NCBI GenBank assembly: GCA_964587735.1
Contig: CAZPMB010000001.1
Coordinates: 15,464 to 79,463 of the forward strand
DNA length: 64,000 nucleotides
From: an uncultured Candidatus Bathyarchaeia archaeon
Lineage (GTDB): Archaea > Thermoproteota > Bathyarchaeia > TCS64
Direction of reading: 5' to 3'
Position 1 is the stretch's first letter, and the number at the start of each line of letters is the position of its first letter. The translations under genes were made by a program, and so were the position numbers. This document shows, piece after piece, positions 1 through 64,000 of the stretch. The notes under the pieces are model-generated. The model ran no database searches. It saw only the letters and a list, made by a program, of their open reading frames with translations, and was not told the origin of the DNA.

Positions 1-459
1 CCCGCGCCCAAGGTGCTCGAGGCCGGCCTCCATGTCCATGATCAGGACCTCATCCCTCTGGATGAGGAGGTGCTGGACAATCACCCTCAAGAGGGCGTTG
101 GCCGGGCACATGCAGCCGGTGTCGCCGCCCTTGACGGTGCCCATCACCAGAAGCTTCACGCCGTCAGGGCCGACTACCCCGAAATTCTCGACGACGTCGC
201 TCACCGTTGGAGTCAGCCTGAATAGCTGCCCGTAGGACCTCCCAGGCGCAACGCCCGTCTTCTCCTGAATCAGAGCCTCATTCTCCGAGAGGGGGACGAT
301 CTTGTCGGCTACATCGGATGGGATCCCGAGCGATGAGGCGGTGTTTATGTTGGGGTCGGCGTCAACGACAAGCACTTTATAGCCTTCCCTTGCGAGCAGC
401 CTCGCCAGGGTGCCCGAGACGAAGGTCTTGCCCACTCCGCCCTTTCCGGCTACGGCCAT
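1..459 (-). CDS. cooC: CooC/AcsF-type nickel-insertion ATPase (MinD/ParA family), 5' part only; the C-terminus runs off the window start
   Basis: Reverse complement of 444-459 gives MAVAGKGGVGKTFVSGTLARLL... (Walker A GKGGxGKT), and DADP and MDMEAGLEHL motifs match the downstream CooC paralog. The minus-strand frame is open to position 1. Confidence 0.75.
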   Translation of the reverse strand, partial: MAVAGKGGVGKTFVSGTLARLLAREGYKVLVVDADPNINTASSLGIPSDVADKIVPLSENEALIQEKTGVAPGRSYGQLFRLTPTVSDVVENFGVVGPDGVKLLVMGTVKGGDTGCMCPANALLRVIVQHLLIQRDEVLIMDMEAGLEHLGRG

Positions 460-466
460 CTTCAAC

Positions 467-1255
467 TTAGGTACCTCCTTTCAACACTTCTAAGCCGATC
501 CTATGGGCTATCTTTCCAACTGCCATGTAAGCGGGGGAGTCGTCGGGGAGACCGAGCAGGGGTCTGCCCGCCATGTTGTAGGATGCTATATTTTCATCCA
601 CGGGCAGGATTCCAGCCAGCTCTATTCCGATATCTTTGGACGCATTCTTAAGGACGCCCACCGTCCCCTTTTGGAAACAGTTGCCAACAAGGTAGATCTT
701 CTTGACGCCGATGTGAACCTCCTTGGCGAGATCCTTTATCCGCCTCGCCGTCTCCAAGCCCATCTTCGAGGGATCCGTGACGATGAGCATGACGTCGACA
801 TCCCTGTCCGTCCTCCGACTGAGGTGCTCCAGCCCGGCCTCCATGTCGAGAAGGGTTACGGAGTAGTTCCCAGTCAGGGTGTCGAGGATCCTTGTGAGGA
901 CGTTGTTGACGAAGCAGTAGCATCCCTCCCCCTCGGACCGGCCCATGGCGAGGAGGTCGAACCTCTCACCCTCGACGAGGGTCTCGAAGACCCATGCCTC
1001 TAATATGTCCCTCTTGGGGACCGTTGGAGACAGCGTGCCCTTCTCTATCTGGTTCTTCATCTCCCTGGAGGCTTGGCCGACGGTCCTGGCGACCTTCACG
1101 CCCAAGACATCGGGCAGGTTGGTCGAGGGGTCAGCGTCCACGACGAGAGGCGTCTCCCCCGTGTTCTGGATAATCCACTTGAGGAGTAGGGCCGTGAGGG
1201 TGGTCTTGCCGGCCCCTCCCTTCCCCGAGACGGAGATGACTGTCTTCCTCGCCAT
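467..1255 (-). CDS. cooC: CO dehydrogenase/ACS nickel-insertion accessory ATPase CooC
   Basis: 262 aa, MARKTVISVSGKGGAGKTTL Walker A, VVDADPSTNL, MEAGLEHLSRRT (MinD-type deviant Walker). Sits at the 3' end of the cdh operon. Confidence 0.85.
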   Translation of the reverse strand: MARKTVISVSGKGGAGKTTLTALLLKWIIQNTGETPLVVDADPSTNLPDVLGVKVARTVGQASREMKNQIEKGTLSPTVPKRDILEAWVFETLVEGERFDLLAMGRSEGEGCYCFVNNVLTRILDTLTGNYSVTLLDMEAGLEHLSRRTDRDVDVMLIVTDPSKMGLETARRIKDLAKEVHIGVKKIYLVGNCFQKGTVGVLKNASKDIGIELAGILPVDENIASYNMAGRPLLGLPDDSPAYMAVGKIAHRIGLEVLKGGT

Positions 1256-1297
1256 CTAGAATCTCATCCGGACGATGATAGAAAAAGGTTGGGGAAA

Positions 1298-2713
1298 CTA
1301 CTCCTCCGGGAAGGGCTTCCACTTCTCTTCGAGGTAGCTCGCTATTCCTGAAGAGTCGAGGGGTCCGACGGACACGGTCCATCCGGAGACCTCCTGGATC
1401 TCGCCGCTCAAGCGAGCTGCCCTACCCGGGATCACGAGGTGCCTGTGTTTCACGAGGTCCCCGACCTTGTAGCTCTTGATGGCCTCGCCGATGATGTCGG
1501 CGGTCAGCTTCCTGCCGGCAACCGCGCTCTCGACAGAGATCCCCTCGGTATCGACGACTACGAGGTAGCAGGTTACCTTCGCCGACTCGATGTCTGACGC
1601 CACTGTGTAGTAGGTCAGGGCGAAGTTGGTCGTCATCAGAACCGGGGATAGTTCGTTAGGCTCGCCGAAGGTCCTCACCCCCGCCTCGACCGAGACGGGT
1701 TTCCTGGGGTCTGTGTACAGGTTCTGCCTGAGGATGACGAGGGGGAGCATGGACCAGCCTGCCACGCTGTGGAGGATCAGCACGTCGGAGAACCTAGCCA
1801 CAAGGGCAGAGGCGATCACCGCCTCGTTCCACTCGTTGATGACGGGGTCCTCGGCCTTCTCGGCCCAAGCGACCATCGGTGCCCCGAGCATGGGGAAGCC
1901 GAGGAACTCCTCCTCCTCGTTGATGGCGTCCCACCTGAGGATAGTGAAGTTGTTTATGGTTGCGGAGAGCCCATCTTCGGCCTGGGTACCCGGATCTAGG
2001 ACGATGTCCTCGACGCCGTACTCCCAAAGGGTCCTCGCGATGGACTTGAGCGTGTTTAGGTCGAATGGGGCCGAGGCGACGATCGGGCACTTGTACATGA
2101 GCGCTAGGTCGGCCATCTCCCTCCAGTTATTTTTATTTGCCGCGTAGATGAGCGGGCGTTTGTCGCTGACCGAGGAGAGGCCATGTTCCATGACGGTCGG
2201 GTCCAGGGCGCAGAGGATGAGGGGCAAGTCGGTCAGCCCAGCCGCCTTCTTCACTGACGCCTGGAATTTTGCCGCGTTGTTTGAGGTCGACCTGACGGCG
2301 ATCATGTCGAGCCTCAGCTTCATCCCGATGTAGTCGTACTCGAAGCCGGAGGCAGTCTTTATCCTCGCCTCCAACTCCTCATCGGGCATCTCGTCGGTGA
2401 CGTCGATGGCTATCGCCGTTGGGTTGAAGTAGGTGAACTCGTGCCTGTACATTACGTACTCCCCTCCGAGCGTAGCCCTCCTTTCACCGGCGCCAACAAC
2501 AATCGACCGGACTGAGGGCTTCAGCAGGGCCCACAGCTTATCGAACGCGGCCTTGTTCTTCGCCTCGAGGAGTGGTGGGCAGCCCTGGAGCGTCGCCTCC
2601 CTGTTTACAAGCTTCGCGGCGAAGGCCATGCAGTTTGTCTCTCCGCACTCCTTGCAATTTGTCCCAGGCAGCAGCTTGTAGACCTCTATCGGGCTCAGTT
2701 CCTTCGCTGGCAT
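1298..2713 (-). CDS. cdhE: Acetyl-CoA decarbonylase/synthase gamma subunit (corrinoid iron-sulfur protein large subunit)
   Basis: 471 aa. N-terminal CKECGETNCMAFAAKL Fe-S motif followed by the TIM-barrel and corrinoid-binding regions typical of CdhE/AcsC. Operon context. Confidence 0.85.
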   Translation of the reverse strand: MPAKELSPIEVYKLLPGTNCKECGETNCMAFAAKLVNREATLQGCPPLLEAKNKAAFDKLWALLKPSVRSIVVGAGERRATLGGEYVMYRHEFTYFNPTAIAIDVTDEMPDEELEARIKTASGFEYDYIGMKLRLDMIAVRSTSNNAAKFQASVKKAAGLTDLPLILCALDPTVMEHGLSSVSDKRPLIYAANKNNWREMADLALMYKCPIVASAPFDLNTLKSIARTLWEYGVEDIVLDPGTQAEDGLSATINNFTILRWDAINEEEEFLGFPMLGAPMVAWAEKAEDPVINEWNEAVIASALVARFSDVLILHSVAGWSMLPLVILRQNLYTDPRKPVSVEAGVRTFGEPNELSPVLMTTNFALTYYTVASDIESAKVTCYLVVVDTEGISVESAVAGRKLTADIIGEAIKSYKVGDLVKHRHLVIPGRAARLSGEIQEVSGWTVSVGPLDSSGIASYLEEKWKPFPEE

Positions 2714-2723
2714 CAGATCCCCC

Positions 2724-3941
2724 CTAAATCTTGAGCGTGACCCACTCCGTGGTCTCGCTCGGCTTCTTTCCGCTCATCAGGTTGCTGATCATCTTCCCAA
2801 CCTCCCTTGCAGCGGCCGGATGCATCATCATGAAGTAGTCGACGCCTGCCAGGAGGAGCGTCTGCCCGGTGATCGTCTCCCATATCGGCCCCCTCAGCTC
2901 CCTCGGCGACCACTCGGGGCCCATCTTCATCCACGCCTCCCTCGCGGCCCACGCGTTTGTGGTGCCGGAGGAGAGGGGGTGGTTGAGCTCGGGGTCCCCC
3001 TTCAGCGCGGCGAGGCGGCTCCTCTCCATAACGGTGAAGGCGTAGTCGAGGCCGTAACCCAATGCGGCTGTGGTCGTATCCATCACGATCTGGTCCTTTG
3101 GGATGAAGTCGTACAGCTTGCGGTTCAACTCCCTAGCCTTGTTGACGTCCATCGAGGTGAAAGCGATGATCGTGTGGCCATTATCCTTCACGAACTTCGC
3201 CGACGCCTCTATGTCCATGTCCAGGGTCACCGAGTTGAAGAGCAGGCGCTCTCCCTTGGTGACCTCGGCGATGGCCTTGAAGACCTTGAGGTCCTTCTTC
3301 GGGTCGCCGCAACCGCCGATGGCTATGGGGACATCCACGGCCTGAAGCACGTCCTCAGTCTTTTTCACCGCGTACTCCGGCGAGGCACCCTCGATGAGGG
3401 GATCGATCGTCAGGAAGTGGAGGTTGATCATCTCAGCCCCGAACTTGTCGACACAGAGCCTCGCCCACTCCGCCGTGTCCCCGAGGACCTCCCTATAGTG
3501 ATCCTTTACAGCCTTTGCCAGAGGGACCTTTGGCCAGTCGAAGACGTCAAAGGCGATCACCGGCTTGTGGGGCGGCGGGTGCAGAAAGTTGTAGAAGGCC
3601 GGCGCAGACTCGCCACCGATCACCACGTGCGAACCCCTCGACCCACCCTCGGCCCTGGTCGCCCCGAGCCTGACCTCAACTATCTTGCCCGGGTACTCCT
3701 CTCGCGGTATCCCGACCTCAGCCTCGAGCAGCGAAGTCGGCTTTGCCTTCGCTGGAACGATCGTCGGCATCGCCTTCGGAGCTCCCATGATCATTCCGGG
3801 CGTCAGGCTGAGCTCCAGCTCGTCGAAGCTTATCTCAACGTCCTCGAGCTCGATCTGCTGGAACTTCGCCAGGGCCTCCAGGATATCAAGGCTGATCGGG
3901 AGGACTCCCTTTTTCTCGCCCTTCTCCGTCAAGGGGCTCAC
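2724..3941 (-). CDS. cdhD: Acetyl-CoA decarbonylase/synthase delta subunit (corrinoid Fe-S protein small subunit)
   Basis: 405 aa with CdhD/AcsD-like sequence. Its start overlaps the cdhC stop by 4 nt, suggesting translational coupling. Confidence 0.8.
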   Translation of the reverse strand: MSPLTEKGEKKGVLPISLDILEALAKFQQIELEDVEISFDELELSLTPGMIMGAPKAMPTIVPAKAKPTSLLEAEVGIPREEYPGKIVEVRLGATRAEGGSRGSHVVIGGESAPAFYNFLHPPPHKPVIAFDVFDWPKVPLAKAVKDHYREVLGDTAEWARLCVDKFGAEMINLHFLTIDPLIEGASPEYAVKKTEDVLQAVDVPIAIGGCGDPKKDLKVFKAIAEVTKGERLLFNSVTLDMDIEASAKFVKDNGHTIIAFTSMDVNKARELNRKLYDFIPKDQIVMDTTTAALGYGLDYAFTVMERSRLAALKGDPELNHPLSSGTTNAWAAREAWMKMGPEWSPRELRGPIWETITGQTLLLAGVDYFMMMHPAAAREVGKMISNLMSGKKPSETTEWVTLKI

Positions 3942-5323
3942 TTCCTCTCGACTTTTATGATCATCTTCTCCGCCCTGATCTTTGCGTTCTTCAGGATTAT
4001 CTTGAGGCTCATCCCGGCCGGCATACCCTGGATGGGTATAGCCGAGGCCGGCATCTCCAAAGTGGGGACGGTGATCTCCCCGGCCTCCTCAGCGGCCTTG
4101 ACTGGCGCTTCCACCCACTTGCCCACGATGGGGTGGTCCTTGTCCTTCAGCCATGCCCTCAGATCGTCGAGGCCCTTGACGTCGCTCTCTGTGGGTATCT
4201 TGTCCACGATCTCGGGGGGCATGAATTCCTTGATGCGCTCCTTGATCTCGACGGGCATCCAGACGACCCTGTTCCAGCCACCGTCGGCCTGGAGAAACTT
4301 GGGGCTGCGCATGTACTCTATGGATAAGCCGTGGAAGCCGTCGACCTGTCGTCCGCCAGCCGTGAGGTCGGAGATCGTGACGAAGCTGAGGCCATTCACG
4401 GTCTCCCCCTTGAAGTTTCGGTGGACGACTCCGAAGCCGTCGAGCTCCGGTATGTAGAACGCGCACCCCTCGAAGCATCCGCAGCTTGTGTGGGGGTACC
4501 CAAAGGCGGTGTAGAGCTGAACCCGCTCTATCTCTCCTAGGGATTTCTCCCTGATGACCTTGTCGACGCCGTCGTACTCACCCTTCTGCTGGTCGACGCA
4601 CTGCCCCTTGACTATCTCGAAGACGGGTCCCTTGGGGTCGACCTTGGCGGTTGCCCTGCCGTCGAACCAGCTTATGGCGCCGCAGTTCGCGTATCGCTGG
4701 GGGGTGATGACGCAGAGGTGGGTGGGTGCGAAGGACTGGCAGAGGCTGCAGCCGTAGAAGACATCTACCTCGTCGTCGCTCATGCCCCTGGCCCTGGCGT
4801 CCCTGGCCTCGTATATCTTCATCGCCTTCTCGTACCACTGCTTTATCAGACCGGGCTCTGTTATGAAGGTGATTTGGATCTTCTCGATGAACGGCATCTC
4901 GCTCTTGTACAGGCGCATAAGCACTTCCCCCAACAGCTTGAGGCTGTTGAAGCCCCGTTCGAATGACTTCTTGCTCAGCCTAATCTGGATGTCGTACCTC
5001 TGGTTCAGGTGCATGAAGCCCTCGATGAAGTTGGCGTACTCGTGGATCCGCCTCTCTATGACGCCCTCGAGATCCTTCTCGATCTCCTTTCCAGCGACCT
5101 CGATCAGGATCCCGAACGGATGGTTCGTGCCGGCCTCGAGCTCTGGGAGATCCTTATCGACAATTGAGATCTTACCGTCCTTTATCTCGTTGAGCGCCCT
5201 GGCCTGCACGAGCTCGAACTTGTACTGCTCCCGGGGTCCGCCGAGCTCCAACTGCATGTCGCGGCCCCTGATGCGCTCTCCCTCGTAGATGATCCCCACA
5301 CCCACGGGTATGTCCTCGAACAT
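3938..5323 (-). CDS. cdhC: Acetyl-CoA synthase catalytic (beta) subunit of the ACDS complex
   Basis: A-cluster motif HTSCGCFEGCAFYIPELDG. Start moved to the ATG at 5323 (MFEDIPVGV...), which is preceded by a GGAGGGG Shine-Dalgarno and lies 8 nt after the cdhB stop. The ORF track extends to a TTG at 5347. Confidence 0.88.
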   Translation of the reverse strand: MFEDIPVGVGIIYEGERIRGRDMQLELGGPREQYKFELVQARALNEIKDGKISIVDKDLPELEAGTNHPFGILIEVAGKEIEKDLEGVIERRIHEYANFIEGFMHLNQRYDIQIRLSKKSFERGFNSLKLLGEVLMRLYKSEMPFIEKIQITFITEPGLIKQWYEKAMKIYEARDARARGMSDDEVDVFYGCSLCQSFAPTHLCVITPQRYANCGAISWFDGRATAKVDPKGPVFEIVKGQCVDQQKGEYDGVDKVIREKSLGEIERVQLYTAFGYPHTSCGCFEGCAFYIPELDGFGVVHRNFKGETVNGLSFVTISDLTAGGRQVDGFHGLSIEYMRSPKFLQADGGWNRVVWMPVEIKERIKEFMPPEIVDKIPTESDVKGLDDLRAWLKDKDHPIVGKWVEAPVKAAEEAGEITVPTLEMPASAIPIQGMPAGMSLKIILKNAKIRAEKMIIKVERK

Positions 5324-5330
5324 CGACGTC

Positions 5331-5882
5331 TTATTTCCCCTCCTCAACCATCGACACTATTTTTTCTAAAGCCTCTTTCCACTCTTCCTCGCTCATGTTC
5401 CCCAGACTCCAGCTCGCGTTGGGCTGGTAGCTCGCGTCCAAAGAGATCGTTGTCAGGCCGGTCGCGAAGTGTTTCAGCCCGTTGAGCACCAGCCACTCAA
5501 GGTAGTACCGCAGTCCTGCGAAGACGACCAGATCGTACTGGCCCCCTCCGTCGAAACCCCTCCAGTTGGGGTCCCTAAGGCGGTCTCCAAGGTTCATCAG
5601 CGGCATGCTGTTCACCCCTTCGACCCTCCTATTCCTGAACTCGCTTATCAAATGTCCTGTGGCTGCGATCGTGACCTTTCTCTTCCTGTGTAGGCGTATT
5701 GCTGTGTCTATGAGGTCGCCGTCCTTTGTCTGGGTCCTCTTCGCCTCTGAGCCAACGACCAATAGGGGGCGCTTTGACTTCTTCACCATCGCAGCGACAA
5801 TCTCAGGCTTCGGGACGACGAATGCCTTCTTGGGGCCTGCAATCTCAGCGGTCTGCCCAAGGGTCGTTTTAGCGGACATCAC
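5331..5882 (-). CDS. cdhB: ACDS epsilon subunit
   Basis: 183 aa. Position and size match CdhB, and the ATGA start/stop overlaps cdhA. Confidence 0.7.
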   Translation of the reverse strand: MMSAKTTLGQTAEIAGPKKAFVVPKPEIVAAMVKKSKRPLLVVGSEAKRTQTKDGDLIDTAIRLHRKRKVTIAATGHLISEFRNRRVEGVNSMPLMNLGDRLRDPNWRGFDGGGQYDLVVFAGLRYYLEWLVLNGLKHFATGLTTISLDASYQPNASWSLGNMSEEEWKEALEKIVSMVEEGK

Positions 5883-8221
5883 GCCCGCCTCCTCACCATT
5901 CTCTCCAAGAGGGTCGGATCCGGCGTGGCGATCTTGTCCTCGACCCAGCCCTTCTCCCCAAGGACCCTCACAATCTCTTCCCTCATGGTGAAGGGGATGT
6001 CGGCCTGCCTCCTGACGTAGAGGTGGATGTCGTCGGGCATCGAGCCGTAGAGCCTCTGGTGGAGGTCGATGTAGTGGCTGAGCTTAACGGCCCTCCCCTT
6101 GTTCGTGTCGTTTGGGCGCATTGTGAGCTTGGCGACCACGACGATGGCCTCCTCGACCGTCTCGGCGGTGTAGAACAGGTGTTCAGGGGCCGGCCCAATG
6201 TAGACCTGCTCCCCATCCCTTGCGTTGTAGACGACCCAGTCCCCCTCGTTCTCCTTCCTGCCCAGAAGCATCCTCCTGTACTTGGATCCGTGGGGACCAA
6301 CAACGACGGGAATGCCGAGCCTCCAGCAGCCGGCGGCGATGGCGGCCGCCTTCTGGGACATCGCGCCCCAGGCGACGCCCACAGCACCGACCCTGTTGTG
6401 GATGTAGTCGGCTATCTCCTCGTAGTTCGCCCTAAGTGTGCGCTTAGCAAATATGTTTGCGATCTTTATTGCGGCCCCGGTGATGTGGGCATTAGCCACG
6501 CAGCTACCGACGTTCACTAGGCCCCCCGCGTCGAAGTTGCCAGGGTATTTCTCGTACAGGTTGAGGCCTTCCTCGTCTTTCGTCATAGCAATGCTCATCG
6601 CGGAGCACCCAGAGGTTACAACAATGAAGCGCCGCTTCAGGAACTCCTCCGCGATCCTAGCCAGGTCATCCCCGCCCTCGGGGTAATTGGCGCACCCCAC
6701 AAGGGCGACGACGCCGGGGATCTCGCCGAAGACTATGGGCTGGCCGACCTCCCTTATCTCTATGTCCTGGATGGCGCCCCGCCCTACCCTGATCGGGTAC
6801 TTCTCGGCGGCGATCTCCTGCTGGCTTGCTTTCGCCACCATCGATATTATGGGCATACCAACAGGGCACGCGCCCTCGCAACGGCCACATCCAACGCACA
6901 GATCATATAGGTCCGACAGTGGTTCGTAGTCACCGCTCTTCGCCGCTTGTAGAGCTTCGGCGATCTCCAGGTTGTTGGGACAGGCTCGCTCGCATTCCAA
7001 GCAGTTCCTGCACTTCTCGGCTAGCTCGGAGAGCTCTTTCAGTTCGAATGCCTTCGTTCCCCTGCGCTTTCTGACGCCGATAACAGTCTTGGCAGAGACC
7101 TCACCCACCTTCCTAGGCTCGATTATGAGTGCACCGTTTGCGGCTCCGGAGACGAGATCGTTCACGATGACATCGGGATCGTCATCGGTCCTATCCGGAA
7201 GGCCGAGGCAGCTCTTCTCGCTCGTGGCGATGACTGGTATGTCTAGCCGCTTGGCCTCTTCCAGCACGTCGGTCCTGAGGCACTGCTCGTCGACGACGAT
7301 GAGGTCAGGTATCCCAGAGCGGATGAACCTTAGCTGCCACGATATTGGGCCGATTATCTTTGAGCCCTTGTTGTACCGGCTCATGTCGTGGGCTGTGCAG
7401 CAGAGCCCCCCGACCTCAACCTCTCCGAAGAGGTTGTTCTCCATGAGATAGTCGATTATATCGACGCTCGGTAGCACGTTGTGGCCTATGCACATTATGA
7501 CCGGTTTCTTCGGGTCTATCGTGCCGTATCCGAGCTGCGCGAGCGGCGCCTCGGGGTCGCCCTTCGGGAATCCCAGTGTTGCGATCTGCATGATGTCCGC
7601 GACCTCGAGAGCCACATGGTCGAGCATCCCGGCGTGGAAGACCTTCGACTCGAAGTCTAAGTTGCTTCCCTCCTGCCCGGTGTGGGTGGCTGCCATTAGC
7701 TGAACGATCTGGGCCTCGACGTACTCGAGGGCGTCCTCAAGGTCTCTCAATGTCTTGGGCTTTATGCCGCAGACAAGCCGAACATGAGGTGCCTCGACTG
7801 CGGTGTTCAGCGCTACGTCGAGGGGGGCGTCCCTCCCATGCTCCTCCATGATGTGGTCGAGCATGTGCCTGGCGTGGGCCGCGTGGGTTGCGGCTCCGAT
7901 GCAGCAGGCTATCAGGACGATCCTGGACTGCTGAGCGGCCATTGATATACCACAGGCGCCACGCTTGTCGCCCGTCAGGTCGCACTTTCCAAAGGTGCAG
8001 AGGCAGCAGAGGTCGCAGAAGGGCATGTAGAACGGCTTGTATCGCTCTAGGAGCTTCCTGTCCCAGCTCCTGAGTGCGCCGACGCTGGGCATGGGGGTGG
8101 GGCCCATGGGCTCCTCCCATGTCTCGTCGTAGATCCTGCCGACCTCTATCTCCAGCCCCTTGAAGGTGCCGAGAGTCGAGGAGAGTTCATCGATCTTGAG
8201 CTTCAGATCCCTCTTGGACAA
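5879..8221 (-). CDS. cdhA: ACDS alpha subunit (Ni-Fe-S CO dehydrogenase catalytic subunit with ferredoxin-like insert)
   Basis: 780 aa. Cys-rich N-terminus FCDLCCLCTFGKCDL...ACGIS, 2x[4Fe-4S] insert CRNCLECERACP / CVGCGRCEGACP, and C-cluster region CTAHD... Confidence 0.9.
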   Translation of the reverse strand: MSKRDLKLKIDELSSTLGTFKGLEIEVGRIYDETWEEPMGPTPMPSVGALRSWDRKLLERYKPFYMPFCDLCCLCTFGKCDLTGDKRGACGISMAAQQSRIVLIACCIGAATHAAHARHMLDHIMEEHGRDAPLDVALNTAVEAPHVRLVCGIKPKTLRDLEDALEYVEAQIVQLMAATHTGQEGSNLDFESKVFHAGMLDHVALEVADIMQIATLGFPKGDPEAPLAQLGYGTIDPKKPVIMCIGHNVLPSVDIIDYLMENNLFGEVEVGGLCCTAHDMSRYNKGSKIIGPISWQLRFIRSGIPDLIVVDEQCLRTDVLEEAKRLDIPVIATSEKSCLGLPDRTDDDPDVIVNDLVSGAANGALIIEPRKVGEVSAKTVIGVRKRRGTKAFELKELSELAEKCRNCLECERACPNNLEIAEALQAAKSGDYEPLSDLYDLCVGCGRCEGACPVGMPIISMVAKASQQEIAAEKYPIRVGRGAIQDIEIREVGQPIVFGEIPGVVALVGCANYPEGGDDLARIAEEFLKRRFIVVTSGCSAMSIAMTKDEEGLNLYEKYPGNFDAGGLVNVGSCVANAHITGAAIKIANIFAKRTLRANYEEIADYIHNRVGAVGVAWGAMSQKAAAIAAGCWRLGIPVVVGPHGSKYRRMLLGRKENEGDWVVYNARDGEQVYIGPAPEHLFYTAETVEEAIVVVAKLTMRPNDTNKGRAVKLSHYIDLHQRLYGSMPDDIHLYVRRQADIPFTMREEIVRVLGEKGWVEDKIATPDPTLLERMVRRRA

Positions 8222-8377
8222 TGATACACGACCTTAAATGGATCTCTAAAGTCTCCATCTATTTCATTAAAAACCTTATCATCAGCTCTCAATGTTAACT
8301 TCAGTTTTTTTCTTCAGTCACCGACAACGTTTAAAAGCGCTTCGAGGGTAGGTTATTGATCCTTGGAGTTTTCAGAG
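8222..8377. promoter_or_regulatory. Divergent AT-rich intergenic promoter region between cdhA (-) and metF (+)
   Basis: A 156-bp AT-rich spacer carries TATA-like elements (ttttaatgaaat ~30 bp upstream of the cdhA start; tttaaaag at ~8324 upstream of metF). Confidence 0.35.
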
Positions 8378-9310
8378 ATGGTGAATAATCGCCCTGCCTA
8401 TAGCAACCTCATGAAGGACATCAAGAGGGGTAAATTCGTGCTTACCGGGGAGCTGGAGCCCGAAAAGACGACCGGCCTCGATGAGATCCTGGCCAGCGCG
8501 AGGGCCATGAAGCCCTACGTCGTCGCCGCAAACGTGACGGACAACCCCCTGGCGATGGCTTATATGAACTCCCTAGTGCCCTCGTATATCGTCCAGAGGG
8601 AGACTGGGCTTGAGACCGTCTACCAGATGGTCATCAGGGATAAGAACAGGCTTGCTCTCGTCTCCGATGTCCTCGCAGCGGCCCACCTTGGAATAAGGAA
8701 CATCCTCGCAATCTCCGGTGACCACACAGTACTGGGAGACAACAAGGGCGCCAAGTCCGTCTACGACCTCGACTCGGCCCAGTTCGTCTACATGCTGCAC
8801 AAGATGATCGACGAGGGGGTCGACCTAGTGGGAAACGAGATCCACGGCAAGGTGCCGATAAACGTGGGCATCGCGGCCAACCCGAACGCTGACCCCCTGG
8901 AGCCGGAGATCCTGAAGATCGGCAGGAAGGTGAAGATCGGGGCCGACTTCATCCAGACCCAGACCATGTTCGACATGGATCTCATCAAGGAGTTCCTCAA
9001 GGAGGTCGAGAAGTTCAAATGCCCAACCCTCATAGGCATCTTCCCCCTCAAGTCATTCGGCATAGCCGATTTCTTCGACAAGAACATCCCAGGAGTCCAC
9101 GTGCCCAAGGACCTACTCGAAGCGATGAGGAAGTGCAAGGATGAACCCGACAAGGAGAAGCGAAATGTGTTATACGACGAGGTGAACATGGAGTTCTTCT
9201 CTCCGTTCATCAAGGAGATCAGGAAGACGACGAAGGCGGCGGGTATCCACGTGATGGCAGTGCTGTACGAGCGGATATTCGAGCCTCTGCTCAAGGAGAC
9301 TTTGAGGTGA
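8378..9310 (+). CDS. metF: 5,10-methylene-THF reductase MetF (acetogen/Bathyarchaeota type)
   Basis: MTHFR-fold sequence (ISGDHTVLGDNKG...). ATG at 8378 chosen over the TTG at 8363. Confidence 0.8.
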   Translation: MVNNRPAYSNLMKDIKRGKFVLTGELEPEKTTGLDEILASARAMKPYVVAANVTDNPLAMAYMNSLVPSYIVQRETGLETVYQMVIRDKNRLALVSDVLAAAHLGIRNILAISGDHTVLGDNKGAKSVYDLDSAQFVYMLHKMIDEGVDLVGNEIHGKVPINVGIAANPNADPLEPEILKIGRKVKIGADFIQTQTMFDMDLIKEFLKEVEKFKCPTLIGIFPLKSFGIADFFDKNIPGVHVPKDLLEAMRKCKDEPDKEKRNVLYDEVNMEFFSPFIKEIRKTTKAAGIHVMAVLYERIFEPLLKETLR

Positions 9311-9316
9311 GATGGG

Positions 9317-9952
9317 ATGATCATAACTAAGCAGAAGCCGGACGAAGAGATCAAGGAGATGATCGAGCCCTACAAGAAGCTGTTCATAGTCGGCTGTGGA
9401 ACGTGCTCGACTACCTGTCAGACAGGAGGCGAAGAGCAGGTGAAGGACATGGCGAAGAAGCTCGGGGAGAAGGTCATCGGCTCTGCCATGGTCGAGCAGC
9501 CATGCGACATCAGAATCGACAGGAAGGAACTCAAAGATCACAAAGCAGACATTAAGAAAGCCAACGCGATCCTGGTCATGTCGTGCGGCTCAGGTGTACA
9601 GACCGTTGGAGAATACTCTGGTAAGATAGTCCTTCCTGCGCTTGAAACCCTGTTCATCGGAGAGATAGAGAGGATCGGCAAGTTCTACGACAGGTGCCGG
9701 GCATGCGGGGAGTGCATCCTCGATGAGACCGGGGGGGTCTGCCCTATCACACGCTGCGCCAAGGCCATACTCAATGGGCCATGCGGCGGCCAGGTCGACG
9801 GGAAGTGCGAGGTCGGCGGCTACAAGAACGACTGTGCCTGGGTCCTCATCTGGAAGAAGCTGAAGGAGGAGGATAGGCTGGACGTCTTCACGACTTTCAG
9901 GCCACCGAGGGACAACTCGAAGAAGGTGCTGACAACAGAACTCATATTCTGA
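9317..9952 (+). CDS. metV: MetV, Cys-rich small subunit of methylene-THF reductase
   Basis: 211 aa with FIVGCGTCSTTCQTGG, RCRACGECILDETGGVCPITRCAKAILNGPCGG, as in acetogen MetV. Lies 6 nt after metF. Confidence 0.75.
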   Translation: MIITKQKPDEEIKEMIEPYKKLFIVGCGTCSTTCQTGGEEQVKDMAKKLGEKVIGSAMVEQPCDIRIDRKELKDHKADIKKANAILVMSCGSGVQTVGEYSGKIVLPALETLFIGEIERIGKFYDRCRACGECILDETGGVCPITRCAKAILNGPCGGQVDGKCEVGGYKNDCAWVLIWKKLKEEDRLDVFTTFRPPRDNSKKVLTTELIF

Positions 9953-10000
9953 TAATGTCTGATCTCATTCTTTTTACAGTTTTTATTAATGGCTAGAAAA
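9953..10000 (+). terminator. T-rich tract downstream of metV (candidate archaeal intrinsic terminator)
   Basis: ctcattctttttacagtttttatt lies immediately after the metV stop. Confidence 0.25.
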
Positions 10001-10106
10001 ATGAATGAGTATACCTTTTGCCTCTGGAAAAGGATATTAGCTAATCCCCGACTTTATCAGTCGGTGCCTTTGAGACGGTTTTGTCACAGAAATAGGAGAC
10101 AAAAAC

Positions 10107-11834
10107 ATGGTCTACGATGAGATCAGGGCCATCGCATTGAAACACGCAGTTCACAACGCCGCCATACACGATGGCAGGGCGCAGAAAGGTCCAGTGATAG
10201 GTAGGATCTTGGGGGAATCTCCCCATCTGAGGCAGAAGGCAGAAGAGGTTATGACCATTGTCGATGAGGTGGTTCAGCTGGTCAATTCATGGCCCATTGA
10301 GCGTCAAAGAGAAATGCTGCGAGAATTATGGCCAGAACTCCTTGAGGCTAGGAGAAAAGAGGGGAGGAAGGGCCTGCCACCGCTAGAGAACGTAGATAGG
10401 TTCGAGGAGGTACGCACCAGGTTCGCCCCAAACCCAGACGGCCCACTTCACCTGGGGAGCGCCGAGCCAATAATCTTCTGCGACGAGTACGCGCGTATGT
10501 ACAAAGGTAAGTTCATCCTCAGGTTCGAGGACACGTCTCCCGATGTGAAGGCACCGATGCTTGAGATGTACGACTGGATCATGGAGGACCTGAAGTGGCT
10601 CGGCGTCGATGTGCACGAGGTGTACATGCAGTCGGACAGGCTCGATATCTACTACAGACACGCCGAAAAGCTGCTGGAGATGGGTGCGGCCTATGTATGT
10701 ACCTGCAAGTCCTCGGACTTCAAGAAACACTATACAGCTAGCGAAGCCTGCCCCTGCAGGGATAAGCCCCCTGAGGTCCACCTAAATAGGTGGAAAATGA
10801 TGCTCGACGGGACATACGGGAAGGGCGACGCCGTGGTCAGGATCAAGACGGAACTGAATCACCCGAACCCCGCGATAAGGGAGTGGCCGGCCCTGCGGCT
10901 AGCGACTCGTTCCCACCCGAGGAAGGGGAGGAGGTACAGGGTCTGGCCCCTCTACAACTTCAGCTGCGCCGTCGACGACCACGAGATGGCGATATCCCAC
11001 ATCATTAGAGGGAAGGAACACGAGGTCAACACAATCAGACAGAGGTACATATACAAATACATGGGGTGGGAGTTACCGGAGATTATCAACGTGGGCCGGC
11101 TCGGACTCGAGGTGGGCGTCCTCAGCAAGTCGAAGATCCGTGCAGGGCTTGATGCAGGGATTTACAAGAGCTGGGACGACCCTAGGCTGGGGACCCTTAG
11201 AGCTCTCAGGCGGCGTGGCCTCCAGCCGGAGGCAATCAGGGAGCTGATGATCCAGGTAGGACCGAAGCCGATCAACGCAACCTTAAGCTGGGATCACATC
11301 GCATCCGTGAACCGTGGGATCATCGAGCCCATAGCAAACAGGTATTTCTTCGTTAAAGATCCCGTAAAGCTGCGCGTCTCCGGACTTGAACACGAATACA
11401 CAGCAAGGCTGCCACTGCACCCAGACCATCCAGAACGCGGAACCAGAGATTACACCGTTGAACCAGTGAAAGGAGAATCTTCGTTCGAGATATCGAGCGA
11501 CGACGCAAGGGATCTTACTCGTGACAACATCATAAGGCTGATGGGGCTATTCAACATCAAGATCGCAAAAAAAACATCTGAAGTCATACATGCCCAATAC
11601 CACTCCAAGAGCCGCCAAGAGGCCCGAGATGTCAACGCGACTTTCATCCACTGGCTTCAAGAAAAGGAGGGTGTTGAGGCTCGAGTTGTCATGCCTGATG
11701 CGTCGACCGCAGAGGGACGTGCTGAACAAGGTTGCCTGAAGCTCAAGGTGAACGACATGATCCAGTTCGAGCGCTTCGGATTCGTACGTGTAGACAGCAT
11801 TTCTCCGTTCATCGCCTATTTCGCCCACCGATAG
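10107..11834 (+). CDS. gltX: Glutamyl-tRNA synthetase (archaeal type)
   Basis: 575 aa with class-I HIGH-like PDGPLHLGSA and KMSKS-like VLSKSK. AGGAGA Shine-Dalgarno upstream. Confidence 0.85.
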   Translation: MVYDEIRAIALKHAVHNAAIHDGRAQKGPVIGRILGESPHLRQKAEEVMTIVDEVVQLVNSWPIERQREMLRELWPELLEARRKEGRKGLPPLENVDRFEEVRTRFAPNPDGPLHLGSAEPIIFCDEYARMYKGKFILRFEDTSPDVKAPMLEMYDWIMEDLKWLGVDVHEVYMQSDRLDIYYRHAEKLLEMGAAYVCTCKSSDFKKHYTASEACPCRDKPPEVHLNRWKMMLDGTYGKGDAVVRIKTELNHPNPAIREWPALRLATRSHPRKGRRYRVWPLYNFSCAVDDHEMAISHIIRGKEHEVNTIRQRYIYKYMGWELPEIINVGRLGLEVGVLSKSKIRAGLDAGIYKSWDDPRLGTLRALRRRGLQPEAIRELMIQVGPKPINATLSWDHIASVNRGIIEPIANRYFFVKDPVKLRVSGLEHEYTARLPLHPDHPERGTRDYTVEPVKGESSFEISSDDARDLTRDNIIRLMGLFNIKIAKKTSEVIHAQYHSKSRQEARDVNATFIHWLQEKEGVEARVVMPDASTAEGRAEQGCLKLKVNDMIQFERFGFVRVDSISPFIAYFAHR

Positions 11835-11884
11835 GAACGACGAAAAGTGCGTACTATTCCATCCGAACCTTTAAGATACATCAC

Positions 11885-11900
11885 AAGGTTTAAAAATAGA
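11885..11900 (+). promoter_or_regulatory. TATA-box-like element upstream of rpl7ae
   Basis: tttaaaaata lies ~40 bp upstream of the ATG at 11939. Confidence 0.3.
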
Positions 11901-11938
11901 TGTCTGGTTAAAGGGTATGCACACCAGAAGGAAATGAT

Positions 11939-12331
11939 ATGTCTAAAAAAGATGTAGATCCTTCGAAATCCTTCTACGTCAGGTTCGCGGTCCCCAAAGA
12001 GGTCGCGGAGGCGGCTTACGAGGCCCTCAAGATAGCCCATGAGACGGGTAAGGTTAGGAAGGGGACGAACGAGGCGACGAAGTCGATAGAGAGGGGCAAG
12101 GCGAAGCTCGTCGTCGTCGCCGAGAACGTCGAGCCCCCGGAGATCGTCGCCCACATCCCTCTTTTGTGCGATGAGAGGAAGGCGCCGTATGTCTTTGTGC
12201 CCGAGAAGCAGCGATTGGGCCAGGCGGCCGGCCTTCTTGTCGGCTCCGCTGCCGCCGCAATTGAGGAGCCTGGCGATGCGGCGGATTTGGTCAATGAGAT
12301 CGTCTCAAAGCTAAAGGAGATCGTAAGGTAG
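11939..12331 (+). CDS. rpl7ae: Ribosomal protein L7Ae (K-turn binding)
   Basis: 130 aa: [40 protein letters not shown]... Confidence 0.9.
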
Positions 12332-12332
12332 G

Positions 12333-12545
12333 ATGTCCAGAGAGTCCGAGGTCCTGACCCCGGCGACCGTTATCCAGATCCTGGAGAGGACTGGGCTCAC
12401 CGGGGAGGTCATGCAGGTCAGGGTCAGGATCGAGGACGGGCCGGACAAGGGACGAATCATCACGAGGAACGTGAAGGGCCCCGTCAGGATCGACGACATC
12501 CTCCTCCTGAGGGAGACTGAGAGGGAAGCAAGGAAGATCAGGTAG
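12333..12545 (+). CDS. rps28e: Ribosomal protein S28e
   Basis: 70 aa: [48 protein letters not shown]. Confidence 0.9.
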
Positions 12546-12553
12546 GGAAATCG

Positions 12554-12736
12554 ATGCCCCAGGTATACAAGTGCAGCTTCTGCGGCTATGACATCCCGCC
12601 GGGTACGGGCATCAACTACATCAGGCGGGACGGTAGGGTCCTCAGGTTCTGCTCGAGCAAATGTAGGAAGAACGCCCTCAAGCTGAAAAGGGACCCGAGA
12701 AAGTTCAAGTGGACAAAGGCCTACGTCAAGCGCTGA
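12554..12736 (+). CDS. rpl24e: Ribosomal protein L24e
   Basis: 60 aa: [40 protein letters not shown]. Confidence 0.9.
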
Positions 12737-12784
12737 GACCCAATCCTTAAATCAGATACGACGATATCTCTTGGAGGCTTCCGA

Positions 12785-13303
12785 TTGTACGAGGAGACCC
12801 TAGTCATCCTTAAGCCCGACGCCCTCGAGCGCCGTCTGGTCGGGAGCATAATCAAGAGGTACGAGGATGTGGGTCTCGAGGTTTTAGATATACGCTTTAT
12901 CTCCAACGTGAGCGAATCCCTCATCAATCAGCATTATCCCACATCGATGGCGCGAGGCCTTGGCGAGAAGGCGCAGAAGGCGATGAAGGGCATCATAGAC
13001 CCGGAGGCCCATGGTAAGTTGGTTCTGGAGAGGCTTCGGAAATATTTTACGAGGGGGCCGGTCATCGCCATTAGGATAGGGGGCGAGGACGCAATACAAG
13101 TTGTCAGGAGGGTAACGGGTTACACGGATCCAGCTACCGCTGAAAAGGGAACGATAAGGGGGGATTACGCCGCAGACTCCATCTTGAAGAGTACCAAGGA
13201 GGGCAGAGCATGCGAAAACCTCATCCACGCATCCGGCGACATCAAGGAGGCCATGAGGGAACTGGACCTCTGGTTCCCTAGAAAACGAAACCCTATTTCC
13301 TGA
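12785..13303 (+). CDS. ndk: Nucleoside diphosphate kinase
   Basis: ETLVILKPDALERRLVG..., catalytic-His region NLIHASGD. Conserved archaeal position after L24e. TTG start as in the track. Confidence 0.85.
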   Translation: MYEETLVILKPDALERRLVGSIIKRYEDVGLEVLDIRFISNVSESLINQHYPTSMARGLGEKAQKAMKGIIDPEAHGKLVLERLRKYFTRGPVIAIRIGGEDAIQVVRRVTGYTDPATAEKGTIRGDYAADSILKSTKEGRACENLIHASGDIKEAMRELDLWFPRKRNPIS

Positions 13304-13685
13304 AACCTAAATGCGCTGAAAGGTCGACGAGCATCGGGGAAGCGAATCATATATCTATGGATTAAAAATATGTCTTTACGAAGCCATCTTGAGGCAAATA
13401 ACCTCGATCCTTTTTGCCTCAAAATGTGTTCAAACAGTCGTTCAGAAGATTACTTTTCGGGCCCAAAGACAACGTTTGAAGTCTAACCCTATGATCGAGG
13501 CGTTATCAAAATTCTCGTCTCTCAGAACACGGCGAACAGGCAAGGCACCACTTTAGACCCTGAAATTATGACTTGGAAATTCATTCTTGTGGTGTGAATC
13601 TCCACTAAGAGAATGTGAATGTGCGTAAAACTCCACAACCTTACTGGCTAACATTTTTTGATTACTTCAATATATTGAACCTGGG

Positions 13686-15776
13686 TTGAATAGGCGTACT
13701 CTGGTTGTGTGCGAGAAGCCCGATGCTGCGAGGCGTATTGCTCAGGCCCTCGACGATGATAATGCCCCTGATGGATACAGCGAGCGCGGCGTTCCATACT
13801 ATATCGCGAGGAGGGGTGAAGAAGACCTCATCATAGTCTCAGCCCTTGGTCACCTTTTCACAGTGGCCCAGAACGGAGGTGGCTGGACTTATCCTGTGTT
13901 CGGTATGAGATGGGTGCCGGCGTACGAGGCGGACAAGAAACTGGCGAGGACTAAAGGTTTCATCGAGGTAATCACCAAACTGGCCTTGGGGGTGGATAGC
14001 TATGTGAATGCCTGCGATTATGACATGGAGGGCAGCCTCATCGGCTATATGGTCCTCTTAAAAACTTGTGGAGAGGGAAGCCTGGATAGGGCCAGGAGGA
14101 TGAGATATTCGACACTGACTGATGTGGACCTGAAGAAGTCATGGGAGGAGATGTCCAACGCTCTCGACTTCCCGTTGATTGAGGCTGGGCGAGCGCGCCA
14201 CGAGGTGGACTGGCTTTTCGGGATAAACCTGTCAAGGGCTTTGACTATCTCGGTGAAGAACGTCACGGGCTTCTACAAGACTCTCAGCATCGGCAGGGTT
14301 CAGGGCCCCACCCTTAGCTTCATCAGCGACAGAGAGGTCGAGATCGGGTCCTTCGTACCGATCCCCTTCTGGACAGTAAATGCCGAGGCGAGGATAGATG
14401 GAAAGAAGTTCATACTAGAGCATGAGAGGCCCCGAATCAACGTTCGAAAAGAGGCGGAGAAGGTCGAATCCGACTGTCGGGGGAAAAAAGGGGTCGTTAA
14501 GTCGATTCAGTCGGCTAGAAAGGAGGATTGGCCATTTCCACCATTCAACCTCGGTGACTTACAGAGGGAGGCATACTACAAGCTCCGACTCTCACCGAGC
14601 ATGACGTTGAGGGCCGCGGAGAGGCTCTATATCGAAGCGCTCATCAGCTATCCCCGCACCTCAAGTCAGAGGCTGCCTCCCTCAATAGACTTTAAGGAGA
14701 TACTAGAGGGCCTCCAAAGACGAAGGGAATACAGTGAACTTGCGACGATCTTGTTGGCGAAAACATTGCTTAAACCAATGCAGGGAGAGAAGGACGACCC
14801 TGCCCACCCGGCGATTCATCCAACAGGAAGACTACCAGACAGCCTTGGAAGGACTGATAGCCGTGTGTTTGATCTGATATGCAGGCGATTCATGGCGTCT
14901 TTTGATAGACCCACGATTAAGGTCAACATCGATGCCATCGTGGATATAGGTGGACAGATCTTTCACCTCAAAGGCAGCAGGATCCTCGAAAAGGGGTGGA
15001 TGATGTTCTACGAGCCTTACATCAAGGAGAAGGAGACTGAGCTCCTATCTCTCAAAGAGGGACAAATGATTCCCATAACGAGTGTCAACTTGTCCGAAAG
15101 ATGCACCAGGCCCCCACCTAGGTTCAACCAAGCGAGCTTGCTCAAGCTGATGGAGGACGAGATGATCGGGACCAAGGCCACCAGGGCAGACATAATCGAC
15201 ACCCTTTTCAGAAGGGGCTATGTCAATGGCGGGGACATCGAGATGACGGACCTCGGCTTCGCCATCGTTGAGACCATGAGTCGATACAGCCCTCAGATCC
15301 TCTCGTTGGAGATGACAAGGAACCTGGAGCGGGAGCTGGACTCGATCCAATCAGGCGAAGTTACTGCGAATACCGTGGTCGAAGGGGCTAAGGATCTCCT
15401 TGGACCCGTCCTGTCCGATTTCAAAGAGAAGGAGAGGCTGATAGGTGCCGAGATCGACGAAGCGCTGAGGAGGGAAGCTCAGAAGGCCAGTTTCCTCGGC
15501 CCTTGCCCCGCGTGCAAGAATGGGGAGATCAGGATTGTGAGGAACAATGAGACAGGGAAGAGGTTCGCCGGCTGTAGCAACTTCTACGCCGACCTCTGCA
15601 CAGTCAGCTATCCTCTACCTCAGAGAGGTAAAATTCAGCCGACAGGGAGACGCTGCATGAGCTGTAATACGCCCATCGTTAGGGTGATAAGAAGGGGCAG
15701 ACGCCCCTGGGATCTATGTCTGAATCCTAGATGTCCCACCAAGGGGAAGAATGGGGATGACGGAAGACAGGTGTAG
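13686..15776 (+). CDS. topA: DNA topoisomerase I (type IA) with C-terminal zinc ribbons
   Basis: 696 aa. Toprim N-terminus LVVCEKPDAARRIAQAL, central type-IA domains, and C-terminal CPACKNGE...CSNFYADLC...CMSCNT...CLNPRCP zinc ribbons. Confidence 0.85.
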   Translation: MNRRTLVVCEKPDAARRIAQALDDDNAPDGYSERGVPYYIARRGEEDLIIVSALGHLFTVAQNGGGWTYPVFGMRWVPAYEADKKLARTKGFIEVITKLALGVDSYVNACDYDMEGSLIGYMVLLKTCGEGSLDRARRMRYSTLTDVDLKKSWEEMSNALDFPLIEAGRARHEVDWLFGINLSRALTISVKNVTGFYKTLSIGRVQGPTLSFISDREVEIGSFVPIPFWTVNAEARIDGKKFILEHERPRINVRKEAEKVESDCRGKKGVVKSIQSARKEDWPFPPFNLGDLQREAYYKLRLSPSMTLRAAERLYIEALISYPRTSSQRLPPSIDFKEILEGLQRRREYSELATILLAKTLLKPMQGEKDDPAHPAIHPTGRLPDSLGRTDSRVFDLICRRFMASFDRPTIKVNIDAIVDIGGQIFHLKGSRILEKGWMMFYEPYIKEKETELLSLKEGQMIPITSVNLSERCTRPPPRFNQASLLKLMEDEMIGTKATRADIIDTLFRRGYVNGGDIEMTDLGFAIVETMSRYSPQILSLEMTRNLERELDSIQSGEVTANTVVEGAKDLLGPVLSDFKEKERLIGAEIDEALRREAQKASFLGPCPACKNGEIRIVRNNETGKRFAGCSNFYADLCTVSYPLPQRGKIQPTGRRCMSCNTPIVRVIRRGRRPWDLCLNPRCPTKGKNGDDGRQV

Positions 15777-15984
15777 ATTATGCTGGTTAAGGCGGGGAAA
15801 AGATTCTGAATATTGTCCTTTTCACCTGAAGGCCCTCAGGAATCTTGAGAATGCATACGGCGCTTGGAAGAAAGCGACAGACATTGGGTGGTACGAGTTT
15901 TTGGGAGAGGTCTCTAGGATGGAGGGAACGGGGCCTTGGGCGAAGGAGGTAGCCGTCTATCTCCTGGGCGAGAAATCCAAATAG
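15751..15984 (+). CDS. Hypothetical small Cys-rich protein overlapping the topA 3' end
   Basis: 77 aa: MGMTEDRCRLCWLRRGKDSEYCPFHLKAL (C..C....C..H), in a different frame from topA. Codon usage is acceptable but there is no homology evidence. Confidence 0.3.
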   Translation: MGMTEDRCRLCWLRRGKDSEYCPFHLKALRNLENAYGAWKKATDIGWYEFLGEVSRMEGTGPWAKEVAVYLLGEKSK

Positions 15985-16078
15985 ACCCCTTGTTCCGTCG
16001 CTCAAAGGATTTTAAGTTATTTTCGGTTATTTTATCCTTTTTTCAAACGATCTCGGTTCAATTGGTTGCATCGCGATT

Positions 16079-16429
16079 CTAGGATTCTTCCTCCTTCCTG
16101 ATCTCCCATCGGCTCTCCCTGCCGTCCCTTATCCACATTCCACCGAGTGACTTGACGGCATCGTTCACCGGCCCCCAGAGATCGCCAAGGAACTTCTTCG
16201 GCCTCACGGTAACGACCTCCTCGCCCTCGTTTATATCGATCAGCGTTAGGTCGATGCCCGCAGCCACAAGCCTCTCGCCTATACCCATGGGGGGCCAAGC
16301 CCCAGCCTCCTGAGGTTGCGGCACAACCGAGCCTTGGGCGATCTTCCCCACAGACAGGACAACGCCTATCTTCGCCCCGCATTCGGGGCATGTTATCCAC
16401 GTGATCTTAGAATCCTCTCTCTCCGACAA
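16079..16429 (-). CDS. Hypothetical zinc-ribbon protein
   Basis: 116 aa with ITCPECGAKIG; coding-like composition. The overlapping alternative-frame ORF 16032-16400 is Arg-rich and looks like a shadow ORF. Confidence 0.45.
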   Translation of the reverse strand: MSEREDSKITWITCPECGAKIGVVLSVGKIAQGSVVPQPQEAGAWPPMGIGERLVAAGIDLTLIDINEGEEVVTVRPKKFLGDLWGPVNDAVKSLGGMWIRDGRESRWEIRKEEES

Positions 16430-16689
16430 CCAGGCTCACCACGCATAAGTGATGAGACCAACGTCTTAAAAATGTGAGCATGAGCATATTCGTCTGGTCT
16501 CAGAGGAGAAAAAGCAGGATTTTGTCCCATATTCATGAGACAAAATAAGCGATAAACAAGCTAAAGTCCATTTTTTATGTCGATTAATTTTTCAAATATT
16601 TTCCCATGGAATTATTTTAAGTTTTAATTGAATTAAATATTATATAATTAGTTCTTAATTTTGTTTTAAATCGACATTTCAATAAAAAC

Positions 16690-16700
16690 CGTTATAATAG
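16690..16700 (+). promoter_or_regulatory. TATA-box-like element (ttataatagg) ~35 bp upstream of the C2H2 ORF
   Basis: AT-rich spacer 16440-16732, with ttataa immediately upstream of the ATG at 16733. Confidence 0.3.
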
Positions 16701-16732
16701 GTTAATATCAGCTATATTTTCCCGGGACACCC

Positions 16733-16906
16733 ATGTCTGTCCAAGTGGAGAAGTTTCAATGCCCGTACTGTGAAAAGCAGTCCGCGAGCCCAGGGGGGCT
16801 GCGTTTCCACATCAAATTGGAGCACCCCGAGAAGTTCGATGAGTTCAACCAAAAGCATTACTCGAAGATGATTGAAAGGTTCAAGCTGTCCATCGCCATT
16901 GTGTAG
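16733..16906 (+). CDS. Small C2H2-type zinc-finger protein (57 aa); not in the supplied ORF track because it is below the length cut-off
   Basis: MSVQVEKFQCPYCEKQSASPGGLRFHIKLEHPEKFDEFNQKHYSKMIERFKLSIAIV. Classic C-x2-C...H-x4-H spacing. A standalone gene with its own AT-rich upstream region. Confidence 0.5.
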   Translation: MSVQVEKFQCPYCEKQSASPGGLRFHIKLEHPEKFDEFNQKHYSKMIERFKLSIAIV

Positions 16907-17219
16907 TGACCTCATAAAGAAGGTTGTATTCCATTTTCAGGGCTCATGTACGCTAGGCGTGTCCAAAATTCTGAAGGTATGTATTCTATAAGGCCTCGGG
17001 AAATTCAAACGAAGTAATTTCGAAATTCGTCGGCGTTCAAGTACGAATTACACAATAATGTTAATTTCCTCCGCCTATTATGAGGGGGTTCGATGCCTCG
17101 AACAACTATAATGGTCAGAAACTATGTCCCAAAAAATCAAGCCTCATAGGACCATGGGAGCGGATGCCAAATGAACGATTAAAAACTCTTGTCAATATAT
17201 TGTTTGTCAGGTGGTTTGT

Positions 17220-17942
17220 ATGAGGCTGATCGATAGGATATACCTCGTTGGAGGGTCGGACTATGGGTATTCGGCGCCAGGCGACTGCAACGTGTACATG
17301 GTGGATTGCGGTGGTGCGCTGGCCCTTATCGACACCGGTGGTGGAAACGGCATCCCATCGGTACTTGGAAATATCAGGAGAATGGGGTTCGACCCCGCGT
17401 CCCTTGATGTGGCCTTTTTGACACACTGCCACTACGACCACATAGGGGGCAACAAAGCCATTAAGGAGTCAACCGGATGTAAAATCGCAGCCCACGAAAT
17501 TGAGAAGGAAGAGATAGAAACCCTAGGCGGACTCACCCACTACGAGATGGCTCGAGAAGAGGGCCTGAGCTTCGAGCCCGCCGAAGTAGATATTGCGCTT
17601 CATGGAAATCAGAGGTTCAAAGTCGAAGAACTAGAATTCGAAATTATCCATACTCCAGGGCATACGCCGGGTGGAATTTCTCTCCTGCTCAAGGATTTAG
17701 GAACGACCAACCTGTTCTCCGGCGATACGGCATCTGCCAGGGGAAGGCTTGGATATATAAATGCGCTGGGCTGCGACCTCAAGAACTGGAAGACCTCCAT
17801 AAAGAAGCTGCTGGCCCTGAGGCCAGAGAGGCTTTTCCCGGGCCATGGCGTCTTCGTCCTCTCTGGGGCCACCGACGATCTTGCTCTTCTCGACCAGAAG
17901 ATGAACGCCCCATGGATAAACATAGTGACATCTGTCGGTTGA
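17220..17942 (+). CDS. Metallo-beta-lactamase-fold hydrolase
   Basis: THCHYDHIGG motif plus a downstream HTPGHTPGG and C-terminal H. ATG at 17220 chosen over the GTG at 17211. Confidence 0.8.
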   Translation: MRLIDRIYLVGGSDYGYSAPGDCNVYMVDCGGALALIDTGGGNGIPSVLGNIRRMGFDPASLDVAFLTHCHYDHIGGNKAIKESTGCKIAAHEIEKEEIETLGGLTHYEMAREEGLSFEPAEVDIALHGNQRFKVEELEFEIIHTPGHTPGGISLLLKDLGTTNLFSGDTASARGRLGYINALGCDLKNWKTSIKKLLALRPERLFPGHGVFVLSGATDDLALLDQKMNAPWINIVTSVG

Positions 17943-17999
17943 CACGCCAGCCATCGAAAATCTCAATGATCAAGCAACATTCCTCCGACTCCAATATAT

Positions 18000-19112
18000 A
18001 TGTGTCAACACCGAGCTCATTGTGGTAATAAGTTACAAATGGATTCCTCATTTGGCTTTGAGGGTTCACAGTATCTGATGGGATTCCTTCACTGCTTATT
18101 TATAGCTCTGCTCTCGCTTGCCACATGGTTCTGCTTCAATGCCCTTAACCCTGTGTTCTTAGCCTTCATTTACGGGGTAATTATCACCAACGTTGTGAGG
18201 GCCCCCCGAAGCCTTACCCCTGGAATTAACTTCTGTGCCCATCAGTTAATGGAGGGCGTTGTTGCCATCCTTGGCTTCGTTGTAACCTTCAGAAGATTTG
18301 ACCTGACCGTCTTTGGGGTTCTCAACTCCGCATTAATCATCTTCCTGACTCTATTTCTTTCACATCGGCTTGGCAAGGAAATTGGCTTGAGCGAAAACCT
18401 AGCGACGCTGATCGGGGTTGGAACGTCGATCTGTGGCACTTCTGCCATAGCCGTTACCTCCATAAAAATGGACGCAAGCGAAGAAGAGACAAGGGTCGCC
18501 ATTGGTTGTACAACCATCCTTGGCTTGATCCTCACGATCGTTTATGCCCTGTTATTTTTATACACACCACTGAGTCTCTGGTTGAACGGAGACCCAGATG
18601 CTTATGCCCTGTGGGTCGGTACCAGCACTCATGAGATACAAAATGTAATTGCCATCGCGAGTATCCTTGGGTCCAATGCGTTTGGATTCGCAATATTGAT
18701 AAAAATATTTAGAATATTGATGCTCGGACCGGCCAGTTATTTTATTGTCCATTTTCTAGGTCGGAAGAAAGGAGCAGAATCGAAGGGGCAGACTGTGGCA
18801 TCCTATCTGCCCTTGTATAGCTTATTGTTTTTAACTAGCGCCCTCGCTCACGCCTTCATCGATGTTTACGCAACCGAGTTGGGAAGATTTGGAGCTTTAT
18901 GGGGCGGGTTTGAAGATTCGCTGCAAAAGGCAGTCCTGCCCCTCCTTCTTTCTGTAGCTTTGGCTGGGGCCGGATCATCGGTTAAAATATCTGATCTCCG
19001 TAAAATGGGAAGGAAAACTCTGTCCTTCTCGGCTCTCCTTGCTTTGATAGGAGGATCGATTTCCCTGGCTCTCACATATGCTGTATCTAATGTGCTGAAT
19101 GTATTTATTTAG
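18000..19112 (+). CDS. YeiH/UPF0324 family membrane protein (putative sulfate exporter family transporter)
   Basis: Polytopic membrane protein. GVGTSICGTSAIAV and WVGTSTHEIQNV match the YeiH signature segments GAGSSICGAAAV / GSTVHEVAQV. Start uncertain (18000 or 18042). Confidence 0.7.
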   Translation: MCQHRAHCGNKLQMDSSFGFEGSQYLMGFLHCLFIALLSLATWFCFNALNPVFLAFIYGVIITNVVRAPRSLTPGINFCAHQLMEGVVAILGFVVTFRRFDLTVFGVLNSALIIFLTLFLSHRLGKEIGLSENLATLIGVGTSICGTSAIAVTSIKMDASEEETRVAIGCTTILGLILTIVYALLFLYTPLSLWLNGDPDAYALWVGTSTHEIQNVIAIASILGSNAFGFAILIKIFRILMLGPASYFIVHFLGRKKGAESKGQTVASYLPLYSLLFLTSALAHAFIDVYATELGRFGALWGGFEDSLQKAVLPLLLSVALAGAGSSVKISDLRKMGRKTLSFSALLALIGGSISLALTYAVSNVLNVFI

Positions 19113-19164
19113 AAGATAAATCTGGAGACCTATTCAACAGATACAAGAATATAAAGTTAAACCA

Positions 19165-19728
19165 TTACGCTGTGGGGGTTACGGTCTCCTTTTTTATCGG
19201 CATCCCGAATATTTTTCGGACCGGCTCATTTTTGGTGCTTGAGTTGTAGCTAAACTTGACCTCCTTTACGGAGTCGCTCCTCATAGTCTCAGCCGTATCG
19301 AGATCCGGTTTTTCATTTATCGCCATTTGCTCTTCTCTCTCCGCCCTTAATTCCTCAGTCCTTTTCTGGAGGACAAGGTGGTAATCCTCGAGGCTCTTGT
19401 CGGGCTTATTTGGACTTGTCAAAGCGAGTTCCGCGTCAATAATCAGCCTTGGCGTCGTTTGCGAATCGAACCTCGCCCTAATTTCGTGTGACCTCCTTCG
19501 CAGTATCCGATGGTAGTCCTCGACGTCATCTTTCTCAGGGAGCTTGTTATACATCTTCAAGTAGTTGATGTCGAACTGGGAATAGATGCTGCCTATGAAA
19601 AATCCCAGCGACGCGTCTTCCTTTGAGGACACTGACAGGTCGAGCATATCAACGAGTCTCTTTATTTTCCCTATCTCGCAGTCCTCCAACTTCGAATCGA
19701 TGTACTGCTCGCACACCCCACGTAGCAA
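19165..19728 (-). CDS. Hypothetical protein with an internal duplicated segment
   Basis: 187 aa. Repeats EDYHRILRRRSHEIRARF / EDYHLVLQKRTEELRAER; charged and likely coiled-coil. Confidence 0.4.
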   Translation of the reverse strand: MLRGVCEQYIDSKLEDCEIGKIKRLVDMLDLSVSSKEDASLGFFIGSIYSQFDINYLKMYNKLPEKDDVEDYHRILRRRSHEIRARFDSQTTPRLIIDAELALTSPNKPDKSLEDYHLVLQKRTEELRAEREEQMAINEKPDLDTAETMRSDSVKEVKFSYNSSTKNEPVRKIFGMPIKKETVTPTA

Positions 19729-19928
19729 CGGATCCGTAGAGACCCCACCTAACTGGCTCTTTCGGAAAATGGAGTGATTATATTTATAGTGGTTATGTAT
19801 CAGTGATACATTTCACATTTTTCAGGAGGCGCCTTATTCAGGTTATTAGATCATCTTCATAGCTCCGCGTCGCCTGTGAACCATATATAAGCGAAGCAGT
19901 TCCTCATACTTTGCGTGGTCTGCTGGCC

Positions 19929-20720
19929 ATGGCGTTAAAAAAGGACTCGCCAAGGATCGTCTTGGATAGACCAAACATCGATGAGGCATATCATGCCGTA
20001 AAGGCAGGGATATCGGGGCACAAGACCGTCGTAATCATCGGCAAGTGCAGCGTGGACTACGAAGGGAGGGCAAGCTCAAGATTGGAGTCTGGAGAGAGGA
20101 TAGTCCTTTTCAAGCCCGATGGCTCCGCCCTAGTCCACAGGCCAAGAGACTATGCCCCGGTCAACTGGCAGCCGCCTGGTTCCCTGTTCAGGACGAGGTT
20201 AGACGAGGGCCAGCTTCAGGTCAGAGTATTCAGGAGAAAAGAGAATGAGATTCTGAGTGCGAGATTCGAGGAAATCACCCTCGTCGCCGTGTTGGATCTC
20301 AGAGACAAGGGCGAATTCTACCTCTATGCAAGCGAGGAGGATATGAAACGAGCTATCTTAGCTGAGCCGTCACTTTTGGAGGAGGGATTTAGGCCGTTGA
20401 CCGCTGAGAGGCCGGTGGAGCCAGGCTTCATTGACATCCTCGGCTTCGACAGAGCAAACACACTAATGGTGGTGGAGATCAAGAGAAAGGCAGCTACGAA
20501 AGAGGCGGTAAAACAGCTCAGAAGGTATGTTGATTTCTTCACAGCTGGTTCCGAGCAGAAGGTAAGGGGAATCCTAGTCGCCCCAGATCTAGCTCGAGGA
20601 GCACAGCGTTTGCTGGCGTCTTTGGGCCTGGAGTTCAAAGCGTTGTCGCCACAGAGATGTGCTGAGACACTGAGAAAGACTAGGGGTAAACCGTTGACTG
20701 AGTTCTTCGTTCATCAATAA
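19929..20720 (+). CDS. nucS: Endonuclease NucS (EndoMS, mismatch-specific)
   Basis: N-terminal dimerisation/ssDNA domain plus a C-terminal RecB-like nuclease with GFIDILGFD...MVVEIKRK (D-x-E-x-K). ATG at 19929 chosen over the TTG at 19911. Confidence 0.75.
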   Translation: MALKKDSPRIVLDRPNIDEAYHAVKAGISGHKTVVIIGKCSVDYEGRASSRLESGERIVLFKPDGSALVHRPRDYAPVNWQPPGSLFRTRLDEGQLQVRVFRRKENEILSARFEEITLVAVLDLRDKGEFYLYASEEDMKRAILAEPSLLEEGFRPLTAERPVEPGFIDILGFDRANTLMVVEIKRKAATKEAVKQLRRYVDFFTAGSEQKVRGILVAPDLARGAQRLLASLGLEFKALSPQRCAETLRKTRGKPLTEFFVHQ

Positions 20721-20776
20721 TGAAATGGTCATAAATTAAATACGGTATCGCCTGTGATCTTCATGGAGTCGTATAA

Positions 20777-21895
20777 ATGAAGGTAGATCCGTTTCTAGTC
20801 GAGAAATGGTTGAACAAGCATGAGCTTGATGTCGAGATCAACATCTCAGAGACCTGCGTCGACCCATTCACGCTCGGAGAGTTCTTGAGCCTCACAGACA
20901 GAGAAGGCTTCTTCGAGGATTTCTCGAATACCAAGCTTACATATGGACACATACCCGGATCACCGAGTCTACGGGAGGGGTTGGCTGGGCTCTATGGGAA
21001 CATGGGGCCCGAGAACATACTTGTAGCGGGCGGTGCAATTAGTGCAAACTTTCTGGTGTTTTACAGCTTGGTCGAGCCCGGTGATTCTGTGATCTCTGTT
21101 CATCCCACTTACCAGCAGTTGTATAGCGTTGCAAAGTCATTCGATGCCAACGTGAAATTGTTGAGGTTGAGGATGCGTGACGGCTGGCTACCAAGGATCG
21201 ACGAGCTCGCGGGCTTGGTCGACGACAGGACAAAGCTCATCGTCATCAACAACCCAAACAATCCCACGGGTAGCCTAATTGGAACCGAGACCCTACATGC
21301 TATCGCAGAAATAGCGGAAGATTCAGGAGCCTATCTTTTGGATGACGAGTCCTATCGTGGCCTCTACGTTGATCCTGATGAATCTGTCCCCTCAGTCGTC
21401 GAGCTGAGCGACAGGGGGATAGCTACGGGGTCCTTCTCAAAGACTTTCTCCTTGACGGGCCTTCGACTTGGATGGATCGCAGCTGATAAGCCTATCATGA
21501 AGGAGTTTGAGGACAGAAGGGATTACACCACGATCAGCAACGGGATGATAGACGATGCCATTGCTTCAATAGCGGTCGAGAACGTGAACCTGATACTGAA
21601 GCGCAACCTGGGTATCATACGCACTAATTACCGGATCCTTTCTGAATGGGTAGAGGACGAGCCGCTCATCGAGTGGGTCCCTCCGAGGGCGGGTACATTA
21701 GCCTTCCTGAAATACAAGTTAGACATGCCATCCGAGGATCTCTGCAGACGCCTTCTAGAAGAGAAAAGTGTTCTGCTTGTGCCCGGCTCTTGCTTCGATA
21801 TGGAGAGATTTCTACGGATCGGCTTCGGCAACAACACAGGTGTCCTCAAGGAAGGCTTATCACGATTTAAAGAGTTCTTAGACCATTACAGATAG
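20777..21895 (+). CDS. PLP-dependent aminotransferase class I/II
   Basis: 372 aa with NNPNNPTG and SFSKTFSLTGLRLGW (PLP-lysine motif). Confidence 0.8.
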   Translation: MKVDPFLVEKWLNKHELDVEINISETCVDPFTLGEFLSLTDREGFFEDFSNTKLTYGHIPGSPSLREGLAGLYGNMGPENILVAGGAISANFLVFYSLVEPGDSVISVHPTYQQLYSVAKSFDANVKLLRLRMRDGWLPRIDELAGLVDDRTKLIVINNPNNPTGSLIGTETLHAIAEIAEDSGAYLLDDESYRGLYVDPDESVPSVVELSDRGIATGSFSKTFSLTGLRLGWIAADKPIMKEFEDRRDYTTISNGMIDDAIASIAVENVNLILKRNLGIIRTNYRILSEWVEDEPLIEWVPPRAGTLAFLKYKLDMPSEDLCRRLLEEKSVLLVPGSCFDMERFLRIGFGNNTGVLKEGLSRFKEFLDHYR

Positions 21896-22064
21896 TACTC
21901 AATTCTTATTTCTTAATCTCTTAGGAGCTGAATCATATCTTCGTTTTCTCTGCTATTTTCCCGGTTTGAAATTATGGTAGTATCATTAAAGACATTTTTT
22001 ACAAGCTCAAGGGAAAAATTTAATATTCAGAAAATTTCTGAATATTAAATCGAGGTCAAATTTA

Positions 22065-22817
22065 TTGAAAAACACGCTTGATGCTGGTCAGGATATCGCT
22101 AAAAATGCTACAGATAAATTATTTGATAGCCACCTTAGGCCTTTGAGAAGCAAGAATGCAAGAACAATTTTTCAAACATTTGTCAATGCGAGAGATGTAA
22201 AATTTCTAACAACACTAGATCTTCAAACAAAACTTGACGAGCTCGGAATATTACTGTCTAAAAAGGAGATCAACGGATGGCTTCGTTCACTCTATGATGC
22301 AGGTTTAATCGCCAAAGAAGAAGACAGAGGGAAACCAACAACATTGGCGTATGATAACAAGTACACATTTGACATGTGGACGTTGACCGTAAAAGGGAAA
22401 GAAATTGCTGAAGGAATAGAAGAATTCTTAAAGGGAAAAACCGAGCCCGTTACGTTCCTCTCAGAAATGAAAATCGAGGAGATTGCTGTCGAGGCCGAGA
22501 AAATAAAGCAGCATATTCTTAGTAAAATAGATGAGTTATACATTCAACTCACTTGCCTTAGAAACCTGCACGTAGTCGATAGGGGTCTAACTATGAACGA
22601 TCTGAGGAGGAGCCTGATGCCTCAAGCCACAATATTTGAGGGAGCCTTCTTGAACTCCTTAAGGCAGGGCTTATTCGTAGAGGTTGATATACCTAAGGCT
22701 AATGGCCTGTTCTCGAGATTATTACATTTCATAGGCAGTTCTCAGAAGAGAGAACTTAGATATCATCTCACAGAAAAAGGAAGGCTTCTGACGGAACAAT
22801 TATGGTCAAAAACATAG
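22065..22817 (+). CDS. Hypothetical protein, likely winged-helix, encoded in a low-GC island
   Basis: 250 aa and AT-rich relative to its neighbours. Start ambiguous (TTG at 22065). wHTH-like segment INGWLRSLYDAGLIAKEED. Confidence 0.4.
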   Translation: MKNTLDAGQDIAKNATDKLFDSHLRPLRSKNARTIFQTFVNARDVKFLTTLDLQTKLDELGILLSKKEINGWLRSLYDAGLIAKEEDRGKPTTLAYDNKYTFDMWTLTVKGKEIAEGIEEFLKGKTEPVTFLSEMKIEEIAVEAEKIKQHILSKIDELYIQLTCLRNLHVVDRGLTMNDLRRSLMPQATIFEGAFLNSLRQGLFVEVDIPKANGLFSRLLHFIGSSQKRELRYHLTEKGRLLTEQLWSKT

Positions 22818-23179
22818 GAGCCCTAATTTCGTTAATAATGGTAGCAAATTTATCCGAATGTAAAGAGGCAATGGGCTCTCTCCTCAAAAATAGACAGAAT
22901 TTACATCCAATGCATTTGCGATTCTTTAATATGACACGGGATTAGTATTTGATACCTATTAATTAGGACGATAAAGAGGTAAATATTTGATAAAAATGGT
23001 GCAATTTTCTCTGCCTATCTTCGACACCTTATGATATACATACCTTCGAATTTTGGGACATTATTTCCAACCAAGTATATTGATTGTACCATCTCTGTGG
23101 CGAAAACAGGTTTCGATTCAATCGGGATGGGGCTTATATTGGCGAAGTTCTCCTGTTCTTAGGGTACTTTGGTTTGACG

Positions 23180-24442
23180 ATGGAGCACGTGATCGTCGAG
23201 GATAAACTTTCGAATGGTATCAGGGTCGTAGTGGAGCCCATGCCCACCAGGAGAGTATTGTCGTTGGGTCTATGGGTGAGGGCAGGATCTAGGGACGAGC
23301 AAGAAAATATCCAAGGCTGCTCGCACCTCATCGAGCACATGGTGTTTAAAGGAACAGAGAAGAGGTCGGCTGAGCAGATCTCCACTGCGATAGAAGAGAG
23401 GGGAGGGTACCTGAACGCCTTCACGGATAGAGACTTAACCTGCTTCACGGCTCAAACCCTCCAAGAGGACGCGGAGCTCGCGATCGATGTACTGTCAGAC
23501 ATGATTCAGGCGCCCCTCTTCCAAGAGGAGGACCTTAAAAGGGAGAAACAGGTGGTGTTGGAAGAGATAAGCAGGAAGGACGACAACCCTGAGCACCTCA
23601 TCGAGGATCTGTCGAACGAAGCTGTTTGGAAAGGTAGTCAAGAGGCCCATTCAATCCTAGGAACAAAAGAATCGATCAATAAAGTATTCAGAAATCAGCT
23701 TGTAGCATACCATAACAACTTTTACACCCCAAATAACATTGTCGTCACAGCCGCAGGTGGCATAGAGCCCGGCAAATTATTCGATACACTGGATAATTAT
23801 TTCATAGACGAGAAAACCGGGCATGTATCAACTCGTAAAAAACCGGTGTTCAAAAGAACCGCAAAGTTCCATGAAAGGGATTCTAGCCAAGTCCAATTGA
23901 GCATAGCCTCTGAGGGATTAGCCTTTAAAGATCGGAAGCGTTATGCCCTCTCGTTGCTGAACTCCTATCTTGGAGTTGGCTCCAGCTCGCAGCTTTTCCT
24001 GAAGGTCAGAGAGAAGGAAGGCCTTGTTTATTCCATCTATACAGACGATAAATCCATGGAGGACTGCGGTCTCTACAGAATATTCGCCGGGACTAACGTA
24101 TCGAATGTGGAGAAGGTCTTCGACATCATACTAAAGGAGTTAGAGCGGCTCCAGAATGAGGGACTCACGGCCAAGGAATTGGAAAAAAACAAACAGAAGA
24201 TGAGGGGAATGCTCGGCCTCAGCTTCGAGAGCGTAAGGACGAGGATGTACCACCTTGGAATGTCCACTTTAAGGCTCGGGAAGCCTCAAACATTCGAAGA
24301 AATCATTGAAAACATGGAGAAGGTTACCCTTGATGAGGTCAATCAGCTGGCTGCCGAAACATTCGATAGACGTAGTTTATCCTATATCACCTTGGGCCTG
24401 CCATGTGAGATTGCCACAAGACTGAAAAAAACCTTATTCTAA
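23180..24442 (+). CDS. M16 (pitrilysin/insulinase) family zinc peptidase
   Basis: HxxEH motif GCSHLIEHMVFKGT plus a downstream E. Start set at MEHVIVEDKLSNGIRVV. Confidence 0.8.
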   Translation: MEHVIVEDKLSNGIRVVVEPMPTRRVLSLGLWVRAGSRDEQENIQGCSHLIEHMVFKGTEKRSAEQISTAIEERGGYLNAFTDRDLTCFTAQTLQEDAELAIDVLSDMIQAPLFQEEDLKREKQVVLEEISRKDDNPEHLIEDLSNEAVWKGSQEAHSILGTKESINKVFRNQLVAYHNNFYTPNNIVVTAAGGIEPGKLFDTLDNYFIDEKTGHVSTRKKPVFKRTAKFHERDSSQVQLSIASEGLAFKDRKRYALSLLNSYLGVGSSSQLFLKVREKEGLVYSIYTDDKSMEDCGLYRIFAGTNVSNVEKVFDIILKELERLQNEGLTAKELEKNKQKMRGMLGLSFESVRTRMYHLGMSTLRLGKPQTFEEIIENMEKVTLDEVNQLAAETFDRRSLSYITLGLPCEIATRLKKTLF

Positions 24443-25215
24443 ACTATTTTGTACGGCTCGGCGGTGTTCCACAGTTGTTCGAAGTAGATCTTAGCTATCA
24501 TAGTCAAACCCACATGGTCCGACCAGATCGCAATGCTCTGCTCCTCAGCCACGCTCCTTCCTAGAAATAGGAGAGACTCCTTGCCATCGACCACAACTCC
24601 TCCTCCGAACATCTCCTGCCTTACCCTTATCTCCGCAAATTGGGCGATATATCTCTCCAAAGAGACGATGAGATCCTTTGTCGTTAGAAGACGGATATAG
24701 ACCCTTTTATCACGCAGGAGTTCAAGAGATGGTAGCATCATAGGCGTGAGCTCAGGTGGGATCTCTGGGAGGGCCACCATGAGCTCCCTCTGCACCTTCT
24801 GGGAGATCTCCTTGAGGGTTGAGGCTATATTCTCCATGCCCCTTATAATCCAGATCTCGGGCTTCTCCTTGACACCCCTCCTCTCATAAAGGGGCTGCAG
24901 CTCTGATACAACAACCTCCCTGAACTGCTCGAACCGATTCTCTTTTCGCAATCTCTCTGACTCAAGGGCCTCAACTGGTGGCCTGGGATAATACAGCCTT
25001 GGACGCCCACCCCTAATCTCGACCCACCCTTTCTGATCGAGGCTGTCGAGAACACTGTAGACCTTGGAATATGGTATGGAAGTCTGCTCGCTCACCTGGC
25101 CGGCTGTGAGCTCCCCGGACTTAACTAAGGCAACATAAGCCAAGCCCTCGTACTCCGTGAGCCCGATCTCCTTTAGGGACCTTTCCACCTTCGTGCTCAA
25201 CGGCGGTTCGGGCAA
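24439..25215 (-). CDS. TrmB-family transcriptional regulator
   Basis: N-terminal wHTH LTEYEGLAYVALVKSGELTAGQVSEQTSIPYSKVYSVLDSLDQKGWV plus the TrmB C-terminal domain. Divergent from the radical SAM gene. Confidence 0.7.
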   Translation of the reverse strand: MPEPPLSTKVERSLKEIGLTEYEGLAYVALVKSGELTAGQVSEQTSIPYSKVYSVLDSLDQKGWVEIRGGRPRLYYPRPPVEALESERLRKENRFEQFREVVVSELQPLYERRGVKEKPEIWIIRGMENIASTLKEISQKVQRELMVALPEIPPELTPMMLPSLELLRDKRVYIRLLTTKDLIVSLERYIAQFAEIRVRQEMFGGGVVVDGKESLLFLGRSVAEEQSIAIWSDHVGLTMIAKIYFEQLWNTAEPYKIV

Positions 25216-25278
25216 CCCGTACCCCTCAGCTTAGTAACACCCTTAGACAAATTTACCTCTATCTGCTGTTACAGACCG

Positions 25279-26886
25279 ATGTTCACCAAACAAGGGGGGA
25301 TAATTGAAAGAAGCTTAAATAATTCCCGATCAGATGAACATTTTACAAGTTGGCCTCGAGGTGATCGGTTGAGGGAGATCAAGCAAACGGAAAGCCTGTG
25401 CCCTGAATGTCTGAAAGTACTATCAGCCACGATATTCGAGGACAATGGAAGGGTATACATGCGTAAGGTGTGCCTCGAGCACGGGGAGTACACCGATCTT
25501 TATTGGGACAGCTACGAGGACTACGAAAGGGCGCTACGTTTCGATCACCTTGGTACGAAGCTCAACAATCCGAGGACCAAGGTGAAGAAGGGCTGCCCCT
25601 TCGACTGCGGCATATGCCCCGAGCACAAGTCCCACACGGTCCTAGCCATCGTGGACGTCACCAACAGGTGCAATCTCAGGTGCCCAATATGCTTTGCTCA
25701 TGCAGGGGCCGCTGGTTACCTTTACGAGCCAACAGTCGAAGAGATAAGGGGCATGCTAGGGAATCTGATGGCGAATGATCCGGTCCCCCCTCCGGCCCTT
25801 CAGTTCAGTGGCGGCGAGCCCACCGTGCGGGATGACCTCCCGAACCTCGTGAGAATGGCAAGGGAAATGGGCTTCTTCCACATCGAAGTCAACTCGAATG
25901 GAATAAGGATGGCGGAGAGCGTCGACTACTGTAAGGCACTCAAGGACGCAGGGGTCAGCACGGTCTACCTACAGTTTGACTGCGTTACCGCTGAGCCGTA
26001 CATCGTTGCAAGGGGGCACAACCTTCTACCAATAAAGCTGAAGGCCCTTGAGAACCTCAAGGAAGCCGGCTTCCGGAGCGTCGTGCTCGTGCCCGTGCTC
26101 GTCAGAGGGGTAAACGACGACCAGGTAGGAGACATCATACGCTTTGCAATCGAGCACAACGACGTCGTGAGGTGCGTTAACTTCCAACCGGTGGCATTCA
26201 CGGGCCGGATAAACAAAGAGGATAGGGAGAAAATGCGAATTACCATCCCCGACCTTATTCGCTTGGCTGAGGAGCAGACGGACGGGCTCATCAAACGCTC
26301 CGATTGGTATCCAGTCCCATCGGTTGTCCCCTTTGTCGAGTTCATGAGCAATCTGAAGAACCGAAATTACGTGAGCTTCATGGCCCATCCCCACTGCGGC
26401 ATGGCGACATACCTAATAGTAGAAGGTGATAAAGTAAAACCAATCACCCAATACTTCGATGTCGATGGATTCATAGAGGCCCTTGAGATCGCGAACAAGA
26501 GATTGAAGAAGGGGCAAAAAACAAGGGCGAAGATGACTATGGCGTCGGCCGCCCTGAAAAAGATAGACATGGGCATGTTCCGAAAGTACATCCTTCCAGT
26601 TATTACCCGCGGTGACTACGAGAGCCTCAGCGAACTGCACCACAGGGTGATAATGATCGGCTCTATGCATTTCATGGACCCCTACAACTTCGACCTTGAG
26701 AGGGTAAACAGGTGCGTCATACATTATGCGACGCCGGATGGCAAGATCATCCCATTCTGCACAATGAACACATTGCACAGGAAGAATATCGAGAAGAAAT
26801 TCGCACAACCTCTGGACGCCTCCAAGCTCACACCCTTAGCCAATATCGATGAGCTGATGGGAAGGAAAGAAGCGGCTGACGAGTGA
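25279..26886 (+). CDS. Radical SAM enzyme, Tes/GDGT-MAS-like (candidate tetraether lipid synthase)
   Basis: 535 aa. N-terminal Cys cluster CPEC...CLEH, then CPFDCGICPEH and VTNRCNLRCPICFA (two CX3CX2C motifs), then GGEPT. The architecture is like archaeal MJ0619-type radical SAM proteins. Confidence 0.6.
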   Translation: MFTKQGGIIERSLNNSRSDEHFTSWPRGDRLREIKQTESLCPECLKVLSATIFEDNGRVYMRKVCLEHGEYTDLYWDSYEDYERALRFDHLGTKLNNPRTKVKKGCPFDCGICPEHKSHTVLAIVDVTNRCNLRCPICFAHAGAAGYLYEPTVEEIRGMLGNLMANDPVPPPALQFSGGEPTVRDDLPNLVRMAREMGFFHIEVNSNGIRMAESVDYCKALKDAGVSTVYLQFDCVTAEPYIVARGHNLLPIKLKALENLKEAGFRSVVLVPVLVRGVNDDQVGDIIRFAIEHNDVVRCVNFQPVAFTGRINKEDREKMRITIPDLIRLAEEQTDGLIKRSDWYPVPSVVPFVEFMSNLKNRNYVSFMAHPHCGMATYLIVEGDKVKPITQYFDVDGFIEALEIANKRLKKGQKTRAKMTMASAALKKIDMGMFRKYILPVITRGDYESLSELHHRVIMIGSMHFMDPYNFDLERVNRCVIHYATPDGKIIPFCTMNTLHRKNIEKKFAQPLDASKLTPLANIDELMGRKEAADE

Positions 26887-27080
26887 CACCTGAAGTCTAT
26901 GCGATTCTCCCAGACGCGATTGAAAAAAAGGTTTTTCCTACATCGGTAGCAAACATTGGAAAACATTTGATGTATGATTCAAATGTTGCCATGCAACCAT
27001 CCAAAATATTTGGTTATCCCTCTTGGCAGGTGAACCCCAAAAAAAATATTGGAGGCCTAGCAGCGTCTGATAACTTGTTT

Positions 27081-27602
27081 TTAAATTTTTAAACGATTTT
27101 TAATGGCGATAGAGATAACCACACCTATCCCAGAGCCTATCGCCTGTGGAATGTTTATTATTATTTCAGCTGCGGCAGCCTCTACCCCCATGCCTAGGAA
27201 GAAAGCCTCGGCGATAAAATATCCTAATATCAAGACGACGCCACCCGCAAACCAAGCAATTACGGTTCTATATATTGTGCGTTTTTCTGACTTCCCCGCC
27301 AAGTATCCTACAACATACCCCTCAGCGCCTTTAATTATCGTGGTGGGAATGACGAATATCATCCAACCGCCGAGTAGATCCGCAAGGCCGGACCCAAGGC
27401 CTCCGGCGATTGCGCCAATAACTGGTCCAAAGATAAGAGCCGTCGTGACGACAACAGCGTCTCCTAAATTGAAATACCCTCCAGTCGCAGGAAAGGGTAT
27501 CGTGAAGATCATTGTTCCTATGGTTGTTAACGCGCCCATCACCGCAATGGCCGCGATTTCCCGGGTCCCGAAACGACTAATCTCCGTCATAAAACTCACC
27601 AA
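27081..27602 (-). CDS. ECF-transporter S-component-like small membrane protein (ThiW/QueT-like)
   Basis: 173 aa, ~5 transmembrane helices, Gly-rich GGLGSGLADLLGG motif. Confidence 0.5.
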   Translation of the reverse strand: MVSFMTEISRFGTREIAAIAVMGALTTIGTMIFTIPFPATGGYFNLGDAVVVTTALIFGPVIGAIAGGLGSGLADLLGGWMIFVIPTTIIKGAEGYVVGYLAGKSEKRTIYRTVIAWFAGGVVLILGYFIAEAFFLGMGVEAAAAEIIINIPQAIGSGIGVVISIAIKNRLKI

Positions 27603-27910
27603 TCACCTTCATTACATATTCTAAATCTTTGCTGAAACAGCTATGGCGCTTTCCGATGTGCCACTTGCCTAAGACGTATGTGTGTGCCGAACACGCATCG
27701 ACTGCGATATAACTAAACGCGATACCTCCAGCCACAGCAAGCTCAGAATCTGTCTCAGGCATATTACTACTATAGTTATAACTAATATATTTAAAGCCTG
27801 ATGGTTTGTAATGTCATCTGCGTATTCATTTGGGAAGGCAGAAGGTCTTACCTTTTAAAAATCAGAACTTCATTCTCACTGAGGCGAGAATTAGCTTCGA
27901 ACGAGATACG

Positions 27911-29323
27911 CTAAAGCAATACCCTCAAATCGTCAAGGGCATCAAGGACGCGGCGACCTTTCTCAGTTATCTTCAGCAGCCGGCGCTTACCCTCCGCTTG
28001 AGGGGTTACCAAACCCTTCTCCTCGAGATCCGACAGGTGCTGGTAGACGGCTCCTAAGGTCATCTCACGCCCCAAGCCCTTCCAAAGGGCATAGCCATAG
28101 GTATTCCTGCGCGAAATTGCCTTCAAAAGGCGCTCCTTCGTCGCCAGCCTCAAGCCAAGACCCGGAGACCTCCTCTTCCGGCTGAGGCTTTTTAGGATGT
28201 CGTTGGTCTTCAACCCACTGCTAGTGATAATGCTGACGACCGAATCGGTTCGGTCCATCGAACCCATCTCCATCAGCTTAGGAAGGCAAGCAACGGTCGC
28301 GGCGCTCGCCGGCTCCACGAACATGCCCTCAGATCTGGCGATCTCCTTCTCGAAGAACAGCATCTCATCGTCCTTTACGGACACAGAGATGCCATCAGAT
28401 TCCCTTATATCTTTCAGAGCGGCGACCCCATATTTTGGCTCAGAGACCTTTATCGCCATCGCTACAGTATTCACATTTTCTAGCTCCAGGGGCTCTCCAG
28501 CTCCGAGCCTGAACGCCTCCGTTATGGGGGAGCAACCAGCCGCCTGAACCCCGATCAACCGGGGTTTCTTCTCGATGCGCCCCATCTCTTCGAGCTCTTT
28601 GAAACCCTTCCAAATGGAGTGGATGGTGACGCCGCTGCCCATCGCCACGACCACCCAGTCAGGGACTTCACCCTGCTCCGATATCTCGTATGAGATTGTC
28701 TTGAGAGCTTCCATCGATAGTGGGTTGAGCTCTGTCGTTGCTTGGTACCAACCCGTCTCAAGGGCCAGGTCGATCGCCCTCGTAATCGCCTCTTCGATGT
28801 TTTCACTCTCCTCGTCTACAGAGGCGTCATACGCGATCATCTGTGCGAGTTTACCGATATCCACATCGCTTGGGACTATGAGGTGGCATGCGACATCCTC
28901 TTTTGCAGAGTAGGCGGCGAGAGACGCGCCGTGATTACCATTGGTGGCACAGATTATAGAGTCAAACCCTTTCCCGACGGCATCAGAGAGGATCAGCGAG
29001 GCGGAACGATCCTTGTAAGAGCTTGTCGGATTCCTTGTTTCATCCTTCAGGATCAATGTCTTGAGGTTGAGATTTTCCTCGAGCCTCTTCGCCTCCCAGA
29101 GCGGCGTCCCTCCCTCGCCCATGCTGACAGGTTTGTGGACCCGAGGCATCACGAGACGATACCTCCAGAAAGCGAGAGGCCCCGTAAACTTAACGGATCT
29201 TAAGTAGTCCGTTTCGAGCGAATACTCTAGCATCCCTCCACAATTTGAGCAGAAGAACGATTTTCCATCATCTACAGATTTCAAACCGCACAGAGGGCAC
29301 TTTAATTGAAATGGGGAGGGCAT
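27911..29323 (-). CDS. thrC: Threonine synthase-family PLP enzyme with N-terminal zinc ribbon, apparently fused to a C-terminal PadR-like wHTH domain
   Basis: CPLCG...CSNCGG ribbon; PLP-lysine motif SSYKDRSAS; C-terminal ~90 aa TYGYALWKGLGREMTLGAVYQHLSDLEEKGLV...RRLLKITEKGRRVL is PadR-like. Confidence 0.7.
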   Translation of the reverse strand: MPSPFQLKCPLCGLKSVDDGKSFFCSNCGGMLEYSLETDYLRSVKFTGPLAFWRYRLVMPRVHKPVSMGEGGTPLWEAKRLEENLNLKTLILKDETRNPTSSYKDRSASLILSDAVGKGFDSIICATNGNHGASLAAYSAKEDVACHLIVPSDVDIGKLAQMIAYDASVDEESENIEEAITRAIDLALETGWYQATTELNPLSMEALKTISYEISEQGEVPDWVVVAMGSGVTIHSIWKGFKELEEMGRIEKKPRLIGVQAAGCSPITEAFRLGAGEPLELENVNTVAMAIKVSEPKYGVAALKDIRESDGISVSVKDDEMLFFEKEIARSEGMFVEPASAATVACLPKLMEMGSMDRTDSVVSIITSSGLKTNDILKSLSRKRRSPGLGLRLATKERLLKAISRRNTYGYALWKGLGREMTLGAVYQHLSDLEEKGLVTPQAEGKRRLLKITEKGRRVLDALDDLRVLL

Positions 29324-29427
29324 CTCTCGTATAACTATTGGAAAGCAACTGTTTAAGTGTTAAGCGTATCCGTCATCCTTTTATTCCCAATTCCACATGG
29401 AGGGCTTGAATACCGGGAAATAAATCC

Positions 29428-29736
29428 ATGAAGCTTAGCGAGTTGCGGCCGGGCATGGAGAATGTAGACCTTAGAGTCAAGGTCTTAAAGCTAAAAGAGC
29501 CCAGGCGCGTGAAGACGAACAAAGGCGTCACCCATGTTCTGGTTGAGGGTGAGGTCGAGGACGAGACAGGTAGGCTGGGGCTCACCGTCTGGAACGAGTT
29601 AATCGAACAACTGAAGAATGTAGACGCGGGTAGCAGAGTGGACCTGAAGAACTGCTTCATAACCTCATTTAGAGGAGTCCTTAGCGTGAATGTTGGACGG
29701 GACTCAAAGATAGAAAAACCCGAGGAGAGAGCGTGA
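29428..29736 (+). CDS. OB-fold nucleic-acid-binding protein (SSB/RPA-like)
   Basis: 102 aa: VDLRVKVLKLKEPRRVKTNKGVTHVLVEGEVEDETGRLGLTVWNEL... beta-rich OB pattern. Confidence 0.5.
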   Translation: MKLSELRPGMENVDLRVKVLKLKEPRRVKTNKGVTHVLVEGEVEDETGRLGLTVWNELIEQLKNVDAGSRVDLKNCFITSFRGVLSVNVGRDSKIEKPEERA

Positions 29737-30314
29737 TGGAGGATCGTATTTTGGATGAGATCCGGCTTGAAGTAAAAAGACTAACGCCCCACAATGGTAC
29801 ACACGGCTTCGATCACACGTTGAGAGTCTACAAAACTTGCATGAGGATCGGCTTCTCAACCGGAGCCGACCTCTCAGTCCTCCTGCCGGCAGCCCTACTC
29901 CATGATGTCGCCAGGGAAGAGGCCGAACACAACAACGCAAGCTCCGTGAAGGCTCGTGAGATCCTCATGTCCCTAAACTATCCTCGTGAAAAGATGGAAT
30001 TGGTGGCCAGGGCAATCTCCACTCACAGCTTCTCAGGCAGGCTAACGCCAGATTCTCTCGAGGCGGAGATCCTCTCAGACGCCGACAAGCTCGACGCAAT
30101 GGGCGCCCTGGGCGTTTACAGGGCCGCCATGTATAGCGGGGAGAAGGGCAGGCCAATAGAGGAATTTACCGCCCACTTCTATGAGAAGCTGCTGAAGCTC
30201 AAGGAGAAGCTATACACAGACGAGGCAAAACGTATCGCTGATTCCAAACATAGATTCATGCTGTCTTTCTTGGAGCAGCTAGGCAAGGAGCTATCGCTCG
30301 ATTCTCAGGTTTGA
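29733..30314 (+). CDS. HD-domain phosphohydrolase
   Basis: H...HD motif HGFDHTLRV...LLHDVARE...DADKLDAMGALG. Overlaps the OB gene stop by 4 nt. Confidence 0.75.
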   Translation: MMEDRILDEIRLEVKRLTPHNGTHGFDHTLRVYKTCMRIGFSTGADLSVLLPAALLHDVAREEAEHNNASSVKAREILMSLNYPREKMELVARAISTHSFSGRLTPDSLEAEILSDADKLDAMGALGVYRAAMYSGEKGRPIEEFTAHFYEKLLKLKEKLYTDEAKRIADSKHRFMLSFLEQLGKELSLDSQV

Positions 30315-30315
30315 T

Positions 30316-30870
30316 TTAGGCTACGCCCCATCGCCTGTACAGCTCGTGGTCGATTCCCAGTTGGTCGAGGATCCTCCCAACGACAAAGTCGACTAAGTCC
30401 CCGATGGTCCTAGGCTCGTGATAGAATGCCGGCATCGCCGGCAGTACCGTGGCTCCGAGGTAACTCAGCTTGGCCATGTTTTCAAGGTGTACGGCGTGGA
30501 GCGGAGTCTCACGGGGTACAATGACAAGGGTCCTCCGCTGCTTCAACTGAACATCGGCAGCCCTCGTGATCAGATCCTCGCAGTATCCAGAAGCTATCCC
30601 ACCTATTGTCTTCATGGAGGCAGGAACTATGATCATCCCATCAACCTTGTACGAGCCGCTTGAAATAGGGGCTGTGAGGTCCGTGGGTTTGTATTGAATA
30701 CTAGATAGGTCATCAAGTGCACCTTGACTACCCAACTCGTGTTCGATGATAAGCCTGGCGGAGTCGCTGATGACGAGATGGACTTTGATGTGCCTCTCTC
30801 TGAAGAACTCGAGTAACCTTTTACTATACACGGCACCGCTCGCCCCGGTCACGGCGACTATCAGCTCCAT
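30316..30870 (-). CDS. ubiX: UbiX/Pad1-type flavin prenyltransferase
   Basis: MELIVAVTGASGAVYSKRLLEF...VHLVISDSARLI. Start set at MELIV. Confidence 0.85.
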   Translation of the reverse strand: MELIVAVTGASGAVYSKRLLEFFRERHIKVHLVISDSARLIIEHELGSQGALDDLSSIQYKPTDLTAPISSGSYKVDGMIIVPASMKTIGGIASGYCEDLITRAADVQLKQRRTLVIVPRETPLHAVHLENMAKLSYLGATVLPAMPAFYHEPRTIGDLVDFVVGRILDQLGIDHELYRRWGVA

Positions 30871-30918
30871 ATCTGGTGTTCCTCTAGAACTCATTCTAGA
30901 TACCCATCATAAAGCTTT

Positions 30919-31584
30919 TTGAGGGTTTCACCGAGTCAGATACGTGGTTTCATCTTGAGGATCAGGCTTGTGATACCGATAACTGGTTTATCTGCTGATG
31001 CCATCGTGGAGCGACTCGAGTTCCTGAGGGAGATTGCCGATCCTGGGACCGAGGTAGATGCCGTTCAGATCGCTGTTGGGCCGCCGGCGATCGAGTCCGA
31101 GGTCGACGAGATACATGCCGGGCCCGACGTTTTACGCCTTGTGAGGGAGGCAGAGGCCGAAGGATGCGACGCTGCGATCATCTGGTGTGGAAGTGATCCA
31201 GCGCTGGAAGCTGCCCGTGCGCTTGTAGACATCCCTGTGATCGGGCCAGGCGAGTCCATGAGGGCAATTGCTTCTATCCTTGGTAAAAAGCCCTGCAACA
31301 TCACTCCCGAGATACCCGTTCTGGAGATGAGGGGCAATCTGGGCAGAACAGTTGAGGCCGTCAAATCGATGGTCGTGTCAAAGGTAGAAAAGGGTGAAGG
31401 GGATGTATTCTTCCTAGGATGCCTAGCGTTATGGGGGATCGGCAGGAGGCTAAGGGAACAAATCGGGGTCCCGATAATCGATGGAGCAGAGGCCTCGCTT
31501 AAGATGGCGGAGATGGCAGTAAAACTGGGCCTAAGACACAGTAGGATATCGTATCCAAAGTATCCACCTAAGCACCGTCTGTGA
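30919..31584 (+). CDS. Asp/Glu/hydantoin racemase superfamily protein (HyuE-like)
   Basis: PGTEVDAV...EGCDAAIIWCGSDPALEAARALVDIPVIGPGESMRAIA. The true start may be the internal TTG/GTG near LVIPITG. Confidence 0.6.
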   Translation: MRVSPSQIRGFILRIRLVIPITGLSADAIVERLEFLREIADPGTEVDAVQIAVGPPAIESEVDEIHAGPDVLRLVREAEAEGCDAAIIWCGSDPALEAARALVDIPVIGPGESMRAIASILGKKPCNITPEIPVLEMRGNLGRTVEAVKSMVVSKVEKGEGDVFFLGCLALWGIGRRLREQIGVPIIDGAEASLKMAEMAVKLGLRHSRISYPKYPPKHRL

Positions 31585-31607
31585 ATGTTTCTCTAGCCAA
31601 ATGATGC

Positions 31608-31910
31608 CTAGTACTCGCCTTCTTCCTCTTCTTCTTCCTTGTCTTCTTCGCCCTTAGGCTGGGGCGGATGCACAGGGTCGATGCAGATGTATAGTATGTT
31701 ATTGCCCCTGATGAAGACGTCGCCGTAGCTTGCTATAAGACCGTTCTCGTCGTACTCCTTGGCGCCCTTCAGCATGAGGTTCATGTAACCGTCAGCCCTC
31801 GTCATCCTACCCCAATACTCACCTCTGCTCTTGAGTGTGACAGTCACGTTGTTACCCACACTTTTGATGAGGACATTAAGCGGCTTCTTTCTCGGCTCCA
31901 AACTGTACAC
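31608..31910 (-). CDS. Sm-like archaeal protein (SmAP) with a poly-Glu C-terminal tail
   Basis: Sm1/Sm2 motifs (NVTVTLKSRGEYWGRMTRADGYMNLML...FIRGNNILYI), then KGEEDKEEEEEEGEY. Confidence 0.75.
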   Translation of the reverse strand: MYSLEPRKKPLNVLIKSVGNNVTVTLKSRGEYWGRMTRADGYMNLMLKGAKEYDENGLIASYGDVFIRGNNILYICIDPVHPPQPKGEEDKEEEEEEGEY

Positions 31911-31986
31911 CTTATGTAAGATTCAACTATCTACCCCCCCACTTCGATATAAAAGGTTTCTGAGACTGAGATAAAACGCGATATTT

Positions 31987-32586
31987 TCAGTTTTTCTTGA
32001 TCTTCGCAAATACCAACCAGTCCTTCAGATCCTCATCTTGAGCGAAAGGGATACTAGTCAACCCCGAGTCTTTGACAACCTTCATGAACAGATCCTCAGA
32101 GAATGCCTTTTTGAGAGCCGATACAATTATGATGGAATCTGGTCGACTCACCCTCCTAATCTCTATTAGGGTTTGGCATGGCGATGGCAAGTTCTGAATA
32201 AGGGTGACCGCGAAGACGATATGAAAGACCTTGGATCTGAAGGGGAGATTATCAGCGTCGGCCTGGATGAGATGCGTATTTATCTTGCCTTTCAACCCCG
32301 ACAGAGCCGTCGAGAGCAGCCTGTGCGATATATCAACGCCGATGCAGTGCGAGTTCAGCCTCTGAAGGAGGAGCCCGGTTCCGCACCCATCGTCTAAGAC
32401 CAAGTCATCTAGAAGAGGTTTGATCTTTTCTAGGATCAAGTTGTACTTAGCTTCCTGTTCCTCAGCGTACCTGATGTCATAGATTTGCCCACCCAGCGAA
32501 TCATAGGACCTGAGAACGCTCCTTTTACCCTTCCCCGCCGTTGCATTCTTACCGTGAAAGGTGTTTGATCCCCCTTTTTGTCTCAT
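31987..32586 (-). CDS. Class I SAM-dependent methyltransferase
   Basis: Motif I VLDDGCGTGLL, plus post-I and motif II patterns. Confidence 0.7.
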   Translation of the reverse strand: MRQKGGSNTFHGKNATAGKGKRSVLRSYDSLGGQIYDIRYAEEQEAKYNLILEKIKPLLDDLVLDDGCGTGLLLQRLNSHCIGVDISHRLLSTALSGLKGKINTHLIQADADNLPFRSKVFHIVFAVTLIQNLPSPCQTLIEIRRVSRPDSIIIVSALKKAFSEDLFMKVVKDSGLTSIPFAQDEDLKDWLVFAKIKKN

Positions 32587-32827
32587 GTTGTCGAGACTAA
32601 TCTGATTTCTAAACCAATAAAAATGATAATATTCTGCTATTTATTCCTCTTCGCTCATGATCCGTGCCTTGAGCACTCTATCCCCCTTCGCAAAACCATG
32701 AATGACCTCTTTGTTTGCACAAGTTGAGTGGCAATAATGCTTCCTGCAAAAAAAGATAGCTACAATTTCTCTTCGAGCTGTTAACGTCTCGAAATCTTTT
32801 TTAGAAGACCCTAAACCCATCATCTTC

Positions 32828-34567
32828 ATGGACTCATTCTGCTCGAAGGAAGGGCACCAACAAACTTATGTGAGTGATTCTAATGCTCGACGCAGAAGCT
32901 CAAAGGTTCTGGATGGGGTCGAAAGGGTGGTCCACCGCTCCCTGCTGAAGGGTGTGGGTCTTACAGATCAAGATCTGAGGAAGCCCCTAGTCGCAATAGC
33001 AAATTCCTGGAACGAGATAGTCCCCGGTCACATTCATCTCGACAGGCTCGCTTTTCAAGTAAAGAAGGGGATCGTCGAGGCCGGCGGGACGCCGTTGGAG
33101 TTCAACACTATAGGGGTGTGCGACGGAATCGCCATGGGCCACGAGGGAATGAGGATGAGCCTGCCAAGTCGCGAGCTAATAGCGGACTCGGTCGAGATCA
33201 TGGTTGAGTCCCACGGGTTCGACGCGATGGTCTGCCTCACAACCTGCGACAAGATAGACCCTGGGATGATGATGGCTGCGGCACGCCTCGATATCCCCAC
33301 CATCTTCTGCCTTGGCGGGCCGATGGAGCCGGGTTGCCCTGCCTGGGGGAGGTTCAAGGACACGCCCATCACCGTTCAGGAGCTTTTCATGGTCCCGAGC
33401 CTCGTGAAATCGGGAGAGATGAGCGAGGAGGAGGCTGAGTATCTGGAGGAAGTCTGCTGCTCGGGGGCAGGGGCCTGTGGCGGGATGTTCACCGCTAACT
33501 CGATGCAGTGCCTGATAGAGGCCATCGGAATGGCCCTCCCGCAGATGGCGACGGCTCCGTCGATGGGGGCGCAGAGGATGCGCCTGGCCTACAAGACAGG
33601 GCAGCAGGTAATGAAACTATTACAGGCGGGTCTGACACCAGGCGAGATAATGACGGAGAAGGCCTTTAGGAACGCTATAACGGTGGACATGGCCCTCGGG
33701 GGCTCCACGAACACCGTCCTCCACCTCAAGGCGATCGCGTTGGAGATGGGGCTAGATCTCGACCTTGCCCTCTTCGACGAATTGAGCAGGAGAACGCCAC
33801 ACATCTGCAACATGGCCCCGGCGGGGTCCTACAAGATTAAAGACCTACACAGATCAGGCGGAGTACCAGCCGTGATGAGGGAGCTCGGGGACCGCATCGA
33901 CACCGGCGTACTCACGGTCTCGGGGAAGACCCTCGGCGAGGCCATCTCAGGTGTCGAGGTTGTCGATCGTCTGGTGATTCGGCCGGTCTCTGACCCTATC
34001 CATAAAGAGGGCGGTATAGCAGTCCTAAGAGGGAGCCTGGCGCCTGATTCGTGTGTCGCCAAGGTCTCGGCGATGAGCCCAAAGATGATGAGATTCAGGG
34101 GTAGAGCCGTGGTTTTCGAGAGGGAGGAGGACGCAGTCGACGCCATCCACGGGGGTGTTGTCGGGCCCGGGGACGCCGTTATAATACGCTACGAGGGGCC
34201 CAAGGGTGGCCCTGGGATGAGGGAGATGCTCACGGCGACAAGCGCGATAGTCGGCCACGGCCTCGAGGAGAGCGTCGCACTGATCACGGACGGCAGGTTC
34301 TCAGGGGCAACACGAGGCCCATGCATAGGGCACGTATCACCGGAGGCCTCGGGGGGAGGCCCTATAGCCCTGGTTAAAAATGGCGACAGGATACTAATTG
34401 ACATACCGGATCGCAGGATAGAACTCGACGTGCCAAAAATCGAAATGGGAAGAAGGAAGGGCGCCTGGAGGCCACCGGAGCCAAGAGTCAGGCACGGCTA
34501 CCTCGCCCGCTACGCCTCAATGGTCTCGTCGGCGGACAGGGGAGCCATACTGGAAAGGCCATCATAA
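32828..34567 (+). CDS. ilvD: Dihydroxy-acid dehydratase
   Basis: 579 aa: [42 protein letters not shown], and the Cys triad for the Fe-S cluster. Confidence 0.9.
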
Positions 34568-34635
34568 CGGCGATTGTAACCATTCGAAAAAGACAGAAAC
34601 ACTTCAAGCTTCTTGCGGATCGCTATCAATTCCTA

Positions 34636-35625
34636 TCACTTGGCTTCCTTTTTCAAGTTCAAGCGCTTGTAAAGATAATATACTGGAAGTCCAACTGCGA
34701 CGAACGGACCCAAAACAATAACTATCGCCAACAAACCCTGAATTATCGTGAACAAGGCTTGTAGCCCGGAGTTCACGGGGGCCCACCAGTCGACCTGAGG
34801 GAGCCCCATAACCAGTTCACCAACAGACTTGCTGAGAAGTACTGTTATTGTCGCCAGCTCAACCCGGTTCTCGAGATATTTGATCTTCCCGGTGATGCCC
34901 TCAATTTCCCCCCTGATCCTCTTCAACTCGCTCTCCACCTTGAGAACGTCCTCGACGGTGGCGCACATGCTGAGTATCTCTACAAACCTACCCTCCTGCT
35001 TCTGTAGGTTGCTAAGTTGGGCCTGCAGGTCAACGTAATTCTCAGTGACGTCCTCCCCCTTCAGGTCCCTGTTGACGACTTCCCCGAGCCCCTCGATCTC
35101 TGAGACGACCTCGTAGAATTTTTTCTGAGGGACTCGAACAGTAATTGACCCACCCTCGCTCCTTGTAGTGATTGCGGAGATAAAGCCCCCGTACTTCTCG
35201 GTTATGAGCATGATATCGTCCACCGTAGGATCGATGTCGTCAACCCTCACCTCTATTCTGGCGGTGAAGACAACCATCCTCTCGGTAAACGCCTCTACAA
35301 GTTCCCCTGGGCTCTCCTCTCCAGTCTCTGGCCACACGCTGAAAACCCAACTCCATCCCGAGAGCCCTGAGGCTGCCGATTTAGCCGAGTCTGATGTCCT
35401 CGCTGCATCTGCGGCTGTTTTTGCCGCGACTGCTGCCGCCTCTTCTTCGCTAACATCCTCAAAACCAGGTGTTGACAATATAAACTGGGTCTTAGCCTGA
35501 ATTCCCCCTCTCTGCCTGAACGTCGATCCCAAGGTATATGCCGAGATCATCGTCAAGAACAGAATACCGAAGACGAGGACCGCTTTCTTTGACGGCCGTG
35601 CAAGATGGATCCCAGATCTGATCAT
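34636..35625 (-). CDS. DUF4349-like membrane-anchored protein
   Basis: N-terminal signal/transmembrane segment, central coiled-coil (ENYVDLQAQLSNLQKQEGR...), C-terminal transmembrane helix. Confidence 0.5.
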   Translation of the reverse strand: MIRSGIHLARPSKKAVLVFGILFLTMISAYTLGSTFRQRGGIQAKTQFILSTPGFEDVSEEEAAAVAAKTAADAARTSDSAKSAASGLSGWSWVFSVWPETGEESPGELVEAFTERMVVFTARIEVRVDDIDPTVDDIMLITEKYGGFISAITTRSEGGSITVRVPQKKFYEVVSEIEGLGEVVNRDLKGEDVTENYVDLQAQLSNLQKQEGRFVEILSMCATVEDVLKVESELKRIRGEIEGITGKIKYLENRVELATITVLLSKSVGELVMGLPQVDWWAPVNSGLQALFTIIQGLLAIVIVLGPFVAVGLPVYYLYKRLNLKKEAK

Positions 35626-35927
35626 AGCTGCAACCCCATATTTTACACGTTATAATTATTAATTATTGAAACTAATATTTTATACCATGTTTTAGAACAA
35701 TCCATTCTAACTTTTGAACAGCTAATAATCAGGTCCTACAGCCGAAAGAGGGGTAAAAGGTTGTTTCAATTCGTCAAAAAACATGGAACAAAACATGTTT
35801 TTCTATTGAATACCTAGAAACGTGCCTAGGGATCCTAAGTGATACGCGTAAAAAATACCTTTAGTTCAAGTTATAGTCATTTTTTGAAAAATGAGGGTTA
35901 AAAGAATGTGGGAATGCTCGTGTTGAG

Positions 35928-36959
35928 TCAGTATAGGTATTTTCTCATGTGCACCGGTGTAGCGTGAGGAAGGGGTAGGTCTTTCATTGTTTTGAAGCCG
36001 GGCTCGGCGTTTATCACGTGGGGTATCATGTTGGCCGTAATCGCTATGGTGCCGAAGTCGCCGTGAACGCATGGGGAGATCCTTTCTCTTATCGGGGGCT
36101 CGCCGTTTATGACGACGCTGTCGAACTCATCTGGGGCGCCTATGTAAGCCTTGAAGTCGAGGGTTATCAACGTCTTACCGCCTTTGACGCCGAAGGCCTT
36201 CTGCATCGTGCCGGCGTTGTATCCCTTCGGAACCTCAATGGCGTCGCTGGCGGCGTCGTGGTCGAGGACAACCGGTTGAACTGGATCTACTCTTATCTCG
36301 CTGAGCTCCCAGCAGAGGGCGTCGGCGATCATCTTTATCGACTGCTCAAGGCCGACGTGGCCTGTGATCTCGTGCTTCCTGATCTTCTCGTTGAACTCCT
36401 TCAGGGTCAGGCCCGCGCCTATCTTCTGCTGGAACGGTATCCTACGAGTCGCTGCGTTCATCTGTCTGGTAACGTATATGTCGTCGACCCTTGTGCAGAC
36501 GCCTGTCAGGACAATGGGGAGGGTGTCCATTAGGAAACCCGGGTTGATCCCTGTTCCTAGGAGAGCAGCGCCCTTCTCGTATGCGAGCTTGTCGAGCTTC
36601 TTCGCGTACTCAGCCCCTTCCCTGGTCGCGTATGGGTAGGACAGCTCCTCACAGGTCGATACGCAGTTAACGCTTTGGTTCAGGATCTGAACTAACTGGT
36701 CGTATGTCTGCTTCAGGTAAGACATGGTCGTGTGACATACTATGTCTGGCTTTGTTGTCGACAACACCTCGTCCGTGTCGCATGAGATTTTTACCCCCAA
36801 TTTCTTGAGCCCTAGAACCTCTCCCAGATCCTTCCCGACGATCTGGGGGTTTATGTCGATTGCACCAACAATCTCTATTCCCTCTTTGGAGAGAAGGTGG
36901 GTGGCGAGGCGACGGCCGATGACGCCTATTCCATAAGAAACTGCCTTTACCTTTTCCAA
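35928..36959 (-). CDS. DapB-like NAD(P)-dependent oxidoreductase (2,4-diaminopentanoate / amine dehydrogenase family)
   Basis: N-terminal Rossmann KAVSYGIGVIGRRLATHL...GAIDINPQ with the family's characteristic C-terminal domain (~343 aa). Confidence 0.55.
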   Translation of the reverse strand: MEKVKAVSYGIGVIGRRLATHLLSKEGIEIVGAIDINPQIVGKDLGEVLGLKKLGVKISCDTDEVLSTTKPDIVCHTTMSYLKQTYDQLVQILNQSVNCVSTCEELSYPYATREGAEYAKKLDKLAYEKGAALLGTGINPGFLMDTLPIVLTGVCTRVDDIYVTRQMNAATRRIPFQQKIGAGLTLKEFNEKIRKHEITGHVGLEQSIKMIADALCWELSEIRVDPVQPVVLDHDAASDAIEVPKGYNAGTMQKAFGVKGGKTLITLDFKAYIGAPDEFDSVVINGEPPIRERISPCVHGDFGTIAITANMIPHVINAEPGFKTMKDLPLPHATPVHMRKYLY

Positions 36960-37277
36960 TGTTAATCTGGACTATCAGTCATCTCGGGACTTTAAACCTT
37001 GCGCGACGAAGAAGTAGAATAACACGAACATCAATTGAATTAGTATATGGATGGCATATTCGATAAACTTCAATGCGTTAATAGCGGTGGCGCACAAAAT
37101 TGTATTTTTATGTATCAATCAAATCCATTACCCTTTTTGAGGATTTCCATGACCTATTGAGCTCTATAGATACTTAGTACAATCGTATCAGGAACTATGC
37201 AATCAGAACAATATCAAATGCGCTCTAGATTGTCTCAAAATGTAGAGATAAAGAAGGCTTTTTATGGGATAAAAAAT

Positions 37278-38657
37278 CTACTGACCACGCTTGTAACGCC
37301 TAAGGGCGGCGTCGGCCGCGACCAACAGCGGGTCGTACAGCTCCGACACGGCAGGACAGTAAGCGAGCTCTATCGTGCTGAACTCCTCGATGTCCATGCC
37401 CTTTTTAATGGCCAGTGCGATGACGTTGACTCGCCAGGCGGCCCCTTCCTCTCCAACCGCCTGCCCTCCGAGGATCCGTCCTGTCTCTGCGTCGACTACA
37501 ACCTTAACGGAGATATTCTTTGTATCAGGCATCCAGTTCGGTTTGACCTGCATGTTCGCCCTGCCTGTGATGACCTTAAAACCGTTGTTTTCTGCGATCT
37601 CTGAGTTGTATCCCGCAGAGGCGATCTCGAGCTCGCCCACGAAGGATACGAAGGTGCCCAGCCCCCCGTCGTATTTCATGTCGCCGCCAGCCGCGTTTAT
37701 TCCTGCAACGATAGCCTGCCTAAAGGCAGTTGTCGCGAGGGCTATATTCGTCGGCTTTTTATCTACCCCGCTAAAGGACATTACGCAGTCGCCGACCACA
37801 TAGACGCCTTTAACGCTCGTCTCCATCCTCTCATCGGCTATTATCGCCCCATGATCATGTGCCAGACCAGCCTTGACTGCTAGCTCAGACTCCGGATCAA
37901 CACCAACGGCCATTACCACTATGTCAGTAGGGATCTTCTCCCCTGCGATCTCAACCAACTCAACCCTATCCCTGCCATTTATCTTGTCGAACCCCTTGCC
38001 GAAGAGGATGCGAAGGCCTTTGGATTCTAGATAACTGCGTACGAGCTCGCCCATGTCGGGGTCCAAGTTCCTTGGGAACGGCGGTGGGCTTCTCTTTGTC
38101 ACCGATACATCCAGCCCTAGTTCTTTCAGGGCCACGGCGATTTCAAGCCCGATTGCGCCGCCCCCAACCACCACGGCCCTCTTGCTCCTCAATGCCGCAT
38201 CCCTGAGCTCCTTGGCGTTCTCAGGGTTCGTCACGACGTAAACTCCTCGTCCCATGAACTCTTTAGCCCCTGGGATCGGAAGGATGGTAGGTTTACTACC
38301 AGTGGCGATGATTAGTGAGTCATAGTCGAGCCAAAAAACCTCCCCTGATTCGAGGTTCTTTACCTCGACACGCCTGCCCTCTGTGTCTATCGACAAAGCT
38401 TCATGCTTTAGAAGCTTATGCAGCTGCCTTGTAACAGGGACTGTATGCTTCAGGTCCTCGAAGCTCGAGACCTTGCCCTCGATGGCGTAGGGGAGACCGC
38501 AGGGGGAGAACATATCGTAGTCGCGTTTCTCGATGATAGTGATCTCCGCGTCCCTATCAACTCTTGTCGCTGCCCTCGAGGCGTATAGTCCCCCTGTTCC
38601 TAGGCCTATGATGACGATCTTACGTGAACGATGTGATGAATCCCTCTTTACACCCAT
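37278..38657 (-). CDS. CoA-disulfide reductase / NADH oxidase family flavoprotein
   Basis: IVIIGLGTGGLYAS FAD site, single redox Cys in FSPCGLPYAIEG, and a second Rossmann VVVGGGAIGLEIA. Confidence 0.8.
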   Translation of the reverse strand: MGVKRDSSHRSRKIVIIGLGTGGLYASRAATRVDRDAEITIIEKRDYDMFSPCGLPYAIEGKVSSFEDLKHTVPVTRQLHKLLKHEALSIDTEGRRVEVKNLESGEVFWLDYDSLIIATGSKPTILPIPGAKEFMGRGVYVVTNPENAKELRDAALRSKRAVVVGGGAIGLEIAVALKELGLDVSVTKRSPPPFPRNLDPDMGELVRSYLESKGLRILFGKGFDKINGRDRVELVEIAGEKIPTDIVVMAVGVDPESELAVKAGLAHDHGAIIADERMETSVKGVYVVGDCVMSFSGVDKKPTNIALATTAFRQAIVAGINAAGGDMKYDGGLGTFVSFVGELEIASAGYNSEIAENNGFKVITGRANMQVKPNWMPDTKNISVKVVVDAETGRILGGQAVGEEGAAWRVNVIALAIKKGMDIEEFSTIELAYCPAVSELYDPLLVAADAALRRYKRGQ

Positions 38658-38817
38658 GCCCTTTAATCCCTCTTACGAAGGAGCCATACCTTTTTAATCC
38701 TTTTTATCTCTCATCTTTTTTCAATTCAGCATATAATCGTCCTTTTTTCTCCATTAACTGAATGCAGCGTAAGTGTTCCATACCAGAAATAATTCGATTC
38801 AAATTATCAGGTCAGAG

Positions 38818-39918
38818 TTAATGCACGACATCCTGTATCTTTTTCCTCAACTCCCTCCCTCTAGAGCGTTCAAGCCTTGCCTTGAATATACTAAGTGAAA
38901 CGATCTGCTGGTCGAAGGAGATCGTCATCTCGGGGGAGAGATATGTTATGTTGGCGCTTCCAAATGAATCTGGAAATCTCTTCCTGTAACCTTCTTCCCA
39001 TCTCAGATGATCGCTTATATCACGATGATTACCAAACAATAACAAATTGTATCTCTCGTGAATGACCTTAATCGCAATCGGAATGTGCGGGTCCTTTCTT
39101 ATCTCCTCCATCACCTTGTCTCTGGAGTCTTTGATCTCAAGCAGCGAGTAAGTCATAATGTAATTGGGAGGAACGAAGAAACTTGGGAAACGGCACATCG
39201 GCTCGGAGATCAACTCTTCTTTGAGTAGCAACCCTATTCTCTTCTCTATAGTCTTCCTGTGTAAACCGGTCTTTTGGCAGAGCAGCGACTGATTTGTCTT
39301 CATTCCCTCTCCCGAAACAAGGCATTTCATTATTTTTATATCGGTCTCGTCAAGAGAATGCCCATTTATAGTCAGTTCGCCCTCGTCTCTGAAATCCTTC
39401 TCAATAAGGGATATCCCTGAGCTGGGGCTGTATTTTATCATGAGCTGATTCGAAAAATAGGCGGTGCTGGAAACAAATCTCGTGTCTTTGTCGGGCACGT
39501 TATACCTTATTTTTAGAACTGAGGGTATGGAGTCCATCCATATCTGGTAGCTCGTGATGCTTTCATGGTAGATGAACAGCACCATGTTGTACTCGCCTTG
39601 CCGCGACCTGAATGCAGCGAAGATATGGGGATCCTCTTTCACCCACTTGATGAACCTCTCATCCTCCGGCAGATTCATGCGAACAACAACTAAAAGGGGA
39701 TAAACCTTGTAAAGTCCGAGAAAAGGACATATAGGACGATCAAGAATTTTTCGGTCAAAAATGAGGTCAACCTTCTTCTTTATGGTGTTTCTGTGCTTGT
39801 CTAGTAATTTGGAAAGGGCGTTGAAATTCACGCTCACGGATTCCCCTGAGACGAGGCTCTCGAGTAGAATGAGGTTTTCCTTGTCTTCGAACAGATCCGA
39901 CATGCAATAGATTTGCAT
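38818..39918 (-). CDS. Tandem-duplicated Lrp/AsnC-like regulator (two HTH+RAM-like units in one 366-aa protein)
   Basis: Unit 1 LLESLVSGESVSVNFNALSKLLDKHRNTIKKKVDLIFDRKILDRPIC... and unit 2 IMKCLVSGEGMKTNQSLLCQKTGLHRKTIEKRIGLLLKEELISEPMC..., each followed by an alpha/beta segment. Low GC. Confidence 0.45.
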   Translation of the reverse strand: MQIYCMSDLFEDKENLILLESLVSGESVSVNFNALSKLLDKHRNTIKKKVDLIFDRKILDRPICPFLGLYKVYPLLVVVRMNLPEDERFIKWVKEDPHIFAAFRSRQGEYNMVLFIYHESITSYQIWMDSIPSVLKIRYNVPDKDTRFVSSTAYFSNQLMIKYSPSSGISLIEKDFRDEGELTINGHSLDETDIKIMKCLVSGEGMKTNQSLLCQKTGLHRKTIEKRIGLLLKEELISEPMCRFPSFFVPPNYIMTYSLLEIKDSRDKVMEEIRKDPHIPIAIKVIHERYNLLLFGNHRDISDHLRWEEGYRKRFPDSFGSANITYLSPEMTISFDQQIVSLSIFKARLERSRGRELRKKIQDVVH

Positions 39919-40159
39919 TTGACAATATTTATATTTTTTCTGTTACGAAGTGCAATAAATGCTATATAAATAAATCTATATTAAGATACTATTTATATCC
40001 AAAAAATATAAATTAATTGGCAAATATGCTGTAATACAAATTGAATAAATGATTAAAAATCGTCTTTTTCTTATATATTTTGTAATTGTAATTTAATTGC
40101 TCCCCTTTGATTAACATTTGCTTGAAGAATGATGAAATGAGAAGCTGGAGGGTCTTCTG

Positions 40160-41380
40160 ATGGAAAATGTGTCAGTCGATCTGCAAATACACCAAATAGC
40201 AGTCCTTGAAGAGATACTAGAGAATATAAACATCACGGCTTTAGAGGACAGGTGGGGGCCGGAGAAGGTCATCAGGGTTTACGACTCTGACATAGGAATG
40301 GAGGGCATCCTATGCATCGACAACACCGCACTGGGACCAGGTAAGGGTGGCATGAGAATTCGAGCCGGTGTCACCCCTGTGGAGGTGTTCAATCTCGCCC
40401 GTACGATGACCTGGAAGTGTGCATTGGCCGATCTCCCATTTGGTGGGGCCAAGGGGGGGATAAACGCTGACCCGTACACAATCGACAAGATAAAGTACAT
40501 GAAGTCCTTCGCCAGGTCAATCGCCGTGTTCTGCCCAAATCAGTGGGTCTCGGCGCCGGACATGAACGTGGGCGAGAAAGAGATAGAAGCCTTCGTCGAG
40601 GAGATCGGCGACCTAAAGGCAGCCACCGGAAAGCCGGAGAAACTTGGGGGCATCCCTCATGAACTCGGCACGACCGGGTTCGGCGTCGGCGTCTCCATCG
40701 AAACAGCCCTAGAGGTCCTTTCTCAGGTTGTCCCCATAAAGGATTCACTCGCAGGCCTGAAGGTAGCGATACAGGGATTTGGCAACGTAGGATCTGAGCT
40801 CGCAAAGTACCTTGCAAACAACGGCGCGAAGATCGTAGGCGTTAGCGACTACTGGGCAGCGGTCTATAACAGCGACGGGATAGACATCTCAAAGCTGCTG
40901 AAGCACTCCTACGCAACCGATGAAGCTCATTCTGTCAAGTATTGCAAGGGGGCGACTGAAATCCCGAGGGACGACCTTCTCTACGTCGATTGCGACATCC
41001 TTGTTCCCGCCGCCATCTCTAAGGTAATCACGGCCCAAAACGCGAGCCGGATCAAGGCAAAACTAGTTGTTGAGGCGGCGAACATACCGACAACTCCGGA
41101 AGCCGAGGAGATACTATTCAAACGAGGCGTCCTTGTGATGCCCGACATGCTTGTAAACGCCGGAGGAGTAATTGGCTCGTATGTGGAGTACCTTGGAAAG
41201 AGCGCAGATGAGGCGTTCTCCATGATAGAATCAAAGATCGGTAAGAACACCAAGGAAGTGCTCGAAACCGCGATAAACAGCGGGAATATAACACTGCCGA
41301 GGGCAATAGCGATGAAGATCGCGATGGACCGCGTCTCCAGAGCCATGCGCCAACGCAGTGGCTCTAAGGTCTTTGATTGA
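40160..41380 (+). CDS. gdhA: Glu/Leu/Phe/Val-family amino-acid dehydrogenase (glutamate dehydrogenase-like)
   Basis: Catalytic Lys/Gly motif LPFGGAKGGI and NAD(P) Rossmann GFGNVGSELAKYL. Confidence 0.8.
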   Translation: MENVSVDLQIHQIAVLEEILENINITALEDRWGPEKVIRVYDSDIGMEGILCIDNTALGPGKGGMRIRAGVTPVEVFNLARTMTWKCALADLPFGGAKGGINADPYTIDKIKYMKSFARSIAVFCPNQWVSAPDMNVGEKEIEAFVEEIGDLKAATGKPEKLGGIPHELGTTGFGVGVSIETALEVLSQVVPIKDSLAGLKVAIQGFGNVGSELAKYLANNGAKIVGVSDYWAAVYNSDGIDISKLLKHSYATDEAHSVKYCKGATEIPRDDLLYVDCDILVPAAISKVITAQNASRIKAKLVVEAANIPTTPEAEEILFKRGVLVMPDMLVNAGGVIGSYVEYLGKSADEAFSMIESKIGKNTKEVLETAINSGNITLPRAIAMKIAMDRVSRAMRQRSGSKVFD

Positions 41381-41397
41381 GGAAGGGAGGTGAGAAA

Positions 41398-41682
41398 ATG
41401 GAAGGTAAAATGCTTAGAATCTTGCAGACGCTTGATGTGGCCTCGTCTCCGTGTCCTTTGGGGTACATCTCTCTCCACACGAACATAGTTGAGCCTCTCA
41501 AGATGATGGAGGCGTTGGAGAGCGAGGGTTACTGCCGTCGATGCCCTAGCAGCGACTGGTCCCCGAGCAGGTCTCCGATGTTCGAGATCACCCAAAAGGC
41601 GCGACAGGAGCTCAAACAACTTGAGGCAAGCGTTCTACAAGTACCGCTCAGCGTCGTCGCGCAGACCATAACTCGCAACTAA
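41398..41682 (+). CDS. Hypothetical protein
   Basis: 94 aa starting at the ATG with a GGAGGTGA Shine-Dalgarno (the track's TTG is at 41377). Contains C..C/C..C (SPCPLG...CRRCP). Confidence 0.35.
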   Translation: MEGKMLRILQTLDVASSPCPLGYISLHTNIVEPLKMMEALESEGYCRRCPSSDWSPSRSPMFEITQKARQELKQLEASVLQVPLSVVAQTITRN

Positions 41683-41819
41683 GGTGTTCTCCCTCAATCA
41701 ACGGCGACGGCCGAATGGGCATCACTAACTTTTTTATAGACACAGTTTGGTTCGTTATAGAGGTCTGACGAATAGATGAATCGGTTTTATCCACAAATCG
41801 GTGAAGATAATTGAACGCG

Positions 41820-42842
41820 ATGTTATTGGAAAAGGTTAGGATCCCCTGGGCGGTGGCAAACCTGTCAAAGGAATACAAGGTCTTCGGCCCTGTCACCCGG
41901 AGATCTTATGTGTCGTTCCAAGAAATACCCAATGGAGAAGGGCTCAATCTCGAATATACTACTACCACATTGCCCCCTAAGAAGCTCTTCCACCACGCTG
42001 AGACATTATTACATTACCATAAAGAAGATTTCTCTGCCCCAAAGTTAGAATCAGATCAACATGTCCTGCTGTTTGGCGTACACCCATGCGACCTCAATGC
42101 CATCCAAAGGATGGACAAGTTCTTCTCGAAGGACTACATTGACTCATACTATTGTAGACGACGGGAAAGGTCGGCAATAGTTGCCCTCAACTGTGGAGTA
42201 CCAGATGACAAGTGCTTCTGCGCCTCCCTAGGAACTGGCCCCGACGTAAAAGAGGGGTTCGACCTACTCTTGACGGATCTAGGAGAGGCTTACCTTGTGG
42301 AGGTTGGGACCTCAAAGGGCAAAACCATGGTCGCAAAGCTAGGACTCAAGAACGCCTCTCAGACCCATTTCCACGAGAAGGCAAGGCGACTTAGAGAGGC
42401 AAGTAAAAAGTTTAAAAAACAAATCCGGATGGAGGGACTGGCAAAACAAGCAGCCGAGAATCCTAACCACGAGGCCTGGGCACTCATTGGCGACAGAGGA
42501 GGTCTCGCCGGCTGTTTCGCGTGTCTGTCCTGCGGTAACTGCAGCATGGTCTGTCCAACGTGCTACTGCTACGAGGTCGCAGAAATCCCCGATGTCTCAC
42601 TGAAAGAGGGGATCAGGAAAAGGGAGCTCGACTCTTGCCAGCTCCTAGAGTATGCCCTGGTGGCCCTCGGCCAGAACTTCAGGCCTGATAGGAGGTACCG
42701 TACACGCCATTGGATGACTTGTAAATTCGGTGGTGCTGGCGGACAGCAGAACACGAGCTGTGTGGGATGTGGCAGGTGCATCAGGTCTTGTCCCTCCCAC
42801 ATCGACCTGACCGAGGTGGCAAGGAGCCTCTGGGGGGAGTGA
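41820..42842 (+). CDS. hydB: Group 3b NiFe hydrogenase beta subunit (sulfhydrogenase HydB / AsrA-like Fe-S subunit)
   Basis: Two [4Fe-4S] motifs CLSCGNCSMVCPTCYC and CVGCGRCIRSCP. First gene of the four-gene hyd operon. Confidence 0.75.
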   Translation: MLLEKVRIPWAVANLSKEYKVFGPVTRRSYVSFQEIPNGEGLNLEYTTTTLPPKKLFHHAETLLHYHKEDFSAPKLESDQHVLLFGVHPCDLNAIQRMDKFFSKDYIDSYYCRRRERSAIVALNCGVPDDKCFCASLGTGPDVKEGFDLLLTDLGEAYLVEVGTSKGKTMVAKLGLKNASQTHFHEKARRLREASKKFKKQIRMEGLAKQAAENPNHEAWALIGDRGGLAGCFACLSCGNCSMVCPTCYCYEVAEIPDVSLKEGIRKRELDSCQLLEYALVALGQNFRPDRRYRTRHWMTCKFGGAGGQQNTSCVGCGRCIRSCPSHIDLTEVARSLWGE

Positions 42843-42843
42843 T

Positions 42844-43689
42844 ATGGAGAATCCGTTGATGCCGAGGAAGGCTATCATCAAGAAGATCGAGATAGAGACC
42901 TACGACTCCAAGACTTACACGTTCGAGTTCGAAGACGGAGGCCCGAAGGGATTGGATTTCAACCCCGGTCAGTTCGTTATGTTATCCATATTAGGGTATG
43001 GAGAGGCTGCAATATCCATAGCCCATGACCCCGATGACAAGTCAGGGCTCGACCTGACGATTAGGAACGTTGGGAGCGTTACTGACGCCCTGTCCCGCAT
43101 GAAGGTCGGGGATCTGGTCGGCATAAGGGGGCCTTACGGCAACGGCTGGCCAATAGATGACGCTGTAGGAAAACGAATACTATTGATCAGCGGTGGTTGC
43201 GGATGCGGCACCATCACGCCCATCATCCTGGCTCACAGGAACGACCAGTCTAGGTTCAAGTTCGTGGAGGTCCTCCATGGCGCGAGGACCCCCAACGACA
43301 TCATCTACAGGAAACACTACGAGGAGATCTGGCCTAAAATCCCTAACTGCAACGTGCTGCTATCATCCGACACGGTGCCACCGGGACAGACGTGGAAACA
43401 CAAGGTCGGCTTCGTCTTATCGCTGTTAAAGGATATGAAGTCCACACCTGAGGACACACTGGCCTTCATGTGCGGGCCAGAGGTCATGATGAAGTTCACC
43501 GCCCTCGACATGTTGAAAATGGGATTCTCCGAGGACCAGATCTACTGCTCCATGGAGAGGAGGATGAGGTGCGGCTTAGGGCTCTGCGGCCACTGCCAGC
43601 TTGGTTCAAAATACGTCTGCAAGGATGGACCGGTCTTTTCATATGCGGAGCTGCAGGAGCTCCCGGATCACATTATAAGGGGGAGCTGA
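42844..43689 (+). CDS. hydG: Group 3b NiFe hydrogenase gamma subunit (FAD/NAD(P)-binding, [2Fe-2S])
   Basis: FNR-like fold (FNPGQFVMLS...GGCGCGTITP) and C-terminal CSMERRMRCGLGLCGHCQ cluster motif. Confidence 0.8.
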   Translation: MENPLMPRKAIIKKIEIETYDSKTYTFEFEDGGPKGLDFNPGQFVMLSILGYGEAAISIAHDPDDKSGLDLTIRNVGSVTDALSRMKVGDLVGIRGPYGNGWPIDDAVGKRILLISGGCGCGTITPIILAHRNDQSRFKFVEVLHGARTPNDIIYRKHYEEIWPKIPNCNVLLSSDTVPPGQTWKHKVGFVLSLLKDMKSTPEDTLAFMCGPEVMMKFTALDMLKMGFSEDQIYCSMERRMRCGLGLCGHCQLGSKYVCKDGPVFSYAELQELPDHIIRGS

Positions 43690-43690
43690 T

Positions 43691-44446
43691 ATGTCGAAGC
43701 TGAAGTGTGGTTTCTTCAAGTTCACGGGCTGCGCGGGCTGCCAGATGGAAGTCCTTAGGGCAGAGGATGTCCTTCCTCAGATGCTAGAGCACGTTGAGAT
43801 AGCTTATTGGCCCATGGTGACCAGCAAGGGCTGGGAGGTGGATCTAGACGTTGCCTTCATAGAGGGCTCTGTCTCGACGCCAAGGGAAATTAGGGAGATC
43901 AAAGAGATCCGTGAGCGAACCAAGGTCTTAGTTGCCTTTGGCGATTGCGCGGTCACGGGCTGCATCCCCTCGATCAGGAACTTCATGACCCAGAGAGAGG
44001 CTGAGAAGGCAGTCTATCTGCATCCTTCTTGGATTGAATCGATCGGATTGAGGGGCATCTATGAGTACGTTGATGTGGAGGTCAGCCTGCCCGGGTGCCC
44101 GCCCCACAGAGACACCATCCTAGAGGTTGTAAAGGGGGCCGCACTCAAAAGGAGGCCCTACCTCAGGCGCCACGCTGTCTGCATCGAGTGCAAGCTAAAG
44201 GACAACGGCTGCCTCCTCACCGAGGAGAAACGACCGTGCATGGGACCTGTGACAAACGCTGGTTGCGGGGCAATCTGTCCAAGCTATAATCGCGAGTGCG
44301 AGGGGTGTTATGGTCCAATGAGCGCCCCAAACGCTGAATCCCTAGCAAAGATCCTTCTGGAGACGGGTATCACAGAGGAGGACGTGAAGAGGAAGTTCCG
44401 GAAGTATGCCGGTTGGACTCCAGATTTCATTAGGGAGGCGATGTAG
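43691..44446 (+). CDS. hydD: NiFe hydrogenase small subunit (group 3, delta)
   Basis: FTGCAGCQMEV...GDCAVTGC...LPGCPP proximal/medial cluster ligands. Confidence 0.85.
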   Translation: MSKLKCGFFKFTGCAGCQMEVLRAEDVLPQMLEHVEIAYWPMVTSKGWEVDLDVAFIEGSVSTPREIREIKEIRERTKVLVAFGDCAVTGCIPSIRNFMTQREAEKAVYLHPSWIESIGLRGIYEYVDVEVSLPGCPPHRDTILEVVKGAALKRRPYLRRHAVCIECKLKDNGCLLTEEKRPCMGPVTNAGCGAICPSYNRECEGCYGPMSAPNAESLAKILLETGITEEDVKRKFRKYAGWTPDFIREAM

Positions 44447-44447
44447 A

Positions 44448-45734
44448 ATGAAAGAGCGCGAGATAAGAGTCGAGTACGTGTCCAGGGTCGAAGGTCAAGG
44501 AGCAGTTGACCTTTTCGTCTCAAAGGATGGGGAGCTCATAGACGCCAAGGTCCGCGTTTATGAGCCCACTCGCTTCTTCGAGGCTCTTATGGTTGGGAGA
44601 AAATACGACGAACTCATGGAGCTTGCAGCTAGGATCTGCGGCATCTGCCCTGTCTCCCACGAGATAACGGCTCTTCGGGCCGTTGAGGAGGCCATTGGCC
44701 TAGAGGTAAGCGAGGCTACCAAGAGACTAAGAAAGCTAATGGCGATGAGCGCCTTCATCAGCAGCCACGTACTCAGCATCTATTTCCTCACCCTACCTGA
44801 TTACTTCGGATATAACGACCTCATCGAGGTGGCGAAGGAGAACCCTGAACTCTTGAAACGGGGCTTTGAACTTAAGAAACTAGGCAATGACCTGACAGAG
44901 CTGATCGGTGGTAGATCCGTCCACCCCGTCACTGCGGTCGTCGGCAGGTTCACCAACGCGATAAAGAAGCGGGATGCTGAAACGATGAGGAAGCGCTTTA
45001 TCGAGGCTAAAAGTGATGCTCTGGAGACTGTTGACCTCTTCAAGGGGCTGGAGATACCGAAGTTCACGAGGAAATGCGAGCATATGGCAATCAGCAGTCC
45101 CGAGGAATATGCCATCAACGAGGGAATGCTCGCCTCCACGGAAGGGATCAAAGTTCCTCAGAGGGAGTACCGACAGTTTGTCGAGGAAAACCAGGTACAA
45201 CACTCGAACGCCAAGCACTCAAACGTGAAGGGTCGAACATCCTATCTCGTTGGGCCACTCGCAAGGGTCAACATCAACTTAGATCAGCTGTCCCCGGATG
45301 CGAGAAGAGCGGCTAAGAGCGTGGGGCTTAATGTCCCGAACTACAGCCCATTCAAATCGCCTATCGCCAGGGCTGTAGAGGTCGTCCACTGCATCGACGA
45401 ATGCGCAGAGATCCTTGAAACCATGCCATATAGCGAGGAGCCCAGCCTGATCAAGTTGAGGGCAGGTGACGGCTATGCCATCACGGAGGCGCCTAGGGGC
45501 ATCAATTACCACCATTATTCACTGAATAGGGGTGGCATCGTAACAAAGGCGGACATTGCGCCACCAACCTGCCAGAACTACAGGAACATGGAGATGGACC
45601 TCATAGAGCTCGTTCCCACCATCCTAGACCTACAGGACGATGAGATCGCTCACAGGTGCCAGATGCTCATACGGGCGTACGACCCCTGCATCTCATGCTC
45701 GGTCCACTCCATTAAGATTCACAAGGTAAAATAA
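44448..45734 (+). CDS. hydA: NiFe hydrogenase large subunit (group 3b, alpha)
   Basis: N-terminal RICGICPVSH (RxCGxCxxxH) and C-terminal DPCISCSVH (DPCxxCxxH) Ni-Fe ligands. ATG at 44448 is 1 nt after the hydD stop. Confidence 0.9.
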   Translation: MKEREIRVEYVSRVEGQGAVDLFVSKDGELIDAKVRVYEPTRFFEALMVGRKYDELMELAARICGICPVSHEITALRAVEEAIGLEVSEATKRLRKLMAMSAFISSHVLSIYFLTLPDYFGYNDLIEVAKENPELLKRGFELKKLGNDLTELIGGRSVHPVTAVVGRFTNAIKKRDAETMRKRFIEAKSDALETVDLFKGLEIPKFTRKCEHMAISSPEEYAINEGMLASTEGIKVPQREYRQFVEENQVQHSNAKHSNVKGRTSYLVGPLARVNINLDQLSPDARRAAKSVGLNVPNYSPFKSPIARAVEVVHCIDECAEILETMPYSEEPSLIKLRAGDGYAITEAPRGINYHHYSLNRGGIVTKADIAPPTCQNYRNMEMDLIELVPTILDLQDDEIAHRCQMLIRAYDPCISCSVHSIKIHKVK

Positions 45735-46378
45735 ATATGGGGCTGCGTTTGTGGGTCATGTCGTCAAGATCACCTAAAAGCTCAGCGATGCCTTCCCTGA
45801 AGTTTAAACGTCTCAAAAATGAAGTTCTAATAAAATCCATTTATCGTACGTGTGCAGACGGTTAGGTAATTAGTACGAAATGATTTTAGGGTTAACAGTG
45901 TAGAATCATTCCATTTCAAATATTATATTCCAACATCTGCATTAACACTGCTCCAAGGCATTGCGAGAAACAGGGTCAGCGCGGGCCGACACGAGAGGAA
46001 GTCCCTCGGATTGCCTTTGAGACGGAGCGCTAAGGCTTTGGAGGCAATTAGACTTTCACTTCAAGGGGCCAGGGGACCGGTGAAATCCTTTATACCTTCT
46101 AGAAGGAATAAGGAGTTTTCCGCATGAGAACGGTCTTCACCGAGAGGGACAGGAGGCTTCTGGGGCAACATAAATTCAACAAGGCTATAGCAGAACCCTA
46201 TCATGTTACCCCGCGTCGTTGAATGGTCATAAGGGGTTCAATTTTATTAATTTCAATGGGAAGTCTTTTTGATGTTTGATGATCATTGACGTCAGTGGAC
46301 CGATTAAGCCTCTGTGCAACTCAGCTTTTTTTTTGGAATAAAACCGTCCATGAATTGATGTAATCTGAAGGTGTGGGA

Positions 46379-49084
46379 TTAAGAAACTCTTACTGTCTTC
46401 TCCACCCGAACTGCACACACCTTGAACTCGGGTATCTTAGATACGGGGTCAAGCGCAGCATTGGTTAACAGGTTGGCGGCGGCCTCCGAGAAATGGAACG
46501 GTATGAAGATTGAGCCCTCTGGTGAGCGCTCCGTAATATTGGCCTTAGCCACAATCACGCCCCTTCTAGACTCGACCCTTACCTCTTCCCCGTCCTCCAC
46601 GCCTAAACGCTTCGCGTCGTTAGGGTTAATCTCAACCAAGCACTCCGGGATTAAAGTGTCAAGGACCTCGGACCTTCTGGTCATTGTCCCTGTGTGAAAG
46701 TGCTGGAGCAGTCTCCCTGTCGTGAGCAAGAGGGGGTAATCTTCGTCGGGGTACTCCGCCGGTGAGATATACTCAACGGCGTGAAAACGCCCCTTCCCGC
46801 GGGCGAACTGATCCCTGTACATGAACGCCGTTCCAGGGTGATTCATGTTAAGGCAAGGCCATTGAAGGCCACTAGTCTCGAGCCTGTGGTGGTGAACCCC
46901 TCCGTATATAGGAGTCAAAGCTGCGATTTCATCCATTATATCAGATGAGGAGCCATAACTCATCTTGTAGCCCATCCGGCCAGCGAGTTTACAGACGATC
47001 TCCCAGTCGGGTAAGCTTGTGCCTATGGGCTCTATTGCCTTCCTGACGATCTGAATGCGACGTGCCGTATTCGTGAATGTCCCGCCTTTCTCTGCGAATG
47101 ATGTGGCTGGCAGCACGACATCAGCTATCTGTGCAGTCTCTGAAAGGAAGATGTCTTGGACAACGAGGAACTCCAGTTTACCGAGCGCCTCCCTGACATG
47201 GTTCAGATCGGGGTCGCTCATCAAAGGGTTCTCCCCTATCACATAGAGCCCCTTCAGGCCGCCATTGTAAGCAGCATTGATCATCTCCACAACGGTAAGG
47301 CCTGGCTCACCGCTGAGGGAAACACCCCAAGCCTCCTCAAACTTGATCCTTGTAGCCTCGTTGTCAATCGACTGATAACCAGGATATATGTTAGGGAGCG
47401 CGCCCATGTCACAGGCTCCCTGAACGTTGTTCTGCCCTCGCAGCGGGTTGACCCCTGTAGACTCCCGGCCCACATTCCCCGTGAGCATGGCGAGGTTCGC
47501 CATCGAAAGCACGTTGTCCGTACCCGTTATGTGCTGCGTGATGCCCATGCTGAAGACTATGGAGGCCTTTTCAGCGCCTCCGAAGAGGATCGCCGCCTCC
47601 TTGATCGCATCCTCGGGTACCCCAGTGATCTCCTCGACTAGGTCTGGCGTGTATCTCTCAACCGTTCTTTTGAATTCCTCGAAGTTCTCGCAACGACTTC
47701 GTATAAACTCCTCGTCGTGCAGGCCTTCATCAATGATGACATTCATCAGGCCGTTCAAAAGTGCTACATCAGTGCCGCCCCTCTGCCTCAGCCAAATAGT
47801 GGAGTGGTCGACGAGGTCTATCTTCCGGGGATCTGCGACGATAAGCTTCGCTCCCCTCTCGATGATGGCCTGTTTTATGTACATGGCGATGACCGGGTGG
47901 TTCTCGGTGGTATTGGAGCCTGTGACGAAGATGACATCTGCGCCCAGCAGTTCCCTGATGGAGTTCGTCATGGCGCCTGAACCGAAGGCCTTCGACAACC
48001 CGGCGACCGTGGGCGCGTGACAGAGCCTGGCGCAGTGGTCTACGTTATTATTGCCAAAACACATACGCACAAATTTCTGAAAGATGTAGTTATCCTCGTT
48101 AGTACACTTGGCCGATGCGAGGCCCGCAAGAGCGCTGTTGCCATATACTCTTTTCAGTTCCTGGAATTTTGAGGCGACCAGATCCAATGCCTCATCCCAT
48201 GTGGCTGGCTCGAGCTTGCCTTCTCTTTTTATCAGAGGGGTAGTAAGCCGGTCCTGGGAGTTAACCCAGTCGTAGCCGAAACGTCCCTTGACGCATAGGC
48301 TCCCCCTATTCTCCACACCGCCTTCTGCGCCCCTCACCTTGACTATCCGCCCGTCTTTGACATACAGCTCCACAGTGCAGCCCACGCCGCAGTAAGGGCA
48401 AGTGGTATCCACTCGCTTCAGCTCCCACCACCTCCCCATGAATCTAGACTGCTTCTCTATCAAGGCGCCAGTGGGGCACACCTGCAGGCACTCTCCGCAG
48501 TAGGTGCAGTCTGTATTGATTAGCGGCTGGCTCATACCGGACGCGATCCGGACATCGCTCCCGCGCTCCACGAAACCCAGGATATGCTCAACCCTCTCAT
48601 CTTGGCAGGCAGAAACACACCTGCCACAGAGAATGCATTTACTGGGGTCGCGTATGATAGCCGGGCTTGAACTGTCAGCAGGATCATTGGGTTCAACGAT
48701 CTCGAAGCTCAGACTGTCCATATCGATCTCCATATCGTATGCTAGGTCCTGGAGATCGCAGTTACCGTTGCTCTCACACGTGAGGCAGTGGATCTTGTGC
48801 CTCGTGAGAAGCAGTTCCACCACCATCTTGCGGGCCTGTCTGACCCTTTCGCTGTCGGTACGAACGATCATGCCTTTCCTGATGGGTGTAGCGCACGATG
48901 CCTCCAATCGCGGGGCTCCCTCTATCTCGACGACGCAGACGCGGCAGGCCCCCGTTATAGGAAGTCGGGGGTGGTGGCAGAGTGTTGGGATGTGTACGCC
49001 ATTCTCCTTGGCAGCCTCAAGTATGGTCTGACCGGACTTACCTGAGACCCTTCTCCCGTCGATTGTCAATTCAATTTCGCTCAT
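46379..49084 (-). CDS. fdhA: Formate dehydrogenase catalytic subunit, FdsA-type (NuoG-like [2Fe-2S]/[4Fe-4S] N-terminus + Mo/W-bisPGD domain), Cys-type
   Basis: N-terminal 2Fe-2S ferredoxin (CHHPRLPITGACRVC), CTYCGECLQVC / CPYCGVGC, and active-site VDHCARLCHAPTVAGL (Cys codon, not TGA). The ATG at 49084 has a GGTGG Shine-Dalgarno. Confidence 0.9.
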   Translation of the reverse strand: MSEIELTIDGRRVSGKSGQTILEAAKENGVHIPTLCHHPRLPITGACRVCVVEIEGAPRLEASCATPIRKGMIVRTDSERVRQARKMVVELLLTRHKIHCLTCESNGNCDLQDLAYDMEIDMDSLSFEIVEPNDPADSSSPAIIRDPSKCILCGRCVSACQDERVEHILGFVERGSDVRIASGMSQPLINTDCTYCGECLQVCPTGALIEKQSRFMGRWWELKRVDTTCPYCGVGCTVELYVKDGRIVKVRGAEGGVENRGSLCVKGRFGYDWVNSQDRLTTPLIKREGKLEPATWDEALDLVASKFQELKRVYGNSALAGLASAKCTNEDNYIFQKFVRMCFGNNNVDHCARLCHAPTVAGLSKAFGSGAMTNSIRELLGADVIFVTGSNTTENHPVIAMYIKQAIIERGAKLIVADPRKIDLVDHSTIWLRQRGGTDVALLNGLMNVIIDEGLHDEEFIRSRCENFEEFKRTVERYTPDLVEEITGVPEDAIKEAAILFGGAEKASIVFSMGITQHITGTDNVLSMANLAMLTGNVGRESTGVNPLRGQNNVQGACDMGALPNIYPGYQSIDNEATRIKFEEAWGVSLSGEPGLTVVEMINAAYNGGLKGLYVIGENPLMSDPDLNHVREALGKLEFLVVQDIFLSETAQIADVVLPATSFAEKGGTFTNTARRIQIVRKAIEPIGTSLPDWEIVCKLAGRMGYKMSYGSSSDIMDEIAALTPIYGGVHHHRLETSGLQWPCLNMNHPGTAFMYRDQFARGKGRFHAVEYISPAEYPDEDYPLLLTTGRLLQHFHTGTMTRRSEVLDTLIPECLVEINPNDAKRLGVEDGEEVRVESRRGVIVAKANITERSPEGSIFIPFHFSEAAANLLTNAALDPVSKIPEFKVCAVRVEKTVRVS

Positions 49085-49093
49085 TGAAACCAC

Positions 49094-52000
49094 CTATTCA
49101 TTCAGCTTCCTGTCACAGTGGAGGCACCTTTTCGCCTCCTCGATGACGTCATTCAGGTTATAACCTTGCTCGACCTCCCTGAAGCCCAGGGCCCTCTCCT
49201 CTGGAGGGAGGAGGAGGGCTTCTACTCTTCTCTGCTCAACTATTTCCGCTTCTAAATCGAATGGAATTTCGTCGATCCTTGCCTGTTTCCTAGCCACCTC
49301 GACCAGCTTCCCGTTACCGCCCAAGAACTTGTCGATGGCCAAAGCAGCCTTTATTCCATCGGCTATTGCCTCGATAACCGTCGCAGGTCCCCTAACAACA
49401 TCTCCTCCGGCGAAGACGCCCGCCTTACTGGTCTCCATGGTGTCCTCGTCCACGATGAGGGTTCCTAATCTGGTCGTAGAGATCTCTCCCTCGCCGGTAA
49501 AGAAGGAGAGATCAGTAGTCTGACCAACTGCGACAATGACCGAGTCGACGTCCACCGTAAACTCTTGACCTTCGACAGGCACGGGCCTTCTTCGACCGCT
49601 GCTGTCAAATTCACCTGGCCTGAGCTGAGAGCACAACATCTGTGCTACTTTCCCACCTTCACCTAGGATTTTCGTCGGCACGGCCATGAATCTGAACCTG
49701 ACGCCTTCATTCTCAGCCTCGGTGACCTCCTCGTCGGTAGCTGTCATGTCCTCCCTCTCTCTTCGATAGTACACGGTGACTTCTTTTCCCCCGAGCCGAA
49801 TCGCCGACCTGGCGGAATCGATGGCAGTGCTGCCTCCACCGATGACTGCAACTTTTTCGCCAAGCTCGACCTTCTTCCCGAGGTTGATATCCATCAAGAA
49901 CCGCACACCCTCGTGGACTCCCTCAAGGCCTTCGCCCTGAATCCCAAGAGCCCTGCCACTCTGTGCACCTACGGCCAGATAGACAACCTTGAACCCCTGT
50001 CCAAAAAGGTCGTTGAAAGTGAAGTCCTCCCCCAGACGCTGGTTTGTCTTGATCTCGACATCAAGTTCGCGTATGGCATCGATCTCGGCATTTAGGATGT
50101 TCTTGGGAAGCCGATAATTGGGTATGCAAACGGCCATCATTCCCCCGGCCACCGGCAACGCCTCGAAGACAGTGGCTTCGTAGCCCATCATGGCCAGGTG
50201 GTAGGCGGCAGTCAGCCCAGATGGTCCCGAGCCCACGACGGCCACCTTCACACCCCTCGTACTCCTTTGATAGAGCTTCGGAGCGGCACTCACGTAGTCC
50301 GAGACGAATCTCTTGAGCAGCCGCAGGGCTACTGGGTCATCGGTTTCACCTCGCCTGCACTTGAACTCGCATGGGTGGTTGCAGATGCGTCCACAGACAG
50401 AGGGGAAGGGGTTCCTCTCCCTGATCAGCGATAGGGCCTCCCCGAACCGGCCCTCTGAGATCAGAGCCACGTACCCATGGGTATCCAGGCCTGCGGGGCA
50501 GGCGTTCTGGCAGGGGGAATCGAACAGGGCTTCGCAGACCCCTGCAGGGCACTTCTTGTACTTAATGTGGGCCTCGTACTCGTCCCTGAAGTACCTGATG
50601 GTGGAAAGGACCGGGTTAGGGCCCGTGCGCCCCAGGCCACAGAGAGCTGTGTCGACTATGATATGAGCCAATTCCTCGAGATGCTCGATGTCTCCCTCCC
50701 TCCCCTCACCCGTCACAATCCTCTCCAAGATATCCAGCATTCTCTGGAAGCCCTCTCGACAAGGGGTGCACTTCCCACAGGACTCGCTCAGGCAGAACTC
50801 TAGGAAGTACCGGGCGATGTCGACCATGCAGGTGTCCTCATCCATGACAACAAGACCACCAGAGCCCATAATAGCCCCTAGTTGGTCCAGTGTCTCGTAA
50901 TCCGCAGGAACGCTAAGCTGTTCCTTCGGTATACAGCCCCCCGAAGGGCCTCCGCTCTGTACCGCCTTGAACCTCTTTCCTCCCTTGCATCCCCCGCCGA
51001 TGTCGTAGATGATCTTACCCATCTCCGTCCCGATGGGCACCTCGATCAATCCGGTGTTATTTATATCGCCGACAAGAGAGTAAACCTTCGTCCCTGCGCT
51101 CCGTTCTGTCCCTATTATTCTATACGCTTCTGCTCCTTTCCGAATGATCAACGGAACGTTTGCTAGGGTCTCCACGTTGTTCAGAGCGGTCGGCTTACCC
51201 CAAAGCCCCTTCTCGGATGGGAAAGGCGGTCTCGGTCTCGGGACTGCCCTCTTACCCTCAATTGAGGCAAGCAGAGCGGTCTCCTCTCCACAGACGAAGG
51301 CGCCTGCCCCCATCCTCATTTCGATGTCGAAATCGAATCCTGATCTAAAGATGTCTTTTCCAAGCAAGCCACATTCCCTCGCCCGCTCGATGGCCAGCTT
51401 TAACCTGCTAACAGCGAGGGGATACTCCGCTCTGATGTACACATATCCTTTGTTGGCGCCTATGGCGTAGCCTGCGATTGCCATACCCTCGATGACGCTG
51501 TGCGGGTCACCCTCTATGAGGCTCCTATTCATGAAAGCCCCCGGATCGCCCTCATCACAATTAGCCACTATGTATTTGGTATTCCCGCCAGCTATTCGCG
51601 TCAGGTGCCATTTGAAGCCGGTTGGGAAACCTGCGCCACCACGTCCCCTGAGCAGCGCAGCCCTAACCTCTTTAATGACATCCTCAGGCGTCATCGAGGT
51701 AAGAACCCTTGACAACGCCTGGTAACCATCTTTTTTAATGTATTCCTCTATCCTCGTCGGATCTATGTTGCCGCAGTTTCTAAGGATGTTTTTTGTCTGG
51801 TGTTTGAAGAAGGGGATATCGTCCATTGTTGTAAATGCATCTTTACTTACAGGGTCTACGTAGAGAAGGCGCCCAACAACCTCCTTATTGACTATCGTCT
51901 TTGAGACAATTTCAGGGACATCATCCGGTTTCACGTGAAAATAGCAGAATCCTTGGGGGTAGATCGTGACCCTCGGCCCATTTTCGCAGAAACCAGCGCA

Positions 52001-52204
52001 TCCTGTCTCCTTGATTCCCGAGACTAGCATGTTTAAACCCCGTTCCTCAAGCTCCTCTCTAAGTGTGGCAACGATTTTATCGGCGCCTTGAGACAGGCAG
52101 CCCGTTCCCAAACACACGGCGATGAACGGTTCGTTGGGATCGCTCTGGGCAATTATTTCCTTTCTGAGTCTTTCTAGATCAGAGGGCGAGTTTAAGTGAT
52201 CCAA
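49094..52204 (-). CDS. FDH beta-like subunit: fusion of thioredoxin-like [2Fe-2S] + NuoF-like (FMN/NAD) + 2x[4Fe-4S] + GltD-like FAD/NADPH oxidoreductase (1036 aa)
   Basis: AVCLGTGCLSQGADKI...CAGFCENGP; NuoF FMN motif GRGGAGFPTGFKWH; CDEGDPGAF; then CGRICNHPCEFKCRRG; VAVVGSGPSGLTAAYHL; VAVIGGGSTAIDSARSA. TTG start with a GAGGAAG Shine-Dalgarno. Confidence 0.85.
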   Translation of the reverse strand: MDHLNSPSDLERLRKEIIAQSDPNEPFIAVCLGTGCLSQGADKIVATLREELEERGLNMLVSGIKETGCAGFCENGPRVTIYPQGFCYFHVKPDDVPEIVSKTIVNKEVVGRLLYVDPVSKDAFTTMDDIPFFKHQTKNILRNCGNIDPTRIEEYIKKDGYQALSRVLTSMTPEDVIKEVRAALLRGRGGAGFPTGFKWHLTRIAGGNTKYIVANCDEGDPGAFMNRSLIEGDPHSVIEGMAIAGYAIGANKGYVYIRAEYPLAVSRLKLAIERARECGLLGKDIFRSGFDFDIEMRMGAGAFVCGEETALLASIEGKRAVPRPRPPFPSEKGLWGKPTALNNVETLANVPLIIRKGAEAYRIIGTERSAGTKVYSLVGDINNTGLIEVPIGTEMGKIIYDIGGGCKGGKRFKAVQSGGPSGGCIPKEQLSVPADYETLDQLGAIMGSGGLVVMDEDTCMVDIARYFLEFCLSESCGKCTPCREGFQRMLDILERIVTGEGREGDIEHLEELAHIIVDTALCGLGRTGPNPVLSTIRYFRDEYEAHIKYKKCPAGVCEALFDSPCQNACPAGLDTHGYVALISEGRFGEALSLIRERNPFPSVCGRICNHPCEFKCRRGETDDPVALRLLKRFVSDYVSAAPKLYQRSTRGVKVAVVGSGPSGLTAAYHLAMMGYEATVFEALPVAGGMMAVCIPNYRLPKNILNAEIDAIRELDVEIKTNQRLGEDFTFNDLFGQGFKVVYLAVGAQSGRALGIQGEGLEGVHEGVRFLMDINLGKKVELGEKVAVIGGGSTAIDSARSAIRLGGKEVTVYYRREREDMTATDEEVTEAENEGVRFRFMAVPTKILGEGGKVAQMLCSQLRPGEFDSSGRRRPVPVEGQEFTVDVDSVIVAVGQTTDLSFFTGEGEISTTRLGTLIVDEDTMETSKAGVFAGGDVVRGPATVIEAIADGIKAALAIDKFLGGNGKLVEVARKQARIDEIPFDLEAEIVEQRRVEALLLPPEERALGFREVEQGYNLNDVIEEAKRCLHCDRKLNE

Positions 52205-52220
52205 TGATCATCTTCCTCGG

Positions 52221-52697
52221 CTAGCTGTATCTGGATAGTATCTCAGGAATTTTGGTAACGGTTACATGGCTGTACAGGTCCTTGTCAAGCCTGACGACAG
52301 GCGCTAGGGCGCATGCCCCCATGCAACGGATGGATTCGAGTGAAAACCTCATGTCTTCTGTCGTCTCCCCTTCCTCGATCTGCAATATATCCTTTACATG
52401 CATCATTATCCTCTTGCCCCCTCGGACGTAGCACGATGTACCCAGACACACGCTGATAGAATGCCTGCCCTTGGGCACCATAGTAAAGAGATTGTAAAAG
52501 GTCACAACCCCGTATACTCTTGTGAGGGGCACGTTGAGCACCTTCGCAATCTCAGCTTGTACATCCTTGGGAAGATAACCAAAAACCTCTTGAGTCTGAT
52601 GTAAAACCTCGATAAGGGACTCCGGTTTACCCCTGTGTTTGGCAATAATATCTTTTAGTTTCGCTGCATTTTCCTCATTAGCCAGTATCGATTCCAT
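52221..52697 (-). CDS. NuoE/HoxE/FdsG-like thioredoxin-fold [2Fe-2S] ferredoxin subunit
   Basis: 158 aa with CLGTSCYVRGG...CMGACALAPVV. First gene of the fds-like operon. Confidence 0.8.
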   Translation of the reverse strand: MESILANEENAAKLKDIIAKHRGKPESLIEVLHQTQEVFGYLPKDVQAEIAKVLNVPLTRVYGVVTFYNLFTMVPKGRHSISVCLGTSCYVRGGKRIMMHVKDILQIEEGETTEDMRFSLESIRCMGACALAPVVRLDKDLYSHVTVTKIPEILSRYS

Positions 52698-52746
52698 GTT
52701 GAAACAGCTCCTTTTCAGATGTCTAGAGGATATATTTATACGCTTG

Positions 52747-53733
52747 TTACAAGGCCGAACGGATTCTTCGGCTCATCTCAATCATGGGGTGAACACCCCT
52801 CCTCTTTGCCATCGTTATAAGCAAAAAGAGAGCACAACCAGGGAGGAGTAATAAAGCCAGCTGATTAAAGGCCCTATAGAACAATGGAGTCTCTTTCTGT
52901 AGCAGCCATGTGATGGGCATCGTGCTCGCTTCTCCCTCCCACCACAAGCTCGGCGTGATCCAGGTAATCCACCGGACCAGATCGCAGCCTAGCGGGATCA
53001 TGACGAGGACAAAGTGATAAAGCCAGAACATTAATCCGGCATCGTCGTCATCGAACGCGAAAGGTGCGAGGAGGCACCCTACATACCAGGATATCAAAGT
53101 TAAGAACTCCAACTCCTTGTGGTAATCTGATACGAACCAGAAGGCGAGGAAAACTATGGGGCCCATAATGAACGGGGTAAGAATTAACCAGGGGAACCTA
53201 CCCCCAGACCTTGCATCCCTCTTATCTGGCATCAAATAATCCGCGAAGAAGATGATAGCCATAAGACCGGCGACGAGGAAGAAGCCTCTCGACGTCTTGA
53301 TGAGCAGGGGAAAATAGCCCAGTACGGGGACTCTATAAATCACCTTCCCCATTACATTCCCCTCCCTGACTGGTTGGGCGTCCTCAACAGGGTTATGGTC
53401 CCCCTTGGTCACGAACCACCACGTTCCGCTCCTGTTGAATTTTTCCACGGCCCTGTGGACGATGTACTCGTCAGAGGAGGTAGACCTCAAGAAGACTATG
53501 ATGTCGCCCTCGGGCTGTGGCGCAGCCACCACATCCCCGAACTCATCTATGTGGTCAACGAGGATGAAGTCCCCGACCTCGAGAGTCGGGACCATGCTCC
53601 CGGAGACAACAACCATGATGGGGTATTGTGTCTTCAAGGTCAATTTCAGCACATGAACGCCCCCAAAGAGGGCGACGGCAAGGACCACAAAGAAGGTGAA
53701 GTACTTCGCGTACTCGATCAAGCCGTCGCCCAT
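52747..53733 (-). CDS. Signal peptidase I (S26 family, archaeal Sec11-like) with extended C-terminal membrane region
   Basis: VVVSGSMVPTLEVGDFILVDH catalytic-Ser box and a downstream GDHN region. 328 aa with extra transmembrane helices. Confidence 0.6.
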   Translation of the reverse strand: MGDGLIEYAKYFTFFVVLAVALFGGVHVLKLTLKTQYPIMVVVSGSMVPTLEVGDFILVDHIDEFGDVVAAPQPEGDIIVFLRSTSSDEYIVHRAVEKFNRSGTWWFVTKGDHNPVEDAQPVREGNVMGKVIYRVPVLGYFPLLIKTSRGFFLVAGLMAIIFFADYLMPDKRDARSGGRFPWLILTPFIMGPIVFLAFWFVSDYHKELEFLTLISWYVGCLLAPFAFDDDDAGLMFWLYHFVLVMIPLGCDLVRWITWITPSLWWEGEASTMPITWLLQKETPLFYRAFNQLALLLLPGCALFLLITMAKRRGVHPMIEMSRRIRSAL

Positions 53734-53760
53734 ACCTGGATCTTCCCTCAGTCTGTGAAT

Positions 53761-54114
53761 CTACGAACTCTTATTCGAGTCCACCCAAGCTGTCAGCAGA
53801 GGGCAGTTTATGGGCGACATCTGGCCACCGGTGAAGCACTTGTCCAGCTCTTCACAGGTGATGCATGGGCAATCCTTTATTGAGTCGATTGTGACGGGCT
53901 TCGTTTGGGAGAAGAGCTTGTAGGTCCACCTCCCCCCATGGAGCACCTTCCTCCTCTCCACAACGCCCTTCTCCTCGAACTTAAGGGAAAGCCTCGAACC
54001 CTCTCGACTCGTTACACCAAGCTTCTTCCACATCTCGCTCTGGAGTACGCCACCGCTCTCTGCATCCAAGATCAGCTGCAACGCCTTTCTTTCTAAATCG
54101 TTATTCCTTGGCAA
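53761..54114 (-). CDS. Winged-helix protein with C-terminal Cys cluster (putative DNA-binding regulator)
   Basis: 117 aa: LQSEMWKKLGVTSREGSRLSLKFEEKGVVERRKV wHTH-like; CPCITCEELDKC. Confidence 0.4.
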   Translation of the reverse strand: MPRNNDLERKALQLILDAESGGVLQSEMWKKLGVTSREGSRLSLKFEEKGVVERRKVLHGGRWTYKLFSQTKPVTIDSIKDCPCITCEELDKCFTGGQMSPINCPLLTAWVDSNKSS

Positions 54115-54135
54115 GGTCTGACCTCGGGTAGTCTG

Positions 54136-54696
54136 CTACTCATAGTAGATGAGTTCATCCTCTTCTAAGATTCCGTGCAGCTTGTGCACGGCCTCCTTGA
54201 CCATGTCCTCGTGCTTGGCCCCCGTGCAAACGAGCTTGCCACTCGCGAACAGGAGCATCACCACCTTCGGCGAACCCATCCTGTAGATGAGGCCTGGGAA
54301 CTGCTCCGGCTCGTACATCACGTTCTCCAAGATGTCAGCGGCTGTCTCAAGGTCGATCTTGCCGTGGAGGTTGGCGGAGGCGACGATGTTCTGGATCACA
54401 ATCTTAGGCTTCCCGAGGATGATGATTCCGTTGTTCTTAAGCTCCCTCACAACCTTGTTCACCGCGCTCCTCGCCATCTTCTCCGACTTTGACCCGGTAC
54501 AAACCATCTTCCCCGAGCCGAAAATCAGGGTTGCGGTCTTGGGACGCTTGAGCCTGAAGACGAGCCCGGGGAACTGCTTGGGGCGATACTCCACGTTCCT
54601 GAAGACCTTCATTATCGCGAGTAGGTCGATCTTCTGGTCTAGAGAAGCAGAGGCTACTACGTTCTCGATGCTTATATCCACTTTCTTCTCGGACAT
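54136..54696 (-). CDS. tbp: TATA-box binding protein
   Basis: Two direct repeats (IENVVASASLDQKIDL...FPGLVFRL / IQNIVASANLHGKIDL...FPGLIYRM). The start at MSEKK (54696) could instead be 54708. Confidence 0.9.
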   Translation of the reverse strand: MSEKKVDISIENVVASASLDQKIDLLAIMKVFRNVEYRPKQFPGLVFRLKRPKTATLIFGSGKMVCTGSKSEKMARSAVNKVVRELKNNGIIILGKPKIVIQNIVASANLHGKIDLETAADILENVMYEPEQFPGLIYRMGSPKVVMLLFASGKLVCTGAKHEDMVKEAVHKLHGILEEDELIYYE

Positions 54697-54735
54697 TCGA
54701 TACACCACACGATGCGAAGGCTTGAGCAGCAGCTC

Positions 54736-55074
54736 CTAGAGGCTGTTCACCCGGTTCAATAGCTCCTTGGGAAGGAGGTCTTGATTCTCGATCTCGACCA
54801 CGGGGAAAGAGTTCAAGCTCGGCTCGTGCATCATCTTGTCGCTCGAACTCACCTCGCCTGAGTAAGCGTTGTAAGTTATGAATCCCCCGTCGATTGCCTT
54901 AGCCTGCTTTACGAAGTAGAGGAAGACCTCGCTAAGGGTTCCGCCGATGATGAAGTATAGATGAGAGTCCCCGTTGCAGAGGTGTTGTATAACGTTCATT
55001 GTAGGGGACGAGGCGACTAGCATGACCAAGTCCCTCAGCGACTTGAGCTGGACAAATTTCATAGCCTTCCGCAT
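54736..55074 (-). CDS. Hypothetical protein
   Basis: 112 aa from MRKAMKFVQL; no recognisable motif. Confidence 0.35.
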   Translation of the reverse strand: MRKAMKFVQLKSLRDLVMLVASSPTMNVIQHLCNGDSHLYFIIGGTLSEVFLYFVKQAKAIDGGFITYNAYSGEVSSSDKMMHEPSLNSFPVVEIENQDLLPKELLNRVNSL

Positions 55075-55201
55075 ATTAATACCCAAACCGCTATTTAAAT
55101 ACTTTAAATAGCATGGCTCATTAATTTCGAACCAATAATTCCTCGCTAGTAGATCAAATGTAAAGAGCTTCAGCCTATTTCATTTAGAGTTCATGGTGAA
55201 A

Positions 55202-55972
55202 TCATTCTAACCTAATCCTTCCTAAGGCCACACCGACGGCGGTCTCGGCTAATATCTGTAGGGGATCAATGACTGGTACAGCCAAATCCCCGTCCTTGAG
55301 CACGAGGGAAACCTCCGTGCAGCCGCATATCACCGCCTTCGCACCACGGCTAACGAGGTTTTTCGCCACCTTCAGAACTATCCTCCTCCCTCCCTCTGGA
55401 TCCCCTGCCTTTATGTGCTCGTAGATGGCTTCCATGGACGCCTTTTGAAGGTCCTCTTGAGGGACGATTATCTCAATCCCTTGTTCGTGGAATACCCCAT
55501 CATAGATGCCGCTCTGAACTGTTCCAACTGTGGCGATGAGACCAGCGCACTTCAACCCAGGGAGTTCTCTACTAACCTTTTTCGCGGTTAACTCGATCAT
55601 GTGGAGTATCGGTATACCGACGTTATCTCTCAGCTCCCCGATGAAGTGGTGTGCCGTGTTGCATGGGATTATTATGAAGTCTGCACCCGCGGTCTCAAGA
55701 GCCCTCGCCGCCTTCACCATCTCCGGCAGGGGATTTGGTCCATCTCCGAGTACAGCAGGCGTCCTGTCCGGAACTTTTGAATTGCTATATATGATCGTCC
55801 TGGGGTGGTCCTGATCTCTCTTTACTTTGGTGGCTTTGATGATTCTGTAAAACAGGTCGGCTGTGGCCTCTGGCCCCATACCACCAAGGATACCAATGAT
55901 CTTTTCTTCAGCCCTTTCCTCATCGGAATCTATATGGTTTGATAAGTGGTTCTTCAAATTCCTTTTCCTCAT
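55202..55972 (-). CDS. Aspartate/glutamate racemase family protein
   Basis: IGILGGMGPEATADLF...IIIPCNTAHHF...ICGCTEVSLV (two catalytic Cys regions). A ~24-aa N-terminal extension means the start is uncertain. Confidence 0.75.
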   Translation of the reverse strand: MRKRNLKNHLSNHIDSDEERAEEKIIGILGGMGPEATADLFYRIIKATKVKRDQDHPRTIIYSNSKVPDRTPAVLGDGPNPLPEMVKAARALETAGADFIIIPCNTAHHFIGELRDNVGIPILHMIELTAKKVSRELPGLKCAGLIATVGTVQSGIYDGVFHEQGIEIIVPQEDLQKASMEAIYEHIKAGDPEGGRRIVLKVAKNLVSRGAKAVICGCTEVSLVLKDGDLAVPVIDPLQILAETAVGVALGRIRLE

Positions 55973-56004
55973 ATATGATTTTAACCGGTTTAGAGGTATT
56001 TGGG

Positions 56005-57435
56005 CTATTCGTATGCTCTCGAAAATCTATTTCCTTGAACCACTTTCGTATGTTTATCTTTTTTGAATGGGTCTTTCCCCGTGATGCAGTATGTGCAAAG
56101 TTTACCTTCTGGAAGCCCAATGGCCCTGATGACGTTTTCAGGTGAGTTATACCTCACCTTGTTTATCGATGGTAAGTTTGAGGCAACCAGATCGCCGATC
56201 TCGGGGAGGCTATGACCTTCGTAGGGTGCTGCCGCAAGGACCTTGTCTGGCGGGTCTGAGAAACATGAGTGGATGATTGGAGCGTAGCTGACGAGGTAAT
56301 CCACACCCTTTGCCCCAGCTTTGATTAGGTTCTTGGCGACGGATTCGCTCACGGTTCCACGGACGATGCTATCATCTGTTATGATGACCCTTCTTTCCTT
56401 AATAGTCTCTCTTATTATGTTATGCTTTAGGTCCGAGGCTATCTTCCTGTACTCTGGATCGTCGATGATGTACGTCCTCCCTAGGTAGGCGTTTTTTATG
56501 ACGCCCTCGTCTGCTGTGACGCCAAGCGCCTCAGCGACGCCGACACAGACGGAACGGCCAGAATCTGGGATAGGGATCACTACCAAATTATCAACGGGTT
56601 CGTAGAGGTTGCTATAGAATTTCTTGAGCGAATGGGTCTCAACAAGTGCATGGCCAAGCCTCTTTCTAACGGAGTGGACGTTCCTCCCCTCAATGACTGA
56701 GTCAGGCCTGCCAAAATAGACCCACTCGAAAGCGCAATGAGCGTACTTTGGCTCTATGAGTTGTAACTCCATCAGTCCATTTTCGTTCCTCCTGATCAAA
56801 GAACCGGGAATTACATCCCTCCTCTTGTCGATTTTCTGACCCATGGTCTCTGTAACGTCGATTGGAGCAGATTCCGAGGTTATAAAGAGCTCTTCGTCGT
56901 TCGACCCGAGATATAATGGCCTGATGCCTCTCTTATCCCTCGTTGCGATGAGTTCGCTCCTTTCATTGTCCTTGTCAAGCAAGGCCATCACCATCGAAAA
57001 ATACGTATTGGGTAACTCCAACATCGTCTCAGCAATTGCCGCATCGATCTCAGCACCGGCATCCATTTTCTTCAGGATCAAGCTTCCCAAGACCTCCTCG
57101 TTGAGCCCCGACACACGCTCTTGCACATGCCCGTCCAAAGCAATGGCGATTTTGAAGCGTTCTGATTCCAGTTCTAAAGGAGGAAGCCTGCCCTTGTTGG
57201 CGTTCTCGCCAGAAGCGCATCCAATCGCGACGTAGTCGTTCGGGTGCATGAAGGATTTGAATTGATCCCTGAAGACGTTCGAGACGAGGCCTTCACCCTT
57301 CCATGTCCTGATGGAATGGTCGCCGGCAGCCGACATGCCAGAGCTCTCCTGACCCCTGTGCTGGACGCCATAGAGTACGTTGAGGGCCTTCTGGATCGCG
57401 TTGTCCTTGGAGTATACGCCGACTACACCCTGCAT
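56005..57435 (-). CDS. purF: Amidophosphoribosyltransferase homologue (PurF family) whose N-terminal nucleophile Cys is replaced by Gln
   Basis: MQGVVGVYS...LYGVQHRGQESSGM (canonical PurF is MCGIVGI...HRGQESAGI); PRTase motifs IPIPDSGR, ITDDSIVRGTVS, HSCF. GGTGG Shine-Dalgarno before the ATG at 57435. Confidence 0.8.
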   Translation of the reverse strand: MQGVVGVYSKDNAIQKALNVLYGVQHRGQESSGMSAAGDHSIRTWKGEGLVSNVFRDQFKSFMHPNDYVAIGCASGENANKGRLPPLELESERFKIAIALDGHVQERVSGLNEEVLGSLILKKMDAGAEIDAAIAETMLELPNTYFSMVMALLDKDNERSELIATRDKRGIRPLYLGSNDEELFITSESAPIDVTETMGQKIDKRRDVIPGSLIRRNENGLMELQLIEPKYAHCAFEWVYFGRPDSVIEGRNVHSVRKRLGHALVETHSLKKFYSNLYEPVDNLVVIPIPDSGRSVCVGVAEALGVTADEGVIKNAYLGRTYIIDDPEYRKIASDLKHNIIRETIKERRVIITDDSIVRGTVSESVAKNLIKAGAKGVDYLVSYAPIIHSCFSDPPDKVLAAAPYEGHSLPEIGDLVASNLPSINKVRYNSPENVIRAIGLPEGKLCTYCITGKDPFKKDKHTKVVQGNRFSRAYE

Positions 57436-57889
57436 ATTCCACCATTGGAAAACCTTAGGATAAAAAATCAACGACCAACTAGTGACTGTGACGTTGTCAG
57501 ATTTATAGAACCATAGCAATTTTTCGCGCCAGCAGGCTTCTATCCTATAACCCATTTACAATTTTTTTTAGGAGCTTTGTCCCCATTGACCCAACAAGAA
57601 CTCGCTTCATAACTCTATGGATGACTATGGTCATATCTGCATCGACCTCAACCATCATCTGATTCGACTGACAACGCCGTTGGATTGTTGTGAGAACTAA
57701 CAGAGAATAGAATTAGTTGCCTTGGCCTCGCCAGTGTCGCACTAAACCGAGCTTGAAATGAATAGAATGAAACCTGAGAGGGGAAAAGAAGACATAACTC
57801 TTTTTAGCTCTCACTAAGTTATAGTTTCTATGTCCAATAAAGCTATAATTGAATTTTACTATATGAAATAAAGGTAAAATGGCAGGATA

Positions 57890-58171
57890 TTAAGAAAACC
57901 ATTTAATATAGTGTGATCTACGTTCATTAAACCTCTTTTTTAACTCTTTCAGTATTACGCCTCCACCTATTAAGATGGATGATGCTAACAAGATGAAACC
58001 AAGACTGAGGTATGCGACAACAGACCATACCACGCCAGTCTGTACTCCAATATTAAAAACTCGAGCCAAAAAGTAGCCTAGAAAGGGTATGAACAACTCA
58101 TCAGGAGTGGGAATAATTATATAGATTGCCAAGACCATTAGAACAAAGGCGAGTGGTGTTCTTTTCATCAT
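57890..58171 (-). CDS. Hypothetical small membrane protein in an AT-rich island
   Basis: 93 aa, 2-3 predicted transmembrane helices, low GC; weak support. Confidence 0.3.
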   Translation of the reverse strand: MMKRTPLAFVLMVLAIYIIIPTPDELFIPFLGYFLARVFNIGVQTGVVWSVVAYLSLGFILLASSILIGGGVILKELKKRFNERRSHYIKWFS

Positions 58172-58937
58172 GATTCGAAGTCTGACAAATTCGACCTATG
58201 CCATTTCCGGTGTCTCAAACGATGGCTATTCTGTATTGTTACAAATTGACTTTAAAAAGTCTTAATAGCTTTTATCCAGTTAACATATATGTACAATGAA
58301 TTGTTAGATCCATACGTGCAGGAGTCTATTTCTTTTTTTGTACAAATTCCCCTTTTATTGCATTTAATTTGTTAAAATTCAAATAATATTTTCAAATAAT
58401 ATTTATTTCTTTAAACAATTTAATTGCGTTATATGTCGCAAAAATTAGAGACATTACTTTAATATACGGAACTTTACACGTATAAGTTAAACAACCCCTT
58501 CTGATATGAGAAAAAATCTAACCCTTTTTTATTTGCAATGAACTCCACAAACGCGCGCGTGGATTTTAAGTTAAAATACATTGGGCCTATATCTGGCGAC
58601 AGTGTGACAATAGACCAATTGGACGCATTGGATTTTAGAATTGAGGTTCCCCCCAAACAATTGATTTCGTGGGCAACTTTATATACGCTGGACAAAGAAT
58701 TACGCATCAATAGCTATCTGGTCTTTTTACTTTTCAAATTTTTTTTTATTCTCCTATCCATATTTCAACAATCTTAAGCAATTCAAAGAACATTCTGGTA
58801 AATTTCAAGTATTGTTGTATTCTCGTCGAACACACATAATTTCGAAACAAACATTCTCTCAATATGTTAAACGAATCGATGAACGCTAAGCATGATGATA
58901 GACAATAATAATGGAAGTTTTCACACGATTCAGCAAC

Positions 58938-59588
58938 TCAAGTTACGTAATGGGTGAAAATAAGGTATACGCCTACAACGATAAGGGTTAACCCACTCGC
59001 CCTCTGAAACCATGGGGTGAACCGATGAACTCTCTTGATTAAGACCTCTTTCGCTTCTGCAACGAGGATGCTTGTCAACATCAAAGGGGCGCCCATACCC
59101 ATGGCGTAAGCTGCGAAGGTCAGCACCCCGTTAGCTAGGCCTTTTGAAATGGCATAGAACAGGAGGGAAAGGAATATTGGTGCCGAGCAGCCTGCGCTCG
59201 CTAACCCATACATAAATCCGAACAGATAGAAGCCGATGTGACCCTTCGTATCAGGGGCTACGAAGGGGACACTGATATAAGGCAGATTGACCTGCATCGT
59301 CGTCGCTAATCCTAATACGATCAGTATAACTCCGGTAAACAGGTTCATCATCGGTATCAGCTGTGGTAGAAGCACCCCGAAGCCGGAGGCAAGCAGCCCC
59401 ACGGAAGAAAATACCGTAATTAGACCGAGTGTACAGGCGATAGCGCCCGAGATGGCTTTTCCAACAGATAAACCTGGGCCTAGGTAGAATGAGATGTAGC
59501 CAGGGAGTAAAGCGTAGCCGCATGGCGAGAAAATGGAGAATATGCCGGCTGTGAACGCGAAAGCAAGCCCAGATAATTGGATACTCAT
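58938..59588 (-). CDS. ccdA: Cytochrome c-type biogenesis / thiol-disulfide electron-transfer membrane protein CcdA (DsbD-core family)
   Basis: SIFSPCGYALLPGYISFY and a second Cys region ASAGCSAPIF; ~6 transmembrane helices. Confidence 0.8.
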   Translation of the reverse strand: MSIQLSGLAFAFTAGIFSIFSPCGYALLPGYISFYLGPGLSVGKAISGAIACTLGLITVFSSVGLLASGFGVLLPQLIPMMNLFTGVILIVLGLATTMQVNLPYISVPFVAPDTKGHIGFYLFGFMYGLASAGCSAPIFLSLLFYAISKGLANGVLTFAAYAMGMGAPLMLTSILVAEAKEVLIKRVHRFTPWFQRASGLTLIVVGVYLIFTHYVT

Positions 59589-59600
59589 CTCACATCCTTC

Positions 59601-60119
59601 CTAGTGGATCAGTGTTAGGATCTCCCTCTCGAGCGTTGTCTCAGGCGTCAGCCCCTCGTGCCTGAACGCTATCCTACCCTGCATGTCCAGGAGCACAAAC
59701 GTAGGCACGGACTTCACGCTGAGGAGCTGACTCACAGGAGGATCGGCTAAATCTCTGGCGTGAATCCAATCTACGTCCCATGTGTTCTTCCAATCCCTCA
59801 ACTTATCCTCGTTATCATAGGATGGATCAACACTGATGGTGATCAACACGACCTTCTCACCGAACTCTTCATGCAGTTTAATTAACTCCGGCATAGAGGC
59901 TCTACAAAAGCTACACCATGTTGCCATGAAGTCTAGGAGGACAACACTGCCCCTGAAATCGTTTAGATGGAAAACCCCATCATCGATGTCTGAAAGTGAA
60001 AAGTCCAATTGCTCTCCCTTTGGCTGAAAGATATACCACCCACCGAAAATCAGCGCCAGGAGCACTACACCGACTATCAACCAATGTGACCATTGAAACC
60101 TCCCCAATCGCTTGTCCAC
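59601..60119 (-). CDS. Membrane-anchored thioredoxin-like thiol:disulfide oxidoreductase (TlpA/ResA-like)
   Basis: N-terminal transmembrane segment then LLDFMATWCSFCRASMPEL (WCxxC). Immediately downstream of ccdA. Confidence 0.75.
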   Translation of the reverse strand: MDKRLGRFQWSHWLIVGVVLLALIFGGWYIFQPKGEQLDFSLSDIDDGVFHLNDFRGSVVLLDFMATWCSFCRASMPELIKLHEEFGEKVVLITISVDPSYDNEDKLRDWKNTWDVDWIHARDLADPPVSQLLSVKSVPTFVLLDMQGRIAFRHEGLTPETTLEREILTLIH

Positions 60120-60357
60120 CTTGTTTCTTCTCAGCCATCCTCAATTTCATACACCAATTTAATCTTGACGTATTTCTGATTCACCAGCTATAAACGACCC
60201 TGTCTATGTCCAACTGTCAATCTACCGATTGTGACAAGTAATTTCGATACCTCAGGCTTGAATTAGCTTTCTCAATCATATCTGTATCACGGCGTATTTG
60301 TCGACTTTCCTTTCGTTGAAACATGTCGTCACGCAGCCCTTTGGTTTAAAATTGTAG

Positions 60358-61260
60358 TTGAAAGTCTCCCAGGACAGTCACATTCTTTATTGTGTAAATA
60401 TCAAGTTTGAACGGTGTAGGTATTTGACCATCTATAACGAATATGGAAGACGAATCGAGGAGCAGATTAGGCCCTCCAGCTATCCCATCGCCGTGAAGCT
60501 GATTGATAGCGATCAGGACATTCCCAAAGACGCCAAGATGCCCAGGAGGGATTACGGTGCTTGCATGGCGACGTGCCAGTGCTTCGCCCTTTCGCGGAAG
60601 TACGGTGAAACCGTCGCACAGGTCTTTGAGGATATGTGGTGTCCAGAACCAGTCATAGGCTTTGGTTTTCGTGCGCCATCAAAGTACTTCGTACAAGGAC
60701 ATAATCGGTATCCCGGAGGGGTAGTTTCGTTGGAGGCTGGGGCCAATTGGGCTAAAGGGTTTCCAAGGCTCGAGGCAGGGAGGCATATCGGCTTGGTCTC
60801 CGCGCCCCTCAGGATGGCAACCTTCGAGCCTGATGTTGCCGTGATCTATTGCAACTCTGCCCAGCTCCTGCGGCTACTGTTGGGTATTGCATACGAGGAT
60901 GGAAGGGACGTTGACACTGTTCTCAGCGGTCACGCGGCTTGTGTTTATGCGGTCGTCCCGGCAATATTGAATGGGAAGTGTCAAGTGGCTGTCCCATGTA
61001 GGGGTGACAGGGGTCGAGCTGGCGCATATGATGATGAGATGATTTTCTCAGTACCTAAGACGCAGATCGGTAGGCTTGCCCACGGGCTTGAACAGAATGG
61101 CACAGGCCATTACCCGACGGGCATCTCAATGGTCCCAGAGTATGAGCTGTCCACAAGTTATGCTGAACTGGCTCGACAGTTGGGAATGAAGAAGGCAGAC
61201 TGCTCGGAGATAAGGGGAAATACGGATGAGGAACGGAAGCGTTCACTGCAATACAGGTAA
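60358..61260 (+). CDS. DUF169-family protein (start uncertain)
   Basis: YPIAVKLIDSD... N-terminal DUF169-like motif and conserved Cys/His (CMATCQC). No ATG before residue ~60, so a TTG/GTG start is assumed. Confidence 0.45.
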   Translation: MKVSQDSHILYCVNIKFERCRYLTIYNEYGRRIEEQIRPSSYPIAVKLIDSDQDIPKDAKMPRRDYGACMATCQCFALSRKYGETVAQVFEDMWCPEPVIGFGFRAPSKYFVQGHNRYPGGVVSLEAGANWAKGFPRLEAGRHIGLVSAPLRMATFEPDVAVIYCNSAQLLRLLLGIAYEDGRDVDTVLSGHAACVYAVVPAILNGKCQVAVPCRGDRGRAGAYDDEMIFSVPKTQIGRLAHGLEQNGTGHYPTGISMVPEYELSTSYAELARQLGMKKADCSEIRGNTDEERKRSLQYR

Positions 61261-61480
61261 ACATACGAAGTCAAAAATATTGTTGCATCAACAATATTTT
61301 TACGTATGACTTCTGGACAAGAATGTCTGAAGGAGACAATTTTCAAATAGTTTAACACTGGATTACGTAATGACATTAACGCTGAACATGAAATGACTCT
61401 AGCATATCCTTTTTATTACGGCGGTTTGTGGGAATACAAAGGACGAAGAGAACGACTTAGGAAGGAACTAAGGTTTGTTC

Positions 61481-61963
61481 ATGGGAAGGGACTCTATAGC
61501 GCCTTTCGTCGCCTCGCCAATCCCTGTCGTGAGGAAGATGCTGGAGTGTGCAGAGCTAAAACCCGGAGAGACGCTCTACGACCTAGGCAGCGGAGACGGC
61601 AGGATAGTCATCATGGCGGCACAGGAATTTGGCGCACGTGGTGTCGGCGTGGAGATGAACAGAAGGCTTATCGACGAGGCCATTGAGAAGATGCAGGAGC
61701 TAGGACTCAGCGATAGGGTCAGATTCATTCACGGCAACATATTCAGTGTAGACCTGAGCCCTGCCGATGTAGTCACAATGTACCTCACAACGGGAGCGAA
61801 CGAGAAGGTGAGGCCAAAGCTCGAGAAGGAGCTAAAGCTAGGCGCAAGGATCGTGTCCCACGACTTCTACATCCCAGGCTGGGAGAACTCTACGAACTTC
61901 AAGTTCAACGAAGGATACAGGACCCACAACATATATCTGTACGAGTGGAATCGAAAAGCCTAA
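61481..61963 (+). CDS. Small class I SAM-dependent methyltransferase
   Basis: ETLYDLGSGDGRIVIMAA motif I and VRFIHGNIF. ATG at 61481 with a GGAAGGA Shine-Dalgarno. Confidence 0.65.
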   Translation: MGRDSIAPFVASPIPVVRKMLECAELKPGETLYDLGSGDGRIVIMAAQEFGARGVGVEMNRRLIDEAIEKMQELGLSDRVRFIHGNIFSVDLSPADVVTMYLTTGANEKVRPKLEKELKLGARIVSHDFYIPGWENSTNFKFNEGYRTHNIYLYEWNRKA

Positions 61964-62039
61964 CTACATGCAACTGAGCCATATTGAACCAAAACCCTCA
62001 ATCGTTTTAACAAGTAACCACTGTCTGCGATAATGGCAT

Positions 62040-62729
62040 CTATCCGTTCTCTAGGCCGGCCAGAAATTCCGGTAACTCGCATATGCTGGAGATTGCATAT
62101 CCCGTCCATGGTTGAGACTCTGCGTTTCTTATCCATACAGGAATTATCCCTGCATTAATGGCACCCTTCATGTCGGTCTCGATGCTGTCCCCAACATGAA
62201 CAGCCTCGCTAGACTCAACGCCGAGCCTCTCCAAGACGTATCTGAAGATTTCTGGGTTTGGCTTCCTGATACCGATGTCTCGGGAACAAAGGATGACCTT
62301 GAAGTATTTAGCCATTCCAGCCCGTTTAAGCACGAACCTCGGCTGGTCGCTCATGGTGTTTGACAAGAGGGCTATCGAATAATGTTCTGAGACGTTTCGC
62401 AGTACGTCTTCGGTGCATGGGAAGAGGTTCTGCTTATAATGTTCTCTGAATATGTCATGGATCATCTCAAGGGTTCTTCTTTCAGGTGGCACGCCAGCGG
62501 TCGTGAGGGCTGACCTATAAACCTCTTCAAGGGTCATCTCCTCACCTTTTGCCCTCACCCTCTCAAGCTCCTCAAGCGAACCCTTGATTGCCTTTTTCAA
62601 CCTATCTAGTTCAACCGAGTTTCCCAACCCCCTTAGCATACTGTGAATCGCGCTGTGGAACTCGTTCCATTCTATTCGACCAGAGGCGAGGGTTCCGCCG
62701 AAGTCCAGTATGACCGCCTTGATGACCAT
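62040..62729 (-). CDS. HAD-superfamily hydrolase
   Basis: Motif I VILDFGGTL, motif III/IV K...GDSIETDMKGAINAG. Confidence 0.8.
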   Translation of the reverse strand: MVIKAVILDFGGTLASGRIEWNEFHSAIHSMLRGLGNSVELDRLKKAIKGSLEELERVRAKGEEMTLEEVYRSALTTAGVPPERRTLEMIHDIFREHYKQNLFPCTEDVLRNVSEHYSIALLSNTMSDQPRFVLKRAGMAKYFKVILCSRDIGIRKPNPEIFRYVLERLGVESSEAVHVGDSIETDMKGAINAGIIPVWIRNAESQPWTGYAISSICELPEFLAGLENG

Positions 62730-62862
62730 CTAAAATATAATTACGAGCAAGCTATTTTTTATTTATCAATTTTATCTCACTCGTGATTTATCGAAGCCTT
62801 GTCTTTTTGGGATTCGCTTGAGCCGCCCTTCAATGCATCGAGAGGACTTAAAAAAAGGGGAT

Positions 62863-63181
62863 TTAGGGTTTTGCCATCTTCTTCGCCATGTCAACGATTA
62901 TCGGTATGCTCATCTCGGCAGACGAGACACCGACGCTGAATGGTAGCAGCGAGGCCGCCTCTATCTCGTGCTTTGAGGCCCCAGCCCTGAAGGCTTCTGC
63001 CACGAAGTGTTTAAGGGCTCCTGGGTCCCTAGTAGCTGAATAGATGCCGACGAGGACGAGGAGCCGTGTTTTCTCGTTTAGGGCTCCTTGGACGTTAGCC
63101 TCTCTTGATAGCTCCTGGAATGACCTTGATACCCTCGGGGCATTCTTCACTGAATATCTCCCACGCGCTCTTCTCGCTCAT
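62863..63181 (-). pseudogene. Carboxymuconolactone decarboxylase (CMD/AhpD-like) family gene interrupted by an apparent 1-nt frameshift near 63118-63125
   Basis: The ATG at 63181 gives MSEKSAWEIFSEECPEGIK... then a stop after 28 aa. The -1 frame continues ...SFQELSREANVQGALNEKTRLLVLVG... to 62863. Spliced together, the two pieces read as one typical ~118-aa CMD protein. Confidence 0.5.
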
Positions 63182-63366
63182 TGGATCGCCTAAAGAAGGT
63201 CTGATCACGTTGGGATATATGTAGATTACAAGGGTATTCGGTTGTTCAATGCCTGAGAAGCCGATTGTGGTCGTTGATTGATATCATGTCGTTGGCTCGA
63301 ATTGCACCTTATAGGTTAAATACCGTGTTTCTATCAATGGAGTAAAGAACTCGACGAGGCGTTTGC

Positions 63367-64000
63367 GTGGTGGACAGGTTCAGGGGCGACGTTGACACGA
63401 TTGTGAGGAAGATGAGGAAAGAGATGGATGACAACGGGTACGCCAAGATGCTCGCCCTCAAGGAGAGGCTCCTCAAGCTCAACAGCCAGAACCTTGTGAA
63501 GATCAACCATTCGGTCATGGAGCTCGTCGCTGCGAAGCACCTGATTCAAAATGGTTTCGATGTGGAGCTCGAGCACAGCCTCAACGGAGTCTCGTGCGAC
63601 ATCTACGCAGTGAAGGGGTACGGTTCAGTCATTGTAGAGGTCGAGACTGGGTTTGTGCCCCCTGAGCACGCTGTCGACCCGCTTAACTACCTCAATGCAC
63701 GGAACGCAAGCAAGATGATCAGGTACAGCGGCTTCGCAAACAAATTCATTCTAGCCACACCCCCCTATTACGTAATGAAGATCCCCCTGGCCTTGACGAA
63801 GCCCCCCCGGTTCAGAACACAGGAGGAGATCTCAGAGATTAAGGGGCTCTGCGACCTCTATTACACGAGCCCGCCGGTCTCCGTTGAGGAGATCAGGAAC
63901 GCTAGGCTCCACTCAATCTTCGCGGTTGATGTCGACAAGGTCTCTGTGAGGGAGTGGGAGGTCAATGAGTACCTTGATAAGACCGGAATCTGGAACACCT
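63367..64000 (+). CDS. Hypothetical protein, 3' end beyond the window; possible PD-(D/E)xK-like nuclease fold
   Basis: Open frame from GTG 63367 / ATG 63412 to the window end (not in the track because there is no stop). SCDIYAVKGYGSVIVEVETG resembles a D-x(n)-E-x-K core. Weak. Confidence 0.4.
   Translation, partial: MVDRFRGDVDTIVRKMRKEMDDNGYAKMLALKERLLKLNSQNLVKINHSVMELVAAKHLIQNGFDVELEHSLNGVSCDIYAVKGYGSVIVEVETGFVPPEHAVDPLNYLNARNASKMIRYSGFANKFILATPPYYVMKIPLALTKPPRFRTQEEISEIKGLCDLYYTSPPVSVEEIRNARLHSIFAVDVDKVSVREWEVNEYLDKTGIWNT

Follow-up and report, generated by a model that had tools for sequence, protein, structure and literature searches.

In Thermococcus onnurineus, the operon of sulfhydrogenase I (SH I, TON_0534-0537; PMC4463584) adjoins the cluster of an NADP-dependent formate dehydrogenase, fdh3 (TON_0538-0543), whose Fdh3B component is GltD-like (PMC8965080, PMC12016516) and whose product also reduces ferredoxin in vitro (PMC8965080). 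The preliminary description of the locus analyzed here had invoked a soluble Thermococcales formate dehydrogenase (FDH) with a GltD-like partner next to a group 3b hydrogenase, and these clusters show that such an arrangement is real. The NAD+-dependent FDHs of the FdsGBA/FdhAB type (Rhodobacter capsulatus, Cupriavidus necator, Methylobacterium extorquens) are likewise soluble. The Bfu enzymes (HydABC, NiFe-HydABCSL), a family whose definition rests on a BfuBC cofactor content that is absolutely conserved (PMC9304861), carry at the C-terminus of BfuB a 2x[4Fe-4S] domain (B3/B4) that constitutes the published low-potential route to ferredoxin. Finally, the Nfn-Bfu transhydrogenase StnABC/NfnABC combines a BfuBC-type core with a NuoG/Fdh-like A subunit, into which a permuted NfnL-like module is inserted.

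Two convergent operons

In the window (the whole stretch of 64,000 nucleotides that was analyzed, from an archaeon that probably belongs to the Bathyarchaeia, a group of sediment dwellers), the ORF list and Pfam/NCBIfam profiles placed seven genes with very strong family matches exactly where the preliminary description had located them, including the end points 45734, 46379 and 52697 (Table 1). Since these are long ORFs with E-values of 1e-25 to 1e-275, the seven-gene pattern is not a chance one. The hydrogenase and FDH operons lie tail-to-tail and are therefore not co-transcribed; each has its own putative promoter, that of the FDH operon possibly comprising the TATA-box-like element TATAAATATA, a candidate archaeal promoter. 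The spacer between hydA and fdhA is longer here than in relatives (merely 190-255 bp), and only the ~175 bp closest to fdhA are conserved (by blastn, spacer positions 463-637 are 78% identical to L086/L089). It holds no ORF longer than 63 aa, gave no match in an Rfam search and has a weak consensus fold (-8.7 kcal/mol).

Table 1. Features of the locus and of its surroundings in the window
Feature	Coordinates	Strand	Evidence and remarks
CODH/ACS cdhABCDE + cooC-like gene	467-8221		
MetF/MetV pair	8363-9952		
CoA-disulfide-reductase/NSR-like NAD(P)H flavoprotein	37278..38657	-	TIGR03385 303 bits, under cutoff 579
Glutamate dehydrogenase	40160..41380	+	ELFV_dehydrog; GdhA_Arch 238 bits, under its cutoff; directly 5' of hydB
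hydB (beta subunit, AsrA-like, Fe-S)	41820..42842	+	Fer4_22 2.8e-25; sulfhyd_ShyB 226 bits; sulfhyd_HydB 188 bits
hydG (gamma subunit)	42844..43689	+	FAD_binding_6 + NAD_binding_1 + DHODB_Fe-S_bind; PRK08345 209 bits; ShyC/HydG ~172 bits
hydD (delta, [NiFe]-hydrogenase small subunit)	43691..44446	+	Oxidored_q6 2e-26; sulfhyd_HydD 168 bits
hydA ([NiFe] large subunit, 428 aa)	44448..45734	+	L1/L2 motifs; PDB matches; database protein
Convergent intergenic spacer	45735..46378	.	644 bp
fdhA (Mo/W-bisPGD formate dehydrogenase)	46379..49084	-	TIGR01591 913 bits (cutoff 666); Pfam domain series; PDB matches
NfnL/GltD-like half, residues 563-1036 of fusion	49097..50518	-	9bov_A 424 bits; Pfam Fer4_20 + Pyr_redox_2
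BfuB-like half, residues 1-562 of fusion	50519..52204	-	7t2r_B 740 bits; AF2 model
BfuC/NuoE-like [2Fe-2S] subunit, 158 aa, 4 Cys	52221..52697	-	2Fe-2S_thioredx 2.2e-51; PDB matches
TATA-box-like TATAAATATA	52731..52740	-	read from sequence; 34-43 nt 5' of nuoE ATG

The hydrogenase shares with SH I and SH II (Pyrococcus furiosus, Thermococcus kodakarensis) the beta-gamma-delta-alpha four-gene set, an FNR-like gamma and an AsrA-like beta subunit, the NiFe L1 and L2 motifs (RICGICPVSH and DPCISCSVH, both intact in HydA) and a cytoplasmic character. HydB (whose ORF opens at TTG 41811, the first ATG being at 41820) contains 18 Cys and has sulfhyd_ShyB as its best NCBIfam match; HydG is a diaphorase of the FNR-like kind that carries FAD and a [2Fe-2S] cluster besides its NAD(P)(H) site. 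The mechanical hydA ORF spans 44406-45734, while databases call the shorter gene, whose product is 100% identical to database protein P0152 (428 aa). The best PDB relatives of HydA are the alpha subunits of Pyrococcus/Thermococcus sulfhydrogenase I (9nez_D and 5yxy_A, ~240 bits, versus 176 bits for MvhA), which, together with the subunit architecture, bears out the earlier assignment: to judge from its sequence, the hydrogenase is a four-subunit, sulfhydrogenase-type enzyme of group 3b. However, its score of 264 bits is far under the Thermococcales equivalog cutoffs (880 or 700 bits), making it a distant group member, orthologous to neither SH I nor SH II.

The fdhA ORF extends over 46379-49093, with a likely start at ATG 49084, as called in L081, yielding 901 aa. 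According to Pfam and the cysteine map, the NuoG-like N-terminus of FdhA carries a [2Fe-2S], a His-ligated [4Fe-4S], 2x[4Fe-4S] and the Molybdop_Fe4S4 cluster. The active site is intact, with Cys358-His359 (in CARLCHAP, hence Cys and not Sec) and the arginine of PLRGQNNVQG. The best PDB matches (7vw6_A, 814 bits; 6tg9_A, 773 bits) reflect an architecture in agreement with that of the FdsGBA/FdhAB enzymes, whose gene order G-B-A is also shared. FdhA is a genuine cysteine-type FDH, and the enzyme is of bacterial type. Across the subunits of both enzymes, no transmembrane helix was found (maximum KD 1.86 over any 19-residue window), and no N-terminus contains the RRxF/L motif of a Tat signal (that of HydD, MSKLKCGFFK, lacks RRxF), so that both enzymes look cytoplasmic and soluble, as had been predicted.

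A BfuB-like subunit fused to an NfnL/GltD-like module

The preliminary description had termed the FDH FdsGBA-like, which holds for gene order and for FdhA as a real FDH, but not for the electron-transfer module. Indeed, an FdsG/FdsB-like module was rejected: the NuoE-like subunit best matches HydC 7q4v_C (158 bits) and 7t2r_C (149 bits) versus 90 bits for FdsG, while the 1036-aa protein encoded at 49094-52204 (minus strand), composed of a Trx-like 2Fe-2S domain, NuoF and Fer4_20/Pyr_redox_2, matches BfuB chain 7t2r_B with 740 bits (residues 28-562 against chain positions 8-541 of 597) versus just 386-401 bits for FdsB. As NuoE and NuoF thus score about twice as high against Bfu subunits, the module is not FdsGB-like and belongs to the electron-bifurcating Bfu lineage (HydBC/StnAB). 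The fusion of NuoF and GltD modules reported earlier is present, an NADP(H)-module-containing architecture that differs from FdsB, which has no such module.

In the BfuB-like half of the fusion, Cys31/36/69/73 belong to an N-terminal Trx-like [2Fe-2S] domain, GRGGAGFPTG is the FMN/NAD(H) site and Cys476/479/482/522 serve a [4Fe-4S] cluster; the hinge or B2/Zn motif reads His546...Cys552-PAGV-Cys557. Compared with the Bfu enzymes, the N-terminal [2Fe-2S] domain, FMN loop, B1, B2/Zn hinge motif and C1 are kept, whereas the C-terminal B3/B4 domain is missing: the alignment ends at residue 541 of the 597 of BfuB, and the CxxCxxCxxxCP motif is absent after the hinge both here and in 33/33 fused homologues, unfused homologues having one or two such motifs each. 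In place of B3/B4 stands an NfnL-like FAD/NADP(H) module, a replacement that violates the criterion of an "absolutely conserved BfuBC core" (PMC9304861). In the NfnL-like half, Cys565/569/604/608/612/616 together with the RCLHC motif at the C-terminus (1027/1030) make up two [4Fe-4S] clusters, GSGPSG at 658 is the FAD motif and GGGSTA...YYRRERED the NADP(H) site. The ligands of the BfuB-like half and the cluster, FAD and YRR ligands of the NfnL-like half, the latter being Y813-R814-R815, are all invariant among 42 fused homologues.

The alignments of the NfnL-like half to its PDB matches (9bov_A, 9n5u_A at 411, 8oh5_C at 350 and NfnL 5jca_L at 301 bits) finish in RCLxC; the module, whose PC..ACP start is shared with StnABC/NfnABC, has the permuted topology of StnC/NfnA. 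It differs in its location, at the C-terminus of B here but inserted in A there, and in its partner, since the A pterin domain is an intact FDH here (Cys-His-Arg), while that of StnC is inactive (PMC10482914). The AF2 model of the fusion is confident (pLDDT 89, pTM 0.85) and matches BfuB chains (target TM-score 0.85-0.95) and, with its other half, the NfnL-like domain of NfnA/StnC; no solved chain spans both halves (maximum query TM-score 0.53). The fused subunit occurs widely among bacteria, where its partners are mostly [FeFe]-hydrogenases, and we found no published description of it in the literature.

The enzyme resembles T. onnurineus Fdh3 in being soluble and of the Cys type, in having a GltD-like component that binds NADP and in lying directly beside a group-3b operon (PMC4463584, PMC8965080). 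In Fdh3, however, the GltD-like and Fe-S subunits are separate, NuoE/NuoF are lacking and the operon includes a formate transporter; moreover, the active-site Cys at position 133 implies that its FdhA lacks the long NuoG-like N-terminus. As none of these features is matched here, the likeness is convergent and not homologous.

Proposed coupling through the nucleotide pool and its alternatives

We propose, with a probability of about 60%, that the locus encodes two separate soluble enzymes that exchange reducing equivalents via the NAD(P)(H) pool. The alpha-beta-gamma-delta hydrogenase would link H2 and H+ to NAD(P)(H) through its FNR-like gamma subunit. In the FDH, electrons would leave FdhA by its NuoG-like Fe-S chain and reach the FMN in the BfuB-like subunit, held by the BfuC-like subunit. 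Because a permuted NfnL/GltD-like module has taken the place of the ferredoxin arm of a core of bifurcating descent, two nicotinamide sites are predicted, one for NAD(H) at the FMN and one for NADP(H) at the FAD, and a ferredoxin arm cannot be recognized. We infer that the FDH connects formate/CO2 with both NAD(H) and NADP(H); together with the hydrogenase, it would allow flux either way, NAD(P)H being vented as H2 or formate, or either being taken up again. What the sequences show is the identity of the genes, their cofactor ligands, the replaced domain, the soluble nature of the enzymes and the synteny, whereas the nucleotides used, the flux direction and the coupling through the pool are predicted.

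As to the earlier suggestion of an electron-bifurcating mode, the core is of Bfu origin, but ferredoxin-dependent bifurcation of the usual kind is doubtful, the B3/B4 arm being replaced by a GltD-like module. It is unlikely that canonical bifurcation, from formate to NAD+ and ferredoxin, has been kept, ferredoxin binding either between the domains BfuC and BfuB or on the [4Fe-4S] clusters of the NfnL-like module, and NADP(H) acting as a fourth substrate of a combined Fdh/Nfn enzyme. Conservation of all BfuBC core ligands (B1, B5, B2/Zn motif, C1, FMN loop) and the in vitro reduction of ferredoxin by Fdh3 (PMC8965080) are in its favor; by analogy with NfnSL, whose GltD-like subunit provides the route to ferredoxin through its two [4Fe-4S] clusters (PMC10482914), docking on the corresponding clusters could occur. 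Yet the fusion lacks the BfuB C-terminal domain and, with it, the cofactor content that defines the Bfu family (PMC9304861).

The operons co-occur in most close relatives: 6/8 closely related contigs have the tail-to-tail pairing, which is present in the window as well as in L087, L086/L090/L094, L089, L095 and L098, and absent from L096/L097 and from a more distant Bathyarchaeota genome (L091). The two operons could possibly be chance neighbors, functionally unrelated, their synteny having been inherited in a narrow lineage after insertion of the FDH operon. Several observations speak for this and against coupling through the pool: the convergent orientation, the hydrogenase standing alone in L091 (HydA 67% identical), the FDH operon followed by HdrA/MvhD/HdrC-like genes in L096/L097 with no hydrogenase, and the lack of a 3b hydrogenase within 10 kb of any of the seven bacterial genome loci (0/7) at which a true FdhA accompanies the fused subunit. 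In addition, FdhA is at least 83% identical in all pairing-positive contigs, which are thus phylogenetically close. On the other hand, the junction persists through three outer-flank arrangements and despite mosaicism (FdhA is 91% and HydA just 71% identical to those of L086; 83% and 77% for L087), the Thermococcales pairing arose independently and involves an electron-transfer module that is not homologous (PMC4463584, PMC8965080), and a single cofactor pool is predicted for both enzymes.

Little credence can be given to the reading that the FDH mainly serves heterodisulfide-reductase-type modules (formate-driven HdrA/MvhD chemistry), the hydrogenase being incidental. It draws on L097, where two HdrA-like genes, MvhD (FlpD 3e-55), a double HdrA of 1013 aa and an HdrC-like gene come after fdhA in the same orientation, on HdrA/HdrB/HdrC lying ~4 kb from hydB in L089/L090, and on L088, in which the fused subunit is paired with a CCG-domain (HdrB-like) protein. 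However, the annotated ORFs of the window include no Hdr, CCG or FlpD gene, and 6/8 close relatives have the hydrogenase, not Hdr, at that position. Just as improbable is the proposal that the pair uses H2 to make formate, by way of NAD(P)H, as feed for the methyl branch of the Wood-Ljungdahl pathway. Although the window encodes CODH/ACS and MetF/MetV, the CODH/ACS is of the archaeal five-subunit type, formate-THF ligase is absent from the window, and NAD(P)H-driven CO2 reduction is uphill unless formate is held at micromolar levels. This proposal conflicts with the archaeal route, which bypasses free formate and ATP and reduces CO2 to formyl-methanofuran with ferredoxin (PMC7886697).

Physiological context

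A point against the proposed coupling is that genes of the hyp, fdhD, Moco-biosynthesis and formate-transporter kinds are absent from the window. Upstream of the hydrogenase lie the glutamate dehydrogenase gene, whose position is kept in L095/L098 (88% identity), the CoA-disulfide-reductase-like gene, copies of which (68-83% identical) occur near the hydrogenase in L089/L095/L098, and a 2,4-diaminopentanoate-dehydrogenase-like gene. Given these NAD(P)-dependent genes, the NAD(P)H may stem from amino-acid fermentation, glutamate dehydrogenase being a possible source for disposal by the hydrogenase and the FDH. The FDH, with its BfuB-type core and NfnL/GltD-like module, is a variant of known enzyme kinds; as a ferredoxin-reducing arm has been swapped for an NADPH-binding module, the cell probably interconverts H2, formate and NAD(P)H by way of its nucleotide pool.

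Two convergent operons encoding soluble enzymes

Seven long ORFs, arranged as two convergent operons, occupy positions 41811–52697 of the window (see table). They and their family matches confirm, coordinates included, what the preliminary description had seen there, a group 3b NiFe hydrogenase facing a formate dehydrogenase (FDH). The soluble character claimed for both enzymes is also borne out: none of the seven proteins contains a hydrophobic 19-mer of the membrane-helix type or a twin-arginine signal. The fdh operon consists of three genes only (nuoE, the nuoF–gltD fusion and fdhA) and includes no transporter gene.

Features of the window discussed in the text
Feature	Position	Strand	Remarks
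Five-subunit archaeal CODH/ACS cluster	467–8221		order cooC-like, cdhE, cdhD, cdhC, cdhB, cdhA
MetF/MetV pair	8363–9952		immediately past CODH/ACS, divergently oriented
Tetraether lipid (GDGT) synthase Tes	25279–26886
2,4-Diaminopentanoate-dehydrogenase-like gene	35928–36959		upstream of hydB
CoA-disulfide-reductase (CoADR)/NSR-like gene	37278–38657		upstream of hydB
366-aa protein	38818–39918		upstream of hydB; no family match, conserved in relatives
Glutamate dehydrogenase (GDH)	40160–41380		upstream of hydB
hydB	41811/41820–42842	+	Fer4_22
hydG	42844–43689	+	FAD_binding_6, NAD_binding_1, DHODB Fe–S
hydD	43691–44446	+	small-subunit fold
hydA	ORF from 44406; start 44448	+	start as in a 428-aa database copy, one base past the hydD stop
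hydA–fdhA spacer	45735–46378		644 bp
fdhA	46379–49093	−	likely ATG 49084
NuoF–GltD fusion	49094–52204	−	1036 aa
NuoE-like gene	52221–52697	−

The hydrogenase belongs to group 3b, as had been proposed, judging from both its gene architecture and its ranking against solved structures. Indeed, of the subunits encoded by the four contiguous hyd genes, gamma is FNR-like with FAD/NAD(P) domains and beta is an AsrA-like Fe–S protein (Pfam, NCBIfam), and HydA (428 aa) has both Ni–Fe ligand motifs, RICGICPVSH (residue 62) and DPCISCSVH (residue 412). When compared to PDB chains, HydA scores best with the alpha subunit of sulfhydrogenase I (SH I; ~240 bits), followed by MvhA (176), the Bfu-type NiFe enzyme (168), FrhA (142) and Hox (139), with group 1 enzymes (at most 85 bits) and Mbh (47 bits) ranking lower; by this measure groups 3a, 3c, 3d, 1 and 4 are all farther from it than the characterised 3b enzymes. 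Its scores fall far under the equivalog cutoffs of the Thermococcales sulfhydrogenases, and at the sequence level it is a distant member of group 3b that is not orthologous to SH I or SH II. The closest named homologues of HydA come from Candidatus Bathyarchaeota/Bathyarchaeia (64–67% identity).

FdhA matches the curated model for the FDH alpha subunit (TIGR01591) with 913 bits, for a cutoff of 666. Its active site comprises the motif CARLC358H359AP and the conserved arginine of PLRGQNNVQG, the Cys358–His359 pair indicating that cysteine rather than selenocysteine is used. The protein is FdsA-like (814 bits to the Methylobacterium W-FDH, 773 to Rhodobacter FdsA) and its NuoG-like N-terminus is complete.

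The window carries several archaeal markers (TATA-binding protein, archaeal-type signal peptidase, Tes and the cdhABCDE set) and also encodes NucS and TrmB. From these markers and the closest HydA homologues, the host is probably a member of Bathyarchaeia. Proteins identical to those of the window are encoded by an 85.6-kb contig at NCBI and by a number of metagenomes from sediment, and the sequence of the window is present in SRR8539650 and in the JGI datasets 3300031876 and 3300031806. The Tes gene was considered as evidence for methanopterin biosynthesis and thereby for an H4MPT pathway, Pfam reporting an 'HMPTM zinc ribbon' with a radical SAM domain; this was rejected, as NCBIfam identifies the protein as the tetraether lipid synthase (674 bits, cutoff 450). 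The Pfam zinc-ribbon name can thus be misread as that of a methanopterin enzyme. The CODH/ACS cluster has a G+C content of 59–60%, compared to ~47–55% elsewhere in the window.

A NuoF-type subunit fused to an NfnL-like module

The chief interest of the locus lies in the NuoF–GltD fusion, which the preliminary description had named only in passing. The label 'FdsGBA-like' given there to the FDH fails for the NuoE-like and NuoF-type subunits, whose scores to BfuB and HydC are about twice those to FdsB and FdsG, and onto which a 474-residue NfnL-like module is fused; in FdsGBA, by contrast, the B and G subunits form a plain NuoF core without an extra nucleotide module. The NuoF half (residues 28–562) scores 740 bits with HydB of the bifurcating NiFe-HydABCSL enzyme and 640–713 bits with HydB, StnB and NfnB of other bifurcating enzymes, compared to 386–401 bits with FdsB. 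Similarly, the scores of the NuoE-like protein are 158 and 149 bits with HydC, but 90 with FdsG.

The two proteins thus resemble the core of the electron-bifurcating (Bfu) family, in which BfuB and BfuC correspond to HydB and HydC. The ligands of this core are all present and invariant: those of the C1 [2Fe–2S] cluster in the NuoE-like protein and, in the fusion, the N-terminal thioredoxin-like [2Fe–2S] domain (B5; Cys31/36/69/73), the FMN loop with its adjacent [4Fe–4S] cluster (B1; Cys476/479/482/522) and the sequence His546...Cys552-PAGV-Cys557, which is the B2/zinc hinge motif of the solved enzymes. The alignment to BfuB ends right after this motif, at residue 541 of the 597 of the BfuB chain: the B3/B4 ferredoxin domain (~55 residues), which in Bfu enzymes provides the low-potential route to ferredoxin, is absent from the fusion, and no CxxCxxCxxxCP motif is found past the hinge. 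Absolute conservation of the BfuBC cofactors is what defined the Bfu family (PMC9304861); the fusion breaks with the family on this point and carries a second nicotinamide site instead.

That site is predicted in residues 563–1036, an NfnL/GltD-like module that scores 424, 411 and 350 bits with the NfnL-like domains lying inside NfnA/StnC (9bov_A, 9n5u_A and 8oh5_C), and less (301 bits) with NfnL itself. Its topology is permuted as in NfnA/StnC, with a 'PC..ACP' start and an 'RCLHC' end that provides the last cluster ligands. Eight cysteines (RCLHC included) for two [4Fe–4S] clusters, the FAD motif GxGxxG and the NADP(H)-site motif YRR are invariant across 42 fused homologues. StnABC and NfnABC contain the same permuted FAD/NADP(H) module with two [4Fe–4S] clusters, but there it sits inside subunit A, whose pterin-like domain is inactive, whereas here it is fused to B, and A is an intact FDH. 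In a confident AlphaFold2 model of the fusion (pLDDT 89, pTM 0.85), the two halves can be overlaid on chains of BfuB (target TM-score 0.85–0.95) and on NfnL-like domains; no single solved chain spanned both halves in the structure comparison of this model.

When GTDB was searched with the fusion protein, each species being represented by one genome, more than 600 relatives were obtained, of which the best 80 are nearly all bacterial (46–63% identity). Catalytic partners vary: among 46 fused loci, 26 have a protein with an [FeFe]-hydrogenase H-domain, seven a true FdhA (56–62% identity; Thermodesulfobacteriota, Desulfomonilia, Dehalococcoidia, Desulfobacteraceae and others) and a few NiFe or CCG-domain partners. 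The fused subunit also occurs in cultured organisms, among them Zhaonella formicivorans and Moorella sp. Hama-1, with the operon order HydC–kinase–HydB–HydA. In these two organisms, the fused HydB–GltD lies within [FeFe]-hydrogenase operons (L092:3257–12785 and L093:2733–12783, respectively) that also hold a second, sensory-type HydA-like protein, genes for histidine-kinase-like ATPases and genes for DRTGG and PHP domains. Another homologous locus, L088:9530–14841, has an archaeal-looking context and a fusion 62% identical to that of the window; its NuoE/NuoF–GltD pair is accompanied by a 275-aa Fe–S protein resembling the NuoG N-terminus and a 288-aa CCG-domain (HdrB-like) protein, with neither FDH nor hydrogenase, so that the fused module would have a third type of catalytic partner.

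The absence of the ferredoxin domain goes with the fusion. Among 53 homologues in which the hinge motif was found by regular expression, none of the 33 with a long tail (fused) has a ferredoxin motif past the hinge, and 15 of the 17 complete short-tailed proteins have one or two. In a rough neighbour-joining tree of the NuoF cores, the window clade groups with L088 and next with one fused FDH from Thermodesulfobacteriota, all nested among bacteria, which is consistent with acquisition from bacteria without proving it; fused and unfused forms are interleaved, several 'unfused' labels stemming from truncated contigs.

The fused proteins are labelled plain NuoF by PGAP, no NCBIfam model is specific to the fusion, and we found no description of a NuoF/BfuB–GltD fusion in the full-text literature, whose coverage leaves out most subscription journals. 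The nearest published remarks are that some formate dehydrogenases and FeFe hydrogenases also contain NfnL-like domains (PMC12018979) and that in Dehalobacteriia a Stn-like cluster adjoins an FDH, 'of unclear significance' (PMC10327494). As judged from these sequences, a Bfu-type B subunit with an NADP(H) module in place of the ferredoxin arm is widespread and apparently uncharacterised.

Pairing of the hydrogenase and FDH operons

The co-occurrence of the two operons holds in most of the close relatives, which were collected by searching proteins and metagenomes and whose FdhA is 83% or more identical. The convergent hyd/fdh junction is present in the window and in loci L087, L086 (the contig of L090 and L094), L089, L095 and L098; it is missing from L096 and L097 and from a more distant Bathyarchaeota genome, L091, which has the hydrogenase alone (HydA 67% identical). 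L096 and L097 have no hydrogenase; their gene order on the side of nuoE (PurF, racemase, TBP, signal peptidase) agrees completely with that of the window. None of the seven bacterial fused loci of the FDH type has a 3b hydrogenase nearby; a HydB-like match past fdhA in locus L033, considered as a hydrogenase operon, proved to be a lone Fer4_22 protein.

The outer flanks differ between these contigs. L089, L095 and L098 show synteny for the CoADR-like gene, the gene for the 366-aa protein and the hydrogenase, and L095 and L098 match the window throughout the CoADR-like/unknown/GDH/hydB side; GDH is absent from L086 and L089, where other genes lie beyond nuoE, and L087 has a different GDH. Divergence from the window is itself mosaic, with 91% identity for FdhA and 71% for HydA in L086, and 83% and 77%, respectively, in L087. 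Altogether, the junction is fairly stable, though not obligatory, in a recombining lineage.

Several features of these loci deserve mention in their own right. At L097:11293–18654 (also in L096; FdhA 87% identical), same-strand genes after fdhA take the place of the 3b hydrogenase: two HdrA-like proteins, MvhD (FlpD), a 1013-aa double HdrA and an HdrC-like protein. This arrangement suggests formate–Hdr coupling, reminiscent of the Fdh–MvhD–Hdr complexes of methanogens. Residues 1–150 of the fusion (51755–52204) are only 37–48% identical to L086, L089 and L097, whose fusion proteins are 85–98% identical to that of the window over most of the rest, and 71–83% identical to L087; in the GltD half the identities rank the other way round, and the four N-terminal cysteines are kept in all variants. 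Such a mosaic gene points to recombination inside the operon among related lineages. The hydA–fdhA spacer is longer in the window than in the relatives (190–255 bp). Nothing in the loci compared is homologous to its extra ~460 bp, beside hydA, and this stretch contains no ORF above 63 aa and gives no Rfam match. A conserved RNA or small gene in the spacer was also considered and discarded, as the conservation (78%) extends over ~175 bp only, the consensus fold is weak and there is no Rfam or tRNA match.

The parallel drawn with Thermococcales is sound. In Thermococcus onnurineus, SH I (TON_0534–0537; PMC4463584) directly abuts the fdh3 operon (TON_0538–0543), and purified Fdh3 depends on NADP, for which it has a GltD-like subunit (PMC8965080); a cluster homologous to this one exists in T. 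kodakarensis (PMC12016516). Fdh3 differs from the window enzyme in having a separate GltD-like subunit (Fdh3B), the Fe–S subunits Fdh3G1/G2 and, in its operon, a formate transporter (PMC8965080). Since the electron-transfer parts of Fdh3 and of the window FDH lack homology, the arrangement has arisen twice, and this independent case strengthens a functional reading of the pairing. The association of a 3b hydrogenase with an NADP-linked FDH in two lineages, through non-homologous modules, is circumstantial evidence that the H2/NADPH/formate functional unit is real.

Proposed function of the locus

The NAD(P) link claimed for both enzymes holds, with nicotinamide sites predicted on the hydrogenase and on the FDH. 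As both enzymes are soluble and NAD(P)-dependent genes lie upstream of hydB, coupling at the level of the nucleotide pool is favoured. The 3b hydrogenase and the FDH would vent NAD(P)H from amino-acid fermentation as H2 and formate, respectively, and H2 or formate would be taken back up when available, the FDH being linked to NAD(H) at its FMN and to NADP(H) at its FAD. Supply of formate to a Wood–Ljungdahl pathway, also suggested earlier, is unlikely, because the CODH/ACS is of the archaeal type and activation of free formate is not part of the archaeal variant of the pathway (PMC7886697). The window itself has none of the genes fhs, fwd, hyp and fdhD, nor one for a formate transporter.

The electron-bifurcating mode envisaged in the preliminary description is not upheld in its ferredoxin-dependent form, the B3/B4 domain being absent. 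The two nicotinamide sites of the FDH may be independent, may constitute a built-in transhydrogenase or may form the arms of a ferredoxin-free bi- or confurcation. The arginine at the position of NfnL Arg201/StnC Arg239 was tried as a means of telling a bifurcating from a non-bifurcating FAD; it is present here (R698) but is common to both classes, so that sequence cannot decide the FAD type. The in vivo potentials are ~−280 mV for NADH and ~−380 mV for NADPH (PMC9304861), and by our own estimate the ferredoxin-free scheme is reasonable thermodynamically, the mean of NADH and NADPH being near the CO2/formate couple at micromolar formate. We give roughly one chance in four to the fused subunit being an undescribed, ferredoxin-independent branch of the Bfu family, in which the low-potential arm of the FMN/B1/C1 'flavobicluster' would be wired via both NfnL-like [4Fe–4S] clusters to FAD/NADP(H). 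Were the subunit such a branch, electrons from formate (from H2 in the bacterial homologues) would be split between NAD+ and NADP+; in reverse, NADH and NADPH together would yield micromolar formate or pascal levels of H2, as in syntrophic sediments, with no reduced ferredoxin spent.

As currently defined, the Bfu family has a fixed BfuBC cofactor set, and one of its substrates, ferredoxin, is obligatory. The fused subunit, itself widespread, combines the bifurcating core with an NADP(H) module in the place of the ferredoxin arm and offers a direct test of whether this core needs ferredoxin, and the occurrence of the hydrogenase version in cultured bacteria makes the test practical. For Bathyarchaeia, which are among the most abundant sediment archaea, the locus suggests a ferredoxin-sparing export and import of reducing power via H2 or formate, a route that bears on their part in interspecies electron transfer.

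Follow-up and report, generated by a model that had tools for sequence, protein, structure and literature searches.

A fused BfuB- and GltD-type flavoprotein in a Bathyarchaeia formate dehydrogenase locus suggests a link to both NADH and NADPH

In the analysed 64,000 nt stretch of DNA (the window) from a Bathyarchaeia archaeon, one gene of a formate dehydrogenase (FDH) operon encodes a protein for which a two-part reading fits better than a four-part one: a BfuB without its ferredoxin-like tail, continued by a permuted GltD module. Judged from the sequence, it provides the flavoprotein subunit to a soluble FDH of the Bfu family with three subunits, composed of BfuC, the fused protein and FdhA as BfuA, and this suggests an FDH that could be linked to both NADH and NADPH. 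Enzymes of the Bfu type have a central place in anaerobic energy metabolism, and the site and mode of their electron splitting are debated. Bathyarchaeia are abundant, uncultured sediment archaea, and the host of this locus also carries CODH/ACS genes.

The fused gene and its locus

The fused gene is a single unbroken ORF of 1036 codons plus stop on the minus strand, a detail absent from the earlier note. It starts with TTG, 16 nt beyond the stop codon of a NuoE-like gene, and a GAGGA Shine-Dalgarno-like motif lies ~9 nt 5′ of the TTG. The three genes are transcribed in the order NuoE-like, fused gene and, directly downstream, FdhA, the FDH catalytic subunit (Table 1), so that the separate upstream NuoE-like gene mentioned in the earlier note was found as described. 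The best PDB matches of the NuoE-like protein were the bifurcating HydC chains 7q4v_C and 7t2r_C (149–158 bits, compared with 90 bits for FdsG), by which the partner is assigned to the HydC type; where the upstream flank of a locus is present, a NuoE-like gene almost always directly precedes the fused one. FdhA scored 913 bits against TIGR01591 (cut-off 666), had 7vw6_A and 6tg9_A as its best PDB matches, and carries C358-H359 (in RLCHA) and the Arg in PLRGQNNVQG at the active site; by these Cys-His and Arg residues it is assigned as a bona fide FDH. An in-frame stop, read as Sec, stands at the position of C358 in relatives, and the Fer2_4, NADH-G_4Fe-4S_3 and Fer4 domains found by Pfam within residues 6–216 correspond to the NuoG-like BfuA partner. 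A group 3b-like hydrogenase operon is convergent with the FDH operon, with the same layout in the relative L085. No NfnA/PyrK-like gene was found in the FDH operon; the PyrK-like gene at 42844..43689 is part of the neighbouring hydrogenase operon.

Table 1. Genes of the locus and sites of the fused protein, in window positions
Feature	Position	Strand	Basis
Fused gene, BfuB(HydB/NuoF)-type core + GltD-type module, 1036 aa	49094..52204	minus	ORF/translation, Pfam, second assembly, AF2
N-terminal thioredoxin-like domain (Bfu B5 site), residues 25–102	51899..52132	minus	PF01257, E=1.6e-6
NuoF-type FMN/NAD(H) core with B1 [4Fe-4S], residues 142–547	50564..51781	minus	TIGR01959 (142–547), Pfam PF01512 + PF10589
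Bfu B2 hinge site, H546, C552, C557 + C459 from the core	50534..50569	minus	directly before the GltD module
GltD/DPD-type dicluster domain (Fer4_20), residues 557–639	50288..50536	minus	Pfam PF14691
FAD + NADP(H) Rossmann domains, residues 653–950	49355..50248	minus	Pfam PF07992; alignment to NfnA/StnC/NfnB chains
C-terminal tail, residues 993–1031, ending C1027-x2-C1030	49112..49228	minus	HMMER split match; conservation; AF2
NuoE-like/BfuC subunit, 158 aa, [2Fe-2S] C1 cluster	52221..52697	minus	Pfam PF01257, E=2e-51
FdhA, 904 aa, NuoG-like Fe-S N-terminus + Mo/W-bisPGD catalytic domain, Cys type	46379..49093	minus	Pfam, TIGR01591, PDB
Four-gene group 3b-like NAD(P)-linked [NiFe] hydrogenase	41811..45734	plus	Pfam; NCBIfam best = sulfhydrogenase subunits

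As the source is a metagenome-assembled genome, it was fair to ask whether two genes had been joined artificially through a missed stop or frameshift. Such a hidden stop or frameshift at the NuoF–GltD junction was rejected by an independent assembly and by homologues: the NuoE–fusion–FdhA stretch is identical in the Logan assembly of SRR8539650 (L001), and the members of the >90% identity cluster, 1035–1037 aa long, come from further NCBI, JGI, ENA and Logan contigs. Junction residues 535–580 align without gaps and with high conservation in 40 homologues, the most distant at 52% identity, and a 161-residue query spanning the junction retrieved 114 clusters (50% identity, E≤1e-30), mostly matched as one stretch. 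Cultured Moorella and Zhaonella also have the fusion in their complete genomes, and the CxxC of the protein tail is needed to complete a cluster motif whose start directly follows the junction. All of this argues against an artefact, to which we assign a negligible probability.

The same domain set is common to all 120 homologues listed (~1000–1060 aa), and the fusion is common in databases, in many bacterial phyla as well as in archaea. The earlier statement that such modules usually occur as separate proteins is thus true of enzymes that have been characterised; in sequence databases it does not hold. Most fused genes are paired with an [FeFe] hydrogenase, and a minority, the Bathyarchaeia one among them, with an FDH; the NuoE–fusion–FdhA order is repeated in ten loci (L002, L007, L009, L032, L034, L041, L044, L085, L086 and L087), and in a Thermoplasmatales MAG (L015) the fusion is followed by a short NuoG-like gene. 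In the public annotations covered, fused proteins carry names such as 'NuoF', 'HndC' or 'FAD-dependent oxidoreductase', no NCBIfam model reached its cut-off for them, and a single passing published mention of the fusion was found, in work on archaeal hybrid hydrogenases (Greening et al., Cell 2024, PMC11216029). The fused family therefore represents an annotation gap.

The two halves of the fused protein

Pfam resolved the fused protein into 2Fe-2S_thioredx (residues 25–102), Complex1_51K (residues 180–351, with GRGGAGFPTGFKW at 187–199 and its GRGGAGFP loop at 187–194), NADH_4Fe-4S (residues 462–546), Fer4_20 (residues 557–639) and Pyr_redox_2 (residues 653–950, with GSGPSG at 658–663, GGGSTA at 789–794 and YRR at 813–815). 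Together with the ORF, this agrees with the earlier note in placing a thioredoxin-like 2Fe-2S domain, a NuoF FMN/NAD(H) module and a GltD-type FAD/NADPH module in one polypeptide, and the architecture search confirmed the modules listed there once Fer4_20 is counted with GltD. An AF2 model of the protein (mean pLDDT 88.6, pTM 0.84) searched with Foldseek placed the halves with BfuB and StnC/NfnA chains, respectively, the same split as in the sequence search, and no solved chain spanning both halves was found by this search.

Residues 28–562 had bifurcating BfuB chains as their best PDB matches, at 640–740 bits (739 for 7t2r_B), compared with 385–400 bits for the non-bifurcating FdsB and ~385 bits for Nqo1. 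The B5 ligands C31, C36, C69 and C73 are invariant in alignment A1 and kept in 41–46 of the 46 fused homologues, the B1 ligands C476, C479, C482 and C522 are invariant, and the B2 residues H546, C459, C552 and C557 are invariant in all 46 sequences and equivalent to H524, C437, C529 and C534 of Tsi NfnB, at an offset of +22/23 (definitions from PMC12018979); the B2 site may hold either Zn or a [2Fe-2S] cluster. The AFM motif, Phe281 and the GGPSG loop (Tsi NfnB numbering) have been reported as missing from non-bifurcating homologues (PMC12018979); the fused protein contains A223-F224-M225, F303 and G418-GPSG-422 at an offset of +22 and E308 within the overall +22/23, and these AFM/F303/E308/GGPSG signatures are kept in 45–46 of the 46 homologues, with F224 in 37. 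By its motifs, the part comprising residues 1–562 is a complete bifurcating-type BfuB with every Bfu signature, including the NADH-selecting Glu.

The likeness stops at the C-terminus, where the alignments of PDB BfuB chains with the fused protein end 55–65 residues short of the termini of those chains. The ferredoxin-type motif CxxCxxCxxxCP is absent from the fused protein and was found in none of 50 fused homologues, while 26 of 36 plain BfuBs have at least one. By these comparisons, the ferredoxin-like C-terminal domain (B3/B4, normally with two CX2CX2CX3CP motifs) is missing and the Fer4_20 dicluster domain stands in its place. Accordingly, the four-module description with a separate ferredoxin had to be given up, as that 'ferredoxin' is the Fer4_20 domain of the GltD module itself.

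The GltD module starts 8 residues beyond the last B2 cysteine. Its dicluster ligands C565, C569, C604, C608, C612, C616 and K631 are invariant, as are the columns of G658-x-G660-x-x-G663, G789-G-G-x-x-A794 and Y813-R814-R815, and it is predicted to hold FAD, an NADPH-type Rossmann site and a pair of [4Fe-4S] clusters, of which one has a Lys ligand; both the NAD(H) and the NADP(H) specificities of the fused protein are read from such motifs. HMMER split the match to 4ylf_B, aligning the tail (~1000–1031) with NfnB residues 11–43 and the body with residues 45–462. C1027 and C1030 are kept in 44 of 46 sequences and the tail is modelled at a pLDDT of ~88–92, so the C-terminal CxxC tail, located at the N-terminus in canonical NfnB, probably serves to complete one [4Fe-4S] cluster of the module. 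The topology is therefore non-canonical, with a C-terminal CxxC helix and a circular permutation as in StnC and NfnA. Residues 563–1031 scored higher against NfnA/StnC (9bov_A, 424 bits) than against NfnB (303 bits), and K631 aligns with K170 of StnC, where NfnB has Glu. The FAD of StnC has been shown to be non-bifurcating (PMC10482914). The GltD flavin thus looks to be of the non-bifurcating StnC/NfnA type, not of the bifurcating NfnB type, in which case any bifurcation would sit at the FMN site.

Candidate reactions and their meaning

Transhydrogenation or bifurcation had been expected for two pyridine-nucleotide sites in one subunit. A bifurcation-type reading is reasonable in view of the Bfu-typical residues of the NuoF half; the appearance of the GltD flavin speaks against a bifurcating role for the GltD half. 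The reading to which we tentatively incline, at a little under an even chance, is a Bfu-type FDH with NADP(H) in the place of ferredoxin, in which formate/CO2 would be coupled to NAD(H) and NADP(H). Formate oxidation would take place at the Mo/W centre of FdhA, from where the NuoG-like clusters would carry the electrons to B1 and FMN. The electrons would be split at the FMN/B1/C1 site, one branch reducing NAD+ at FMN and the other passing from the mobile C1 cluster of the NuoE-like subunit to the pair of GltD clusters, then to FAD and finally to NADP+, which would give 2 formate + NAD+ + NADP+ ↔ 2 CO2 + NADH + NADPH. In reverse, by a thermodynamic estimate, NADH plus NADPH could drive CO2 to ~40 µM formate, compared with ~1 µM for NADH alone, and this direction would fit a fermentative or syntrophic electron sink. 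A strictly obligatory 1:1 coupling of NADH and NADPH to formate/CO2 (to H2 in hydrogenase-linked relatives) is a reading that we consider rather less probable than not.

With formate at E0′ ~−430 mV, NAD+ and NADP+ are both downhill, so obligatory bifurcation is not needed in the oxidative direction, and a plain dual-coenzyme FDH would suffice, in which electrons leave independently at FMN (NAD+) or FAD (NADP+) and the cell could draw either NADH or NADPH from formate according to need, or use either of them to reduce CO2. The NADP-dependent FDH of Moorella thermoacetica, which uses a GltD-like beta subunit (PMC5736913), and the NAD(P)-linked group 3b-like hydrogenase adjoining the FDH operon are in keeping with such uncoupled use. 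Moreover, deletion of B3/B4 in HydABC of T. kivui abolishes bifurcation (PMC11829005), and a core without B3/B4 may accordingly not bifurcate at all. Nevertheless, this core keeps B5, the B2 His, AFM and GGPSG, which have been reported in bifurcating BfuB and not in FdsB/NuoF, and keeps them across the fused family; its NuoE-like partner is of HydC type; and FdsB, to which an uncoupled enzyme should be similar, scores only about half as high as BfuB chains. We therefore consider uncoupled operation unlikely.

The retention of every Bfu core signature is also compatible with an enzyme of four ports, in which ferredoxin remains the low-potential partner, docking at the GltD dicluster as it does on NfnB, and FAD/NADP(H) is an extra port; the complex would then be a ferredoxin/NAD-dependent bifurcating FDH and an Nfn-like transhydrogenase in one. 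In NfnAB, the GltD-like subunit has two [4Fe-4S] clusters that do lead to ferredoxin (PMC10482914), and Greening et al. guessed a 'likely ferredoxin' acceptor, not NADP+, at the glutamate-synthase domain of fused HydB (PMC11216029). Against this, the module is of StnC type in its Lys ligand and permutation, and in Stn such a module is an NADPH input wire only. Its invariant, intact NADPH-site motifs favour NADP(H) as a true substrate, and ferredoxin docking also seems improbable. The same invariant motifs weigh against a reading in which the module would serve an acceptor other than a nucleotide (polysulfide or sulfur, as reported for SudA and Nso, or a different small molecule) and NADPH would be only one of its partners. 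Related modules were indeed first described as a sulfide dehydrogenase (SudA) and an NADPH-dependent sulfur oxidoreductase (NsoC) (PMC7483475), but the locus shows no sign of sulfur metabolism, and we hold this reading to be very unlikely.

The widespread swap of a ferredoxin domain for an NADP(H) module would mean either a new coupled reaction, in which NADH and NADPH drive the formation of formate or H2, or a conserved core running uncoupled, and both outcomes bear on the mechanism of bifurcation. If true, obligatory 1:1 coupling of NADH and NADPH would add a new type of reaction to electron bifurcation/confurcation, and the protein would be a natural construct whose 'low-potential' branch could be read optically as NADPH. 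For Bathyarchaeia, the locus with its convergent group 3b-like hydrogenase suggests how formate, H2 and both nicotinamide pools might be linked.

Comparison with known systems

Residues 28–562 of the fused protein resemble BfuB/HydB of known bifurcating systems (HydABC of T. maritima, T. kivui and A. woodii; NiFe-HydABCSL of A. mobile; NfnB/StnB) from end to end, at 50–56% identity (up to ~65% over shorter modelled chains) and TM 0.85–0.95, sharing the B5, B1 and B2 sites, the FMN/NADH pocket, AFM/GGPSG and a HydC-type partner. The difference lies in the last 55–65 residues of those chains (B3/B4, which contribute to ferredoxin binding), swapped here for a 475-residue GltD-type FAD/NADPH module. 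For residues 563–1031, StnC/NfnA of the Sporomusa-type Nfn (NfnABC; 8oh5_C, 9bov_A, 9n5u_A) is the best match in both sequence and fold, with the circular permutation (CxxC helix after the FAD domain), the Lys and the NADPH motifs in common. In Stn/NfnABC, however, the module forms an insertion within the NuoG-like A subunit and passes NADPH electrons to B1 as a mid-potential donor, whereas in the fused protein it occupies the C-terminus of the B subunit, the usual ferredoxin exit, and the A subunit is assigned as a true FDH. NfnAB/NfnSL (T. maritima 4ylf, P. furiosus 5jca) shares the GltD-like fold, two [4Fe-4S] clusters, FAD and NADPH at ~300 bits; the FAD of its NfnB is itself bifurcating, the proximal cluster has a Glu ligand and NfnA is the partner, in contrast to the Lys ligand and permuted topology of the fused protein, which has no NfnA-type subunit.

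Among FDHs, FdsABG (R. capsulatus, C. necator) and the W-FDH of M. extorquens align with FdhA over its full length (773–814 bits) and have the same Cys-His/Arg active site, NuoG-like clusters and three subunits (NuoE, NuoF and NuoG-FDH type), but they are non-bifurcating and NAD-specific, and FdsB has neither the B2–B5 sites nor a GltD module. FdhAB of M. thermoacetica, compared here by description, likewise reaches NADP(H) via its beta subunit, which contains 4Fe-4S, ferredoxin-type and NADP-binding domains (PMC5736913), but it is without a NuoE/NuoF core and hence has no second nucleotide site. By description, the fused protein appears to be of the same kind as the HydB with a 'glutamate synthase domain' in archaeal group F hybrid [FeFe]/[NiFe] hydrogenases of Bathyarchaeia and Thermoplasmata, which was modelled on NuoF-like and glutamate-synthase small-chain templates and whose domain role was predicted (PMC11216029). 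The ferredoxin acceptor was suggested there without analysis of the domain ligands, the permutation or the NADPH site; and the partners of that HydB are hydrogenases, whereas the partner of the Bathyarchaeia fused protein is an FDH.

The fused open reading frame and its junction

Translation of the window gave a single open reading frame (ORF) of 1036 codons on the minus strand, a strand that the earlier note had not stated. It starts with TTG 16 nt past the stop codon of the NuoE-like gene, with GAGGA approximately 9 nt upstream, and its end abuts the GTG start of the FdhA gene (904 aa). The ORF and its Pfam matches confirmed that one polypeptide carries thioredoxin-like [2Fe-2S], NuoF and GltD parts, and the separate NuoE-like gene proposed upstream is present. 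The stretch GRGGAGFPTGFKW cited in the earlier note corresponds to residues 187–199, and both Rossmann signatures claimed for the GltD part are present (GSGPSG, 658–663; GGGSTA, 789–794). The AF2 model of the fusion was confident (mean pLDDT 88.6, pTM 0.84), and no chain spanned more than half of the protein when this model was compared with solved structures by Foldseek (TMq ≤ 0.53).

Features of the window and domains of the fused protein
Feature	Position	Strand	Evidence
Archaeal CODH/ACS genes	467..8221	-	
CdhD	1298..2713	-	
CdhC	3938..5347	-	
CdhA-like with Fer4 insert	5879..8221	-	
Radical SAM protein, HMPTM zinc ribbon, methanopterin-type pterin methyltransferase family	25279..26886	+	
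PALP–PadR protein	27911..29323	-	
Group 3b-like NAD(P)-linked [NiFe] hydrogenase, four genes	41811..45734	+	Pfam, NCBIfam
Gap between convergent operons	45735..46378		
FdhA	46379..49093		TIGR01591
Fusion	49094..52204	-	ORF translation
NuoE-like protein	52221..52697		
Two genes upstream of NuoE-like gene	52747..54114	-	
TATA-box-binding-protein-like ORF	54136..54708		translation alone
2Fe-2S_thioredx	fusion residues 25-102		Pfam
Complex1_51K	fusion residues 180-351		Pfam
NADH_4Fe-4S	fusion residues 462-546		Pfam
Fer4_20	fusion residues 557-639		Pfam
Pyr_redox_2	fusion residues 653-950		Pfam

An assembly join or frameshift at the NuoF–GltD junction, the artefact considered in the earlier note, was ruled out and the join is genuine. 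The identical NuoE–fusion–FdhA stretch, with an identical ORF, is found in the Logan assembly of run SRR8539650; proteins of 1035–1037 aa clustering at >90% identity occur on further NCBI, JGI, ENA and Logan contigs, and the same domain set in approximately 1000–1060 aa was found in all of the at least 120 homologues listed. Across the junction, residues 535–580 aligned without gaps and were strongly conserved in 40 sequences with identity down to 52%, and a junction-spanning query of 161 residues retrieved 114 clusters (50% identity, E ≤ 1e-30) from 1.84 billion representatives, mostly as one stretch. The two halves would also be structurally interdependent, because the CxxC of the C-terminal tail belongs to a cluster motif that starts just past the junction.

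Composition of the two halves

The best solved match of residues 28–562 was A. mobile NiFe-HydB (7t2r_B, 739 bits), and HydB of A. woodii, T. kivui and T. maritima, StnB and NfnB scored 635–711 bits, whereas the non-bifurcating FdsB and Nqo1/NuoF reached only about 375–400 bits. An A-F-M triplet, a Phe, an NADH-selecting Glu, GGPSG and the B2 residues are typical of BfuB, the HydB/NuoF-like subunit of the electron-bifurcating Bfu family (Xiao et al., 2025, PMC12018979), and all were found in the fusion, their numbering shifted throughout by +22/23 relative to T. sibiricus NfnB: A223-F224-M225, F303, E308, G418-GPSG-422 and, at the B2 site, H546, C459, C552 and C557. The Glu equivalent to E308 is said to select NADH over NADPH (Xiao et al., 2025). 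These residues are conserved in 45–46 of 46 fused homologues, with the exception of F224 (37/46), and the ligands of the N-terminal B5 site (C31, C36, C69, C73) and of the B1 cluster (C476, C479, C482, C522) are intact. Membership among FdsB-like non-bifurcating beta subunits was rejected on both the scores and the signature residues, and the N-terminal half is, by its sequence, a Bfu-type core.

At the C-terminus of canonical BfuB, a ferredoxin-like domain carries clusters B3 and B4 on two CX2CX2CX3CP motifs and is part of the ferredoxin site, and deletion of the B3/B4 domain abolishes bifurcation in T. kivui HydABC (PMC11829005). No CxxCxxCxxxCP motif was found in the fusion or in any of the 50 fused homologues scanned, compared with at least one in 26 of the 36 plain BfuBs (those without a GltD module) fetched in the same scan. 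Alignments of BfuB PDB chains to the fusion end 55–65 residues short of each BfuB chain end, and the GltD module, which starts 8 residues past the last B2 cysteine, topologically occupies the normal B3/B4 position. A separate ferredoxin module was rejected, as the motif is missing and the region is the Fer4_20 dicluster domain of the GltD module. With the B3/B4 domain missing and GltD in its position, the four-module reading therefore gives way to a two-part fusion, a BfuB without its ferredoxin-like tail joined to a permuted GltD module.

Residues 563–1031 matched best the GltD-like module of NfnA/StnC (9bov_A, 9n5u_A and 8oh5_C with 424, 411 and 350 bits), against approximately 300 bits for NfnB/NfnL and 212 bits for glutamate synthase GltD. 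The HMMER match to T. maritima NfnB fell into two pieces, in which the body of the module aligned with NfnB residues 45–462 and the last 33 residues of the fusion match (LLPPEERALGFREVEQGYNLNDVIEEAKRCLHCD) with residues 11–43; compared with NfnB, the module therefore has a circularly permuted order, the same as that of StnC/NfnA. The tail C1027-x2-C1030, modelled with a pLDDT of ~88–92, is kept in 44/46 fused homologues, and the invariant K631 pairs in the alignment with StnC K170, which ligates the FAD-proximal cluster; NfnB has a Glu here. Because Lys replaces this Glu, the permutation is StnC-type and the NfnA/StnC scores are higher, an NfnB-like bifurcating FAD is unlikely, and the NfnB-like chemistry implied earlier needs correction. 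The StnC flavin was shown not to bifurcate (Kumar et al., 2023, PMC10482914), and the flavin module at the ferredoxin exit of the fusion is likewise predicted to be StnC-type and non-bifurcating.

Gene neighbourhood and distribution of the fusion

The NuoE-like protein best matched the HydC chains of bifurcating enzymes (149–158 bits versus 90 for FdsG). FdhA scored 913 bits against TIGR01591, over the cut-off, and when it is aligned over its full length with M. extorquens W-FDH and R. capsulatus FdsA, C358-H359 and the catalytic Arg are recognisable; judged by its sequence, it is a genuine FDH alpha subunit. At the C358 position, the FdhA partners of five bacterial loci (L002, L007, L009, L044 and L086) have an in-frame stop, which was read as a putative selenocysteine; in gene calls, each of them appears as two genes, e.g. 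356 + 524 aa in L086.

The [NiFe] hydrogenase operon (beta Fer4_22, gamma FAD/NAD, small and large subunits), the best NCBIfam matches of which are sulfhydrogenase subunits that all fall under cut-off, is convergent with the FDH operon. This arrangement recurs in the 82%-identical relative L085, a hint that formate, H2 and NAD(P)H may be linked in one redox hub. The gap between the operons (645 nt; ~250 nt in L085) has a longest ORF of at most 63 aa and gave no Rfam match. The two genes upstream of the NuoE-like gene encode a multi-pass membrane protein of 328 aa, the N-terminus of which weakly matches signal-peptidase S26, and a winged-helix-like protein of 117 aa, a possible regulator, with CPCITCxxxxKC at its C-terminus; ORFs of both lengths lie at matching positions in the Logan assembly. 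Scans of the whole 64-kb window for tRNAs and Rfam families (gathering threshold) found no tRNA gene and no family, and the promoter/terminator hits, obtained with bacterial consensus sequences in an archaeal host, were not above those in shuffled sequence.

The named homologues of the window GluRS all come from Ca. Bathyarchaeia/Bathyarchaeota, and the host is a Bathyarchaeia archaeon. The radical SAM methyltransferase hints at an H4MPT-based C1 pathway, in which case the methyl branch would not start with the window FDH. An unusual enzyme–regulator fusion of 470 aa, with a PLP-dependent (PALP) domain and a C-terminal PadR-type winged helix, is also encoded.

That such parts are usually separate is true of characterised enzymes, whereas in genomes full-length fusions occur in many bacteria and also in archaea. 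Among the matches listed, fusions of 46–59% identity were found in cultured bacteria (Pelotomaculum terephthalicicum, several Moorella species, Zhaonella formicivorans and Anoxybacter fermentans), in bacterial MAGs of Thermodesulfobacteriota, Armatimonadota, Atribacteria, Chloroflexota, Actinomycetota, Nitrospiraceae, Acidobacteria, Spirochaetes, Verrucomicrobiota, Planctomycetota and others, and in one archaeal MAG assigned to Thermoplasmatales. The NuoE-like gene lies 5′ of the fusion in nearly all listed loci with the upstream flank present. Downstream, approximately half of the loci listed, Moorella and Zhaonella among them, have an [FeFe] hydrogenase HydA with H-cluster motifs, while a full FdhA follows in the window, L002, L007, L009, L032, L034, L041, L044 and L085–L087, so that the FDH-linked form is a minority among these matches. 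A short NuoG-like protein follows in L010, with a [NiFe]-hydrogenase large-subunit match within a few kb, and in L029, where a second NuoE/BfuB pair lies in between. Such a second pair of NuoE-like protein and plain BfuB, then a NuoG-like gene, was found in five bacterial loci (L005, L006, L029, L036 and L038), each cluster encoding two different flavoprotein cores. In L084 (8001..12841), the closest non-FDH relative among the matches listed (62% identity), a NuoG-like protein of 275 aa and a CCG-domain (HdrB-like) protein are encoded after the fusion, which suggests that the third substrate of the core differs again in this locus. The variety of downstream partners therefore marks the fused BfuB–GltD as a core module that is reused, and its family is widespread and poorly annotated. 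Fused and plain proteins were interleaved in a neighbour-joining tree of BfuB cores, calculated without support values.

Electron flow and comparison with known enzymes

The earlier note had proposed NADH/NADPH transhydrogenation or flavin-based bifurcation; the architecture and the bifurcation-type core, with its signature residues, bear this interpretation out in part, while the rarity, the four modules and the implied NfnB-like chemistry call for correction. The two nucleotide sites differ in predicted specificity, the FMN site keeping the NADH-selecting Glu and the FAD site having GxGxxA and YRR. Formate electrons would enter via FdhA to B1 and FMN, and the FMN/B1/C1 site would partition them, one share passing to NAD+ and the other through the mobile C1 cluster and the GltD clusters to FAD and NADP+. 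For CO2 reduction, a simple Nernst calculation (0.1 atm CO2) gave formate ceilings of ~0.9 µM with NADH alone (−280 mV), ~42 µM with NADH plus NADPH (mean −330 mV) and ~2 mM with NADPH alone (−380 mV). To a fermenter or syntroph, a CO2 reductase working by confurcation would therefore offer a useful electron sink, and the same logic extends to H2 in the hydrogenase-linked relatives.

A dual-coenzyme FDH in which coupling is absent altogether has in its favour that coupling is unneeded in the oxidative direction, because NAD+ and NADP+ are both downhill from formate; the Bfu signature residues stand on the other side, and we regard this reading as improbable. To a similar degree we doubt a four-port enzyme, in which ferredoxin would still dock at the dicluster domain of the GltD module. 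With GxGxxA and YRR at the FAD site, service of a non-nucleotide acceptor by the GltD module is very improbable. If the obligatory coupling of NADH and NADPH holds, the finding would be of greater interest.

A BfuB–GltD fusion with FDH was not found described in open-access full text, nor did the open-access literature yield mention of a GltD-bearing HydB other than the HydB with a ‘glutamate synthase domain’ in archaeal hybrid [FeFe]/[NiFe] hydrogenases, some from Bathyarchaeia (Greening et al., Cell 2024, PMC11216029). In the passages retrieved from the Bfu-family and Stn/NfnABC structure papers, a GltD-like module is placed on the A subunit and none is described on B. The fusion would be a Bfu-family formate dehydrogenase B subunit with NADP(H) chemistry at the place where ferredoxin usually binds.

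Follow-up and report, generated by a model that had tools for sequence, protein, structure and literature searches.

The committed step in making purines de novo is catalyzed by PurF, a textbook Ntn amidotransferase with an ammonia channel. Class-II (Ntn) amidotransferases carry a mature N-terminal cysteine, the free α-amine of which serves as the general base. In contrast, a PurF homolog encoded in the 64,000-nucleotide stretch of an uncultured Candidatus Bathyarchaeia archaeon analyzed here (hereinafter the window) starts with Met-Gln. This raises the question of whether a PurF that has lost its glutaminase nucleophile still makes phosphoribosylamine and, if so, where its nitrogen comes from. 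An earlier sequence-only reading of the window had drawn attention to the N-terminus MQGVVGVYS...HRGQESSGM, which occurs together with the phosphoribosyltransferase (PRTase) motifs IPIPDSG and ITDDSIVRGT (residues 352–361), and had argued that the CAG codon could not stem from a single-base error. All of these motifs are present as described, and the passage from TGY to CAG takes three base changes. Alignment pairs Gly3 of the query with Gly2 of the Bacillus subtilis PurF chain, thereby placing Gln2 of this full-length homolog at the position of Cys1.

The same reading had named two ways in which the observation might dissolve, namely a different upstream start producing a Cys-containing N-terminus and an assembly error at the start. 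Neither holds. The in-frame extension 5′ of the ATG reaches 57555 and contains a single cysteine, 33 residues upstream, which is not followed by a G-[VI]-x-G motif; hence, there is no Cys-Gly junction that might represent an alternative start or the end of a propeptide. Most homologs begin directly at M-[QK]-G, which fixes the start at 57435. A JGI metagenome contig and a Logan assembly of run SRR8539650 match the DNA of the start region exactly, so that the same sequence is present in three assemblies, and the loss of the cysteine is family-wide (see below). Scans for Rfam families, tRNAs, promoters and terminators upstream of the gene returned nothing informative. The features of the locus are collected in Table 1.

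Table 1. Features of the purF-like gene and its surroundings, in window coordinates
Feature	Position	Strand	Basis
PurF-Q gene, Cys-less PurF-like protein of 476 aa	56005..57435	minus	ORF; profile match; full-length alignment; AF2 model
Start ATG (57435..57433) and CAG for Gln2 (57432..57430), the Cys1-homologous position	57430..57435	minus	
GGTGG, Shine-Dalgarno-like element 3 nt 5′ of the ATG (putative)	57439..57443	minus	Sequence reading; function inferred
A/T-rich box TTTTTTATCC upstream of the PurF-Q gene (putative)	57458..57467	minus	Sequence reading; function inferred
Ntn-fold N-terminal domain (former glutaminase), residues 1 to ~230	56746..57435	minus	Alignment; AF2 model
HRGQES motif, residues 26–31 (canonical Arg26/Gly27 kept)	57343..57360	minus	
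Asp101-Gly102 (GAC GGG) in place of the canonical oxyanion-hole Asn-Gly	57130..57135	minus	
Type I phosphoribosyltransferase domain, residues ~231–460	56056..56745	minus	Alignment; conservation; AF2 model
IPIPDSG, residues 287–293, PPi-binding loop of the PRTase domain	56557..56577	minus	
KNAYLGRTY, residues 314–322, PurF-specific flexible catalytic loop	56470..56496	minus	
DDSIVRGT, residues 354–361, PRPP-binding loop	56353..56376	minus	
Four 4Fe-4S Cys ligands (B. subtilis type), whole span	56086..56736	minus	Alignment
Putative 4Fe-4S ligands C234; C391; C447; C450	56734–56736; 56263–56265; 56095–56097; 56086–56088	minus	
Asp/Glu racemase family gene, 32 nt 3′ of the PurF-Q gene	55202..55972	minus	PF01177, E 6e-47

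To establish how far the substitution extends, we assembled 125 full-length relatives (37–100% identity) from Bathyarchaeia and allies, hereinafter the PurF-Q family. Not one of them has Cys at the Cys1 position, and neither does any of 120 homologs in the 59–100% identity range; in the 125 sequences, the position is instead occupied by Gln (83 sequences), Lys (29), Glu (5), Leu (2), Ala (2) and others, Ile, Arg and Pro among them. Thus, the Cys1 substitution characterizes the family as a whole, far beyond chance, and is not peculiar to one gene, while the specific exchange of Cys for Gln, for which a survey of orthologs had been proposed, did not prove universal, the residue itself being variable. 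MetAP leaves the initiator Met in place when Gln, Lys or Glu follows. With these residues after Met, PurF-Q should keep its initiator Met and would accordingly have no free N-terminal nucleophile.

The departures from canonical PurF extend beyond Cys1 to the rest of the glutamine site. The oxyanion-hole Asn (Asn102) is Asp in 125/125 PurF-Q sequences, as opposed to its retention in 18/18 canonical Bathyarchaeial PurFs; among 50% representatives, Asp occupies this position in 19 of 23 proteins without the cysteine versus none of 104 with it. At the position of the glutamine-binding Arg72/73, none of three alignments places an Arg in PurF-Q, the equivalent of Asp127 is mostly Asn, and the three alignments disagree as to which residue corresponds to Tyr73/74. 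With the equivalents of Cys1, Arg72/73 and Asn102 gone family-wide and that of Asp127 mostly so, the glutaminase half is predicted to be unable to work, as had been surmised from the single gene. Nevertheless, the N-terminal domain bears the marks of constraint: Arg27, Gly28 and Gln29 of HRGQES are invariant (125/125), and conservation is also seen at Gly3, across His26-Arg27-Gly28-Gln29-Glu30-Ser31, at Asp101-Gly102 and at Ser187-Glu188-Ser189. The ratio of N- to C-domain identity is 0.74 in PurF-Q as compared to 0.77 in canonical PurF, by which measure normal purifying selection continues to act on the N-domain, which is not decaying; relaxed selection on it was rejected on this ground.

On the PRTase side, the catalytic loops are invariant or nearly so across the 125 sequences, and this half indeed appears intact. 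Lys314, Asn315, Tyr317, Arg320 and Thr321 of the flexible loop are found in 125/125, Pro290, Asp291 and Ser292 of the PPi loop in 124/125, and Asp354, Asp355, Ser356, Arg359, Gly360 and Thr361 of the PRPP loop are invariant or nearly so. C234, C391, C447 and C450 align with B. subtilis Cys236, Cys382, Cys437 and Cys440 and are likewise present in 125/125. PurF-Q hence shares with canonical PurF (EC 2.4.2.14) of the B. subtilis 4Fe-4S class the two-domain architecture, the sequences DDSIVRGT, PDS, KNxYxGRT[FY]I and HRGQE, the four Fe-S cysteines and the fold: the AF2 model of the window protein (pLDDT 89.5) superposes on PurF structures from B. subtilis, E. coli and Arabidopsis with a TM of about 0.8 (0.78–0.81), and its alignment with B. 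subtilis PurF (1gph/1ao0; E 6e-46) covers the full length of the protein. The identity to canonical PurF is only 28–31%, and the PRTase side departs from it at Arg307 (Ala), Thr353 (Val) and Ser244 (Gly); family-specific invariant residues are Asp101, Ala316, Val362 and Tyr68. Against the TIGR01134 purF model, the window protein scores 208.9 bits, below the equivalog cutoff of 350, which is why members of the family are named 'hypothetical protein' at NCBI; four proteins scored alongside it (P0046, P0122, P0131 and P0133) reach 172–252 bits, as compared to 487.5 for a canonical Bathyarchaeial PurF.

We posit, with a confidence that leans modestly toward this reading, that PurF-Q is a glutaminase-dead, ammonia-dependent phosphoribosylamine synthase. 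The Ntn glutaminase active site has been dismantled, with the PRPP-binding and transfer machinery and the Fe-S site fully preserved, and the first purine step would most likely be kept as PRPP + NH3 → 5-phosphoribosylamine + PPi. The PRTase half would be catalytically active with NH3 as the acceptor, and the nitrogen would derive from free ammonia or ammonium and not from glutamine hydrolyzed in cis; its delivery by a separate glutaminase is also conceivable. A mechanistic precedent for this activity may be seen in E. coli PurF, in which replacement of Cys1 is reported to abolish glutamine-dependent activity and to leave NH3-dependent phosphoribosylamine synthesis (Mei & Zalkin 1989, as cited in PMC3261824). 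As described there, these are laboratory point mutants, whereas the change in PurF-Q is natural, ancient and accompanied by further remodeling of the glutamine site. Against this reading stand the PRTase-side departures from canonical PurF noted above and the strongly conserved N-domain: a simple NH3-dependent reaction would have no use for this domain, which must therefore do something further; it may have a structural, regulatory or ammonia-handling role.

The sequence-only reading had left PurF-Q to use free NH3 or to have been repurposed; between these, the gene neighborhoods favor a purine role. In one locus (L020) purC lies immediately 5′ of the PurF-Q gene; in two others (L092 and L017) purC is followed by a small ORF and PurF-Q, with purE about 0.9 kb downstream past one opposite-strand gene. 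P0131, the most divergent member of the family, has purD immediately 3′, purQ is the immediate 5′ neighbor in L086, and the gene of the sister Ser1/Asp group (see below) is found one gene past purL. A further pair of loci (L031 and L093) shows the order purC, a remnant of canonical purF and PurF-Q. The remnant, of 105–109 aa, is 50% identical to residues 390–459 of canonical Bathyarchaeial PurF, and its position beside a kept PurF-Q suggests that in this lineage the canonical gene was lost and PurF-Q was retained. The 64-aa ORF between purC and PurF-Q in L092 and L017 was considered as another such remnant and rejected, having no detectable similarity to that of L031. Against such a role, most of the 80 metagenomic PurF-Q loci have unrelated neighbors (an M24-like peptidase, an RNase-J-like MBL protein or the racemase). 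No pur genes are found in the window or in L002 and L003, nor beside the PurF-Q gene in either complete genome that has one (CP070784.1 and CP070640.1). The absence of a second purF from the window, also claimed earlier, is borne out: tblastn of the 64,000 nucleotides with two canonical PurFs recovered no second PurF-like locus.

Canonical purF is present in some Bathyarchaeia (the canonical group being 488 aa), which also weighs against the proposed function. In a profile search built on 18 canonical Bathyarchaeial PurFs, none of the matches listed (at most 120) lay on the PurF-Q-carrying contigs of 2,302,760, 1,502,086 and 783,396 bp; this is a weak negative, as the known Bathyarchaeial PurF P0140 was also not among the matches listed. 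A search of contigs with one Bathyarchaeial canonical PurF recovered four close relatives only, and the PurF-Q target genomes were not among them.

Cys-less PurF proteins of archaea have been noticed before: PurF′ paralogs of Crenarchaeota were proposed to be ammonia-dependent PRPP aminotransferases (Brown, Hoopes, White & Sarisky 2011, Biol Direct 6:63, PMC3261824). Our literature search returned nothing past that study on purF or purine biosynthesis in Bathyarchaeia or in follow-up of PurF′. We detected tandem purF′ genes in other Bathyarchaeia (L004:11437-12780 and L102:11434-12777). PurF-Q resembles PurF′ in lacking the cysteine, in coming from TACK archaea and in having Asp at the oxyanion-hole position. 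The two differ in several other respects. PurF′ sits immediately 3′ of an intact canonical purF within a pur cluster and PurF-Q does not; position 1 of the tandem PurF′ is Ala, Gly or Val, and its flexible loop is degenerate (VQTGRR[IV]RSAI), whereas the loop of PurF-Q is intact. Tandem PurF′ shares 41% identity with its canonical partner and only 27–28% with PurF-Q, with TIGR01134 scores of 298–338 as against 172–252 bits. In a crude NJ tree, for which the PurF′ compared were the Bathyarchaeial tandem copies rather than crenarchaeal sequences, the two fall in separate parts. By these sequence comparisons, PurF-Q appears to be a clade distinct from the published PurF′, and it has a different genomic setting.

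Certain bacterial PurF-like proteins, among them one from Omnitrophota (MCD6093788.1, P0133) and those of a Tissierellaceae cluster (P0135), also lack Cys1 and have Asp in place of the Asn. The gene of P0133 lies near purL, and in the NJ tree this protein groups as the sister of PurF-Q. Unlike in PurF-Q, position 1 in these proteins is Ser, which would be N-terminal after removal of Met and is in principle a potential nucleophile, and P0135 still scores 480 bits with TIGR01134. Further parallels among class-II amidotransferase homologs are the AsnB-derived β-lactam synthetase, carbapenam synthetase and lasso-peptide cyclases, in which Cys1 is lost, the Ntn domain serves as a scaffold and the synthetase is active. 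These belong to another synthase family and have a C-terminal domain with a new reaction, whereas PurF-Q probably keeps the original one.

An unlikely alternative is that PurF-Q makes no phosphoribosylamine and is a non-catalytic or regulatory paralog, which would form a hetero-oligomer with a canonical PurF encoded elsewhere or act as a purine nucleotide sensor. In its favor, PurF enzymes are homo-oligomers, the N-domain is conserved though catalytically dead, and canonical PurF does exist in Bathyarchaeia, where it may co-occur with PurF-Q and is sometimes paired with a Cys-less tandem PurF′. However, neither the PRPP-binding and PRPP-activating residues nor the PurF-specific flexible loop vary among the 125 PurF-Q proteins, and the tandem PurF′ with its degenerate loop is the better candidate for a non-catalytic partner. 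Moreover, in about 95 loci an intact canonical purF never adjoins PurF-Q, and in one lineage the adjacent canonical gene has been reduced to the remnant described above.

Equally improbable, in our estimate, is a neofunctionalized phosphoribosyltransferase that would use a nucleophile other than ammonia, or an N-domain that binds or processes a new ligand, in a non-purine pathway that may be linked to the racemase. The deep divergence of PurF-Q (both in identity to PurF and in distance from the TIGR01134 cutoff), its family-specific invariant residues and the lack of pur genes in the window would fit such a shift, as would the conserved pairing with the Asp/Glu racemase gene, which lies directly 3′ of PurF-Q in 21 loci of the window's subclade. 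In this subclade only, the racemase gene is possibly co-transcribed with PurF-Q. However, the pairing is absent from other subclades, and the subclade in question also shares wider synteny (TBP, DUF169), so that the association may reflect shared ancestry rather than function; we accordingly did not take the racemase as evidence of a functional partner. Against this alternative, purine genes are the recurrent functionally related neighbors in the more distant lineages, and the loop that closes over PRPP, a PurF-specific element, is retained.

Less probable still is that PurF-Q remains glutamine-dependent via a glutaminase acting in trans, such as PurQ, feeding NH3 to the dead N-domain or the channel. 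This would accord with the purQ gene immediately 5′ of PurF-Q in one locus (L086), with the conservation of the N-domain and HRGQ as though an interface or channel mattered, and with the sister-group Ser1/Asp gene, which is found one gene past purL, between a HisA/HisF-family gene and glmS. However, the purQ adjacency was seen once only, we know of no case in which a class-I glutaminase supplies a synthase of the PurF type, and such an arrangement would be superfluous in ammonium-rich anoxic sediments. Finally, the unusual residue alone speaks for an artifact, be it an error of sequencing or assembly, a start called wrongly or a pseudogene in decay. Its probability is negligible in view of the identical DNA in three assemblies, the 120 homologs at 59–100% identity that all lack Cys, an intact ORF conserved along its full length, the three base changes needed and an upstream in-frame sequence free of a Cys-Gly N-terminus.

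Returning to PurF-Q as an ammonia-dependent synthase, a more far-reaching version of this reading can be formulated, which we advance tentatively as possible and short of probable. Here, PurF-Q would have displaced canonical PurF and would be the sole enzyme to form phosphoribosylamine in most Bathyarchaeia of sediments, with the remnant in L031 and L093 representing a snapshot of this displacement, and the dead pocket would have been rebuilt as an NH4+-capturing site. The Asp at the old oxyanion hole, found in several separate clades, might bind and deprotonate NH4+ at the mouth of the NH3 channel. If this holds, PurF-Q would constitute a natural and widespread class of 'ammonia-only' PurF enzymes, and standard annotation would be wrong in scoring an archaeal class that is abundant worldwide as incomplete for purine synthesis.

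Cys-less archaeal PurF′ was known already; what is new is PurF-Q as a large separate family, and with it the stand-alone PurF-Q can be told apart from the easily conflated tandem PurF′ as one of two Cys-less lineages of archaeal PurF. While JGI names many of its members amidophosphoribosyltransferase, NCBI leaves most of them as 'hypothetical protein', on account of which automated pipelines may call the first purine step missing. A natural glutaminase-less PurF family with both domains under selection would show a reversion to ammonia dependence and would offer a natural experiment on the roles of the N-domain beyond glutamine hydrolysis, including the recurrent change of Asn to Asp. It would also correct metabolic reconstructions of the Bathyarchaeia, which are among the most abundant archaea of anoxic sediments.

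The window gene codes for a PurF homolog in which Gln replaces the catalytic Cys1, as the sequence-only reading had claimed: its second codon is CAG (57432..57430), and in an end-to-end alignment with the B. subtilis PurF (1gph/1ao0; E 6e-46) G3 of the query pairs with G2 of the chain, which places Gln2 at the position of the Ntn nucleophile. The NCBIfam purF profile TIGR01134 matches the protein over its full length but gives only 208.9 bits, where the curated cutoff is 350, and a confident AlphaFold2 model with 27 family members as input (pLDDT 89.5, pTM 0.89) compares with the PurF structures of B. subtilis, Arabidopsis and E. coli at TM 0.78–0.81. The three motifs named earlier are all present in the protein, and tblastn with two canonical (i.e., Cys1) PurFs as queries against the whole 64 kb agrees with the statement that the window has no second purF.

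An upstream start supplying the Cys was rejected: the in-frame ORF reaching to 57555 has one Cys, 33 residues upstream and in a context that is not PurF-like, while the ATG is preceded, at a distance of 3 nt, by a GGTGG element and most homologs begin with M-[QK]-G. A sequencing or assembly error was likewise rejected, as a JGI metagenome contig and a Logan assembly of run SRR8539650 carry exactly the same start-region DNA, and the homologs also lack the Cys. Among the best 120 database clusters listed (59–100% identity, the named ones being Candidatus Bathyarchaeota/Bathyarchaeia) none has Cys at the nucleophile position, and most show the N-terminus M-[QK]-G-[VI]-[VI]-G. The survey of orthologs proposed in the sequence-only reading gave the same picture across the 125 full-length members of this Cys-less family (hereinafter PurF-Q): Cys is absent from position 1 in all 125, with Gln in 83, Lys in 29, Glu in 5, Leu and Ala in 2 each, and Ile, Arg and Pro in 1 each. 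This variation indicates that the nucleophile constraint has been lost. Moreover, given the specificity of methionine aminopeptidase, the initiator Met should stay when the second residue is Gln, Lys or Glu; hence, such proteins would have no free N-terminal residue at the catalytic position.

We compared the 125 members with B. subtilis PurF (whose numbering is used here) and 18 canonical Bathyarchaeial PurFs. The oxyanion-hole Asn102, Arg72 (E. coli Arg73) and Asp127 are conserved in 18/18 of the latter; in PurF-Q the first is Asp in 125/125, the second is not Arg by HMMER, MAFFT-auto or L-INS-i, and the third is mostly Asn or Ser. These alignments differ locally near Arg72/Tyr73, leaving the fate of Tyr73/74 ambiguous. 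Arg26-Gly27-Gln28 is invariant in both families. On the PRTase side, full or near-full invariance extends to P-D-S of the PPi loop, to K305-N306-x-Y308-x-R311-T312-[FY]-I of the flexible loop specific to PurF, to D345-D346-S-I-V-R-G-T of the PRPP loop and to all four Fe–S cysteines; substitutions specific to PurF-Q replace Arg307 by Ala, Thr353 by Val and Ser244 by Gly. As judged from sequence, the entire glutamine site is dismantled with the remainder intact, which supports and extends the earlier prediction of a dead glutaminase half beside an intact PRTase half. A decaying N-domain is ruled out: the mean pairwise identities of the N- and C-domains are 0.535 and 0.719 in PurF-Q (ratio 0.74) versus 0.603 and 0.784 in canonical Bathyarchaeial PurF (ratio 0.77).

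In a homolog search over 1.84 billion representatives at 50% identity, PurF-Q forms a distinct block at 240–582 bits, followed by general PurFs at 200 bits or less. Among full-length representatives, all 104 with Cys1 have Asn102 and none has Asp102, whereas 19 of the 23 without Cys1 carry Asp102 (Fisher p ~5e-19, uncorrected for phylogeny). The joint loss of Cys1 and change of Asn102 to Asp recurs in several distinct groups of archaea and bacteria, often with Ser at position 1. In a crude neighbor-joining tree the Cys-less proteins split into several groups: one unites PurF-Q with a Ser1/Asp sister group including Omnitrophota proteins, and the other Ser1/Asp or Gly1/Asp proteins are scattered and nested among canonical PurFs, including a Tissierellaceae cluster and the archaeal tandem PurF′ (a different Cys-less paralog directly downstream of canonical purF).

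The concept of a Cys-less, possibly ammonia-dependent archaeal PurF paralog is already published: in every crenarchaeon, Brown et al. (2011, PMC3261824) found a canonical purF and, near it in the pur gene cluster, a purF′ whose product has Ala or Val instead of the Cys; they suggested that this product may be an ammonia-dependent enzyme. We find the crenarchaeal-type tandem inside the pur cluster of some Bathyarchaeia, namely purF-purF′-CYTH-purD-purE in GCA_052246995.1 (L004) and purS-purQ-purL-purF-purF′-purD-purT-purE on a 148-kb contig (L102); a further Bathyarchaeial MAG has purS-Q-L-F-E-M with purF′ absent. Our direct sequence comparison covers these two tandem PurF′, the crenarchaeal versions being taken from the published description. 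They are 57% identical to each other, and that of L004 shares 41% identity with its canonical partner, but they show merely 27–28% identity to the window protein. They begin with MGG or MAG and share Asp at the oxyanion position with PurF-Q; however, their flexible loop is degenerate (VQTGRR[IV]RSAI), and they score 338 and 298 bits with TIGR01134 (just below the cutoff), as compared to 172–252 for PurF-Q members and 487.5 for a canonical Bathyarchaeial PurF. Thus, PurF-Q appears to be a second, more divergent Cys-less lineage, differing from the published PurF′ in being independent of canonical purF, in its intact catalytic loop and in its breadth across Bathyarchaeia.

Across distant lineages, the functionally related neighbors of PurF-Q that recur are purine genes. 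Upstream, purC is immediately adjacent in L020, separated by a 64-aa ORF in L092/L017 (where purE follows ~0.9 kb further downstream past one opposite-strand gene) and by an ORF of 105/109 aa in L031 and L093; purQ is immediately upstream in L086. The most divergent member, P0131, has an intein-bearing purD 56 nt downstream, and an Omnitrophota sister protein is encoded one gene after purL. All of these loci lack an intact canonical purF. The purD product, at 769 aa with a Hint-domain match, appears to be an intein-containing GAR synthetase. The 105/109-aa ORF is 50% identical to residues 390–459 of canonical Bathyarchaeial PurF (the C-terminal 70, including the CxxC Fe–S ligands) and nearer to it than to tandem PurF′; itself intact, the ORF overlaps the stop codon of purC, is separated from PurF-Q by 6 nt and looks like the remnant of an otherwise deleted canonical purF.

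No pur genes were found elsewhere in the window. An Asp/Glu racemase family gene follows PurF-Q there, and beyond it lie small ORFs and TBP; upstream, a DsbD-like gene and one for a thioredoxin-like redoxin form a thiol-disulfide pair, accompanied by a DUF169 gene. The racemase pair recurs in two complete Bathyarchaeota genomes and, overall, in 21 loci (29–151 nt downstream, same strand), limited to a subclade of about 62% identity or more that also shares wider synteny; other subclades lack it. In 33 loci of a different subclade, an M24-peptidase/creatinase-like gene (a weak Pfam match, 31.9 bits) directly precedes PurF-Q on the same strand; an RNase-J-like MBL gene lies downstream in 19 loci. 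The window additionally encodes GluRS, a topoisomerase and, after the CODH/ACS cluster, a divergently oriented MetF-like MTHFR with its C-terminal-domain partner (MetF/MetV-like); G+C in this region is ~60% versus ~50% in the remaining window. Its radical SAM protein may be linked to methanopterin-type cofactor methylation, fitting the nearby archaeal Wood–Ljungdahl genes; three adjacent genes resemble an electron-bifurcating formate dehydrogenase module, and the PALP/PadR-like protein is an unusual enzyme–regulator fusion.

Coordinates of PurF-Q and of other features in the window and in homologous loci
Feature	Location	Strand	Remarks
PurF-Q gene	window 56005-57435	-	476 aa; ATG at 57435, stop ending 56005
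HRGQES	residues 26-31		window PurF-Q
IPIPDSG	residues 287-293		window PurF-Q
ITDDSIVRGT	residues 352-361		window PurF-Q
Asp/Glu racemase family gene	window 55202-55972	-	32 nt downstream of PurF-Q
CODH/ACS cluster, archaeal type	window 467-9952		CooC-like ATPase, two CdhD-family genes, CdhC, epsilon subunit, CdhA
Radical SAM protein	window 25279-26886		HMPTM-type N-terminal zinc ribbon (PF23545)
PALP/PadR-like protein	window 27911-29323	-	470 aa; PLP-dependent PALP domain (66-367), C-terminal PadR-like winged helix (399-461)
Glutamate dehydrogenase	window 40160-41380		just upstream of hydrogenase cluster
NiFe hydrogenase-like cluster	window 41811-45734		four genes: 4Fe-4S subunit, ORF 42844-43689, small (Oxidored_q6) and large subunits
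Formate-dehydrogenase-like genes	window 46379-52697	-	NuoE-like 2Fe-2S protein; 1036-aa fusion of NuoF-like (FMN, 4Fe-4S) and GltD-like pyridine-nucleotide-disulfide oxidoreductase modules; 904-aa molybdopterin subunit
purF-purF′ pair	L004:10001-12780		purF′ 11437-12780
purF-purF′ pair	L102:10001-12777		purF′ 11434-12777
ORF between purC and PurF-Q	L031:2947-3276		
ORF between purC and PurF-Q	L093:6413-6730		
purD by P0131	L095:9436-11745		also L096:2779-5088
M24-peptidase/creatinase-like gene	L083:128-1786		

The simplest account, which we place slightly on the probable side, is that PurF-Q would still be a phosphoribosylamine synthase, now devoid of glutamine hydrolysis and dependent on ammonia; this agrees with the invariance of the PRTase machinery, with the links to purine genes and with the purF remnant, as well as with the NH3-dependent activity kept by E. 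coli PurF Cys1 mutants (as cited in PMC3261824). As one speculative explanation for the sustained selection on the N-domain and for the universal Asn-to-Asp change, the new carboxylate might assist in trapping NH4+, or in taking a proton from it, where the former NH3 channel opens. We rate lower the alternative that PurF-Q serves a canonical PurF, encoded elsewhere in the genome, as a non-catalytic or regulatory partner. On PurF-Q contigs of 2.30 Mb, 1.50 Mb and 783 kb no canonical purF is among the 120 matches listed for a profile of canonical Bathyarchaeial PurFs, a weak negative since at least one known Bathyarchaeial PurF is likewise missing from these matches, and a genome-collection scan with a canonical Bathyarchaeial PurF returned close relatives of the query only. 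We also consider a PRTase using a new acceptor, or a glutaminase supplied in trans, less probable than an ammonia-using synthase. These archaea inhabit ammonium-rich anoxic sediments, a setting that would suit the synthesis of phosphoribosylamine without glutamine.
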